Source: Antedon mediterranea
Lineage: Eukaryota; Animalia; Echinodermata
Length of the DNA: 64,000 nucleotides
Direction of reading: 5' to 3'
NCBI RefSeq assembly: GCF_964355755.1
Contig: NC_092676.1
Span: forward strand, 2,361,788-2,425,787
Shown here: positions 1-64,000 of the stretch, piece after piece
Layout: each line of letters starts with the position of its first letter
Numbering within the stretch: position 1 is the stretch's first letter
Notes under the pieces: model-generated
What the model was told of the DNA's origin: nothing
The model's database searches: none
What the model saw: only the letters and a program-made list of their open reading frames with translations
Program-made: the position numbers and the translations under genes

Positions 1-2681
1 ACCACCAATTTTTTTAGTAGCACCCTTTCATCGACAACTAACCCCCTTCCCTCAAACCCCATCCGCGCAGATCCGTTTTTAGTTTAGTGGGGGGGGGGGG
101 GGGGTGTATAAAAATGAAATACAACCTTAGGCTGGGGGGTCAGGGGGCCACCAATGGCCCCGCTTTGGGGGGGGGGGGGGATTTTTGAGTAATTATAGGT
201 TGTTGCAATCGATTTCTGAGCACATAAAAATTCCGCTCTGAAGAATTCAATTAATTTGGGTTATGCACATTTAGGCACTGGTCCTGATGCGCCACTTATA
301 TTCACGCAAGATCTATTCTTTTTACGGTACAGAAAGAAATTACTGCTTTGTATATACGCGTAACCTTTCGTAGCCTACGCGTAAATAGATCGTAGGTCAT
401 TGTTCGCTAAACGTATCCTGCAATTTCCAAAGTAGGCCTATTGTTCGTTGCCTATGATGTATTGTTTATAATATCTACGCGTCGATCGTAGGGTGGTTTG
501 TAGGGTTAGTAATTTGTAAACACCAATGTCATCGCCTTTAGGAGCATGAACAATGGAAACAAACATGTATTGTTGGCTAATTAAAATCCTAGATGTTAAT
601 TTTTGTAGCCGCCCTACACATCGGTTGTCCTAATTTGGCAGGACTTCCGCCGACGAGACGACATCGGGCCCGAGGCCCTCAGCTCACGCAGAGAGAGTTT
701 CGGCGGCCTATGATTCAATCCTACCTTGGTTTAGCGAATTATAAAAACAACACCTTGGCTAGGACACCAACAAAATATATGCAATATAAATATTGTATAT
801 TCCATGTTAAGATTTAACATAGGCCTTTGTAAATTATTACAGTATTACGACAAAAGGCCCGACCAGAATTTGAAGGAGAAAAACGTGCGAATCGTGGGAA
901 CAGTTTAGAGCTAGCTGTATTACGTTTCATGTGACGCAAAATTCAGGTACACTGTTTTGTAGCTACCCCTCGTACCGAGTAAAAAAAACATGCGAGAGGT
1001 TTGCGGTGGTAAAACAGAGTATCGCGTTTCATGACATGTGACCAAAAAACTAGGTCTGTATTAATTACGGTCTTCTGTCGGCAGTCTTTTTGAGCGACCG
1101 ATTGAACGTTCTGATACTATATTTAGAATGAACTGTTTACGATCTTTTTGTTTGCATGTTTCTGGATCGACTGGACGTTCGCTATATTATTTTTATTAGT
1201 TGGCATAGTTCATTGTGTTGGATCGTGTCGTTGAGAGTAAAAAAACACACACGAATGAAACATTTACGAATAAAAAAAATTATATTATATATTTCTTAGT
1301 AATGTACAAATTGGTCCTCCTCCGCCAGTAAAAAATAACACATTAAATAATAATTTTCACACCTTGTTACTTACTAAGAACATCGTGAGGTTGTTTATTG
1401 AGGTTACTAACGAAGCCAAACAATGTAACCTACAAAGCCAACAACGTAGCCTGTTTTATCTACGAAGCTACTTCGTAGGAGAAGTTGAGGTATTTTCTCT
1501 GATATATAATTTTCGATAATCAGAATCTGGAAAAAGTATTAAATCTACTGATAAACAATACTGCTGTTTAATCTATAAATGAATAGATATTATTAATTTA
1601 TATACATGATATAACCATTATACTGCCTAAAAAATGCTGATGGCTGCGCGGCACAATTGTTTTTTTATTTCTTCTTTAAAACGGAGGTGATTTTCCATGA
1701 GGTTTGTGTCGTCCGCGCGTCACACTGTGCTGTGTGTTTGGTGTCCTTTTGTGTGATTGGGTAAGGCAGCATGCAATAAATAAACTTCCAATCACAACGA
1801 GTGTAAAATGGTTAGGGGCTTTGTACGCTTGAATGAACCTGACTCCTTTGCGGCGGTGACTAGTGGAAATTCCTGAGCCTTCCGTAGTAGAGAGATTAAA
1901 TTACAACACAGTGTTTGAAATCGGGAAAACACACCTGACTTCAATTTGAAAAACTCGCACAAGCAGACGATCTTGTCGCGCCATGCGCGATCTATTCTGT
2001 TTCTTTAGTCGCAAACAGAAAAATTAGGTCGCAAATGCGACCAAATACCCCTTAATTTGCAGCCCTGGCTAATTGAAAAAATCTAAATTGCAAAATGAAC
2101 AACATAACTACAGCAATTACGCACATTTTGGCAAATTAATTATACTACAAAAACTTCAATTTATAGGTCAAGTAAAAGTAACTAACTATGATTAAAAAGT
2201 AACTATTTTTTTCCCCACAAATTACAAGCAACATAGCTACAGTAGTTTTGAAATGTTCAACTACAGTAGCATTTGTGAAAAACATACTAGAAAATAACCA
2301 CAATAATCATTTATAGAAAGGGGGTTAAGTATTCTATAGTTAGTTAAACAATGTAACCATAAAAATAGCTGAATGAGTGTAGTACTTAATGGACCTGTAC
2401 TTATGCCCATTTACCATGTGGCTAATTCATCACGCCAGATAATTTTACACAGAATTCTGATACAATATTGTGCCAATGATTATTTTTGTACTGTATTTTT
2501 CCCATTATGTATATTGTAGTAGTATATATTAAAGAAAGTTCAAATTTAGACTGTTGATATCTGTATTTATTTGATAACAGATAAGTTTGTGCATATGCGT
2601 TCTAGTGAACACAGAGACTAACACACCATATATTTTTTACACAGAATCCTGATACAATATTGCGCCAATGATTATTGTTAA

Positions 2682-3285
2682 AGGCCAGGTGCGGGCAAAA
2701 AATTTATATTGATCATACATTCCAATAATTATCGATCTATAGTTTGTCCTATGTTTCATCATTTTTGGGATTTTATTTGTGTTACACGAGCTTGTTGAAA
2801 ATAAGCACTTTCTTATCAGTGGGGGGATAGTTCAAATTACACAGTAAAATCTCTATTCTTTTATACACAAATGTTGTAAATAGAGAGGCATTTTTAAAAA
2901 GCTATGAAAACAGTAAAGTAAACAGCGTGGTAAAAAATCTTATCAGATGACTAAATATAGGTAATATAACTTGAATTTTACGTTTCTGGTATTTTTATTC
3001 AACTTCAGAGTTTTATTTTTATGCTATAGCAAAAATTATCCACTGTATATCCGCCATCTTTTTTTTACCCTCTAGGGAGTCACCAGACATGTTATTACAT
3101 TAGGATAAACTACCTAACTACTGAAAAAAAGTCTTCCTGGTTTTCATAGCAGAATTTTGTCAAATTTTGTATTTGACCATTTTAAGGGATATTAATGTTT
3201 TTTCGTCTAGATTTCTATTACAAATATTTGATTTATGTGCAATTAACCAGATATTATGTTTAAAATTCATGCCTATACCTGATCT
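2682..3285. mobile_element. Putative TIR element (Kolobok-like) inserted in the second copy of a ~190-bp tandem duplication
   Basis: TTAA on the left and imperfect TIRs (AGGCCAGGTGCGGGCA / TGCCTATACCTGATCT). The flanks rejoin to reproduce the uninterrupted copy at about 2443-2622. Confidence 0.5.
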
Positions 3286-3981
3286 AAAGATCTTTTGTCC
3301 ATTATGTATACAGTACAGTATTTAAGAAAGTTAATATTTAAATGGTTGGTATCTATATATCCATATGATAAAAGATAAGTTTGTTCACACGAGTCTTTGT
3401 GAACCAAGGATTAATACTGTAGTGAATATAGTGAATATTATACAGGACTTGTCTCATTAAAATTTGGTATTACAGTATACAATTACTATCGTCATAAAAA
3501 TTGTATTCTAAAAACATTTCAATTTCCTTGAGTTCAATGTGATCGTTAAGTACAGTAGTGCTCTCATCAAAATGTTCTGGTATTTTTATTTCCGAGTTCT
3601 ATTTATACGTAAATATTACTCAATAGACAATCATCACTTCCCTCTGGGAACTCTTACATTTGACCGTCAATATTAGCAGGTTGCTGTTAACATATCAAGT
3701 ACTTTTGTGAAGCTAGAAGGCTGAATTGGAAACAGATCAATATATAACTTGACTAACCTTACACTTTATAACTTCTATTTAAAAGCTTTAGTAAGTAGAT
3801 ATAATTTACTTAGTAAAATACAGAGTTGATATCCATATTGATATTTATCTATTATATTATAAACATCCCTATAATGAAATGGTATGACCTATGTATCTTT
3901 TATTCAGCCATTGATGAGAAGATACTAGTACTAGGCATGGGGTATTTATCAATGTCTTAGGTAAAGGTGGAAGGTATAATG

Positions 3982-4139
3982 TAGTCAACTCTCCCAATAC
4001 TGGACTTTCTAAAAACCAGAAACTCGTTCTTCCCGAGGTCCAAAGGGTTCAAAATTTCTTGTTAGCATTAACAACACCGATAACCTGACTTTCCGGAAGA
4101 CCAGCCCAAAGGTGTCAGATATTGGGAAAGTTGACTGTA
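3982..4139. mobile_element. Tc1/mariner-pogo (Tigger-like) MITE
   Basis: Imperfect TIRs agtcaactctcccaata / tattgggaaagttgactg with TA at the right end. Confidence 0.5.
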
Positions 4140-6117
4140 CTTGCAATACTGTACCACCTAGAAGCCTAGCTAATGGATAGTGAGTTCTAGTAAACAGTCA
4201 TACACCCATAATATTGTTTGGCATTCACACTACTGTACTGTAGCAGCCTTATCTGTATCTGTGCAAGTAACCCATTCTGTTGAATTGCAAAGATGAAATT
4301 GAAACTTAACTGACAGACAGACGGACGGACAGACAAATAGACAGACAGGCTTTTACAGATAACTTTATAGTTTATTTAATAGAGTATGCTTTCAGTGTAA
4401 TTGATGTTTTAGTAGCATTTAGATATGAAATGAAGAAGGAGGCTATAATTAGCTCTCGTACCTGGCGGCTGTGGGAAATGCACTTTTATTGTACGTTGAC
4501 ATTTTAAGGATAAATTGAATAATAAATGTAATTTCAACAACAAAAATTACTTTTTAAATACAGTAATAAAATCAAAATGTAAAAAGGTAACCTTATGAAT
4601 ATGATATAAATTATCTTTGATTCAATTTAAGAAATTATCATAAATTTGTAACAAGACAAAATTTAATGTTATCATTTGTGATAATCTAAAATGAATTTAC
4701 TTTTTAAATACATTAATAAAATTGAGGTAATCTTGTGAAATCAAATATCTGATTTCATTCTAGAAATTAATCATAAATTCTTAAATTTGTAACAAGACAA
4801 AATTAAATTTTGAACAAATAAAAAGTAATAAAAAATGAATTTTTGTTATAAATTAAAACCGTTGACAAATTGATGTACTGAGTATTCTACACTATTGACC
4901 TTTTTGTAATTTTAATTTGTTCCAAAATTGATGGATTTTATAAATTCCTTTTTAATACGTTCTGATGGTATTCCAAAATGTCTGCAAAATTTATAATAAT
5001 AATAATATACTCCTACGTACATACTGTAACTAAACAAAATATAATGATAGTAATACTTGTTTCCTTTATTTTGAAACGTTATCCTTTAATTACCAAAAAA
5101 TCTAGCATAACACAGAAGTCGGAGATTGATTAAGTTTGTTACGACAAATTTTGTAAAGATTCTAATAAATTTAAAATGTCTCTCGTTCTTAGTTATGGAT
5201 TCTGATAAACCATGCTGATGCTGGTTTAAGCCCGCCTTCTTTTGATAATTTTTTTTGGTGCAAAATGAGCACATTTATCATTAATTTTAAGATTTTAGTG
5301 CATACAGTAATAAAACACATTTAGTTTCTTAAATATATGGTCTAAAACATCAGCAAAAATGATTGGAGTTTTTTTGCGTCTTTATTGTCTGTGATGTAAA
5401 CAATCATTACGGATGATTTCGTGTAGAGTGCATTGACATTTTGCAGCTAATCTTGATAATTCCGTACATAATCTATGATACCGTGGTTGTCAGAATTGAG
5501 AAAATTGTCAAAGATTCCGTCTTCTGATAAAAGTTAAAAGCAGACACTATAAGATAATTCAAATTGAAGGCTCACCTTGTTTTGCGGTTAAACTTTTAAC
5601 ACGTTCACCAATGTAACCTTTTATTTTGATGCGCGTCGTCTTGTAATAATCTACGCATGATCAACTAAAGAAAATGTATAATATAAGATTAGGAAATGTC
5701 TATTAAGACGAAATGTACTCAGTGGATGGGTGTGTACTTACCAGGGGAAATTGCTGTTCAATTCTGAGTAAGTTCTAAGTATTTAAAATTTAAAGCACTG
5801 CCCACACTTTCTCCTACACACATGATAAATTTGATAGTAGGTGACGAGGTTGTTTAGTTGTACGAGTTGAGTCTGAGATTGCAATATGCTGAGTTGAAGA
5901 ATCATCATTTTGTCTATAAATTCTAATTGTTATTACTGTATTGTTTGGAGATTTTAAATTAATATTGAGCAAGAGTTAGTGAATAATGAAGGAGCTAAAA
6001 CTGAATATGAAGGTAAATAATGTCTTCTTAACCTTTTACGAATTTTATGATGGTTTACAGTCAAATCTTTTATTGTCTTGAACATAACCTTAGTAAACAT
6101 TACTGTAGTTTGTCTAA

Positions 6118-6253
6118 AGCTCTGTCTACACTATCAAACTAGTTTTACAAAGTGGGATATGCCCAAATATGGTAGTGATATGACATCATCATGCTCATAT
6201 ATGGGCACATCACATTATTTTGCCACATAAAAATTGATAGTATAGACAGAGCT
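6118..6253. mobile_element. Harbinger/PIF (Tourist-like) MITE family 1, reference copy; about 18 copies in the window
   Basis: TIR AGCTCTGTCTACACTATCAAAC...GTTTGATAGTGTAGACAGAGCT flanked by TAA/TTA. Other copies (approximate): 6639-8257 (expanded), 11036-11180, 11828-11987, 12477-12596, 15646-15798, 19239-19394, 20109-20302, 21772-21909, 22223-22348, 22352-22483, 23190-23323, 23852-24005, 26886-27046, 30660-30809, 31060-31191, 44666-44863, 47205-47344, 48580-48720, in both orientations. The superfamily is inferred from the 3-bp TWA target site. Confidence 0.85.
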
Positions 6254-6638
6254 TAACCTTAGAATTCAGTACTGTATTATCATAACATTTAAAAGATGGT
6301 TTTATTACGTCAAGAACAATAGCCATTCATTCAAGCTAACATATAGTAATAATATCCAGCGTATGAGCGCAATTAATGGTTTTATTGATGTTTATTGATT
6401 GGCTCCATCATGTCATGTGATATTAAATTTCGTTAAATACGTTTCAATCAAGCGTTAAAGTTTGTCTTTCAATTCTATTAATTGATTCCTAAAATGAAAG
6501 TGGTTGTAATTTGAATGACTGAATATTATCACAAGTATGTACTGTATGTTATACACAGTATAGCGGGTATACTATAGTAGAACAAGATTTAGTAGTAGAC
6601 ATACTGTATGTTAAGTAGTAGAGAACCATGTTCTTTTA

Positions 6639-8257
6639 AGCTCTGTCTTAACTATCAAACTAGTGTGATGTGCCCAAATATGGTGGTGATATGCCTGAAT
6701 GTGGTGGTGATGTGCCTGAATATGGAGGTGATGTGCCTAAATATGGTAGTGATATGCCTGAATATGGTGGTGATGTGCCTGAATATGGTGGTGATATGCC
6801 TGAATATGGTGGTGATATGCCTGAATATGGTAGTGATATGCCTGAATATGGTGGTGATATGCCTGAATATGGTAGTGATATGCCTGAATATGGTGGTGAT
6901 ATGCCTGAATATGGTGGTGATATGCCTAAATATGGTGGTGATATGCCTGAATATGCTGGTGATATGCCTGAATATGCTGGTGATATGCCTGAATATGCTG
7001 GTGATATGCCTGAATATGGTAGTGATGCCTGAATATGGTAGTGATTATGCCTGAATATGGTAGTGAATATGCCTGAATATGGTAGTGAATATGCCTGAAT
7101 ATGGTAGTGAATATGCCTGAATATGGTAGTGAATATGCCTGAATATGGTGGTGATGTGCCTAAATAATATGGTGGTGATGTGCCTAAATAATATGGTGGT
7201 GATGTGCCTAAATAATATGGTGGTGATGTGCCTAAATAATATGGTGGTGATGTGCCTAAATAATATGGTGGTGATGTGCCTGAATATGGTGGTGATATGC
7301 CTGAATATGGTGGTGATATGCCTGAATATGGTAGTGATATGCCTGAATATGGTAGTGATATGCCTGAATATGGTAGTGATATGCCTGAATATGGTGGAGA
7401 TATGCCTGAATATGGTAGTGATATGCCTGAATATGGTGGTGATATGCCTGAATATGGTGGTGATATGCCTGAATATGGTAGTGATATGCCTGAATATGGT
7501 GGTGATATGCCTGAATATGGTGGTGATATGCCTGAATATGGTGGTGATGTGCCTAAATAATATGGTGGTGATGTGCCTAAATAATATGGTGGTGATGTGC
7601 CTGAATATGGTGGTGATGTGCCTGAATATGGTGGTGATGTGCCTGAATATGGTAGTGACATGCCTGAATATGGCTAGTGACATGCCTGAATATGGCTAGT
7701 GACATGCCTGAATATGGCTGGTGATATGCCTGAATATGGCTGGTGATATGCCTGAATATGGTGGTGATATGCCTGAATATGGTGGTGATATGCCTGAATA
7801 TGGTGGTGATATGCCTGAATATGGTGGTGATATGCCTGAATATGGTGGTGATATGCCTGAATATGGTGGTGATATGCCTGAATATGGTGGTGATATGCCT
7901 GAATATGGTGGTGATATCCCTGAATATGGTGGTGATGTGCCTAAATAATATGGTGGTGATGTGCCTGAATATGGTGGTGATGTGCCTGAATATGGTGGTG
8001 ATGTGCCTGAATATGGTAGTGACATGCCTGAATATGGTAGTGACATGCCTGAATATGGCTAGTGACATGCCTGAATATGGCTAGTGATATGCCTGAATAT
8101 GGCTAGTGACATGCCTGAATATGGCTACTGTAGTGATATGCCTGAATATGGCTACTGTAGTGATATGCCCAAATATGGTAGTGATATGACATCGTCATAT
8201 CCATATGGGCACATCACATTTTTTTGTCACATAAAGTTTGATAGTGTAGACAGAGCT
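6639..8257. repeat. MITE family 1 copy with its internal 21-bp unit expanded into a ~1.5-kb minisatellite (about 70 units)
   Basis: Both MITE TIRs are present at the ends. The interior is tandem GCCTGAATATGGT[GA]GTGAT[AG]T with 19-, 22-, 24- and 27-bp variant units. This accounts for all repetitive ORFs at 6608-8278. Confidence 0.93.
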
Positions 8258-9544
8258 TTTGCATTATTGGTGATATAGAACATGCCATAAAATTAAAAAA
8301 AATATGAAGTACTTTAGGTAATAGAAAGTGCAACTTTTAGAGTTTTTAACAATTTTATGAATAAAATAAATGTTTTGTTATGTAGGTGGATTGATAATCC
8401 TGTTGTTGATGTTTCAAGCTCTCAAGATTTATTATAAGAGATGTAAATGTTTATGAGTGGGCAGACATTTCACTCCAACATGAAAACAATATGTCTATTA
8501 GACTGTGTTTTGAATGTTTACCTTTTAATTACTGCAGTAATGTCAAGCACGAGATGCCAAGCATTGTATAAAAATTTCTAAGAAACAAGTCTTCTACTGT
8601 ATGTCAAAGTTTAATTTAAGTCTTGTGTTTATTCTGTAACCAACAGAATGTGAGTTAATGGCCAAGCAGGCTTCCCAGTATAAAGAAATAAAATAATGTA
8701 TTAATCCGTAATAATATGAATTGACAACTAGTATGTTTAGAGCAATAATGCTAGAAATGACCATGTCCCTTAACCATTTATGCTTGGTACCCACTTAGAG
8801 GCACCGCAACGACGTAGGCACAATGCTGGTGAGTTCACAATCACAACCGTTTTGATGAACCATTGCGTTGTGATGCGCTTACATATTGAAAACCAACCAA
8901 TCAGTTAAGATCTGCTTTTTTGGTTGAATAAGTTGAATGTAATTGGATTATTTAACTTACAAAAATAAAATTACATCCTTTTCAACAGTGTATATACTAC
9001 TGTATGACATTTGTAAATGTAAAGTAATCAAGTTTAGAGAGGTTAATGGGTCCTGAGATAGTATAGTTAAGTATTTATGGAAATTAGTTTAGGACTGAAG
9101 TTTAATGTTGTATGTAATAATGGGTTTAATAACTGTAGGTCATTCCTGTTTGATTTGTAAAAGAGAACATTGACTTTGCCATCGGCAAGGTTTCTTTATG
9201 TGTCAAATAACATGTTTAGATTTAAACTGTTAATTTCCGAGAAGTAAATCTTAGAATTTGTAGGCAAACAGATTAATTGAACTATGATAGATTATTTGAA
9301 CTATTACAGAGAGATTATATAGTTTGTGATTTCAACAATTTGTGTATGTACCAGGCTATTTGCAAGAGTATAATTCTAGACAAAATTTAAATTGTTTTTG
9401 TTTTTTTGTATAGTACATTATGAAAACATTTTAAAAAATATTTTTATTTCATACAGTATGCATCCAACAGTGAGTAACTCGCCAATATAATAAATATTTT
9501 ATAATTTATCGCTCTTATAAAATAAGACTCATTTGATGCTTAGG

Positions 9545-9648
9545 GAGTGGAGTTGAAAGAGTTGTAACCCTGTTACTAGGCCAGGATTGAACCCTGGGCC
9601 TTGGGATTGGAAGACAAGCATGTTAACCACCAAGCTACAGATCCACTA
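9545..9648 (-). mobile_element. Second tRNA-derived SINE family; copies at 30436-30548 (+), 52535-52650 (-), 55960-56040 (+), 60074-60125 (+, deleted)
   Basis: Reverse strand TAGTGGATCTGTAGCTTGGTGGTTAACATGCTTG...GGTTCAATCC (A and B boxes), with a shared downstream ACAACTC..CCACTCC motif across copies. Confidence 0.6.
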
Positions 9649-10859
9649 CATTATATAGTTAAGCTATAATATATCACATTTAGATTTGTAGAGACTTCAA
9701 ATCATGATTATTTTGAGAGGAAAACGCTACACAAAAAATTGTGTACAAGAATACAATATATCATTGGTCATAATTGTTGTTTGTTGTCTAAATATTGAGA
9801 TGACTTGTACAATAACACGAGTTTTACTAATCAACTTTAGGTATTCAACTATAATACATTCTCCATGCAATGAAACACAACCATTGTGATACTATAGCAT
9901 ACAATCTACCAACATTAATCATAATCATGGATTTTTCTAAAAAAAGTAAACAATATTATGAAAGACCCCACTCATCCGTTACATTACTGTTATAACTTAA
10001 ATAGATCAGGCATTAGGCTACGACCTCCAAGAGCAAATCTTTGTAGAACTAGAAAATCCTTCGTTGTAAATAGCATTCATATTTTTAATTCTAATGTAAG
10101 ACGTTAATGCAATTTTTAATAGTTTTACATTTTTAACAGTATTTTTAACTTTTTATCTTGTATTTTTAATCTGTTATAATACTGCACGTTTTTAAATTGT
10201 TGCAATATTGTTGTTTTAATCTACCAAGCAAAGTGAATTTTCATTTTTATGGACAAATAAAATTTCTTGAATCTTGAATCTTGAATACCTGCAAAAATAT
10301 GACATTATATTTTATGGATGGCATTTCTTGGGAAAAATGTAATTATTATCAACAATGTCTGTTATGAATAGATCTGACCATAAAGTCCATATTAATAAAA
10401 TCATGGCTAAAATTTTCTTTTGGAATATTACATATTTATGGCAAGATAATGAGCTGATTTAAATATTTCTGATGATGATATTTTGGGTGGTTTTCACTTA
10501 AGGGTGTGGACAACACCATTATCTGGTAGGGGTGCTCTACTGTTTTCTTTTATTAAATGTATGCTCTCTTCTTGGGAGAGAGAGGCTATTTTCGGTTTAT
10601 CTAGGTAAGTTTCACTCACTTTTGGTTTGTGTAATTTAAATCTCTTACATACATAATCACACATATTAAATGGAACACATAGTTTTATTGAAATATAATT
10701 TTAAAGTACTTTTTTTCATGTTATTTTAATCAATTTGTACCCTAATTTTAATTTTAAATCTAAGGGAAAAATGGAAATTATGTATTTGCTGTATCATTGA
10801 CAGACTTTTTGAAATTAATTTCCATTTATTTTATATTATGAAATTTTTATTTTATTTAG

Positions 10860-25192
<14,333 letters not shown>

Positions 25193-25426
25193 AATGATGA
25201 GATATGCAGTTGATTAGAATAAAGGTGCCGAAGAAAATATATATAGTATTGAGTCTATGTAAGTATAACAATGTATGAGTTTAGTAAGGTAAGCATTAGA
25301 TTATTGGCAAAGGGTTGTTATCAGCTGAATAAAGGTAGTACATTTACAGATTTATGTTTTAAAGTACAAACATGTTATATAGTTTTGATTAAATTATACT
25401 CTTTTCTGCCTATATAAGGCATAAAT

Positions 25427-25850
25427 CTGATAGGCATATATAGTCATGACATCATAACAGGACCGTATTTGGGCATGTCATGACAATATCATGCCTCTGA
25501 TAGGCTAAAATAGTCATGACATCATAATGGGACCATATTTGGGCATCTCATGGCCATAACTTGCCTCTGATAGGTTAATATAATCATGAAATTATAATGG
25601 GACCATATTTGGGCATTTTATGACCATATCTTGCCTCTGTTAGGCTAATATAATCATGACATTATAATGGGACCATATTTGGGCATTTTATGACCATATC
25701 TTGCCTCTGATAGGTTAATATAGTCATGACATTATAACAAGACCGTATTTAGGCATGTCATGACCATATCTTGCCTCTGATAGGCTAATATAGGCATGAC
25801 ATCAAAATTAGAAGACCATATATGGGCATGTTATGTACAGATCGTGCCTC
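25427..25850. repeat. 70-bp tandem repeat (about 6 copies) in the probable RSK 3'UTR
   Basis: gcctctg recurs at 25493, 25563, 25633, 25703 and 25773. Units contain ATGACATCAT/ATGACATTAT and ACCATATTTGGGCAT. Confidence 0.9.
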
Positions 25851-28800
25851 ACAAAACATGTTTACCAGTAGGACATCAAATGGTTGGATATTCCATTGTG
25901 ACTGCTTATTAACTACAATGTATCTAGCTGTAATACTATGCCACGATAGACGCCACTTGGCAAACTATTTTTATTGATAATATATACACATTTTTATTAT
26001 TAAAATTATGATATAAACAAAAAAACCAGTTTAGACATACATATGCATTCTATTTCATTTATGCTTCTGTTTGTTAGATTTTATAAATTTGGATTTCCAC
26101 TATATTAAAAAAAAATCAGAAATATTATTCAATCTATTTTGTAGTATTTATAATAACGTATTCTTGTCCGTGTTTTACCTAGCAATAGATAACGAGTATT
26201 TAAAACATTACTTTTTGTGTGTATACATTTGAAATTTGCGTATAAATTTGTATTTTTCGATATATTATCCATTTAACAAAATTTGCATATTATATATTAA
26301 ATTTCTGCACTTATTTTTTATTATTCTCTTTAAACACAGAGTATACATCATGTTTTTATAATATCATGGTATATTGGAATTAATAATTTAAACATGTGCA
26401 TTTCTAATCCCACAATAGACACAATGCAGACCTGTACTTTTAATAACAAATATTTAAATATGATATAGTATGCTTAAATAGTGCAAAATAAATAAATATT
26501 TTTCCTTTTTATTCCATAAAATTACTTTCCCTTGTAAAATAGTTGAAATACCTATTACAACTCCTTCCATTTATCTTGGTTCCAATTTCAAATTTATTCT
26601 CATACTCTAAAGTTGCTGAATTTGAAATTATGGAATGGTCCGACCCAAACGTATTCCTTATTAAATTTAAGGGCACTGTATCAGTGTCTTTATTTCTTGT
26701 CGTATGCTGCCAACTCAGGGTGATGTGTTACAAATAAAGTCTTCCTTTAACAAGTGTCAAATACTGTACGTAGTTTGAATATATTACAATGTTAAACAAT
26801 ACAACAAACGATGAAACAATGATTGTGTATTAGTAGAGTTCTCCTTATCTGTGTTACTACATCATGTTATTATTTCACTTTCTAAAACTCTGTCTATATT
26901 ATCAAACTAGTTTTACAAAAAAAGTATGATGTGCCCAAATATGGTAGTGATCTGACCAAATATGGTAGTGATATAACACCATCATATTCGTATATAGGCA
27001 CATCACATTTTGTTGTCACATAAAGTTTGATAGTGTAGACAAGGCTTTATACAACATAAGAAATGTACCAGTTTGTTTTGGAATACAGTAGTAACAGTAG
27101 TAGATTGAATGATGTTTATTCAAATGAGTTGTACCCATGTATTGACAGTTATGCAAATGAGGTTTGATACTTTGAATATATTAAAACTGTAACTGGCCCA
27201 TATTTGGTCATGTCCGTCATAGATATGTAGTATGTGTTGTTAATTTATTCGTATACTTAAGTTAAACGAAACTAAGGTTGTTTTTAAGGCGTTTATTACA
27301 CAAAATTATATTTTGTTACTTTATTTTGTTTTAGGATAACAGTTTGAGCAAGTTAGGCCATTCGATACACTTATGTTTGGTTTTGCTGTCAATAACCATT
27401 AAATCATATATAAATCTTGCAATATATGTAATCGAAAAGGTGTAAAATAACGACAATTGGCCTAGAGGGAGCTCTTGTTGCAAACATAAGTGTAGGTTAT
27501 TGTCTTTTTGTAGGGTCATAGGTCATATATGGGCATATGGGTGTGGTCATAAATGTTTATAGTAAATTGGTGTGATCTTAATTGGGTGAGGCCATTTATT
27601 GGTGTTGAGGACATTTTGGTGGGATTTATAATTTACAGTAACAGGCCAGTACATCTATTTCATGTTTCACACATTTTTGTGGTTTAAAAGTACAATGTAT
27701 GCATTCCAATGAAGGACAGCACAATCGTTAAATGTTAGATTATTTAAATTCTTTGTTATAAACAAAAGAAAATATTTTATTATTACAATTTACAGTATAC
27801 ATTTTCCCAACAAAAATAATTAAATACACAATTTACTTTTTACTTTTTGTAGGATACTATTCTTTACTTGCTATCCTTAAATTCATTCTAGATAAAATGC
27901 TTTTGAGACGGACAAGCAGACAGACTGTAAATAAACAAATTATTTCGTTCATTAAATGTTTCTATTTAAGTGTGAGCCTGAAAGAATATGTGTGGAAGAG
28001 TTAAAGGGAACCATCAAATTTAATAGAAAATTAATAGCAACATGGTTTATTTTATAATAGTGATATTAATTATGTAGGAAAATATATACAATGATGTTAA
28101 ATTTTTAGGTTTGTTTGCTTGAACTTGTTGGAGACGGACATCTTTCTTTTTTTTCAGCTTATTTCTTAGTTTTGTAACCAAATTATGTTAGAAACTTTTT
28201 TGAATTATATTTTAAATTGTTAAATATTTTAATTTTTGTATTAGCAAGTGGGGTCCCGCCGTTGATACGCTTGAACGACTTATATATTCAGCCGCCAGTA
28301 GTAAATTTGCAATGGTATTGTTAGCTTGTTGCTTGCAACTTATTCTTAATATTTCATCACAGTCGATCGTAGGCCTACTTAACTATCACTAATGCTTTGT
28401 TTATGTTGTTTGATATGATATCGATGGCAAGTTTAGATTGGATCCTCCTAATGTAGTAATAAGCTAGATGGAGTTTTGCGTATGTATGTTTTTGAATACT
28501 CCATTATGTGTGTATTATATTAACCTTCAAATTCTATTTTGTCACATTTTGTATACAATTTCTCTAAAGAGAACTTTTTGGAAAAAAAAGAAGAAAATAT
28601 GTCTTTAGCTGTTAGATATTAAGCGAATATCACTGATATGTATATAGTGCCAAGTCCATTAGGCAAGAGCTACACTTAATAGAGAGAAGTTTAAAGAAGA
28701 GAATTAAACACTCTTTTGGCCTGAATTCTACTTGTATTTGTTTAAAGTGAAGCTTTCGACTTGGGATGACGCGTCTTTTTCGTTTTCAATTTCGTAAGCA

Positions 28801-29308
28801 TCATATTTATTTTGATACAAATCTGTCATGTGAAGTCAGGTGGCTTTTGTACACATTAAATAATTAAAGATGTATTGTCCCCCACAAACATGAAAAATTA
28901 TGATTAATAAAAATAGATCTTTAATAGGCCATTTTGCAGTTTTAATAAAGTTATTCACTTCTGTAGAAAAAAAAAAAATAATTTTTTCACTTATAAAATG
29001 ACAAATTAAACGTTTCATTTTAACCAAAAATTCATTGTCTGACAGATAATTTAAACATTTTTTCCTTTAATTTACATTTTTTTCAGGTAAATCAATTTTT
29101 TTCAAATTGAATAACTACAGTATTATGTGAGATTAAAATGACATATTCAACAACAATTTTTTAATCACTATTTTTCAAGGGGACAATATCTTTAATTGTT
29201 TCTGGTATTTGAGTTTACCGCTCCCCATCCCCACCCACCCCTTGTTGTAAAATAGTAATGCGCCCTCTATTTAGTAGTTATGACGTGTCGTCCTTGTCAG
29301 TTTTCAAT

Positions 29309-31758
29309 ATGGCTGCCTCCGTCGCACGTTTTGTGTACCTTGTTCTCCTTCAACTTGCGGCTTCAGTTATCGCTGAAGAAGCTTGCAATGTTTATGGTGA
29401 TGGACATGTATATCCTGGGGAGTCACAGAAAAGCATAAAACATGCAGTTCACTGGAGTAAAGCTCAAAGTAAGTCAATTGTTTCCTAAGCCGCGCGTGTG
29501 CAGACAGAGGCTGTCGGAGTATCGACGATTTTTCCCAGGTACGCAACGGAACGGATTGGCTGCTCCATCCAGCGATTGAATGCCTACTTATCAGCCTAGG
29601 CCTAACATTGACCTTGGACTTGATCGGCTTATTTTATTAGTCTGCATAATGCTCATACATTAGAATGTAGGCCGCAGCCTATGTTCAAATAGTTTTTTCA
29701 AAATGTTCTGTATTACTAATTTTCTAGAAACCTTCAACAACTAATTTTGAGCAATGTAATTAATTGTAGGCCTATATTATGTCAACTTAAATTTTCTTTT
29801 TGGACAAATAAAATAAACTATAAACTATATGTTGTTATTGTTAATTTTATGTATTACAGCATGCTCTTTTAATTATTGCTATTACGTTATAATTTTTATT
29901 GTTTTTTCATAAATATCGCTATAGGCCTAAATAAAATATATAAACCAACACAAAATGTAAATTTGTAAGTGTCTTTAAATCATTTTAATCTCAATTTTCT
30001 TTTTAAGTTTCTAAGCCAGCTCCATACTTTGAAGGTACTGCTGTAATTAATGGTGAATTTAAAGAACTCAAGTTGACCGATTTCAGTGGCAAATATTTGG
30101 TTCTGTTATTCTATCCATTGGATTTGTGAGTTATTTACTTTGTTAGATTTTATAATGCCTTATAATAAAAGCATAATATTCTGTAAGATTTATTACAAAC
30201 AATATAATTACTAATAATAAACTAAGTAAAGCAATTTTATTTCAGATTTGATAATATTGTTTAATTTTCCTTTTTCAGTACATTTGTATGTCCAACAGAA
30301 ATCATCGCATTTAGTGATCGTATTAGCGACTTTAAAGAAATTAATACAGAAGTTATTGCAATATCAGTTGATTCACCTTTCACTCATCTTGCATGGTAGG
30401 TAAAGATAGTTTTCGGCAAAAGTGAATAACTTCTTAGTGGAGTTGTGGCTATGATGCTTGTCTAGCAATCGAAGGGTCTTTGATTCACATCCTGTTAGTG
30501 TCCTGATGTTTTCTAACAATTACAACTCCACTCCCAAAGACTTGTAATAAGACTTTGTTTATGTACAGCATCTTGTCAACCTGTATATAAAGAAATGGAC
30601 AAAGGTTCAACATATTTGGATGGACAGTTCATCTTTAAACATTGAATTTAAAAGTCTAGAACTCTGTCAAACTTTATATGACAAAAAAATGTGATGTTCT
30701 CATATGGACATGATGATGTCACATTACTACCATATTCGACTATATCGCTACCATATGTGGGCACATCACACTTTTTTTGTGAAACTAGTTTGATAGTGTA
30801 GACAGAGCTTTAGAAATAAAATTATATGTTTCCAACTGATATGATATGATTATATTATTGCAGGATCAACACTGATAGGAAGCAGGGAGGTCTTGGTAAA
30901 ATGCAAATTCCACTTTTGTCTGATCTAACTCATCAGATGTCCAAGGATTATGGTGTTTATCTAGAGGACTTAGGACATACATTGAGGTAATGGATATGTT
31001 GCTATCTCTTAAACATTTGATGTAGATCCATATAATACCAAAGCATAATCACTATACTAAGCTCTGTCTACACTATAAAAAACAAACAAAACAAAGTGTG
31101 TGCCCAAATATGGTAATGATATGACATCAGCATGTCCATATATGGTCACATTATACTTTTTTTTCACATAACGTTTGATAGTGTAGACAGCATTAAACAT
31201 TAAAGTAGATCCCTATACAGAACAAAGCATAGACAGTATAATCGTAAAGTAAAGATGTACATTCTCCATTGCCTTTAATATTTCTTCCTAAATATATAAT
31301 CTTAATTTCATTTTTATTTCTAATTTATAGAGGCCTATTTATAATTGATGAGGAGGGAGTCCTTCGTCAAATTACTATGAACGATTTACCCGTTGGCCGT
31401 TCAGTAGAAGAAACCATTCGTCTTGTACAAGCATTCCAATACACAGATAAACATGGTGAGGTGTGCCCAGCAGGATGGAAGCCCGGAAGTGACACGGTAA
31501 ATTCTATTTTATTCATTTTTTTTCTGGTCTTGTTCCAGATTTGACAATACAATAGAAACAATAAAAACATATATCACAAATGCTAGACCCGGGGAACTCC
31601 AACAGCAAACTTAATCACTAGTCTGTACAGCATTGTAGATTGCCTATCCTCCTTGCAAAATGTTGAAAAGTAATTTGTGTTTATTTTTATTTTTTTAGAT
31701 CATTCCAAACCCAGTCGATAAGCTGAATTACTTTAAAAAACAGAACGGCAAGAAATAA
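29309..31758 (+). CDS. PRDX4: Peroxiredoxin-4 (typical 2-Cys peroxiredoxin with signal peptide), 6 exons
   Basis: Exons 29309-29468, 30008-30125, 30279-30395, 30864-30986, 31331-31496, 31699-31758. Hydrophobic signal peptide ([22 protein letters not shown]), Prx4-type N-terminal extension ([28 protein letters not shown]), peroxidatic FYPLDFTFVCPTE, GGLG, resolving GEVCPAGW and a C-terminal YF motif. Confidence 0.96.
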
Positions 31759-32779
31759 TCTGAAAGAAGATTACAGTGTTGTTTTTATCTTTTTCTTATT
31801 TTTTTTAGCAACTTTACATCCTATTTCTTATTGCACCAACCCTCTATTTGGACATATGTTTTTTTTAGTATTATTTATGACATTTTCCAAATTTAACAAT
31901 CAGTATATTGGACAACAAGGGGACAAATAGTTCAATTTTATTTATTAATTTAAGCACATGGTTTTACCCGTTTAGTTTTTTCTCATATGTTTACACAATA
32001 AAATATCTATGCACCTATAAAGCTATTTAGATACATTATATTTTAACTGTTATGAATATTCATAGGATCTTATTACAATATTCATATTTACAATTTAATT
32101 TATCACTACAAGTATATGAAAACTGTCTACAGTTAAATATAAATATTCATTAATTATTATAAATAGCAAGATTTTCATTTTATTGAATTTGATATTACTG
32201 TATATGCAAAATCTACAATGCCAGTGTGTAATGAATATTTATAGTGTTAATGAATATTCATATATTTATTCATTAGACAAATCAAGATCCAAATGTACTT
32301 CTTTCTACTGACTTGTTTATTTGCTTATCATCTTTCTTTATATTTCAAAGGGCTATGATACTTATTTATTTTGCATTCCTGATGGACCAATAAATTCAAT
32401 TAGAACAATTACATAAGTTGTTATATTATTTTATTTTCTGTGTTTTATATCATTTGTTTCTACATCTCATCATCACGGATCATACAGAATATTGTTTGTA
32501 ATCTTTTTAATAAAAAAGAATTTTGGTTTAAGATTAATTTAAAGCCTTAAGCTCTGTCTACACTAATAGTCTTAAACATTGAAAGTAACATGATCTAATG
32601 TTGTTAATGAAATCCAGAAGAAAATGTATATATAATTCAATTAATTTTCTATAAACAAATAATAGTAATGCTGCAAAAAAACCAAAACATTTATTAAAAA
32701 ACTAGTTTTGCTGCATGCTATCATCATGGAGGTATAAATTATAGTTCCATGATGCTATGAACAACATGCGGTTTCCAAT

Positions 32780-32830
32780 TATGACGTCATTATACCTTGG
32801 TTGCCATATCGATTACGTAAACAAACAAGG
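32780..32830 (+). promoter_or_regulatory. Putative CCDC181 proximal promoter: CRE, RFX X-box half-site and forkhead motif
   Basis: TGACGTCA (32782), GTTGCCAT (32800) and GTAAACAAACA (32817) cluster just before the inferred non-coding first exon. RFX plus FOXJ1 is the established motile-cilia gene programme. Confidence 0.45.
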
Positions 32831-33406
32831 GATACCGCCCACCATTGTTTAGAGCCGTGTGTATCGCTCGAGTTGAGCAGCAGCTAGAGGGCTAGCCTAG
32901 CTTTTTGCGTGTAGAAATGGCTTGGAAACATTTGAAATTAATTTTTACTAACTCTTGAATATTGTGCAACTTATAATCGTAATTATTTAACAGAGGTTCT
33001 GGTAGGTTATTGTATGCATATTAACTGAAATATGATAAAAAACCAGTGCGTTTAGTTAATGTTTTTAGTTAGCCTACTAGGCCTACTACTAGGCCTAGGC
33101 CTAGTTAGAGCTAGGTAGGCTAGGCCTAGCTAGCATGTCTAGCGCAGCCTCAGAAGTTTAACTTCTAGTAAGCGGCAGTGTAGGCGCCACACAGCAATGC
33201 ATTGTTGTGGATGGCGTTTTTCGGTATGAAATTTGTAGCTCCTACATGCAGAGTACACAAGTGTACTTACTATACCAATATCATGTTTTAAGACATCATC
33301 ATCATACTTGTGACTTGTCACTAAAAAGTTCATGCAAATTAAGATTGATAATAATAATTATTAATATTTTTATAATCATTTTTTAGACAAAAGATAATAT
33401 ACAAAT

Positions 33407-35771
33407 ATGGAACTAGAATCTCCTTCATTTGAGTTTGGACACAATTCTCCCTCAGGGATGGATTACGAAAACTCTCACCAATTAGTAAATCAAGGTTGGA
33501 GGATGTCGGATGAAGAACAAGACGATCCAATCAACACAAGCCCACAAGACATTGAGGAATCGGACAATAATGACCAACAGCTGACCGATGAAGAACTGCA
33601 GATTCTTGCAGAACAGATAGCTGTTGAAAGAGAATTACAGCAGATGAAGGAGGAGGGTTATCTACCGGTGGATGATCCACCAGAATATAATGTTAGAGAT
33701 CGTATTGCTCAACTAAATGCCGAACTCGCCGCTGAAGGAACTATAGTTGACAATCGAAGACAGAGTGTTCAGTTCCGTGAAGACCCCGTCTCCGATGTAT
33801 TTCCGGTAATTTATTACGAAGATGATGATGTGGATGCGGCAGACGAGCAAGAGGTCAACAACGAAGAGGATATAGCTGATAAAGAAGTTGCGAAATTAAC
33901 GCTTGTTGATTCTATACCTGGCATTGAACGTCAGACTTTTATACAAAGGGAACAAATGCCAAAAAAATCTCTTGCCTTCGCAGAGACTAAGGAAGAAACG
34001 ACATCGAAAGAAGTCCTTGATTTACTAGATGATGAGGAGAAGGTTGTGGTTGAAAGAGAAGGAAAGTTTGAAGTTGTTGATGCTTCTGACTTGACCACAG
34101 AAGAAAGACATTTAATGGGGTTAGGCCCAGTAACAACAGAATCAACAAGTACTACTTTACCAAACATTAACAACTCCGGTTCACACTCTATTCATGAACT
34201 ACGACCTTTGAAACAGAGGCCGTCAACTGCGACATACTCTGGGAATGAAAAACCTAACAATCCGCCAACTCGTCGTATTCAATCAGCTCGTCCTGTGAAT
34301 AAAAAAACTTCTTATCAACCAATAACTGTAAAGAAAGTGGATCCGTTTCGAGATGGCACAATTTCAGATTTCGGAAATCAAAAGAGTCGTTATGGACAGA
34401 CGGACGAACAGAAAGAATATCAACGGAAAATGGCGCGGTTGAGAAGAGATCAATTACGTGAAGAAACGCAAAAAAAAGAAGAGGAAGAAAGAAGGTTAAA
34501 AAGTGATAGTGAACAAGCTTTTCACGCTTGGATGCAACAAAAACAGGAAGATACACGTGCCAAAAAAAAAATAGAAAAAGAAAAGAAAAAAAACGAGAGT
34601 GAAACCGATCCAAATAAAGTAAGTTTTATATTCATTTAGACTAATTGTAGTCAACTTAAAAAATACAGAATTTCATCATTTATCAGTAATTTACCAATCA
34701 CAACGAATTTCCATTTTGAAGTGGACTAATAAAATATCTTGAATCAGCGTTCTTTTCATTGGGTTGAAGCGTTGCTTACCACTGAATTATAAATAATTCT
34801 TCCATACTATATATAATATACCATGATGCTTGAGGATTGACCATAACCTTTGACCTTTGTCCCCATAAGACTTGACCTCCCTGGAAAGATACTGCCTGAT
34901 CATAGTAACAGAAATATATAGATTTTTTCCTTGTATCTTAATTAATATTATAATAAATTGCTTACTGTATTTATAGCCCGACCCAGACGATGTTTTTAAA
35001 AGTTGGCTACAAGGAAAAAAACGTCAATCAAATTTAGAAAAAAGGTTTCACAAGCACTTTGAGGAAGAAAATAAACAAGGCCAGCAACAAAGAAGTCGTG
35101 AAGAATGTGAAAAAACTTATAAAGCGTAAGTGCTGTAGTTAAGTTTATTCTAGAAAAATAATTCCACTTAGTCTTGGATGTTAAAATGCTTACCTGTCAA
35201 AGTTTGGTACAGTACATTTAAAACGTTATCAGGACTCCATAATAAAAGAAGAAAGAATAATGAAAGAAACGTTATCAGGACTCCATAATAAAAGAAGAAA
35301 GAACTAGAATTGAATTCGTCACTTTGACGAATTATAAGTGATCATTTTTATCATTTTAATGAAATTAACATTTCTTAAACATGCACGTATGTTAACATAC
35401 AATTGGAAAATGTTGATGTATGAAAGAAATATTGAAAACAACCCCACTTTCTCCAGAAAAATGGCTGTATATGTAAAAAATATATATACAGTATATATTA
35501 GTGTAAATCCAATTTTAAATCTGCATACAGTACTGTTACGATCTCATTATATCTTGTAAGTGCATCTCATATTTTACAATCTTCTTCTGTTTCTTTCAGA
35601 TGGGTCCGTTCCAAAAACTATCAATTACGTGAACAACAGTCCCTCAGCCGAGCACACGCACTCACGTCGAAGCACCAAATACAGCGGTCAAGGAAATCTC
35701 GGACATTGGCAAAAGCACTTCAAGTTGCTCAAACCTATAGATACACAGATTACTATGGCTATAGATTCTAA
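33407..35771 (+). CDS. CCDC181: Coiled-coil domain-containing protein 181-like (ciliary/flagellar microtubule-associated), 3 coding exons
   Basis: Exons 33407-34618, 34977-35125, 35600-35771 (GT-AG, in phase). Acidic N-terminus, VVVEREGKFEVV, repeated AFxxW-type coiled-coil motifs (AFHAWMQQK, VFKSWLQGKK, TYKAWVRSK) and C-terminal YRYTDYYGYRF. These match my recollection of CCDC181 (ILVERDGKFELL ... FRFTDHYN). A probable non-coding first exon ends near 33001. Confidence 0.82.
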
Positions 35772-36331
35772 ACAATCAGGAGCTAAATGGTCAAATCATA
35801 AAAATTATTCATATTTTGACTCCATAAGTTCATTATTAACGGAGTACTTAACTCACTGTTCAAAATTATACATCATTGTAAGCATCATCATGGTCATAGG
35901 TTATTAGCCAAAAAAAGCAAAGCGTACTTCAAAAATAGACCTAGTATCATTTCTCAGTTTGGTAGAATTACACATTTTTTATGTGATTTCATTATAAATA
36001 CCTGGTGCAAATTAACTACTAATTTATATAAAAATTAGGTTTGACCTTAAACTGTGTTAATTAATGTACTTTTTAATGAGTTCTCTAAATGGTTATTTGA
36101 CAATTGACCTGGTGATAGTATCTAGCTAGTCTATCCCAATTTATGCTAAGAGCTCCTACAGTAGTAAGCATTCTGTGTTTCATTTATTTTGCCAAAAATT
36201 TGTTTTATTGAATAAAAAATTATTTCAATAAAGATATGTTTTTATTTGTATTCCAATGTTTGTATTGTATATAAATCATAATATAGAAAAAAAATTTGTA
36301 GAGATAAATTTGGAACATGTCTGTATCAAGC

Positions 36332-36422
36332 ATTAGCATAAGGCATTTGCATAGCTCATTTGCATAGCTCATTTGCATTGCTCATTTGCATAGCTCATTT
36401 GCATAGGTCATTAGCATAGCTC
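36332..36422. repeat. 13-bp tandem repeat made of octamer (ATTTGCAT) motifs
   Basis: ATTTGCAT at 36345, 36358, 36371, 36384 and 36397, flanked by ATTAGCAT at 36332 and 36410. Confidence 0.85.
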
Positions 36423-37733
36423 AACAAAGTTTCAATTTGTTACTTATCAATATTTAAAAAAAATATTATTAATAATGTATGCATTTTTCTCAATTATTGT
36501 CCCATTACCATATCAGTTTTAAATAATATATGATAATATGTATATTTTGCAGGTAACTGATTATTTATGTGTTTAAAAGCTCTTTCAATTAATTATAGTG
36601 ATAGAAGTTATGCTGTCTCCGTGTTGCCAGTACTTTATATTTATCAGTATTCCGTCCAATGTAATTTATGTTAATATCAAATTCCATAATGTAAAATAAT
36701 TATATTAATATAAAATTGTGTAAAATTTATATGAAATGAGCAGATTGGAGTTTACTGACACTACTACTACAATGTATACAGTATTAGAAATGTTACTGTA
36801 CTATTTGTATTGTACTATATGCACTCTGCTATTTGTACTGTACTATATGCACTGTACTATTTGCACTGTACTATTATTTAAGGTACTAACAATGCTGACA
36901 GTAAAATTAACACAGTTGACAGTGGATATTTTGTAAAATATTGTAGAATAAAGTTGTACAGAACTAGTTAAGCAAAGCATAGTGTTTTGAGTGACTTAAG
37001 TTTATTTTTGTATGTGTATAGAATACTAGATGTTTTTATTTTACCTACATTTGTTGAGAGAATGGAAAAAATGAAACACAGATACATCTAAAAAATATGC
37101 TATGATGATAGACAATTAGGTAGAAAATTTATTTTAAAAATGCCTATTAAATTTGCTTGAAAAAAAAAATGTTTTTTGATGTAACTTTCAGATTTCAAGT
37201 TAGCTTGATTTTGTTAGGTAAGGTTTTTCCAAAGTATTCAATATTACAAGATCATATTTTCAAAGGGGTAGAATTGACAAATTTTTTGATTTGATTTCAA
37301 TAAATAGGTGCCAATAAAATAGATGTTTTTTATTCATAACCTACTAACTAATATGAAGATGATGACTAGTTTTAGACCTTATTCAATGCATTGCTGTATT
37401 TTGTATGATTCAATTTCCTTGGTGATAACCTGCTTTCTATCCCAATTTATGTTAAAATAAAGGCTGCAAGTGGTGAGCAATCTGTGTTTTTATTCTTTTA
37501 TTATTCGTTTGAGATTTTATTTATTTACATACAGTATTTGTATTAATAAAATCAAATATGTGACCTGCTATCACGCACAGCAGCGAGTTCTGTAGTTGAC
37601 CTCGATTTGGATGAAATTTAGAAATTAACTGGCAACGATCTACGGGAACGCCATGTTTACAAATCCACATTGATGATTCCAGTCGTCAGCTTCCGTAAAA
37701 TCTTGCAGAAAGTGTTAATTTTGATTTGTGAAA

Positions 37734-40700
37734 ATGGTATGTATAACGAATTTTTATATTATTTATTCCACTGAAGTTACTTATATATTTAATCAAAACA
37801 TTGGATGCACTTGATTTCTGGAAGGCCTTGTACACTCTGACTTTAAATGCAGCCGGTTGAGCAACACACCCGGTCGCCTAGCTAGGCCTTGATCACATGA
37901 TTTTGTAGGCAGCCGTTCCACGGTAAATGAACAGCTCTGTCCCTAGGCTATAGGCCTATATGTTTGTGTTCGGTAGAGAGGGCCTAGCTATTTAATACGG
38001 CAGAATAAAGGAAAACCGTTTCAATATTTGTCTTGTTTAGCAATCATTGATGTGTGCCGGTATTGTTTAATAATAATAATAATATAAATATTATATTCCT
38101 ATCCTAGTCTAGTTTTTTTTTAGGCATCTAATCCATGCACCATGGAGTTATCTATTTTTATATCTCCATGGCTAGGCTATTGTAGACTTGAGGCTAGCCT
38201 AGCCCTAGGCTATTGTAGTTTGAAATACTGAGAGCATGACTAAGACCATTTAAAAAGTTGTTTTTATAGGATTGAAAAAATACATTGCTTTGAATCAAAA
38301 TGATGTTCATTTAATTTTAATTGCAAGTTTCTGTAATTTTTTTTTTCAGAGTTTTCTTTTTGGAGGTGGAGCGGAGATTGATATTCTCCTGGATGACGCT
38401 GCTTCACGTAAGCAAGCGGAAATCAAAACCGAAGATGGCAAAAAAGAAAAGTTGTACCTCTTCTATGATGGTGAATCAATCTCAGGCAAGGTGAGTACAG
38501 CATGTCAAGGGTTATCTAAAGTACTTCAGAACGTCTGTAATCACTACGCAAATTTGGCCCAATTACGGACGTATGGAAATGCTAGTAAAATACTAATACT
38601 AATACCCCTTTCACACTAAAACTCCGGAGACACCCCAGGGTTTATTACCATTTTGGTTTTACTACAGAATGTCTGTAATTACTAAGAAAATTTGGCCCGA
38701 TTACAGACGTATGGAAATGCGAGGAAAATACCATACTAAAGCTGATTTTCCACTAGGCGTATTTGTTCGCGCGAAACGAAAGCGTCAGTTTATACGCATG
38801 CGTAGAGAGGGATTTGGAAGATGGAAACATGAATACGCATGCATATAAATAAGCTGACGCTTTCGATTTGCACGAACAAATTCTCCTAGTGGAAAATCAG
38901 CTTAATACCCTTTCACACCAAAACTCTGGAGTGATCTCCGGAGACACCCCATGGTTCATGACCATTTTGGTTTTGTATTGAACTCTGTAGTTGCTTGATT
39001 TTACCTTTCACACCAAAACATTGGGGCATCACCTTTGCTTTTGTTGTGAAAGTAAATTATATGTGGCATAAAAAAGTATGGGAAACCCCGGAACAACACA
39101 ATAAATATTGACAAATCAATTACCAATTGTGGACTGGAGTTATAAAGTCATTTAAGGCCTAAACTTTTCCCATTTATTTAAAAATATCAAGTACACCACA
39201 AAAGCCTTGCTTCCAGGATTTCCTCAATAGTACAAGCATTAAAACACAGCATGTGGACTGTGCATTCTCATGACACAAGCAATTACGACACTGTCAAGTC
39301 GGAAAATCTTTCTGCATACGCTCAGAAAGAAGTGCTCGGAGCAGAATGATGTGATGTGTAAAAAAAAACTACTGACATTTTCCTCTTTACTACGGAAATT
39401 TTTTAAATAAAACTTAAATTAATTATTAAGTTGAGAACTCTGAATATCTTTCATCCAAAATATTCTCTAAATATCATTCCCACATTAAGATAATGTTAAC
39501 ATTGGTGGGATATCTTAAAATTCAATGTCAATTTAATTATCTATTTTATTTACACTGAAGATGTGTGTAATGTAAAAAGAACTATGTCAACTAATATTTA
39601 CAAAATAAATGCCCAGCCCATGGTAAAAGAGTTATAGTAATTATTGAATATTAAAATAAATAGTAGCGCACTGCTTTTTGAAAGTAAACCGATTTTACTA
39701 TACATATAGTAGCATACATTCTTTAGTTTGATTCATCTGTGATTCATTGATAATGTGATCTAGTGGTTAAGATATTGTATTTAAAAAAATAATAACAACA
39801 TTTTAAAAATTTGGATTACATTACAAAGAAGTTTTGTAGCAATGTTAACTGCTATTCAATCGACAGTAAGAAACATACAGTACAACATAAATGATTTATT
39901 CTCAATATTTTACCAGGGTGGCCTAACCAGTCAACAAGGCTCACTTGGTGGCCTGAGTGCAACAGTGCATTCTGAAAAAAAGAAAATACATAAATTAATA
40001 GTACATACAGTATAATCATGGAGCTATGAATAGTTTTAATATAAAAATTCTTACATAAAATTAATGCATGATGTATTCTTGACATTGACAGATTACATTG
40101 AATTTAGATAGTTAAACCCAACAGGGGTTAAAAACTCTTCACTTGACTATTACTTCCTCTAGCAAGAAGTACATATAGCCTCAAGTTCTAATTTTAGCAT
40201 CTGGTTAAACTATTACAATTTTATTATATAAATTAACTCTTAAAAAGTTACAAATATTGTATCAATTAAAATGATTAAAGTTACCTTCTTATGATTTTCA
40301 TTCATTTCTAAATATACACATTCTGAGAAGGCAAGGAATAACCACAGTTTAAAGTAAAACTACTCACTCTCAGAAATTGAAATTCAAAAAATAATAACAA
40401 CAAAATAAATAAAAATACTCAAAAATCATTTAAATTTAACATAAGTTAATCCAACATTAATATGAATATAGTATTGAATTGAAATATATATTTATACTGG
40501 GTAACCTCTTCAGTCAAAGACTGGTCTCCCAGAGGGCCCAGTTGGTGATCAGTGGCTGTGATGTACTAATACACCGGGGTAACCCCCTACTCGTCTCGAA
40601 AGATGTACTAGGTTCTTTAAAGTGCACACGAGCTAGATGTGTACACTGGACCTACGGTTTATAGTCCTTATCCGAGAAGACTCGTTCTACCACCAGAACC

Positions 40701-43700
40701 ATGGAGTGAGTGAGCCTCGAACCCTTGCCGATGTTATGGCTACGTAATTACGGTTCCACTGTCTTAACCGCTCGGCCACTCACTCACTCATACTAGTACA
40801 CATTCTTATTATTTCAGTGATGTCAAAAAATAAGACTAGGATTTTAAATTCCACTTCATAAAAAAATACTAAACATTACTCATTATTTATGAATACATTA
40901 AAATGTTTATTGAAATTATTAAGTGGTTTAATAGTCTAAGCAGCTTCCGTTTAAGATGTAACACCTGAAGAACACATAGACATATTAGAGAAAGAGTTAG
41001 ATGGATCACTACCTTAAGAATACTGTAGATGTATTAGAGAATGGCATAGATGGATGACTAGCTACAGTAGCTAAGAGAGTGTGGAATTTATAAAATGGTG
41101 CCAACAAAATGTGTTCAATCATTATCATGTGTTCATTTAATACTAATTTAATCATTATTATTATTATTATTAATATTACTAACTGTAGTATTATATTCAT
41201 TATTTGTATAGTATAATACTAAATAATAATAATTAGATCATGGGAATAGATCTACTATAAAACCAACTTTGCAGTAAAAACAATTGGATCTCTAAATGAA
41301 CACCAAAACAGATATTTATTACTATATTAAATTCAGTAATTTTTGTTGAAAATCTTTTACCCTACTGTACTCATCCTGAAAAAAATAATTTGAAGAATAA
41401 TTGTTGAATATCTGTAGGCCATTTTAATGTACCGTAACATAATTAATTATTCACTTTTAAACTGTAAAATATATTTATCCACTTATTTGTAATTTAATGC
41501 AAAAAAATAGTGAATTGGAGGTTTTTCATTGTCAATAGGATTCTGGTCAAATAATGTAAATGAAATATCTTTATTAAAACTACAAAATAAGGGTTTACTA
41601 TATTATTTTTGATTTTACTATTTTCTAAAAGTTTTATATTAATAATAGATTCAGTAAATTTATATTAAATATTCATAATTCTCTGCAAATATGTGTACCA
41701 CATAAAATAATTAAATTTCTTTTTCTGGCAATTTTTTTTGTCATTACTTCTTGAGTGTAGTGGTACTTTAGTAGCGTCTTCGTTCGTTTATTATTGCCTT
41801 ATCATTAATTGCTGTAAAGAATGCCTCGGAGACATTTTAAAACTTGTACATGACATTAATATAATTCATTGCTATCTCTGTCTTTTCTTCACTTGCTAAG
41901 CTCCACAGTGAATTTAGTGCACACAAGTTTAAAGATTTATATTAGAAAACAAAACCATGATGCTGATATAGGACAGTTATTTTCAAAAAAGATTTTCAAC
42001 ACAATTATAGTTCAACACTATATTATTATATTATTATTATTATTATTATTATGGTTTTGTATAATCCCCTCTAGTATAGTCCCATGCTTCCGTATGATCC
42101 CACCCTCTAGTATAGTCCCATGCTTCCGTATGATCCCACTCTCTAGTAGTCCCATGCTTCCGTATGATCCCATCCTCTAGTATTGTCCCATGCTTCTGTA
42201 TAATCCCAACCTCTAGTATAGTCCCATGCTTCTGTATGATCCCACCCTCTAGTATAGTCCAATTCTTCCGTATAATCCCACCTTCAAGTATAGTCCCATG
42301 CTACCGTATAATTCCAACATCTAAGTTCTTTTCAATCTTAGTATAATTTAATTTTTAATATTTACTGTTCATTTTGCAGGTGAATGTGACTTTAAAAGGC
42401 AAACGTCTTGAACACCAAGGAATAAGAATTGAATTTGTAGGTCAAATAGGTATGTATTATTGAATGTCTGTTTGCTATTACATTTATCTATTAATTTACA
42501 GTTGGGATAGCTTATGTAAAAACACCAAATTCTAATTATTTTATTAAACTATTAATTGGCAGTTTTACAATAAAGTTTCTTTTTTTTATGTTACTTTACA
42601 AAAGACATGCTGCTGTTATGATTATAGTAATATCAATTACTGTTGGGATAGCTTATGCAAAAGCACCAAATTCTGAAATTATTATATATATTGTTATATA
42701 AACAAGAATTGGTTTGGAGGCATTCTGCATACATTTTGATTACATTCATCTTACAAAGATACAAGTTACTGTTGGGATAGCTTGTGAAATTCTGAAATTT
42801 TGTGCTGTTGCTAAAAATATTTATATTAATCAATTAATCATTATCAGAAAATAAATTAAAAATTAACAGACACAAAACTGCTGCTTTCTTAAGTATCAGA
42901 TATTTATTGTGTAGACACATTCATTAAACACATTTCTTTTAAAATTAAATATAATTGCAATTTACTCTTTAACAATATACAAATTTAGAACTGTGATCTT
43001 AGTTTTATTTTGGTCATAGATCTTCATTTGAAAGGAACGTTCCATTACAAATTGACATGATAAAAATGTCTTATGAACTTTGAACCTATGACCTCTCTTA
43101 TTTTAAAACTAGACCATTGATAAAACAGAATTTTAAAGTAAAGTATTTTAGTATTTTACCAGAAGAAAAAATATTTATAAGGACATAATAAGAATAAATT
43201 TTGCCTAATAATAGTTCACTTAGACTAATATAATTTTTACCTTACCATTTTGGTTGAATAAATTTATTTAGGCATACCATATAAAAGTTTATAATATGAT
43301 TGACTAATTTATCAAGAAACTAAATTTCTAAATATTGATTTAATATTACATAAAACATCCACATGACTGTGGGTAATGATGCTAGCGCCCTCTAGGTTTT
43401 GATGTTAGTAACACTACTGATTCTAGCGCCCTCTAAATTGGAAACTTGAATTAGCCTAGTGTAGTTTAAACAGACAGACGGTAACCAATAAATTTGTGTT
43501 TTCAAAATTAAAAGTATAAATATCATTCATATATTAAAATAATATATTAAAAGTGCTAGTAACATCTTATGTTTTTCTTGTTTTATTAAATTTTCTAGAG
43601 TTATATTATGATAGAGGAAACCATCATGAATTCACATCATTGGTGAAAGAGCTGGCACGACCCGGGGAATTGGCAAATTCAACCAGTTATCCATTCGAGT

Positions 43701-44380
43701 TCCAAAATGTTGAGAAGCCTTATGAATCGTACACAGGAGCGAATGTTAAACTCAGGTGAGGTGGTGACGTTGAGGGTGGCATTGAAGATGAGGGTGGTAG
43801 TGTTAGGGTGGCAGTGTTAGGGTGGCAGTGTTAGGGTGGCAGTGTTAGGGTGGCAGTGACGGCAAAGTTGCCACTGTGAAAGTACAAGTTTGGTTGGAAG
43901 GTGCTCCACACTGGGCCAATATTACATTTTTCTTGCTGGAAATACAGTAATGTAATTCAGGCTCATTTATCTAACCCAGTATAAGGATTACATTCTATCA
44001 TTAGGCAGAACCACGATTTTTTCTCTTGTCTAATATAATGCCACAAACTGAAGCCTCGAATGAGACTTAGTTTAGAAGCATTTCTTTCCTCCAATAAAGT
44101 TACTTTAGAATTATATTTCTACCTGATGAGATATTAATAAGTTTTCCATGATTGTACGATCTCTGTCCGTCAAATCTAACTTTTTTCGATGCGATTTTTG
44201 TAAACATTTTACCAGATATTATTTGAAAGTTACAATAACAAAGAGGTTGACGGACACAACGAAAGAGATGGATATACTAGTGCACACGTTGTCCCACTAT
44301 CCTGAGGTGAACTCATCAATTAAAATGGAAGTCGGCATAGAAGACTGCTTACATATAGAATTTGAGTACAACAAGTCAAA
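37734..44380 (+). CDS. VPS26: Retromer cargo-recognition subunit VPS26, exons 1-5 (3'-incomplete in window)
   Basis: Exons 37734-37736 (ATG only, followed by gtatgt), 38350-38490, 42380-42449, 43599-43755, 44216-44380. Protein: MSFLFGGG..LFYDGESISGKVNVTLKGKRLEHQGIRIEFVGQIELYYDRGNHHEF..KPYESYTGANVKLRY..IKMEVGIEDCLHIEFEYNKSK. The expected next exon (YHLKDVIVGKIYF) was not seen up to 64000. Confidence 0.95.
38740..38902. mobile_element. Palindromic Harbinger-like MITE (family 4) with demonstrable TAA target-site duplication
   Basis: TIR AGCTGATTTTCCACTAGG...CCTAGTGGAAAATCAGCT. It sits in the second copy of a local tandem duplication (38528-38660 vs 38666-38975), whose empty copy reads atacTAAtaccc. 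Confidence 0.85.
40490..40790 (-). mobile_element. tRNA-derived SINE with a probable Deu/Nin-type central domain
   Basis: The reverse strand begins AGTGGCCGAGCGGTTAAGAC (A box) ... GGTTCGAGGC (B box). The central TCGGATAAGGACTATAAACCGTAGGTCC...CACTTTAAAGAACC resembles conserved deuterostome SINE cores; the domain assignment is from memory. Confidence 0.65.
42058..42325. repeat. 36-bp minisatellite (about 7 copies) upstream of VPS26 exon 3
   Basis: Unit TAGTCCCATGCTTCCGTATGATCCCACCCTCTAGTA. Confidence 0.9.
43790..43860. repeat. 14-bp G-rich tandem repeat containing TTAGGG
   Basis: Unit TGTTAGGGTGGCAG at 43801, 43815, 43829 and 43843. Confidence 0.85.
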
Positions 44381-45151
44381 GTAAGTAGAGAATTTGAAGA
44401 CAGAACAGCGCAACAGTTGTTCTGTCTGATTCTTTATTCTAAATTTATTTTATTTATATTTTTGCTTTCTGTACATGTCAAGTAATGATCAAATAACAGT
44501 TTTCTCATCGCAACTTGTACAAAGTAATTTAGAAAACTACAACTTTTTTCAATAAACATACACATCTTACAACGTACATTTATTTTTGATCACATCAGTT
44601 ATTTAAATAATTAATTTTCAGAGGTTGCAGAATACGGTAGTGGCTGCTGTTTATTTTAAATCTTAAACTCTGTCTACACAATCAAACTTTATGTGAAAAT
44701 GTGATGTGCCCATAAATTGGCATACTGATGTCATATCACTACCATATTTGGGAATATCACTACCATATTTGAGCATATCACTACCATATTTGAGCATATC
44801 ACTACCATATTTGGGCACATCACACTTTTTGTGTCAAACTAGTTTGATAGTGTAGACAGAGCTTTAGTGATATATTTTAGAACATCCATAAATTAATAGA
44901 TTGACAACTTTTCTAAAGCTTTTTACATGAACATGCTATAAGTTATTGAGTGTTTAACTGTTATAAAGGTCACTATGGGGTCATTTGTATAAAAATGGCT
45001 CGAAATTTCAAGAGGCTAAAACAAATTTGAAGAGGAGTTCATTAATTTTCATTATTTTATTTATTTACAAATTTAAATACATCAGTTATAAGTTGGTTTT
45101 CACTTTTTAAATAGTGCACAGGCATAAATTAATTTATTATTATTAATATTA

Positions 45152-47017
45152 TTATACAATTATAGGACCTTCATTTTCACATTCTTTGTAATCAATTTTA
45201 TGCACTTCAGAATAACCATGTCTATCTGTATTATGATGTTCTGTATTATTTGGTCCTTCATATATTTCGTTCTCCGTCTCTATATATGTGTCCAAGTCAT
45301 TAGTTAAATCTTGGATTTCTTTGCTGCCCTCTTGCTTATTTGTATAATGCTCATGAATATTCATGTTAGGGTGTTCATGAATATTCATATCAGGTCCTTC
45401 ATATATTTCATTTTCTGCCTCTATATATTTATCCAAGTCGTTATTTAAATCTTGGATTTCCTTGCTGTCTTCTTGTTTATTTGCATGACGAAACTTCTCA
45501 TGAATATTCATGTTAGGGTGTTCATGAATATTTATATCAGGTCCTTCATATATTTCATTCTCTGCCTCTATATATTTATCCAAGTCGTTAGTTAAATCTT
45601 GGATTTCCTTGCAGTCCTTTTGTTTAATTGCATGACGAAACTTCTCATGAATATTCATGTTAGGGTGTTCATGAATATTCATATCAGGTCCTTCATATAT
45701 TTCATTTTCATTCTCAATGTATTGATCATCATCGTTGACAACAGGAACAGTCCTATTGCCCAGTTCAGCTACGTCAGCATAGATTTGATTTTCTGTGTCC
45801 TGGAAATGAATATTTTCTGGAACATACTCGTAGATATGGCTTTGCAGATCCTGGATGTTGTCACATGGTGCTAGTTGAGTAGTGTCCTTACTTTTTGTCA
45901 TGTGATGTTTCCTCTGAAAAGCTATCACTATGGTGATAGCGACCACAACCCCTAAAAAAACTGCTCCGGAAACATAAAATATAAGGCTGTCATTTCCATC
46001 CACTTCGTTCTGATTGTTTACAATTGGAATGTTTAAAGTTTCGTTTCTTATTGAATTATTGCTTGTTATTTCCATGATTGAAAAATCTGTTGTTATTTCC
46101 GTGTTAAATTTTAGTATTTCAGTTATCTTTGAAACTACTGTGTTTAGTAAACTTTCCGTACTTAAAGTTGTAGACTCTATAGTCCAGCCTGTTACAAAAC
46201 TATTAGTCTCCTCTTGAGACGTTATAAAGGTTACATCATTGTTTAGTTCCGTTGTTGTATGTCCCATTGACGGTGTTTGTGTGACTATTACCGTCTTGTC
46301 ATAGTGTACAGTGATTGGACCTACAGAGCAATATCTAATTTCATTTGTTCCGTTTCGCCTCGATTCGCATACAAATGTTATATTATCATGTTCTTTAGTC
46401 ACATTTAAGATGTGAGTTATCATCATTTCATTAAACATGGTGTCTAACACTTGTCCGTTTGAAGTTTTCAATGTAGTTATTATATTTGAGCCATAATCGG
46501 GATAACATCCTACTGTTATTGCTGTACCAACATCAATTTCATTTTTACTAATACTTACACAAACTGGTTCATTAAATGTCCAATTCTGTATAGTAACATT
46601 TGTTGCTGTTCTTAAAATTATTTTATCTTCTTCCAAATCAAATACAGCACAATAATACTTAGTGCTTATAATTTGGGATTGCCCAAATTCTAATGATTTA
46701 ATCCCTGGAATTTCAATAAGTAGGGTAAAGTTCATTTCCTCGCCGATAATTGAAACATCTTCTGTAAAGTTTTGAATACGTCTCTGGTGTACATTTCTAT
46801 TTTCTGTAAGCGGTCTTATTTGTTTTGAGTTGGAAAGATGAAACCATTTAACGACATGTTCTTCCTCTTCCAAGCCCTCTAGTACACACGGTAGTGCAAG
46901 GACTTGCCCTGGGAAAGCAGTCAGACTCCTAGGTGGCTTTTTAACAAATTCAACATCAGCAAAGGTAGATGAAAGTAACAATAACACAATATTTACACAG
47001 ATAAATTTAATTGACAT
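45152..47017 (-). CDS. IgSF type-I membrane receptor A (signal peptide, 2 Ig-like domains, Ser/Thr-rich stalk, TM, tyrosine-repeat tail), 621 aa
   Basis: Uninterrupted ORF. Signal peptide MSIKFICVNIVLLLLSSTFA; Ig1 LPC..VKW..FTLLI..YYC; Ig2 PVC..VGC..ITFVCES..YCSVGPITV; Thr-rich stalk; TM LIFYVSGAVFLGVVVAITIVIAF followed by QRK; tail with four NEIYEGP motifs. A possible 5'UTR intron has an acceptor at 47052 and a donor near 47667. Confidence 0.88.
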   Translation of the reverse strand: MSIKFICVNIVLLLLSSTFADVEFVKKPPRSLTAFPGQVLALPCVLEGLEEEEHVVKWFHLSNSKQIRPLTENRNVHQRRIQNFTEDVSIIGEEMNFTLLIEIPGIKSLEFGQSQIISTKYYCAVFDLEEDKIILRTATNVTIQNWTFNEPVCVSISKNEIDVGTAITVGCYPDYGSNIITTLKTSNGQVLDTMFNEMMITHILNVTKEHDNITFVCESRRNGTNEIRYCSVGPITVHYDKTVIVTQTPSMGHTTTELNNDVTFITSQEETNSFVTGWTIESTTLSTESLLNTVVSKITEILKFNTEITTDFSIMEITSNNSIRNETLNIPIVNNQNEVDGNDSLIFYVSGAVFLGVVVAITIVIAFQRKHHMTKSKDTTQLAPCDNIQDLQSHIYEYVPENIHFQDTENQIYADVAELGNRTVPVVNDDDQYIENENEIYEGPDMNIHEHPNMNIHEKFRHAIKQKDCKEIQDLTNDLDKYIEAENEIYEGPDINIHEHPNMNIHEKFRHANKQEDSKEIQDLNNDLDKYIEAENEIYEGPDMNIHEHPNMNIHEHYTNKQEGSKEIQDLTNDLDTYIETENEIYEGPNNTEHHNTDRHGYSEVHKIDYKECENEGPIIV

Positions 47018-49215
47018 CTTTTCGATTTTTTCTTCAATGATGTTTACGTGTCTGAAAAAGAGAAATTATCTATCGGTATCATTCATTTAAAATATATTCA
47101 TTTTTTTTGGTAAATGGTTATAACATGAACTACAAGACTATCGGCCTAGACTATCTGCTACTGGATGTACACTATTAAAGTATATGTTGTTTTCAACAAC
47201 CCTAAAGCTCTGTTTACACTATCAAACTAGTTTGACAAAAAAGTGGGATGTGCCCAAATAAGGTAGTGATATGACATCATAATGTTCATATATGAGCACA
47301 TCACATTTTTTTGTCACATAAAGTTTGATATTGTAGACAGACCTTTATACAGTATGAGCCAACTCCAATACAACTCTGATACAAATTACCTAATCAGATA
47401 CCATAGTCAATGATATTATAGTAGATAGAAACTAACCTAACTTTTCATTTGGTCAAATTTCTGACCTAATCTATGGTCAAATATGTTAATTTATCATTAG
47501 GCATTTGAATTTGTCTGAAAATTTGTGTGATTCATTTCTTTTTAAAGAGTAATTTTAAATGGTAGCATAAATTGGGAAGAAAAAAAACACCCTCCCTGCA
47601 CTGAAATTTATTCAGAGGTTGATCTAATTAGACTTTATACCAATTTATAAATAAGTAGTTGGCCTACCTTCACTTATTCTGTTACACTGTTTACTTACAG
47701 TACGCTCCAACATGCCAACATGGGTGTTGAATTCAGAATTATTGCGTTTTAATTGTTTTCAGCGTTAGATTATTTGTGTATTACTTTCATCACTTCCTTA
47801 TCCATCGGGATATGCTACCAACTCAATATCCTCAATAAGGTGAGATCACACTAAGACCAACGTCAAACGATTTAAGAAATCGGTCAGGCGTTGCATGTCA
47901 AGAAGTTATACTTGAAGTATTCACAAAATAATATATACAAATGTTGTTTTCGTTTGATTGGTTAGTATTTTTTTAAGTTTAGCTGTTTTTGTTCACTAAG
48001 TTGTTTATTGAAAAGTAACTTTCTTTTTGTTGTTTTTTCAAAACGAAACATTACAAATGGTTTTGTTTTTGCTGAAAATAACAAACAAAATGTTTCTATC
48101 AAACTGTTTTTATTTTGAATATAAAAAGAAAGATTATAAGCTTAAATGAAGAATGAAAATATTCTGTAAAGTTGTGTGGTTGTTATAGTGCTTGATCTTT
48201 TCATAATCCAAAGTCTGTTTATTTAACAATATATTTTTTATTGTGAATATGCATTTTATACAATTATATACAAAGTCCATGATTAGCTAAGCTTTACCTT
48301 AAAGTAATGACATTGGTTACAACTTTAAGAGAAATACTTTATCATTGCCCAAAACAAAACACATTTTCAATCATTCATTTTCATCAGTAGATATATCCAT
48401 TTATTTTTATTATTTGCATAAATGTTCAATATACATAGACAATTGTGTTGCTCTGCAACAAATAAAGTGCTATGTACAATTATCTTAACAAAACGCTACA
48501 CAATTCTTATACATTAAGTTCCCTGAATTCATTATTGTTGTTAATATACATTTGCAGTACAACTATCCATGAGCCTTAAAGCTCTGTCTACACTATCAAA
48601 CTTTATGTGACAAAAAAAATGTTATGTGCCCATATATGGACATGATAATTTCATATCACTACCATATTTGGGCACATTAAACTTTTTTTGTCAAACTAGT
48701 TTGATAGTGTAGACAGAACTTTATATAGTTATATATATTTTTTCAGTATATTAAAATGCATACCACAAAGAAGGATATGGGTAATCCATGCTTCAGGAAA
48801 CTATAGAAAACTAGTATGTGACAATAGGGATTTGTTAAGATTCACTATCTATATTAAGACCATTTCAATATCATCCTATACAAAAGCATAATTTGCCTTT
48901 GTACTCTTTGTTTCTATGTAACATTCAAAGCCAAGCAACTGAAGATTGAGGTTCTCCTCATAAAACAGCCTTTAGTGCGTTATCATCTTCAAGTGAGAAC
49001 TAGAGTATTTAACTACTTATTTTTATTTTGCTCAGCATTGTATTAAACACTTTTGCCTACATGAGTTCAAGCTTATAACCTACTACTGTATATACAAAAG
49101 TATTCTCACAGGTTTACTCATCTTTATCGTTTCAATTCAAATTAAATAATTGTATATATGTATGTGTATAATAGTATATCATTGGGTGGTTTAGAATTTA
49201 TGTTCTGTGCCTGAT

Positions 49216-49252
49216 GCACTGATGAAGGGCTAGTGTTGCCCGAAAGCTCTGC
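49216..49252 (+). ncRNA. Minimal type-I hammerhead ribozyme motif (Penelope-like element type)
   Basis: GCA-CTGATGA-A-GGGC-tagtgtt-GCCC-GAA-AGCT-C-TGC: conserved core CUGAUGA/GAAA, 4-bp stem II, palindromic stem III (AGCT), cleavage after UC, and 3-bp stem I (GCA/UGC). Confidence 0.65.
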
Positions 49253-49359
49253 TAACTTTTCTGGCTGTTTTACTTCTCGTTTTTATTTAGCTTTTCGCTT
49301 TTATTTTGCATCTCCATTGAGATCCAGCCACTGATACCCACAGCATTGTCATTTTTTCA
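49217..49359 (+). mobile_element. 143-bp retro-insert (Penelope-like end or retrozyme-like) bounded by a 15-bp target-site duplication
   Basis: Direct repeat GTTCTGTGCCTGATG at 49202-49216 and 49360-49374; the insert begins at the hammerhead motif. Confidence 0.7.
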
Positions 49360-49746
49360 GTTCTGTGCCTGATGTGTTTATATATTCATAAACATATAAA
49401 CGATATACAAATATTTAATAGAAAGTTAAGTATATTAAATATAGGACCATAACTGGTCAGATAGGCATAGAGAACATTGGAGTGTGGTCCTGTATCTATG
49501 CAGGTAAATATATTTTACATTAGGTTGTTGTACCTGTTGCAGTTGTGCACTGAACTATACCAAAACTAGAATTAAATATATTATGGAAGTCCTAGCAGTT
49601 TATAGTAAGAATGCTTACATATTGTTTTAAACTGATTTCTAGTTTACATCTTGGTTAAGTTCATTCTTGCATATTTTCTCAATGTTGTTATTTTAATATT
49701 ACTTTACCGGTTGGTTTAAAGTTTCTTTCCTTTAATCAGGTATGAC

Positions 49747-51330
49747 TTACTTATCAGGACCTTGATATATTTCATTTTCACATTCTTTATAATCGCGTTT
49801 GTTCACATGTCTCTTATCTTGTGCCCATTTTGAGTTGGCTCCTCCAGTGGCACCCTCATATATTTCATTTTCACACTCCTTAAAATCTGGTTTGTTCACT
49901 TTCGAGTAAAAATGTCCTTCATCTTGTACCCCTTCCCCTTTAGAATCAGCCCCTCCCTCATATATCTCATTTTCATATTCTTTAAAATCTGGTTTGTTTA
50001 CCTTGGTGTATACATGTACCTTGTTCTTCATCTCTTCTTCATTTGAGTTAGTAGTTGGCTCTGAATAGATATCACTGTCTACACATTGGTATTCACTATC
50101 ATCAAACTTACTTTGTTTGTTTTTCACGTTCTTTCTCACTTCACTCTCGTTTTCATAGACTTGATCGCCAACGTCCTGAAAATCCTCTTGAAACTCATAT
50201 TCTGTCACATGATAAGCAACATTTCTTGTATCTTCACTTTTAGAGTTAATCTTCAACATAGATGCCTTGTTACGTTTTCGTTTTAAGCAAAATATGAACG
50301 TTATTATTGCAAGTACACTACATGTTGACAGTGCAATCACAATAATTATTATTGAAGTATAAACTGCGCTATTACTTGATATTATCAATGATTTTGTTTC
50401 TTTTCCAATATTGTTTTCAGCTTCACATGTTATTTTTATATCTGTGTCATCTTTTGTTAGTTTTAGAATATTGTTAGAAATTGTGTAAAGTTCAGTAATA
50501 TTAGGCTCCACAATCCAGACTGTTTCATTAACAGGTGGTCTAGCCTCTGCTGTACAGTTATATTCCAGTGGTGATATTTTTGTGATGGTAATCTCTGGTT
50601 TGTAGTTGACAGTGATTGGACCTTTTGAGCAATTTCTCATTTCATTTGTCCCAATTTTTTGAGATTCACAAATATAAATTGCATTGTTATCTTCTTTTGT
50701 TACATTTTTTTTATGGTAAAGAGTTGAGGATATTGAGTATGATGGCAAGATTTTTCCTGTTCCAGATTTTAAATTTGTCAATATGTCTGGACTAAAATCA
50801 GCAAAACACCCAAAACCTAAAGTTTGTCCAGATGTATAAATTGTCACATTGAATAAACAAATTGGTTTAATAAATGTAAATTTCTGAATTATCACATTTG
50901 AAATGTTTGAGCTAATTATTGGATTATTATTATTATTAATATTAGCTGATTTTCTAAATACAAAACACTGAAATTCTTCTGTAATAGTGTCATCATCTTT
51001 AAAATCAATCTTGTTTCTTTCTGGTATAATAATATGTAGAGTAAAGTTATTGTCCTCACCAAGGAGAGAGAATTGCAAGTTGTCAATAGTTGTTTCATAT
51101 AGGTCTCTGTTGTTGGATATAATTGTTGGGTTAATTCCTTGTATTTTAGCCCAAATGACTCTGTGTATAGTGGTGTGGTAGTTGTTCAATACACATGGCA
51201 GAGTAACATTTTGTCCTGGAAATGTCCTGACTTCTGTTGGTGGCGTAACTTCAAACTCAACAACAAATGCGAATGAAGACTTTATAAACAACAAAATAGG
51301 TATCCACACAATGCAAGTGTTTTTGTACAT
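49747..51330 (-). CDS. IgSF type-I membrane receptor B (3 Ig-like domains, TM, tyrosine-motif tail), about 527 aa
   Basis: The ORF track gives 49747..51456; the likely start is the ATG at 51330, which opens the signal peptide MYKNTCIVWIPILLFIKSSFA. Three Cys-bounded Ig-like domains, TM IIIIVIALSTCSVLAIITFIFC-LKRKR, and a tail with VYEN, IYSEP, HVYTKV, HFYSKV and three ENEIY[EQ]G. Confidence 0.88.
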   Translation of the reverse strand: MYKNTCIVWIPILLFIKSSFAFVVEFEVTPPTEVRTFPGQNVTLPCVLNNYHTTIHRVIWAKIQGINPTIISNNRDLYETTIDNLQFSLLGEDNNFTLHIIIPERNKIDFKDDDTITEEFQCFVFRKSANINNNNNPIISSNISNVIIQKFTFIKPICLFNVTIYTSGQTLGFGCFADFSPDILTNLKSGTGKILPSYSISSTLYHKKNVTKEDNNAIYICESQKIGTNEMRNCSKGPITVNYKPEITITKISPLEYNCTAEARPPVNETVWIVEPNITELYTISNNILKLTKDDTDIKITCEAENNIGKETKSLIISSNSAVYTSIIIIVIALSTCSVLAIITFIFCLKRKRNKASMLKINSKSEDTRNVAYHVTEYEFQEDFQDVGDQVYENESEVRKNVKNKQSKFDDSEYQCVDSDIYSEPTTNSNEEEMKNKVHVYTKVNKPDFKEYENEIYEGGADSKGEGVQDEGHFYSKVNKPDFKECENEIYEGATGGANSKWAQDKRHVNKRDYKECENEIYQGPDK

Positions 51331-53034
51331 CTTGATAGATTTAAAAAACAACAAATTCCTGTTCATTAATGTTTGAAAAGATTTCTTGCAGATAATGAAG
51401 TAATAATAATAATGAAGTAATTGATTGTTCTCACAGTATGTTCTTGTACTATCCAACTATGCACATCCCCAGTTGCATTGCAGTTATATAGTTCATGATT
51501 GCAATAACTTTATATTCTTGTCCAATTGAGCATTTTACCAGTTACTTTCCAGTTATAAGTTTTTAATACAACAGCTCTAAAAGAACCAATTCTGTACCTC
51601 TCTCATGCTCTAGCAGTAATGTATCCAGCAGCAGCATTGATCTTTACAGAAGTTATTTATTTTACCACTTACCACATAAAATGTCTTCTTACTTGATGTA
51701 TGTTTTTCCAGTCATTTGATTCATGATAACTACTTTCAAGTTTACAGGAAAGTAGTTCCTATTGTTGTGTACAACTATTATACAATCTGTTTTATATTGT
51801 GTATTGGTATCTTTCCTTTATAGTCATAATTTTGACCTTTTAATCCACCACCTATACAATCACTGACTTCCTGTTTCACTCTGATAATTCCGCTCTGCAG
51901 TGCTTTGTACCACGTACACATATAGAAAAGAATTTTAATATAGTGAATTCTGAAAAACTAGAATTGTTGAAGGTCACTAATTTTTCAAAAGCATTCTGAT
52001 AAAAACCAGTGGCCGTATTCACCAATCACACTTAAGTGAGATATTTCCCTTAATTCCTAAGAATTTCCCTTAAATCAAGAAAATATTAAGGGTTTCACTT
52101 AAGTGGTATTCACAAAGGGTTTAAGGTTAAGGGAATCCCTTAACTTGGTCTATTTTAGTTGTGCTGACGATTGTGTATGTGCGAGTACTATGCCTTGGCC
52201 CCAGTCTAGGCTAGGTAGAGATGCTAAGCCCCCTGTTGGTGTGCCCAGTAACCAGCCTAGGATTCATGTTTGGTTTGAGTAGCATCTAGACTAAGCCTAG
52301 ACCTTTTTTGCTGATCCTCACCATACAAATTAGTCTAGGCCTATGTATTCATTTATTTGTTTTTGTTTTGACTGCCATTATTTTCGTGGAATAGAAATTA
52401 GCCCCAGTCTAGTAGGCTAGGTAGAGATGCTAGGCCCCTTGTAACCAGCCTAGGATGCATATGTCTCAATACAGACAAGTTTTGGCCTACACAGAATGTT
52501 GGTTATACACAAGATGCTCTACATAAACAAAGTCTTTTTACAAGTCTTTTGGAGTGGAGTTGTAATTTGTCATTTGACATATGACAGGACTTGAACCCAG
52601 GACCCTTGAATTGGTAGCCAAGCATCAAACCACCAAGCCACAACTCCATAACAATCATACCACAACAATATTAAGGAAGTGACACAATAAACAATATACA
52701 CATTTGTTTATCTACAGTACTGTACAGTATTTTATTGAAGAACAAGAAAACTTTTTTTACATTTTGCTACATAAATTAATAATAATATTTTAAAAAAATT
52801 AAAAACAATATAACCATTTAAACATTCATAAGCATGTATGTTATGTCTGTGTTTCTATTTATAGCCTATTACATAATTAGTTATTTTTATATCATGCTAA
52901 ATCATGACCTTGTAGAAGAACACACCACTTCCTGATGTCAGCTATTCTGTGTCTAAGTATTATATTATTAATGTTGACTTAATATTTATATATTTGAACA
53001 GCAAAAGCATCATTTTTACAATATTATATTATTT

Positions 53035-53894
53035 AGACTTATATTATTTAGTTTTAATGCAATTTCAATTTATTTATTCAAATATCGAAGCACAATAAAA
53101 AAAGCAAGAATGGTTATTGTATACAGGGAAATCGTAACATGATATAAACATTACAGAAGTACATCCTACTGAAAAGCAAAAATGGAATTTTAACATTTCT
53201 TACATTTAACATGCGTTACAAATCCATATACTACATAATGATATTATGATTATAGAATATTAATAGGCCTTCTGTATAACATTAAGGACCTTGATGTTCA
53301 AGACTTATATTATTTAGTTTTAATGCAATTTCAATTTATTTATTCAAATATCGAAGCACAATTTCAAATTATTATTTAGTTTTAATGCAATTTCAATTTA
53401 TTTATTCAAATATCGAAGCACAATAAAAAAAGCAAGAATGGTTATTGTATACAGGCAAATCGTAACATGATATAAACATTACAGAAGTACATCCTACTGA
53501 AAAGCAAAAATGGAATTTTAACATTTCTTACATTTAACATGCGTTACAAATCCATATACTACATAATGATATTATGATTATAGAATATTAATAGGCCTTC
53601 TGTATAACATTAAGGACCTTGATGTTCAAGACTTATATTATTTAGTTTTAATGCAATTTCAATTTATTTATTCAAATATCGAAGCACAATAAAAAAAGCA
53701 AGAATGGTTATTGTATACAGGCAAATCGTAACATGATATAAACATTACAGAAGTACATCCTACTGAAAAGCAAAAATGGAATTTTAACATTTCTTACATT
53801 TAACATGCGTTACAAATCCATATACTACATAATGATATTATGATTATAGAATATTAATAGGCCTTCTGTATAACATTAAGGACCTTGATGTTCA
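53035..53894. repeat. Tandem triplication of a 266-bp unit covering the last codons, stop and 3' flank of gene C
   Basis: Units 53035-53300, 53301-53628 (with an internal ~62-bp extra) and 53629-53894, each ending in taaggaccttgatgttca. Confidence 0.92.
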
Positions 53895-55336
53895 TTTTCA
53901 CACTCCTTGTTATCGAGTTTGTTTAATACAAAATAAAGATGTGCTTCATCTTGTACCCCTTCCTCTTTATAATCCATCCCTTCATTGGCACCCTCATGTA
54001 TCTCATTTTTAGAATCAGCCCCTCCAGTGGCACCCTCATGTATCTCATTTTTAGAATCATCCCCTCTAGTGGCACCCTCATGTATCTCATTTTTAGAATC
54101 ATCCCCTCCAGTGGCACCCTCATGTATATCATTTTTAGAATCGGCCCCTCCAGTGGCACCCTCATGTATCTCATTTTTAGAATCATCCCCTCCAGTTGGA
54201 CCCTCATATATCTCATTTTCACATTCCTTAAAATCTGGTTTGTTTACTTTGGAATATACATGTACCTTATTCTGTATGTGTTTTTCATTTGCGTTAGTAA
54301 TTGGTTCTGAATAGATTCCATCGTCATTGTCTATGCATTGGTATTCACTATCGTCAAATTTAGTTTCAACATTATTACTTATTTTACTCTCATTTTGATA
54401 GAATTGTTCACCAATTTCCTGATAATCCACTTGTGACACATCTTCTGTCACCTTAAAACCAACAGTTTTTGTATCTTCATTTTTAGAGTTAATCGTCGAC
54501 ATAGCTGCTTTTTTATGTTTTCGTTTTAAGCAAAATATGAACGTTGTTATTGCAAGAACACAAAATGTTAACAGTACAATCACAATGATCATTATTGAAG
54601 TATTTGCACCATTACTTTCATTGTCATTGTTTAATGGTTTGTAGTTGACAGTGATTGGGCCAACAGAGCAACTTTTTTTTTCATTTGTTCCAATTATTTG
54701 TGATTCACAAATATAAATTGCATTATTGTCTTCTTCTGTTACAATAAATGTGTGGTAAAGAGTTGATGATTCTACATATGAAGGCAAGATTTGTCCTTTT
54801 CCTGATTTCAAATTTGTTTGTATGTCTGAATTAGAATCAGCAAAACAGCCAAAAGTTAATGTTTGTCCAGATGTATAAACAGTCTCATTAAGTAAACAAA
54901 TTGGCTTATTAAATGTAGATTGATTAATTGTCACTTTTGACATAGCTTTGAATATCATATTTTCATTCTGTTTACTAGTTACAGAACACTGAAATAATTT
55001 TGTAATAGTGTCGTCATCCTCAAAATCAATCAAGTTGCTTTCTGGTATAACAATATGTAGAGTAAAGTTATTGTCCTCACCAAGGATTGAGAATTGCAAG
55101 TTGTCAAAAATCCGGATTATGCGTTCTCTATCTTGTGTAATTACTTCTTTTTTGTTGTTATTATTTGTCCTTATGGAAAACCAAATAACTTTTTGGTCTG
55201 TATAATTGTTTGCTATGACACATGGCAGTGTAACATTTTGTCCAGGGTATGCTGTTACTTCTTCTGGTGGTTTAACGTCAAACTGTGCTGCAACAAATGA
55301 TATAAATAACAAAACAAGTAAACTCACAATAGACAT
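53876..55336 (-). CDS. IgSF type-I membrane receptor C (2 Ig-like domains, B-type TM/tail with 14-aa repeats), 486 aa
   Basis: Uninterrupted ORF. Signal peptide MSIVSLLVLLFISFVAA, then Ig1 and Ig2 but no Ig3. TM and tail are homologous to gene B. A 42-bp repeat array encodes SKNEIHEGATGGxD. Confidence 0.88.
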   Translation of the reverse strand: MSIVSLLVLLFISFVAAQFDVKPPEEVTAYPGQNVTLPCVIANNYTDQKVIWFSIRTNNNNKKEVITQDRERIIRIFDNLQFSILGEDNNFTLHIVIPESNLIDFEDDDTITKLFQCSVTSKQNENMIFKAMSKVTINQSTFNKPICLLNETVYTSGQTLTFGCFADSNSDIQTNLKSGKGQILPSYVESSTLYHTFIVTEEDNNAIYICESQIIGTNEKKSCSVGPITVNYKPLNNDNESNGANTSIMIIVIVLLTFCVLAITTFIFCLKRKHKKAAMSTINSKNEDTKTVGFKVTEDVSQVDYQEIGEQFYQNESKISNNVETKFDDSEYQCIDNDDGIYSEPITNANEKHIQNKVHVYSKVNKPDFKECENEIYEGPTGGDDSKNEIHEGATGGADSKNDIHEGATGGDDSKNEIHEGATRGDDSKNEIHEGATGGADSKNEIHEGANEGMDYKEEGVQDEAHLYFVLNKLDNKECENEHQGP

Positions 55337-56090
55337 CTTGTAGTACTAAAATATTTTCCAGTTATAACAGGTTTCAAATTGTTGTATCAACTTTATATTC
55401 TTGTGCTATCCAGCTAAGTAGTTTCTTTCCAGTTGTAACAAATTCTGAATTGTTGTATCAACTTTATATTCTGTCCAGCTAAGTATTTTTTATTAGCTTT
55501 TCTTCCACAACTTTTGATAAAATAAATATGATCCGAATGCTTGATTTATGTTCCCTTGAAGACAACTAGATTTAGTAACCTATCGTCTGTCTTTAATACT
55601 TGTTATAATAACCCATGTAGGTTGTTGATCCTCAGCACAACTTGTTATGTTTCCTTTTATTCTGTTTTTACAAGATCTTTCTTGTTAGTAACATCATAGA
55701 TATTGATATAACAATATCCTGTATTACTTACAATTCCTGTTATTCTTATATCACCACATTCACACCTAGTTTTACTATTAATAAGAATTTATCAGTATAC
55801 CAGTGATGCATTGTGGGATTTTTTTCATGACTTCCTATATTAAAACTAAAGATATTAATTTTTCAAAATTTATCCTTATTTTAATTTGTGACATTAAATT
55901 CAATGACTATATCAAATTGTTGTAAATTAATTATCATCTTGGTTATAATAAACATAACATGTGGGACTGTATCTTGATGGTTTAATAACATGCTTGCTTT
56001 CCATAAGGTGTTTGGTTCAAACCTGCCAGGGTTGTAACTTATCACCTGTGATCTTAGATTTTTAATTCCTTCCTGAAATTGATTTTTGTT
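55337..56090. repeat. Duplicated upstream region of gene C (near-identical to the gene D upstream region 59454-60170; partial copies at about 61398-61630 and 62600-62706)
   Basis: Direct sequence match by eye, for example ttgtagtactaaaatattttccagttataacagg...gatccgaatgcttga...gttgttgatcctcagcacaacttg...attcacacctagttttac. Confidence 0.9.
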
Positions 56091-57347
56091 TTGCAATGAT
56101 TGTTTTCAGCTATTTTGTCAATAAACATTCTTTATGTATTAATGTTTGGTTTGTAGCTGATATTTTTGTTCTAGACTAAATCGTTCGGAATTTGTTATAG
56201 AGATACTTTGTTTTTTGAACGGAGTGAAAATAGAAAAGATTTTAAATTTTGGTTTTCTTTGTTGTCAGTATATCGGACTTCAACCACTGTACATTATTTA
56301 TATGTCAGATTTTATTATGTTTTAGGGAAAAATACTTCTTCCGTGACTATAAGGAAGAGAAAAAAAAAATTCATACGGTAGTGCAATAACATAAAATAAG
56401 GAGTGGTTGCGGTATTTTTTGTAATAAATGCTCCTTTTGTTTGACTATATACAAGGAAGGGAAAAAATAATATATTCATAGTGCAGTAACATAAAAAAGG
56501 ATTTGATTGCGATATTTTTGTAAGAATAAATTCTTGTTTTGTATGATTATACAAGGAAGGAAACACAAAACGAATGCATAGCACAAATTCAAAGAAGGGA
56601 GTGTTTTTTAAATAATTCATAAATAAATACATATACTGTACTCATTTTATTGTTGATCAGACAAAAAGGCATTGCAACAAATACGATATTGAAGTGATAC
56701 AAATTATAGCTAAATCTTAAAAGTGTATTGCTTGTGAGAAGTTTAAAAAAATGTTTGATAACGATGAGCTGCAGTTTATTTCATTTAGATTCAATTTATA
56801 AAAAATTCAATTAATAATAAAATAAGTTTTTGTTAAATTAATACAAATATTATTTACAGTTTCTATACATCTTACTTCTTAATGTATATGCCAACTCTCC
56901 CAACACCAGGATGAGGATCTTAAGGTTCAAATGATATTACATTCTTTTCCACTATGGGAAATACATTCTGAAAACCAAACATTTTTCCAGCAGACGAGCA
57001 TGTCCATTATTGAGCATAATTTATTATTATTAAACAATATGTATAACACTAATTTTAAACTCGGTATTATTAAAGTTATTCAAATACTGTGTTATTTTAG
57101 AGATTCCAACTTTACATAACTTTTATCATCTGATGATGTATTTTAAAATATCACTATTTCTTTAATTATTCTGTACATAGAACACATTTTGAAATGTTCA
57201 TTGGATTGGCAAGTAGCAATATTTTTCAAAAACAGTTATTAAAGTGTTTTAAAGAAGAGTTGTATCAATGCATGTTTAATATGCTGTGAGATACAGTATT
57301 CAAATGTTTATTCTTAAAGTTTTTACAGCATTTGTATAGTTGTCATT

Positions 57348-59453
57348 TTAATTATTGGCACAATGTCTACTAGGTGTGGATGTGTTTTCTACACTCAGAT
57401 CAGCAACATGTTTTGTGACATCTTCTTTGTCATCAATGATTTCTAGATATGGTTCATCATCACATTCAGTTCCTGTAGGTTGTTGTGGTTTCCTTACGTG
57501 AGGATTATTGGCATAATATCCACTAGATGTGGATGTGTTTTCAACACTCAGATCAGCAACATGTTTTGTGACATTGTCTTTGTCATCAATGATTTCCAGA
57601 TATAGTTCACCATCACATTCAGTTCCTGTAGGTTGTTGTGGTTTCCTTACGTGAGGATTATTGGCACAATCTCTACTAGGTGTGGATGTGTTTTCTACAC
57701 TCAGATCAGCAACATGTTTTGTGACATCTTCTTTGTCATCAATGATTTCCAGATATAGTTCATCATCACATTCAGTTCCTGTAGGTTGTTGTGGTTTCCT
57801 TACGTGAGGATTATTGGCACAATCTCTACTAGGTGTGGATGTGTTTTCTACACTCAGACCAGCAACATGTTTTGTGGCATCTTCTTTGTCATCAATGATT
57901 TCCAGATATGGTTCCTCTTCACATCCAGGTTCTTTAAGTTGTTGTTTCCTGACACAAGGATTATTCACATAAACTGCACTAGGTGCGGATGTGTTTCTTA
58001 CACTCAGATCAGGAATAACACCACATTTTGTGTCGTCTACATTTTCATCATTGATTTTAAGATATTGTTTATCATATGCAGATCCTGTGGGTTGTTGCCC
58101 TGTATTATTAGATGTACTTGCTAAAATCTTTTTGTCATCTTGTTTTCCGTTAATAATTTCAATGTAAGGTTCATCACATACAGTCTCTTGTTGCCATGTG
58201 AGTTCACCATCAATAGTGGTTATGTATGCTGATGTATCTGGATTGATCCCTATGTCAATTGGTGGAATAGTTTCATAAGCTGTTGCCTTTTCATTTCCTG
58301 AATGATTTTGTCTGATAAGTTCTTCTGGTGCGTTGTTTTGATCTTGTCCTCTACCACTCCCCTCGACTATGACTGTGTCATCATATTCAGTATTAATGTT
58401 TTGTTCCTTTTTATATTTATAGTAGCAAAGCACAGTTGCAACAATGATGATAAAAGTTAAAACAACGCATAATAGGATCTTATAAATTCTGGCACTGATT
58501 GATTCTTCATCATTATTGTTTAACAATGGAATTATAATTGACTTGGAATCTTTTCCCAAAATATTCTCTGCTTCACACGTTATGTCAGAACCAAACTTTG
58601 GCAATTTAATAAATTTCAAAATCCCATTTGAAATAGTAAAGTGATCTTCTGGAACACTAGATTTCACAATCCAGACTGTTTCATTAACTGATGGTCTAGC
58701 CTCTGCAATACAGTGGTATTCCAGTGGATTCACTTGTATGATGTTAATCTCTGGTTTATAGTTGACAGTGATTGGGCCTACAGAGCAATTTCTTGTTTCA
58801 TTTGTCCCAATTATTTGTGATTCACAAATATAAATAGCATTATTATCTTCTTTTTGTACAGTAAATGTATGATAGGAAATGAATGATTCTAAAGATGTCG
58901 GCAAGATTTGTCCTTTTCCTGATTTCCAATTTGTATTAATGTTGTCACCATCAGATTGTGAAAGACATTGAAAGGTTACAATTTGTCCAGATGTAAACAT
59001 AGTCTCATTAGATAAACAAGTTGGCTTATTGAATTTATGAATTATCACTTTGGAATTAGCATTTAATAACATATTGTTATCGCCTTGTTTACTAGTTACT
59101 GAACACTGAAATGGTTCTGTAATAGTGTCATCATCTCCAAAATCAATCTTGTTTCTTTCTGGTATAATAATATGTAAAGTAAAGTTATTGTCCTCACCAA
59201 GGAGAGAGAATTGCAAGTTGTCCAAAATCTGGATTATGCGTTCTCTATCTTGTGTAATTACTTCTTTTTTGTTGTTATTATTTGTCCTCATGGAAAGCCA
59301 AATTACTTTTTGATCTGTATAATTGTTTGCTATGACACATGGCAGTGTAACATTCTGTCCAGGGTATGCTGTTACTTCTTCTGGTGGTTTAATCTCAAAC
59401 TGTGCTGAAACAAATGATATCAATAACAAAACAAGTAAACTCACAATAGACAT
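57348..59453 (-). CDS. IgSF type-I membrane receptor D (3 Ig-like domains, distinct TM/tail with 51-aa repeats), 701 aa
   Basis: Uninterrupted ORF. The N-terminus is nearly identical to gene C and Ig3 is homologous to gene B. TM is ILLCVVLTFIIIVATVLC-YYKYKK. The tail has EPYIEI, VYVNN and four 153-bp repeats carrying E[PL]YLEI. Confidence 0.88.
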   Translation of the reverse strand: MSIVSLLVLLLISFVSAQFEIKPPEEVTAYPGQNVTLPCVIANNYTDQKVIWLSMRTNNNNKKEVITQDRERIIQILDNLQFSLLGEDNNFTLHIIIPERNKIDFGDDDTITEPFQCSVTSKQGDNNMLLNANSKVIIHKFNKPTCLSNETMFTSGQIVTFQCLSQSDGDNINTNWKSGKGQILPTSLESFISYHTFTVQKEDNNAIYICESQIIGTNETRNCSVGPITVNYKPEINIIQVNPLEYHCIAEARPSVNETVWIVKSSVPEDHFTISNGILKFIKLPKFGSDITCEAENILGKDSKSIIIPLLNNNDEESISARIYKILLCVVLTFIIIVATVLCYYKYKKEQNINTEYDDTVIVEGSGRGQDQNNAPEELIRQNHSGNEKATAYETIPPIDIGINPDTSAYITTIDGELTWQQETVCDEPYIEIINGKQDDKKILASTSNNTGQQPTGSAYDKQYLKINDENVDDTKCGVIPDLSVRNTSAPSAVYVNNPCVRKQQLKEPGCEEEPYLEIIDDKEDATKHVAGLSVENTSTPSRDCANNPHVRKPQQPTGTECDDELYLEIIDDKEDVTKHVADLSVENTSTPSRDCANNPHVRKPQQPTGTECDGELYLEIIDDKDNVTKHVADLSVENTSTSSGYYANNPHVRKPQQPTGTECDDEPYLEIIDDKEDVTKHVADLSVENTSTPSRHCANN

Positions 59454-60170
59454 CTTGTAGTACTAAAATATTTTCCAGTTATAACAGGTTCTGAATTATT
59501 GTATTAATTTTATATTCTTGTGCTATCCAGCTAAGTAGTTTCTTTCCAGTTGTAACAAATTCTGAATTGTTGTATCAACTTTATATTTTGTCCAGCTAAG
59601 TATTTTTTATTAGCTTTTCTTCCACAACTTTTGATAAAATAAATATGATCCGAATGCTTGATATATGTTCCCTTGAAGACAACTAGATTTAGTAACATAT
59701 CGTCTGTCTTTAATACTTGTTATAATATCCCATGTAGGTTGTTGATCCTCAGCACAACTTGTTATGTTTCCTTTTATTCTGTTTTTACAAGATCTTTCTT
59801 GTTAGTAACATCATAGATATTGATATAACAATATCCTGTATTACTTACAATTCCTGTTATTCTTATACCACATTCACACCTAGTTTTACTATTAATAAGA
59901 ATTTATCAGTATACTGGTGATGCATTGTGGAATTTTTTTCATGACTTCCTATATTAAAACTAAAGATATTAATTTTTCAAAATTTATCCCTATTTTAATT
60001 TGTGATATTAAATTGGATGATTATATCAAATTGTTGTAAATTAATTATCAACTTGGTTATAAAAACATAATATGTGGGACTGTATCTTGATGGTTAATAA
60101 CATGCTTGTACCAGGGTTGTAACTCATCACCTGTGATCTTAGATTTTTAATTCCTTCCTGAAATTGATTT
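59454..60170. repeat. Duplicated upstream region of gene D (copy of 55337-56090)
   Basis: Colinear high-identity match to the gene C upstream region, including a shared SINE remnant that is internally deleted in this copy. Confidence 0.9.
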
Positions 60171-60533
60171 TGTTCTCATTTTATTTCTCTCTCTCTCTAT
60201 CAGATAGTAAATATATGATATGAAATTGATTACGATGATTATGAAAAAGCTAAACATAATGGTTTAAGATTTAATCATTTTTTGAACAAATTTTTTGCCG
60301 TAGTTAACTCAATGAAATTGTAGGCATATTGCTCTGTAGCTTCTTATTGCTGTATAGCAACCATGGCAACATGTTGTGTTGACAGCGGTATATTGATGTC
60401 CATATCTTATGTATGATATAAAGTTTGCGGTACATCAAATATATGGTTCTGAAAAAAACTGTTGAGTTTCTTGACGTTTCGATCAATTTAGTAAGTATGT
60501 TGCAGTTCCTGTAGTCCATGCAATATAGTGTCC

Positions 60534-60846
60534 ATATCTTGTTACGCTATGTGTAACACCTTGTTATACTATGTGTAACGAACGTGTAACATCTTGTTAC
60601 GCTATGTGTAACATCTTGTTACGCTATGTGTAACATCTTGTTACGCTATGTGTAACATCTTGTTACGCTATGTGTAACATCTTGTTACGCTATGTGTAAC
60701 ATCTTGTTACGCTATGTGTAACATCTTGTTACGCTATGTGTAACATCTTGTTACGCTATGTGTAACATCTTGTTACGCTATGTGTAACATCTTGTTACGC
60801 TATGTGTAACATCTTGTTACGCTATGTGTAACATCTTGTTACGCTA
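60534..60846. repeat. 22-bp minisatellite with an internal palindrome (GTAACA-tct-TGTTAC), about 12 perfect plus 2 degenerate units
   Basis: Unit GCTATGTGTAACATCTTGTTAC, period 22 (60601, 60623, 60645 ...). Confidence 0.95.
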
Positions 60847-61213
60847 TTCCTCTTCTTTCAGCAACAATGGTATCGTCATAGTCCAGCTTTTCATCATCTC
60901 TTAATATTTGATTATCTCTTCTGACATTTTCTTCTGGTACTTGGTATCCATCTTCCTGTCTTCCTCTTCTCTCAGTGGCTTGATTTCTCTTATACTTGCA
61001 GTAGCAAAGCACAATTGCAACAACAATAAAAACAGTTCCAAAAACACTTGAGAGGATAAAGTAAACTATAGGTATATCACTGTCAGACTCGGTTTTTATT
61101 TCTTTCTCCTTTTTGTTGAACAATGAAATGATCGATGACATTGATTTTTCTGCGAATGAAGACTCTATGAACAACAAAATCGGTATCCACACAATGCAAG
61201 AGTTTTTGAACAT
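60839..61213 (-). CDS. Ig-less derivative E of the receptor family (B-type signal peptide, short stalk, D-like TM, truncated tail); possibly a pseudogene
   Basis: The ATG at 61213 gives MFKNSCIVWIPILLFIESSFA (near-identical to gene B), then about 25 polar residues, TM IPIVYFILSSVFGTVFIVVAIVLC-YCKYKR and a tail with GYQVP and DYDDTIV (gene D has EYDDTVI). The stop codon lies in the adjacent 22-bp minisatellite. Confidence 0.6.
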   Translation of the reverse strand: MFKNSCIVWIPILLFIESSFAEKSMSSIISLFNKKEKEIKTESDSDIPIVYFILSSVFGTVFIVVAIVLCYCKYKRNQATERRGRQEDGYQVPEENVRRDNQILRDDEKLDYDDTIVAERRGIA

Positions 61214-62009
61214 CTTGATAGATTTAAAAAACAACAAATTCCTGTTCATTAATGTTTGAAAAGATTTCTTGCAGATAATGTAATAATAATAATTATAGTA
61301 AGTATTTGATTGTTCTTATATTCCTGTACTTCCAATTATGCACATCCCCAGTTGCATTGCAGTTATATAGTTCATGATAACTTTATATTCTTGTCCAATG
61401 CTTGATTTATGTTCCTTAGAAGACAACTAGATTTAGTAAAATATCGTCTGCCTGTAATACATTGTTATAATATAACCCATGTAGGTTGTTGATCCTGAAT
61501 ACCTAGTCAGAAGAATTTGTTATGTTTCCTTTTATTCTGTATTACTTAGCTAATTCCTGTTATTCTTATACCACATTCACACCTAGTTTTACTATTAATA
61601 AGAACCAGTGATGCATTGTGGGATTTTTCAAGGCTTCATGATAGTTATTTGAAAAGAAAATTTAATTAAAATTAATGAAAAGTATTGCACAGAAGAGTTA
61701 CAACAACCAAGAGAACAAAATAATATCCACAATTACCAAATTTAATTTGTTATTAAAACTATTAAAATTATCTCTAACACTGTTTTAGTTAGGCTATTAT
61801 ACACATAGCACAGGTATTTCAATATTTATTCAGTTAATTTGTTGAGTGTAGACGGCCAGATGTAGGATTTGATTGTAGAGTGCATTTGATAATTTGCACA
61901 CCTAGATTCTTTTTTTTCTTAGTTTTCCAAAAACCAAACATGTTCCTGGAATGCAGTAACTGTGTGATGGTTGAATATTTCTTTTATTCTATATTTATAC
62001 AGTACATGA

Positions 62010-62164
62010 TTGAGTAAACAAATTGTTACTATCTGTCTTGTTTTTTGCCCAAAGAGGGCGCTCTTCATTGAAATTCATACAAATGCTTGAGTAAACAAAT
62101 TGTTACAATCTGTCTTGTTTTTTGCCCAAAGAGGGCGCTCTTCATTGAAATTCATACAAATGCT
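62010..62164. repeat. 78-bp tandem duplication
   Basis: ttgagtaaacaaattgttac...gcccaaagagggcgctc...catacaaatgct occurs twice. Confidence 0.85.
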
Positions 62165-62286
62165 CAAATCAGTTACCCGTTATCAGTTTTCAGATAGCAA
62201 ATTTGCATCTATTAAAAAAAAGCTTAATATTTTCCTATTTAATTAATATTTATACACACTACACAATATTTTCCCTTATTAAGGAA

Positions 62287-62413
62287 TCCTCATATATCTC
62301 ATTTTCACACTCCTTGTAATCTGGTTTGTTCACTTTGGAGTAAACTTCCTCTTTAGAATCAGCCCCTCCAGAAAAATGAAATATATGAGGTCCCCCTCGT
62401 GTATCTCATTTTG
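62287..62413 (-). pseudogene. Relic fragment of a B/C-type receptor tail
   Basis: The reverse strand reads GGADSKEEVYSKVNKPDYKECENEIYE and QNEIHEG, separated by a short inverted NEIYE segment. No TM or ectodomain is adjacent. Confidence 0.72.
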
Positions 62414-63565
62414 TAATGCAACGATTTATTGCCTGTTAGAAGTTGTTTAAAAATGTAAATTCAATTTTACTAAAATACAAATTTTAATATAAACTAGATA
62501 GCTAAGAACTTTATAATTTCTTGTTTATTGTTTCAAAGTTAAAATAATAACTGTACTCACAACTTCAATTGTAATATTATATAACATTTTTAATTGTTTA
62601 TTACAAGATCTTTCTTGTCAGTAACATCACAGATATTGATATAACAATATCCTGTAGTACTTAACTTATTCCTGTTATTCTTATACCACCACATTCACAC
62701 CTAGTTTGACATAATAACTGAGACAACAACTAAAAGAGATTCGCAAGGCATGTCGGCTCTTTTGATCTTCGATTTACCTCTTAGTGAATACATTGTTATG
62801 CAAATTATGTTTTTGCTCGAAAATAGCCCAAGTGGGCGCCATGATATCAACAGTTTGCCATGTAGTGTGTCATTTTGTAATGGTTAACTAAAAACACCAG
62901 TTGAGAGCTTCGCAATTTCAATAAAAGACACTTTGGTGTAATATTAATGAAATTTATTATGATAGAATAACTATTTTTCTGTGTTTCGAAAGTAATTTTT
63001 AATATATGTGATTAAATAATGATTATTTTACTGATTTTATAGTTTTCGCTGAATGCACACTCCTTAAATCGTATCATATTTAGAAAAAAATCTCTATCGT
63101 ATTTATGATATTGTATCACTTTATTAATAGCTAAATATGTAAATTTTGTATTTTATTTTTCATTTGAAAAAGAAATACTCTATGTATTTACTCAATATTT
63201 TTTGTGCAAGTAAAGTAGGCAAACATGTCAGCCTTTTTAGCTACAATCTACGCATTTGGTGGTCAATTTAAAGTCAACCTTGATTTTACGAATCCCATGT
63301 TTTACGTACTTCTTTCAGTCCCGTACCATACGTAAAATAAAGGTTGTACTGTAGTTTTAAGGTGTTTTAAAGAAGACTTGTATCAATGAATGTTTAACAT
63401 ATTGTAAGATGCAGTATTCAAATGTTTATTCTAGCTTTTACTACAACATTTACATGGTTGCCATTTTTAATTTGCGTCAATTTTTGCTTTCTGGCAAAAG
63501 CATTGTTGAAACTAAAACTCTACAGTACTAGGAACTTTAATGTCATCTTGTTATCTTCATAAATG

Positions 63566-64000
63566 TTATGTAGTTGTATGTTTTTGTTTCCTGACACGAG
63601 GATTATTCACATAAACTGTACTAGGTGTGGATGTGTTTTTAACATCAACATGTTTTGTGCCATCCTCTTTGTCATCAATAATTTCTATATAAGGTTCATC
63701 ACAAACAGTTCCCGTAGGCTGTTGTTTCCTGACACAAGGATTATTTACATAAACTGCACTAGGTGCAGATGTGTTTCTTGCACTCAGATCAGGAATAACA
63801 CCACATTTTGTGTCGTCTACATTTTCATCAAAGATTTTAAGATATTGTTTATCATGTGCAGATCCTGTGGGTTGGTCTGTATTATTAGACGTGCTTGCTA
63901 AACTTTTGTCATCTTGTTTTCCATTAATAATTTTAATGTAAGGCTCTTCATATACAGTCTCTTGTTGCCATGCCAACCTACCATCAATAGTACTCATATA
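63566..64000 (-). CDS. 3' end (cytoplasmic tail) of receptor F, paralogue of D; gene continues beyond the window
   Basis: The frame is open to the window edge. The translation aligns closely with the gene D tail (WQQETV.EPYI.IINGKQDDK..TKCGVIPDLS.RNTSAPSAVYVNNPCVRKQQ). The downstream flank 63360-63470 resembles the gene D flank 57243-57349. Confidence 0.8.
   Translation of the reverse strand, partial: YMSTIDGRLAWQQETVYEEPYIKIINGKQDDKSLASTSNNTDQPTGSAHDKQYLKIFDENVDDTKCGVIPDLSARNTSAPSAVYVNNPCVRKQQPTGTVCDEPYIEIIDDKEDGTKHVDVKNTSTPSTVYVNNPRVRKQKHTTT

What the first reader, a model, noticed from the sequence alone, without database searches (positions are those of the whole stretch)
45152..64000. 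Tandem cluster of diversified Ig-superfamily receptors with tyrosine-repeat tails: candidate undescribed immune/allorecognition receptor system
Seen: six same-strand paralogues (A-F) plus relics. A-D each have a signal peptide, a V-like Ig1, 1-2 further Ig-like domains, a TM and a long acidic Tyr-rich tail; E lacks the Ig domains and only the tail of F is in the window. They differ in Ig number (3, 2, 0), stalk, TM and tail type. Known: clustered, polymorphic IgSF receptors with cytoplasmic Tyr motifs are the architecture of vertebrate KIR/LILR/SIRP/CD300, fish NITR/DICP and Hydractinia Alr genes. Inference: this is a lineage-specific birth-and-death receptor family for self/non-self or pathogen recognition. 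I do not recognise it as a named family.
Basis: partly seen in the sequence, partly recalled or inferred. Interest (0 to 1): 0.88.

Follow-up and report, generated by a model that had tools for sequence, protein, structure and literature searches.

The report
Feather-star intronless Ig receptor cluster
The window holds a tandem cluster of intron-free genes, probably from a feather star, for cell-surface proteins with antibody-like outer domains and mixed-and-matched tyrosine-repeat tails; they are distant relatives of the echinoderm cell-fusion protein KirrelL and likely signal recognition of foreign or neighbouring cells, but an immune role is untested.

Summary
The cluster is real. Four complete genes (A-D) each lie in a single reading frame: signal peptide, two or three Ig domains, membrane helix and tyrosine-repeat tail. 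E is probably a relic and F is cut by the window edge. The genes are intronless; they lie antisense behind exon 5 of VPS26, probably inside its intron; and they are mosaics, with C and D sharing Ig1 but carrying unrelated tails. Close relatives occur only in crinoids. The wider family is the echinoderm and acorn-worm three-Ig group that includes the intronless cell-fusion protein KirrelL, of which these genes are not orthologues. A-F have no ITAM and no charged residue inside the helix. D and F have hemITAM-like YxxI repeats; A-C share a conserved YxxV/EIY[EQ]G module. Paralogue dN/dS is below 1 and A differs little between two individuals, which argues against an Alr-type allorecognition locus. 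Best reading: a lineage-specific, paired-receptor-like recognition family that signals through phosphotyrosine, probably in immunity (0.45); adhesion or fusion is the main rival (0.3). It is a new variant of a known kind.

The parts
45152..47017 (-). Gene A, single-exon CDS, 621 aa: signal peptide, Ig1 (46951-46571), four-Cys Ig2 (46570-46301), S/T-rich stalk, helix (45985-45923), tail with four ENEIYEGP copies
   Evidence: a splice acceptor just upstream of the ATG suggests a 5'UTR intron (inferred)
45252..45706 (-). 147-bp repeat, 3.1 copies, in the tail of A
49747..51330 (-). Gene B, single-exon CDS, 527 aa: three Ig domains (51258-50380), helix (50352-50290), type-1 tail with three EIY[EQ]G, two Y[ST]KV and one ITIM-consensus hit; a second in-frame ATG lies at 51366
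53876..55336 (-). Gene C, single-exon CDS, 486 aa: two Ig domains close to those of D, helix (54595-54533), type-1 tail close to that of B, two ITIM-consensus hits
53966..54219 (-). 42-bp repeat, 6 copies, in the tail of C; 5 of 6 motif copies have His (CAT) in place of Tyr (TAT)
53035..53894 (.). 266-bp unit, about three copies 99.6-100% alike, overlapping the stop codon and 3' flank of C
57348..59453 (-). Gene D, single-exon CDS, 701 aa: three Ig domains (59402-58530), helix (58487-58425), type-2 tail with acid-acid-acid-x-YLEI repeats and one ITSM-consensus hit
57351..58012 (-). 153-bp repeat, 4.3 copies, in the tail of D
58752..60171 (.). Block duplicated with 54635-56086 (89% alike): upstream DNA, signal peptide, Ig1 and Ig2 of D and C; the non-coding part differs by 3%
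60839..61213 (-). Unit E, 124 aa: B-type leader joined to a D-type helix, no Ig domain, tail ending at a minisatellite; probable relic
60584..60847 (.). 22-bp minisatellite, 12 identical copies, that supplies the stop codon of E
62289..62375 (-). Isolated relic of a type-1 tail module
63566..64000 (-). Gene F, type-2 tail only (83% identical to D over 112 codons); the rest lies beyond the window
37734..44380 (+). VPS26 coding exons 1-5 (37734-37736, 38350-38490, 42380-42449, 43599-43755, 44216-44380): 178 open codons ending at a GT donor; probable host gene of the cluster

Best explanation
These are intronless, tandemly duplicated single-pass Ig receptors of a crinoid-restricted branch of the KirrelL-type three-Ig family, and they likely act as recognition receptors, probably in immune surveillance, whose variable Ig1 would bind a cell-surface ligand and whose tails would be tyrosine-phosphorylated to recruit SH2 proteins. 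Shown here: the architecture, the homology, the cluster, two tail types, and the exchange of ectodomains and tails among copies. Inferred: with no introns between the domains, unequal crossing-over and gene conversion inside the one exon swap Ig modules and tails, and repeat expansion and Tyr-to-His or Tyr-to-Cys changes alter the number of docking sites. Type-2 tails (D, F) would be activating, through hemITAM-like acid-acid-acid-x-YxxI sites read by a Syk/Shark-type kinase. Type-1 tails (A, B, C) would be scaffolding or dampening, through EIY[EQ]G[P] sites (Src/Abl, then Crk) and Y[AST]xV or ITIM-like sites (SHP-type phosphatases). C and D, with similar Ig1 and unlike tails, would work as a paired set.
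For: Mosaic copies: C/D Ig1 is 82% identical, and 92-97% at DNA level in the nine windows starting at codons 1-81, yet their tails are unrelated; B/C share the tail; B/E share the leader; D/B share a 93-95% patch in Ig1. Species-specific clade B-C-D plus relics. Divergence is highest in the distal domain: mean identity Ig1 47%, Ig2 53%, Ig3 62% among five three-domain members; in Ig1 the B and E strands are 73-76% alike, the C, C', F, G strands 28-40% and the loops 12-32% (strand names are my assignment). dN/dS is 0.22 in Ig3 against 0.41-0.65 in Ig1. The tail module YxxV-x12-Y[EQ]G is kept in B, C and four crinoid relatives (A keeps only its first half) and in no other of 162 fetched proteins. 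D has 3 hemITAM-like sites (at least one expected in 0.8% of shuffles; strict definition from PMC12582321 passages). A has 4 YxxP sites (p 0.001); YxxP tails bind CRKL after Src-family or Abl phosphorylation in DCBLD receptors (PMC6029619 abstract). Gene A appears constrained: 7 differences in 1550 bp against 29 in 1243 bp of flanks in another individual. Contigs of a related organism differ by 8.4% and 10% over Ig1 of A, against about 7% in flanks.
Against: Nothing here ties the genes to immune cells, infection or grafts. The closest studied relative, KirrelL, is a skeletogenic cell-fusion protein (PMC8903837 passages and section 10), and fold matches are led by adhesion proteins: nectin/Necl, Rst/SYG, IgLON. 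No ITAM in A-F, no strict YxxL hemITAM, no charged residue in the helix core. ITIM hits are weak (B p 0.21, C p 0.015, uncorrected), and the Y[AST]xV sites lack the -2 residue of the SHP2 C-SH2 consensus. Repeated motifs are copies of one event, so shuffle p-values overstate them. No domain has dN/dS above 1. Faster Ig1 and Tyr loss in repeats also fit relaxed selection. The contigs of the related organism may be paralogues, and their differences were not split into synonymous and replacement changes.
Confidence: 0.45

Rival explanations
1. A crinoid expansion of adhesion or cell-fusion receptors: like KirrelL, nectins or Neph/SYG they bind neighbouring cells in skeleton building, arm regeneration or nerve wiring, and the tyrosine tails couple contact to the actin cytoskeleton through Crk/Nck-type adaptors.
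For: Homology to a sea-cucumber KirrelL-like protein (97.6%, E 3.7e-12, 24% identity over 269 columns; matched by eye to the Pp_KirrelL entry). KirrelL is also intronless. 11 of 20 next-tier relatives looked up carry automatic KIRREL, CADM, LSAMP or LRIG names and 3 more are hemicentin-like. Fold matches are led by adhesion proteins. dN/dS is below 1.
Against: Conserved members of the wider family keep their tails across genera (90% identity between P0012 and P0013), whereas this family's tails are 34-38% alike between the same two genera. Species-specific duplication, mosaics and relics are unusual for developmental adhesion genes (my knowledge). There is no shared C-terminal PDZ-type end. 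Anneissia has its own kirrelL, and the family is a separate clade.
Confidence: 0.3
2. An allorecognition locus of the Alr/fuhc kind: each gene has many alleles and matching ectodomains mark self.
For: Clustered Ig receptors with one to three domains and tyrosine tails resemble the Alr layout (PMC9546547 passages). Allelic variation of B-F could not be measured because paralogues cross-map.
Against: Gene A differs at 0.45% of sites from another individual against 2.3% in flanks (Fisher p 1e-5; one pair of haplotypes, longest pieces only). Alr genes have one exon per domain and ITAMs; these have neither. Feather stars are solitary, with no known fusion-rejection system (my knowledge).
Confidence: 0.1
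3. Mostly neutral churn: one constrained gene (A) plus redundant copies that duplicate, convert and decay in a large, unstable intron, with tail repeats arising by slippage.
For: E and the 62.3-kb relic are broken; C lost Tyr in 5 of 6 repeat copies and at its C-terminal module; D lost Tyr in 3 of 5 YxN-type copies; the dN/dS interval includes 1 for B/C Ig1, C/D Ig1, C/D Ig2 and the B/C tail.
Against: B, C and D keep open frames of 486-701 codons with all core cysteines; Ig3 (0.22, interval 0.09-0.47), B/D Ig1 (0.41, 0.25-0.68) and the D/F tail (0.39, 0.19-0.82) are significantly constrained. Both tail types occur in other genomes.
Confidence: 0.15

Closest known systems
Echinoderm KirrelL and its group (Kirrel2L, Hypp1164, IgTM); PMC8903837, seen: passages, section 10, supplement 5 and part 1 of 2 of supplement 7
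   Same: V-like Ig1, four-cysteine Ig2, Ig3, stalk, one helix; intronless coding region (stated for kirrelL); profile homology to KirrelL-like P0147; IgTM-like and Hypp1164-like proteins among the hits (identified by eye).
   Different: Separate clade; tandem, species-specific copies and relics; Ig1 lacks the DxGxYxC motif and has a long EF insert; tails are acidic tyrosine-repeat arrays; no evidence on cell fusion.
Uncharacterised crinoid proteins XP_033106970, XP_033107044, XP_033115323 and LOC117115572 (Anneissia japonica), XP_071955963 (Antedon mediterranea)
   Same: Same family: 41-48% identity to the B ectodomain, same tail module; the Anneissia genes appear as two pairs on two contigs.
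   Different: Shorter tails without repeat arrays; the Antedon protein has one ITAM-consensus hit. All are annotated only as uncharacterised.
Vertebrate paired Ig receptors (SIRP, Siglec/CD22, CEACAM, LILR, CD300, fish NITR/NILT)
   Same: Tandem cluster, similar ectodomains with unlike tails, most variable distal domain; SIRP-gamma and CD22 are among the fold matches.
   Different: Not homologous beyond the Ig fold (14-18% identity); no ITAM and no charged helix residue for an adaptor; single-exon genes.
Hydractinia Alr family (PMC9546547, passages seen) and Botryllus FcoR (PMC12582321, passages seen)
   Same: Invertebrate clusters of Ig receptors with tyrosine-motif tails, pseudogenes and recombination between genes.
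   Different: Alr: one exon per domain, Fn3-like spacer, ITAMs, very many alleles. FcoR: multi-exon, paired with Fester genes, strict hemITAM YxxL. None of these was found here.
DCBLD1/2 scaffolding receptors (PMC6029619, abstract seen)
   Same: [quoted passage not shown]
   Different: Unrelated ectodomain (CUB, LCCL, discoidin); an analogy of mechanism only.

Membership tests
KirrelL-type echinoderm three-Ig group (wider family) | V-like Ig1, four-Cys Ig2, Ig3, single helix | tested here: met
   B and D have all three domains, A and C the first two. The four-Cys signature is in A-D and in 72 of 145 further hits, and in 0 of 145 shuffles.
KirrelL-type echinoderm three-Ig group (wider family) | Detectable homology to KirrelL | tested here: met
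   Profile against P0147: 97.6%, E 3.7e-12. P0147 was identified as KirrelL-like by eye against the supplement.
KirrelL-type echinoderm three-Ig group (wider family) | Coding region without introns | tested here: met
   A-D are each one open frame from signal peptide to stop, collinear with relatives. kirrelL lacks introns.
KirrelL proper (orthologue) | Groups with KirrelL as a single conserved gene | tested here: not met
   The family is its own clade (99*), nearest to P0010, away from P0147 (FastTree, 35 rows; long branches present).
KirrelL proper (orthologue) | Skeletogenic expression and role in cell fusion | not testable with these tools
   Needs expression and knock-down data.
Nectin/Necl (CADM) | V-C-C three-Ig fold | tested here: met
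   Top Foldseek and VIA matches (nectin-3 Z 14.5, rmsd 7.0, 275 aligned), within about 2 Z of many other Ig arrays.
Nectin/Necl (CADM) | Conserved C-terminal PDZ-binding end (feature recalled) | tested here: not met
   The C-termini differ among A-F and relatives; only A ends in hydrophobic residues.
Nectin/Necl (CADM) | Sequence-level orthology | tested here: not met
   14-18% identity in fold alignments; best profile hit nectin-3 at E 1.2e-4 over 65 positions.
Vertebrate-type paired immune receptors (works like) | Similar ectodomains with different signalling tails in one cluster | tested here: met
   C/D: Ig1 82%, Ig2 71%, tails unrelated.
Vertebrate-type paired immune receptors (works like) | Canonical ITIM in inhibitory members | tested here: inconclusive
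   1 hit in B (p 0.21), 2 in C (p 0.015), 0 in A, D, E, F; not conserved in position in relatives.
Vertebrate-type paired immune receptors (works like) | ITAM or charged helix residue in activating members | tested here: not met
   0 ITAM in 6 tails; no charged residue in the helix core of A-E (D has a Lys at the outer edge).
Vertebrate-type paired immune receptors (works like) | Expression on immune cells | not testable with these tools
   Needs coelomocyte RNA or protein data.
Hydractinia Alr | One exon for each Ig domain, spacer and helix | tested here: not met
   Single-exon CDS against the exon rule.
Hydractinia Alr | Extreme allelic polymorphism of the ectodomain | tested here: inconclusive
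   Low for A in one comparison; not measurable for B-F.
Hydractinia Alr | Allele-specific homophilic binding | not testable with these tools
   Needs cell-aggregation assays.
Botryllus FcoR | Strict hemITAM [ED][ED][ED]xYxxL | tested here: not met
   0 strict hits; 3 with Ile at +3 in D.

The most novel reading that the evidence does not exclude
Crinoids independently built a paired activating/inhibitory immune receptor system out of an intronless cell-fusion gene family. Because each receptor is one exon, crossing-over inside the gene swaps ligand-binding domains onto hemITAM-like or ITIM-like tails, and tandem repeats add or silence phosphotyrosine sites, giving a germline mix-and-match repertoire housed in an intron of VPS26.
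Probability: 0.25. Interest if true: 0.78.

Novelty: new variant of a known kind. Interest (0 to 1): 0.46.

Why it matters
Crinoid immunity is called largely understudied in a 2026 review (PMC13673367, passages), and a search of that review found Ig-domain receptors only as Ig-NLR hybrids. A defined, compact family with a natural C/D pair gives testable candidates for an echinoderm SH2-coupled recognition receptor. It also links a known fusion protein (KirrelL) to fast-evolving receptors, which bears on how adhesion genes become immune genes. The general layout (clustered Ig receptors with tyrosine tails) recurs in many invertebrates, so the layout is not the surprise. The single-exon shuffling and the repeat-tuned tails are the distinctive part.

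Tried and rejected
No whole genome is held, so total copy number and the far end of the VPS26 intron are unknown. No RNA holder was listed. Run X5, guessed as RNA, covers intergenic DNA and repeats like a DNA run, so it says nothing on expression. Summed contig depth over B/C/D ectodomain bins is 3 to 12 times that of a gene A bin in all four runs; the tool states this is no copy number, so it is only a hint of more copies elsewhere. The synonymous/replacement split of between-species differences in A Ig1 was not obtained. The Ig1 homodimer prediction gave no verdict. Word-based homologue searches found only 6 proteins (one search missed P0004, which shows the filter's limits) and none among proteins of 897-2560 aa (weak evidence against kinase- or NACHT-fused forms); the full profile search overturned my early view that the family had no relatives outside crinoids. 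The Atlas gave generic Ig clusters at 0.90-0.93; the Botryllus-type 'histocompatibility ligand' row there was not taken as evidence. A second Atlas query did not complete. NCBIfam gave nothing above cut-off. Four relatives without an anchor motif (P0015, P0027, P0032, P0036) were left out of the tree; the tree used 26 of the 145 further hits. Searches of earlier findings by place, sequence and a first word set were empty. Literature searches listed no paper on this family; I saw listings and abstract starts for most, the library lacks most subscription journals, and unseen supplements of crinoid genome papers could list these genes. An assembly artefact was rejected for the cluster as a whole: contigs of other samples and of a second organism cover parts of A, C and D. 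It is not excluded for the 266-bp triplication.
Full report
Observation. Six minus-strand units lie between 45152 and 64000. A (621 aa), B (527), C (486) and D (701) each run from a hydrophobic leader through Ig domains and one membrane helix to a tail in one open frame; shuffled DNA gave at most 158 open codons in 200 tries. Pfam sees Ig domains in B, C and D, not in A, but AlphaFold builds three Ig domains for D and two for A, both at mean pLDDT 82. E (124 aa) joins a B-type leader (90% DNA identity over 261 bp) to a D-type helix and stops where a 22-bp minisatellite begins; I read it as a relic. A tail fragment lies at 62289-62375 and F is open at the window edge.

Setting. Five VPS26 exons on the plus strand give 178 open codons that end at a GT donor at 44381, at position 176 of a 275-position Pfam profile. 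A script listed 44 in-phase candidate next exons up to 64000; 30 stretches covering them were scanned and none matched VPS26, while 2 of 2 known exons did. The cluster therefore probably lies antisense in a VPS26 intron of over 19.6 kb; this is inferred, as no genome is held. The organism is probably a feather star, inferred from the closest relatives.

Relatives. Word-based searches gave six proteins: four from Anneissia japonica, one from Antedon mediterranea and one unnamed. A profile search of 1.84 billion representatives gave 416 hits at E 0.001 and 87 at 1e-10. The top five are these family members, four of them in the query. I looked up 20 of the 145 further listed hits: 11 crinoid, 3 other echinoderm, 5 acorn worm, 1 unnamed, mostly auto-named KIRREL-, CADM-, LSAMP- or hemicentin-like; 8 share one 39-Mb Antedon contig. 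A four-cysteine Ig2 signature is in A-D and 72 of the 145, and in none of their shuffles. One hit, P0147, matches by eye the sea-cucumber KirrelL in the supplement of PMC8903837 and aligns to the family at 97.6% probability and 24% identity. That paper states that KirrelL is an Ig-domain membrane protein needed for fusion of skeleton-forming cells and that its gene lacks introns in all echinoderms examined, possibly through retrotransposition. Trees place the window genes and their five aligned relatives in one clade, with P0010 next to or inside it and apart from P0147 (long branches flagged). B, C and D group by species; A groups weakly with the Antedon protein (85/70 and 93). Fold searches return nectins, Necl, Rst/SYG, IgLON, SIRP-gamma and CD22 at 12-22% identity, a generic V-C-C match.

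Evolution. The copies are mosaics. C and D share 1.4 kb of upstream DNA, leader and Ig1-Ig2; the non-coding part differs by 3%, the first half of Ig1 by 3-8%, and Ig2 windows by 10-33%. C's tail is B-like and D's is F-like. D and B share a 93-95% patch inside Ig1 flanked by windows as low as 38% and 58%. Without introns, such exchanges must break inside the coding exon; that mechanism is inferred. Mean identity rises from Ig1 (47%) through Ig2 (53%) to Ig3 (62%), and in Ig1 the front-sheet strands and loops vary most; loops vary in any Ig domain, so this is suggestive only. Pairwise dN/dS (Nei-Gojobori; pairs with A near saturation) is 0.41-0.65 for Ig1 (6 pairs), 0.35-0.62 for Ig2 (6 pairs), 0.22 for Ig3 and 0.39-0.59 for tails; none exceeds 1. 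A contig from a second sample with the same organism label differs from gene A at 7 of 1550 sites, against 29 of 1243 in two flanking pieces and 72 of 2978 in all six non-coding pieces listed. That fits constraint (about 12 expected if only silent sites were free, 36 if neutral) and not hyper-polymorphism. It rests on one pair of haplotypes and on the longest pieces only. Two contigs from a related organism differ from A Ig1 by 8.4% and 10%, against about 7% in flanks and 4.4% in a piece holding VPS26 exon 5: a hint of fast protein change between species, or of paralogy.

Tails. Type 1 (A, B, C, the relic and four relatives) carries a module YxxV-x12-Y[EQ]G, found in no other of 162 fetched proteins; A keeps only the first half of the terminal module but repeats ENEIYEGP four times. 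In C five of six repeat copies read His for Tyr. Type 2 (D and F; E and P0005 resemble it near the helix) repeats acid-rich YLEI/YIEI and YxN sites. Three sites in D match the hemITAM pattern given in PMC12582321 except for Ile instead of Leu at +3. There is no ITAM in A-F, one ITIM-consensus hit in B and two in C, and no charged residue in any helix core. The assignment of acidic EIYE-type sites to Src-family kinases is from my own knowledge; YxxP-to-CRKL coupling is from the abstract of PMC6029619 and passages of PMC8266394; the SHP2 consensus is from a passage of PMC8113834. No binding partner was tested.

Mechanism. Most likely (0.45): recognition receptors without catalytic domains. Ligand binding at Ig1 would cluster them, kinases would phosphorylate the tails, and the tail type would set the output, with C and D as a pair. 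Immune surveillance is the likeliest purpose because of the turnover, but this step is inferred. Rivals: adhesion or fusion like KirrelL (0.3), neutral churn around one constrained gene (0.15), allorecognition (0.1).

Novelty. I found no description of this family in ten literature searches (mostly listings). Sea-urchin V-C1 receptors are mentioned in PMC3308324 (passages). Alr and FcoR show the same general design in other phyla (passages), and unchecked notes of this scan report similar clusters in sea urchins and sea squirts. PMC11999971, PMC10084454 and PMC13428168 (passages) had nothing on it. It is a new variant of a known kind.

Noticed in passing
window 44662-44878, 47200-47353, 48574-48739: Copies of a short element of about 150 bp in both orientations, with very high contig depth in all four runs laid; probably an abundant MITE-like element.
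   Followed up: no
window 33413-35900 (+): A gene upstream of VPS26 with a 408-codon first exon, acidic and coiled-coil-like, with no Pfam match at E 0.05.
   Followed up: partly
window 6599-8084: Long array of a 21-24-bp unit with strong GC skew that resembles the internal repeat of the short element near 44732-44823.
   Followed up: no
P0012, P0016, P0017, P0019, P0020, P0027, P0028, P0036: Eight distant relatives, auto-named KIRREL/CADM/LSAMP/LRIG-like or uncharacterised, lie on one 38.96-Mb Antedon mediterranea contig: possibly a larger cluster of the wider three-Ig family.
   Followed up: partly
P0007, P0008, P0009: Acorn-worm proteins named hemicentin-like are long arrays of the same four-Cys Ig2 plus Ig3 unit, with 5-15 copies of the anchor motif.
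   Followed up: no
window 61397-61628 and 62588-62710: Fragments of the non-coding block that lies upstream of C and D recur upstream of E and of the tail relic, marking further old duplications.
   Followed up: no
window 46301-45986 (-), stalk of A: The S/T-rich stalk of A starts with residues that align to the first strand of Ig3 in B and D; it may be a decayed Ig3.
   Followed up: no

Follow-up and report, generated by a model that had tools for sequence, protein, structure and literature searches.

The stretch of Antedon mediterranea DNA analysed here (64,000 nucleotides, referred to as the window) contains four tandem genes, A to D, all on the minus strand and each formed by one unbroken reading frame from signal peptide to stop codon; on this genomic ORF reading, the coding region is free of introns. 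Judged from their sequences, the products of A to D are Ig-domain single-pass membrane receptors of one crinoid family. They have the B- and F-strand cysteines and the core tryptophan of the Ig superfamily, a signal peptide and one transmembrane segment (in A by alignment). The Pfam Ig profile is over its cut-off in C and D, under it in B and without a match in A, and V-set is over the cut-off in D only. The sequences of the transmembrane segments contain no charged residue and, therefore, coupling to an adaptor is not apparent; an adaptor-coupled receptor with a charged transmembrane segment was rejected on this ground.

Gene A (45152..47017, minus strand, 621 aa, an unbroken ORF) encodes a signal peptide, a V-like Ig1, a four-Cys Ig2, a degenerate third domain that is Cys-less and rich in Ser/Thr, a transmembrane segment (~aa 345-368) and a class I tail (see below), the Ig assignment being made by alignment to B-D and profile matches. 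Gene B (49747..51330, minus strand, 527 aa; ORF, Pfam and structure model) encodes a signal peptide, three Ig domains, a transmembrane segment (~aa 327-350) and a class I tail. Gene D (57348..59453, minus strand, 701 aa; ORF and Pfam) encodes a signal peptide, three Ig domains, a transmembrane segment (~aa 326-349) and a class II tail; its 5' part lies outside the coordinates of an earlier sequence-only reading of this DNA. The model of the B ectodomain (pLDDT 88.5) has three beta domains, and the folds closest to it are the ectodomains of nectin-like, IgLON, SIRP and MAG proteins, at 14-17% identity. Residues 355-527 of B have a pLDDT below 50, and the receptor tails are predicted to be disordered. 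The repeat arrays of A to D all lie C-terminal to the transmembrane segment, i.e., in the cytoplasmic tail, where the sequence-only reading had placed them.

The ectodomains have dN/dS values of 0.44-0.55. For Ig1 (C versus D), the domain-average dN/dS is 0.5, with no sign of positive selection and, therefore, an arms race is not supported by this average.

The nearest relatives are uncharacterised proteins of Anneissia japonica (LOC117108902, LOC117108957, LOC117115573, and LOC117115572) and of Antedon mediterranea (XP_071955963.1). These share with A-D 32-47% identity, the same Ig signature and the same class I tail modules, but tail arrays are absent and no function has been described; relatives carry 2-3 class I modules or one class II module. 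In a 44-row tree, the family forms a clade of eight rows with an SH-aLRT of 100. A PDB sequence search gave no match under E 0.06, a metagenome scan gave no relative among 47 pattern matches, and a literature search, with most subscription journals outside it, found no account of diversified crinoid Ig receptors with Tyr-motif tails.

Exchange of heads and tails

The tails fall into two classes that are barely alignable, class I with ENEIY and YxxV motifs and class II with a hemITAM-like acidic-YLEI motif. Each class is also present in a protein from outside the window, and the split between them appears to be old.

Gene C (53876..55336, minus strand, 486 aa) stands out as a chimera in segment comparison with B and D. 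Its upstream DNA, signal and Ig1 are D-like (96.5, 96 and 90% identity to D, respectively), its Ig2 is mixed, its Ig3 has been lost in frame, and its transmembrane segment and class I tail are B-like (82.6% identity to B versus 40.7% to D). The in-frame Ig3-deletion junction at ~54635 (54617..54640, minus strand), located by segment comparison, is spanned by two contigs, 54548-54719 and 54548-54726, from runs X6 and X9, which are one study with a second organism label. The ratio of informative sites that join C to D or to B is 98:14 in residues 1-140 and 31:148 in residues 235-350. The head tree is (B,(C,D)) with support of 100/100, and the tail tree groups (B,C) with 99/97 and (D,E,P0004) with 97/98, where the class II outgroup is one protein, P0004, and the D branch is long. 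In the AU test, a D+P0004 grouping is rejected for the heads (p 0.0004), as is a C+D grouping for the tails (p 0.0003). These comparisons show that heads and tails have been exchanged between copies, with C joining a D-like head to a B-like tail.

Gene E (60839..61213, minus strand, 124 aa; ORF, segment comparison and TRF) is likely degenerate. It has B-like upstream DNA (95.2% identity to that of B) and signal, no Ig domains, a D-type transmembrane segment and a short class II tail, the end of which is an out-of-frame 22-bp minisatellite. This truncated gene combines a B-like start with a D-like membrane segment, and in C and E related heads are, as in paired receptors, found on different tail classes by recombination. 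Alignment also identified a frameshifted class I tail remnant (62289..62410, minus strand), in which a His-type unit of its own adjoins a Tyr-type terminal module, and the 3' end of a gene F that exits the window (63566..64000, minus strand), with a class II tail in which a complete D-type unit is followed by an incomplete one.

Tandem arrays in the tails

The array of A (45248..45721, minus strand; TRF, motif count and alignment) is built from a 49-aa unit. The 147-bp repeats with YIExENEIYEGP described by the sequence-only reading were recovered, with a TRF period of 147 x3.1 (score 742) and the motif found four times. Tyr is retained at 8/8 positions, an inner 8-aa IHE repeat being without Tyr, and the units differ by 9 synonymous versus 12 non-synonymous changes (dN/dS ~0.26, p 0.003-0.007); the A units evolve under purifying selection.

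The array of D (57351..58012, minus strand; TRF and alignment) contains 4.3 copies of a 51-aa unit (TRF period 153 x4.3, score 1065), and the 153-bp repeats with YLEI are likewise borne out: Y-L-E-I was found four times, as acidic-x-YLEI in 4/4 units. The Grb2-type YxN is not borne out in the same way, Tyr being present at only two of the five homologous positions and Cys at the other three. The units differ by 6 synonymous versus 40 non-synonymous changes (p 0.96 for a synonymous excess) and appear to be without overall constraint, with dN/dS ~1 or above. The block Y-L-E-I-I-D-D-K is invariant in 4/4 units while 25/51 columns vary, the block having been picked after inspection and the edge unit giving most of the variation; the units hold a second invariant block of eight residues that is Tyr-free. 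The hemITAM, defined as [ED][ED][ED]xYxxL in PMC12582321, has no strict match, but three of the four D units fit with Ile for Leu.

The earlier statement that the spacings are not canonical ITAM/ITIM is correct in that A-D contain no canonical ITAM, but it passed over this hemITAM-like fit. An ITAM receptor was rejected because Yxx[LI]x6-12Yxx[LI] has no match in the tails of A-F; the Antedon protein P0006 has one ITAM-pattern match. The strict ITIM [ILVS]xYxx[ILV] occurs once in B (shuffle p 0.21), twice in C (p 0.012) and not in A or D, the residue at -2 of the conserved YxxV/L sites being His, Gln or Tyr. YxE[IL] is found in five of the seven distant relatives tested, where 0.3 is expected.

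In the tail of B (12 Tyr in 178 aa), the terminal module, Y[TS]KV ... ENEIY[EQ]G, occurs in three copies that have diverged (49750..50016, minus strand) and are spaced 34 and 35 aa; they were detected by self-match (70.6%, E 5e-18) and give no TRF row. The motif proposed for these repeats, HxY[TS]KVNKPDFKExENEIYEG, is complete in two of the three units, and the third is without the HxY[TS]KV part.

In the tail of C, which is poorer in Tyr than that of B (8 in 216 aa), five 14-aa units have been added (53978..54187, minus strand; TRF and alignment). The array of 42-bp repeats is real (TRF period 42 x6.0, score 415), but it is not an amplification of phosphotyrosine motifs. In all five added units, His (CAT) replaces the Tyr (TAT) of the parent module and, therefore, no site was added; the units are best read as a spacer. 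They have no synonymous excess (p 0.82). The 3' end of C also carries a triplication that is 99.6-100% identical.

All four arrays arose from Tyr-module sequence, and the ancestral modules amplified differ between A, B/C, and D. The arrays of A, B, and D multiplied Tyr motifs and that of C added a Tyr-less spacer. An array of the Cas, CagA or Tarp type, with a Tyr motif in each of its amplified units, was accordingly rejected as a description of the whole set: it holds for A, D, and the ENEIY of B, and for none of the five added units of C. The idea of separate amplification in each gene agrees with the different modules, but not with a long-unit duplication that, including its junction, is common to B and C, so this duplication had no separate origin in the two.

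Following the anchor N-[EQDI]-I, Tyr is present in 19/24 modules from seven proteins, with all five exceptions in C, and Gly+2 is kept in 22/24. In the terminal module, Cys is kept in 7/7 proteins versus 5/7 for the last Tyr, which A and C are without. On the sequence-only reading's own test of whether Tyr is more conserved than its neighbours, the result is mixed: Tyr is more conserved than positions +1 and +3, but Gly+2 and the Cys of the terminal module are conserved at least as well. Pro at +3 of phosphotyrosine is the Crk-type residue, and it is found in only 8/19 Tyr modules, which does not bear out the proposed pYxxP.

Regarding polymorphism in repeat number between individuals, none of the contigs listed spans an array. 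Over parts of B and D, the contig depths add up to several-fold that of unique contigs, and single contigs at depths of 172 and 178 skip the 42-bp array of C, the long unique contigs being at 12-28 in run X1 and ~20-54 in run X6. These depths may point to further copies lacking that array, although depth is no copy number. One X1 contig (depth 15, shorter side 32 bases) omits exactly 5x42 bp of the C array, an omission that an allele, a paralogue or an effect of the graph could each explain; run X1, which may represent the source sample, is not independent evidence. Run X5, guessed to be RNA, covers intergenic DNA and was left out of the analysis.

Interpretation of the locus

The locus is probably a tandem Ig receptor family in which recombination between copies has reassorted outer parts and tails, and in which the tails likely signal via phosphotyrosine. 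Ligand binding would cluster the receptors, Src/Abl-type kinases would phosphorylate the acidic-I/P/L-Tyr sites of the disordered tail in keeping with their known preference, and SH2 proteins, going by theirs, would read class I through ENEIY-x-G and YxxV and class II through the hemITAM-like acidic-YLEI and YxN. Within the cluster, unequal crossing-over and slippage would create further combinations of head and tail and change the number of motifs, so that similar heads would drive outputs that differ, as paired immune receptors do. The number of repeats would be one variable of several and partly neutral.

It is quite possible, though not probable, that the arrays are largely neutral products of slippage, the genome being prone to repeats and the disordered tails tolerating units that preserve the frame. 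There are 53 TRF rows in the window, mostly non-coding, the tail of E ends in an out-of-frame array, the units of D and C show no synonymous excess, and one of the invariant blocks of D is Tyr-free. Against neutrality stand the synonymous excess in the A units (p 0.003), the origin of all four arrays in Tyr-module sequence and the invariance of the post hoc Y-L-E-I-I-D-D-K block. If the arrays were neutral, this would be an ordinary fast-evolving Ig gene cluster.

On the sequence-only reading, phosphotyrosine motifs were amplified independently gene by gene, with selection acting on repeat number to adjust SH2 valency, which we regard as rather unlikely. The gain of Tyr motifs over relatives in A, B, and D and the selection on the A units agree with it, as do the link of CagA repeat number to SHP2 binding and the ~50-aa ENIYE repeats of Tarp (excerpt of PMC3593179). 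Nonetheless, the added units of C are without Tyr, B and C share one duplication, the D units evolve at dN/dS ~1 or above, A and C have lost the terminal Tyr, and the tail Tyr density (3.7-6.7%) is not higher here than in three class I Anneissia relatives (4.8-6.8%).

That A-D are proteins of the KirrelL kind, serving adhesion or fusion in cells that form skeleton or regenerate, and that their tails couple to actin and not to immunity, is unlikely. KirrelL is an ambulacrarian three-Ig protein with, like the A-D family, an intron-free coding region, three Ig domains and a transmembrane segment, and a multi-Cys Ig2; kirrelL is intronless in every echinoderm examined and required for cell fusion, according to the excerpt of PMC8903837. 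The sequences printed there, which do not extend to the tail, have a similar multi-Cys Ig2 as judged by eye, a pattern found in 75/151 stored proteins. Many distant matches are annotated 'kin of IRRE-like' or CADM-like, and the top fold matches are nectin-like. However, the A-D family is a clade of its own, apart from these: it has 22-26% identity to the annotated kirre-like matches tested and is separate from them in a tree that includes them and not KirrelL itself. KirrelL is a conserved skeletogenic fusion gene, unlike the tandem, chimeric and lossy A-D family with its divergent tails, and two short literal KirrelL motifs matched 0/157 stored proteins. That relatives with similar heads include adhesion-type proteins (the KirrelL group) counts against the phosphotyrosine-receptor reading preferred here.

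Nectins end in an afadin-binding E/A-x-Y-V, and were rejected because the C-terminal ends here (PIIV, GPDK, HQGP, and CANN) lack it. The V domain of Siglec/CD22 has no canonical F-strand Cys and has a sialic-acid Arg; these were rejected because Ig1 of A-D keeps the B-/F-strand Cys pair. The Atlas feature likeness of the homologue P0001 to CD22/Siglec clusters (0.94-0.96) is not homology.

That the cluster consists of decaying duplicates or is partly an assembly artefact, as the broken E and 62.3-kb remnant and the near-identical triplication in C might suggest, is very improbable given the four intact ORFs of 486-701 aa, the ectodomain dN/dS of ~0.5, repeat units that differ among themselves by 0-16%, the C junction bridged in contigs of a second organism and the intact relatives in two named crinoids.

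The known echinoderm immune receptor families are mainly of the TLR, NLR, SRCR, and Transformer types. A further, doubtful reading is that A-D would form a crinoid paired-receptor immune system, coding-intron-free and varying between individuals, in which DNA recombination alone joins heads to two opposing tail classes and, jointly, signal strength would be reset by tandem phosphotyrosine units or by silent Tyr-to-His spacers. Equally speculative is the analogy by which this system would be the host-side counterpart of the repeat tuning of bacterial EPIYA effectors.

Comparison with known systems

The substrate domain of p130Cas consists of disordered tandem units with an acidic-Ile-Tyr core. 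Chlamydia Tarp and the EPIYA region of Helicobacter CagA resemble the A-D tails in the same way, by analogy only, and the ~50-aa ENIYE unit of Tarp resembles the 49-aa ENEIYE unit of A (excerpt of PMC3593179). Unlike these three, A-D are host membrane receptors, and one array is Tyr-free. The tails offer a natural series, Tyr arrays versus a His array, on motif number versus spacing for SH2 output.

Among vertebrate paired receptors, dog CEACAM1 and CEACAM28 have a similar ligand-binding head and different tails by recombination or conversion (excerpt of PMC2110893); the heads of C and D differ from that pair in sharing 83% identity in Ig1 and so not being near-identical, and there is no canonical ITAM/ITIM pair. 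Botryllus FcoR and Hydractinia Alr are like A-D in kind: invertebrate receptors of Ig type, encoded in clusters and bearing Tyr motifs that vary (excerpts of PMC12582321 and PMC9546547). FcoR has core motifs of the hemITAM and YxxV types, its core-2 pairs lying 29-33 residues from each other (PMC12582321, same excerpt), and the two YxxV sites of B are 34 apart. In the text of these excerpts, each Alr domain is encoded by an exon of its own and FcoR switches motifs via alleles and splicing, whereas A-D have unbroken ORFs and tails altered by DNA recombination and tandem amplification. If A-D are immune or self-recognition receptors, they would be an independent case beside Alr, FcoR and the vertebrate paired receptors, reached by recombination inside unbroken ORFs and not by exon shuffling or splicing.

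Receptor genes and exchange between heads and tails

The window, animal DNA without any N, has a GC content of about 31%, and its minus strand carries four tandem Ig-type single-pass receptor genes, A (45152-47017, 621 aa), B (49747-51330, 527 aa), C (53876-55336, 486 aa) and D (57348-59453, 701 aa), each with a reading frame unbroken from signal peptide to stop. Upstream of them lie a truncated family gene (E), a frameshifted tail remnant (62289-62410, minus) and the 3' end of another family gene (F). Pfam matches Ig domains in B, C and D (above cut-off in C and D, below it in B) and none in A, which can nonetheless be aligned with B-D. C lacks Ig3 through an in-frame deletion, and A has lost both cysteines of its third domain. 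The AlphaFold model of the B ectodomain, made from an alignment of 9 sequences, contains three beta domains (pLDDT 88.5), with nectin-like 5, IgLON, nectin-1, SIRP and MAG as best fold matches at 14-17% identity and TM scores below 0.5. In the full-length model of B there is a single transmembrane (TM) helix, and from residue 355 the tail has pLDDT below 50. The ectodomains are intact and under purifying selection, with dN/dS of 0.44-0.55, values that give no domain-wide positive selection. Elsewhere in the window, the stretches 21462-21746, 31248-31541 and 33398-34636 contain exons resembling those of an RSK-type kinase and a peroxiredoxin, and a 413-aa ORF lacking a convincing Pfam match.

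Heads (signal peptide and Ig ectodomain) and cytoplasmic tails have different affinities. C follows D in its 200 bp of upstream DNA (96.5%), its signal (96%) and Ig1 (90%), whereas its TM segment and tail are 82.6% like B and 40.7% like D. Informative sites uniting C with D or with B shift from 98:14 over residues 1-140, through 31:33 over 141-234, to 31:148 over 235-350. E is like B in its upstream DNA (95.2%) and signal (92%), and like D in the TM segment and tail (59%, against 42-45%). The head tree (8 rows) groups B, C and D (100/100) and C with D (100/99), while the TM-plus-tail tree (9 rows) joins B with C (99/97), and D with E and the outside protein P0004 (97/98); P0005 and P0006 stand outside both trees. 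AU tests reject D+P0004 for heads (p 0.0004) and C+D for tails (p 0.0003). C and E, which have deletions close to their junctions, are the likelier recombinants. The junction of C is spanned by contigs from two runs, both belonging to a single study and carrying a second organism label, which argues against misassembly. The 5' region of E is itself mosaic, because DNA further upstream of E and DNA before the remnant (61397-61628 and 62588-62710) are 83-90% like the C/D upstream region.

A 266/328-bp tandem triplication (53035-53894, 99.6-100% identical) covers the last codons and 3' flank of C; it either arose by recent duplication or is an artefact of assembly. The frame of E ends on entering a 22-bp minisatellite of 12 identical copies (60584-60847). 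A dispersed palindromic element of roughly 150 bp with a 21-bp core, found at 47200-47350, 48575-48730, 44650-44870 and more than 10 other sites, has very high depth in all four sequencing runs and may be MITE-like; its 21-bp unit also forms a 69-copy array at 6665-8151.

Tail arrays and their tyrosines

The sequence-only reading held that the tails grew by in-frame amplification of phosphotyrosine motifs, separately in each gene. The repeats are there: A has a TRF period of 147 bp (3.1 copies), C one of 42 bp (6.0 copies) and D one of 153 bp (4.3 copies), and B contains three diverged units spaced 34 and 35 aa apart; growth was in frame, every coding period being divisible by three. Tyrosine motifs were multiplied in A, where both tyrosines are retained in 4/4 cores, and in D, where YLEI is retained in 4/4 units, with the YxN tyrosine at only 2/5 positions. 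This does not hold for C: CAT replaces the TAT of the parent module in all five added units, so that 70 additional residues bring no tyrosine, and the tail has 8 against 12 in B. The inner 8-aa repeat of A likewise reads IHE, the remnant includes one His-type unit, and the last tyrosine of the terminal module is lost in A and C. Tyr-to-His versions of the IYE core occur at three places, in the inner repeat of A (45351-45696), in C (53978-54187) and near 62400 in the remnant, and each of them lies next to a Tyr module as a repeat of short period. With a DNA identity of only about 62% (hand count), the A inner repeat may derive from the IYE core.

Class I tails of the relatives contain two or three ENEIY-based modules, ending YxxV...YKECENEIYQG, which is the ancestral form. 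In A the middle module was amplified, while B and C have in common a duplication of the last module, inside which the short array of C is nested. The module amplified in D belongs to the other class (class II, acidic YLEI), and has a single copy in P0004 and roughly one and a half copies in F. Separate amplification therefore stands for A, B/C and D, which used different modules, but not between B and C.

Tyrosine retention was scored with an anchor not using tyrosine, over 24 class I modules from 7 proteins. Tyrosine is present in 19, the five exceptions all being C units, and these 19 vary at +1, with Glu in 9, Gln in 5 and other residues in 5, and have Pro at +3 in 8 cases. Acidic-Ile-Tyr matches the Src/Abl substrate preference, and this side of the motif is steadier than the SH2-reading side, since +1 and +3 vary. 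Tyrosine is thus steadier than these neighbours, but Gly+2 is retained in 22/24 modules, and the terminal module keeps its Cys in 7/7 proteins versus its last Tyr in 5/7. This cytoplasmic Cys (A, B, C, P0001-P0003 and P0006) might serve lipidation or redox; the D tail contains 10 Cys. Changes between units, counted approximately across 46 columns in A, are 9 synonymous against 12 non-synonymous there (dN/dS about 0.26, p 0.003-0.007), 6 against 40 in D and 1 against 6 in C. The block YLEIIDDK is invariant in D, as is an equally long Tyr-free block.

A motif scan with 1000 shuffles per tail, whose p-values are inflated by the repeats, gave no ITAM in tails A-F, one strict ITIM match in B and two in C, and five YxE[IL] in D. 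YxE[IL] also occurs in 5/7 distant relatives, chosen by a narrow ectodomain signature plus TM (0.3 expected). The hemITAM pattern, as given in PMC12582321, fits 3/4 D units if Ile is accepted for Leu.

Relatives of the receptors

The closest named relatives are Anneissia japonica proteins (36-43% identity) and one Antedon mediterranea protein, so that a feather star is the most probable source of the DNA. A profile search at E of 0.001 or lower yielded 323 proteins, and names were looked up for 30 of the 150 matches listed and examined. Beyond the family, the named ones are Ig proteins from crinoids, sea urchins, brittle stars, sea cucumbers and hemichordates, frequently with a kirre-like or CADM-like annotation. 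A-D share a four-Cys pattern in Ig2 with 75 of the 151 proteins collected. A quick 44-row tree was built from A-D and pattern-bearing matches up to P0075 of at most 1100 aa, without P0003, P0005 and P0010, which lack the pattern; in it the 8 family rows make up one side of a branch (SH-aLRT 100). KirrelL is described in PMC8903837 as intronless and required for skeletogenic cell fusion, and its Ig heads resemble those of A-D by eye, the 44-row tree being without KirrelL itself. A second, larger echinoderm kirre-like group (among P0012-P0066), with at least 6 members from Antedon, has a conserved PxVY[FY]EP..D motif and a W-R...QVP motif in the tail. A description of the family was not found in the literature searched, which left out most subscription journals.

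Proposed signalling and known systems

The cluster displays the receptor architecture, both tail classes, head-tail swaps and tail arrays. In the proposed mechanism, ligand binding would bring the receptors together, Src/Abl-type kinases would phosphorylate the tail tyrosines, SH2 read-out would differ between class I and class II tails, and unequal crossing-over would diversify the cluster. This mechanism as a whole is somewhat favoured, and, were it correct, the chances of an immune or self-recognition role would be about even. Adaptive tuning of SH2 valency by repeat number, as the sequence-only reading proposed, is plausible for the A array, possible for B and D, and excluded in its stated form for C, where the array could alter no more than spacing; that reading was borne out in part, both in what it observed and in how it interpreted it. 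For the tail arrays, Tarp and CagA offer analogies (PMC3593179). The proposed mechanism resembles the way Botryllus FcoR (PMC12582321), Hydractinia Alr (PMC9546547) and the paired CEACAMs (PMC2110893) work, a likeness that implies no homology.
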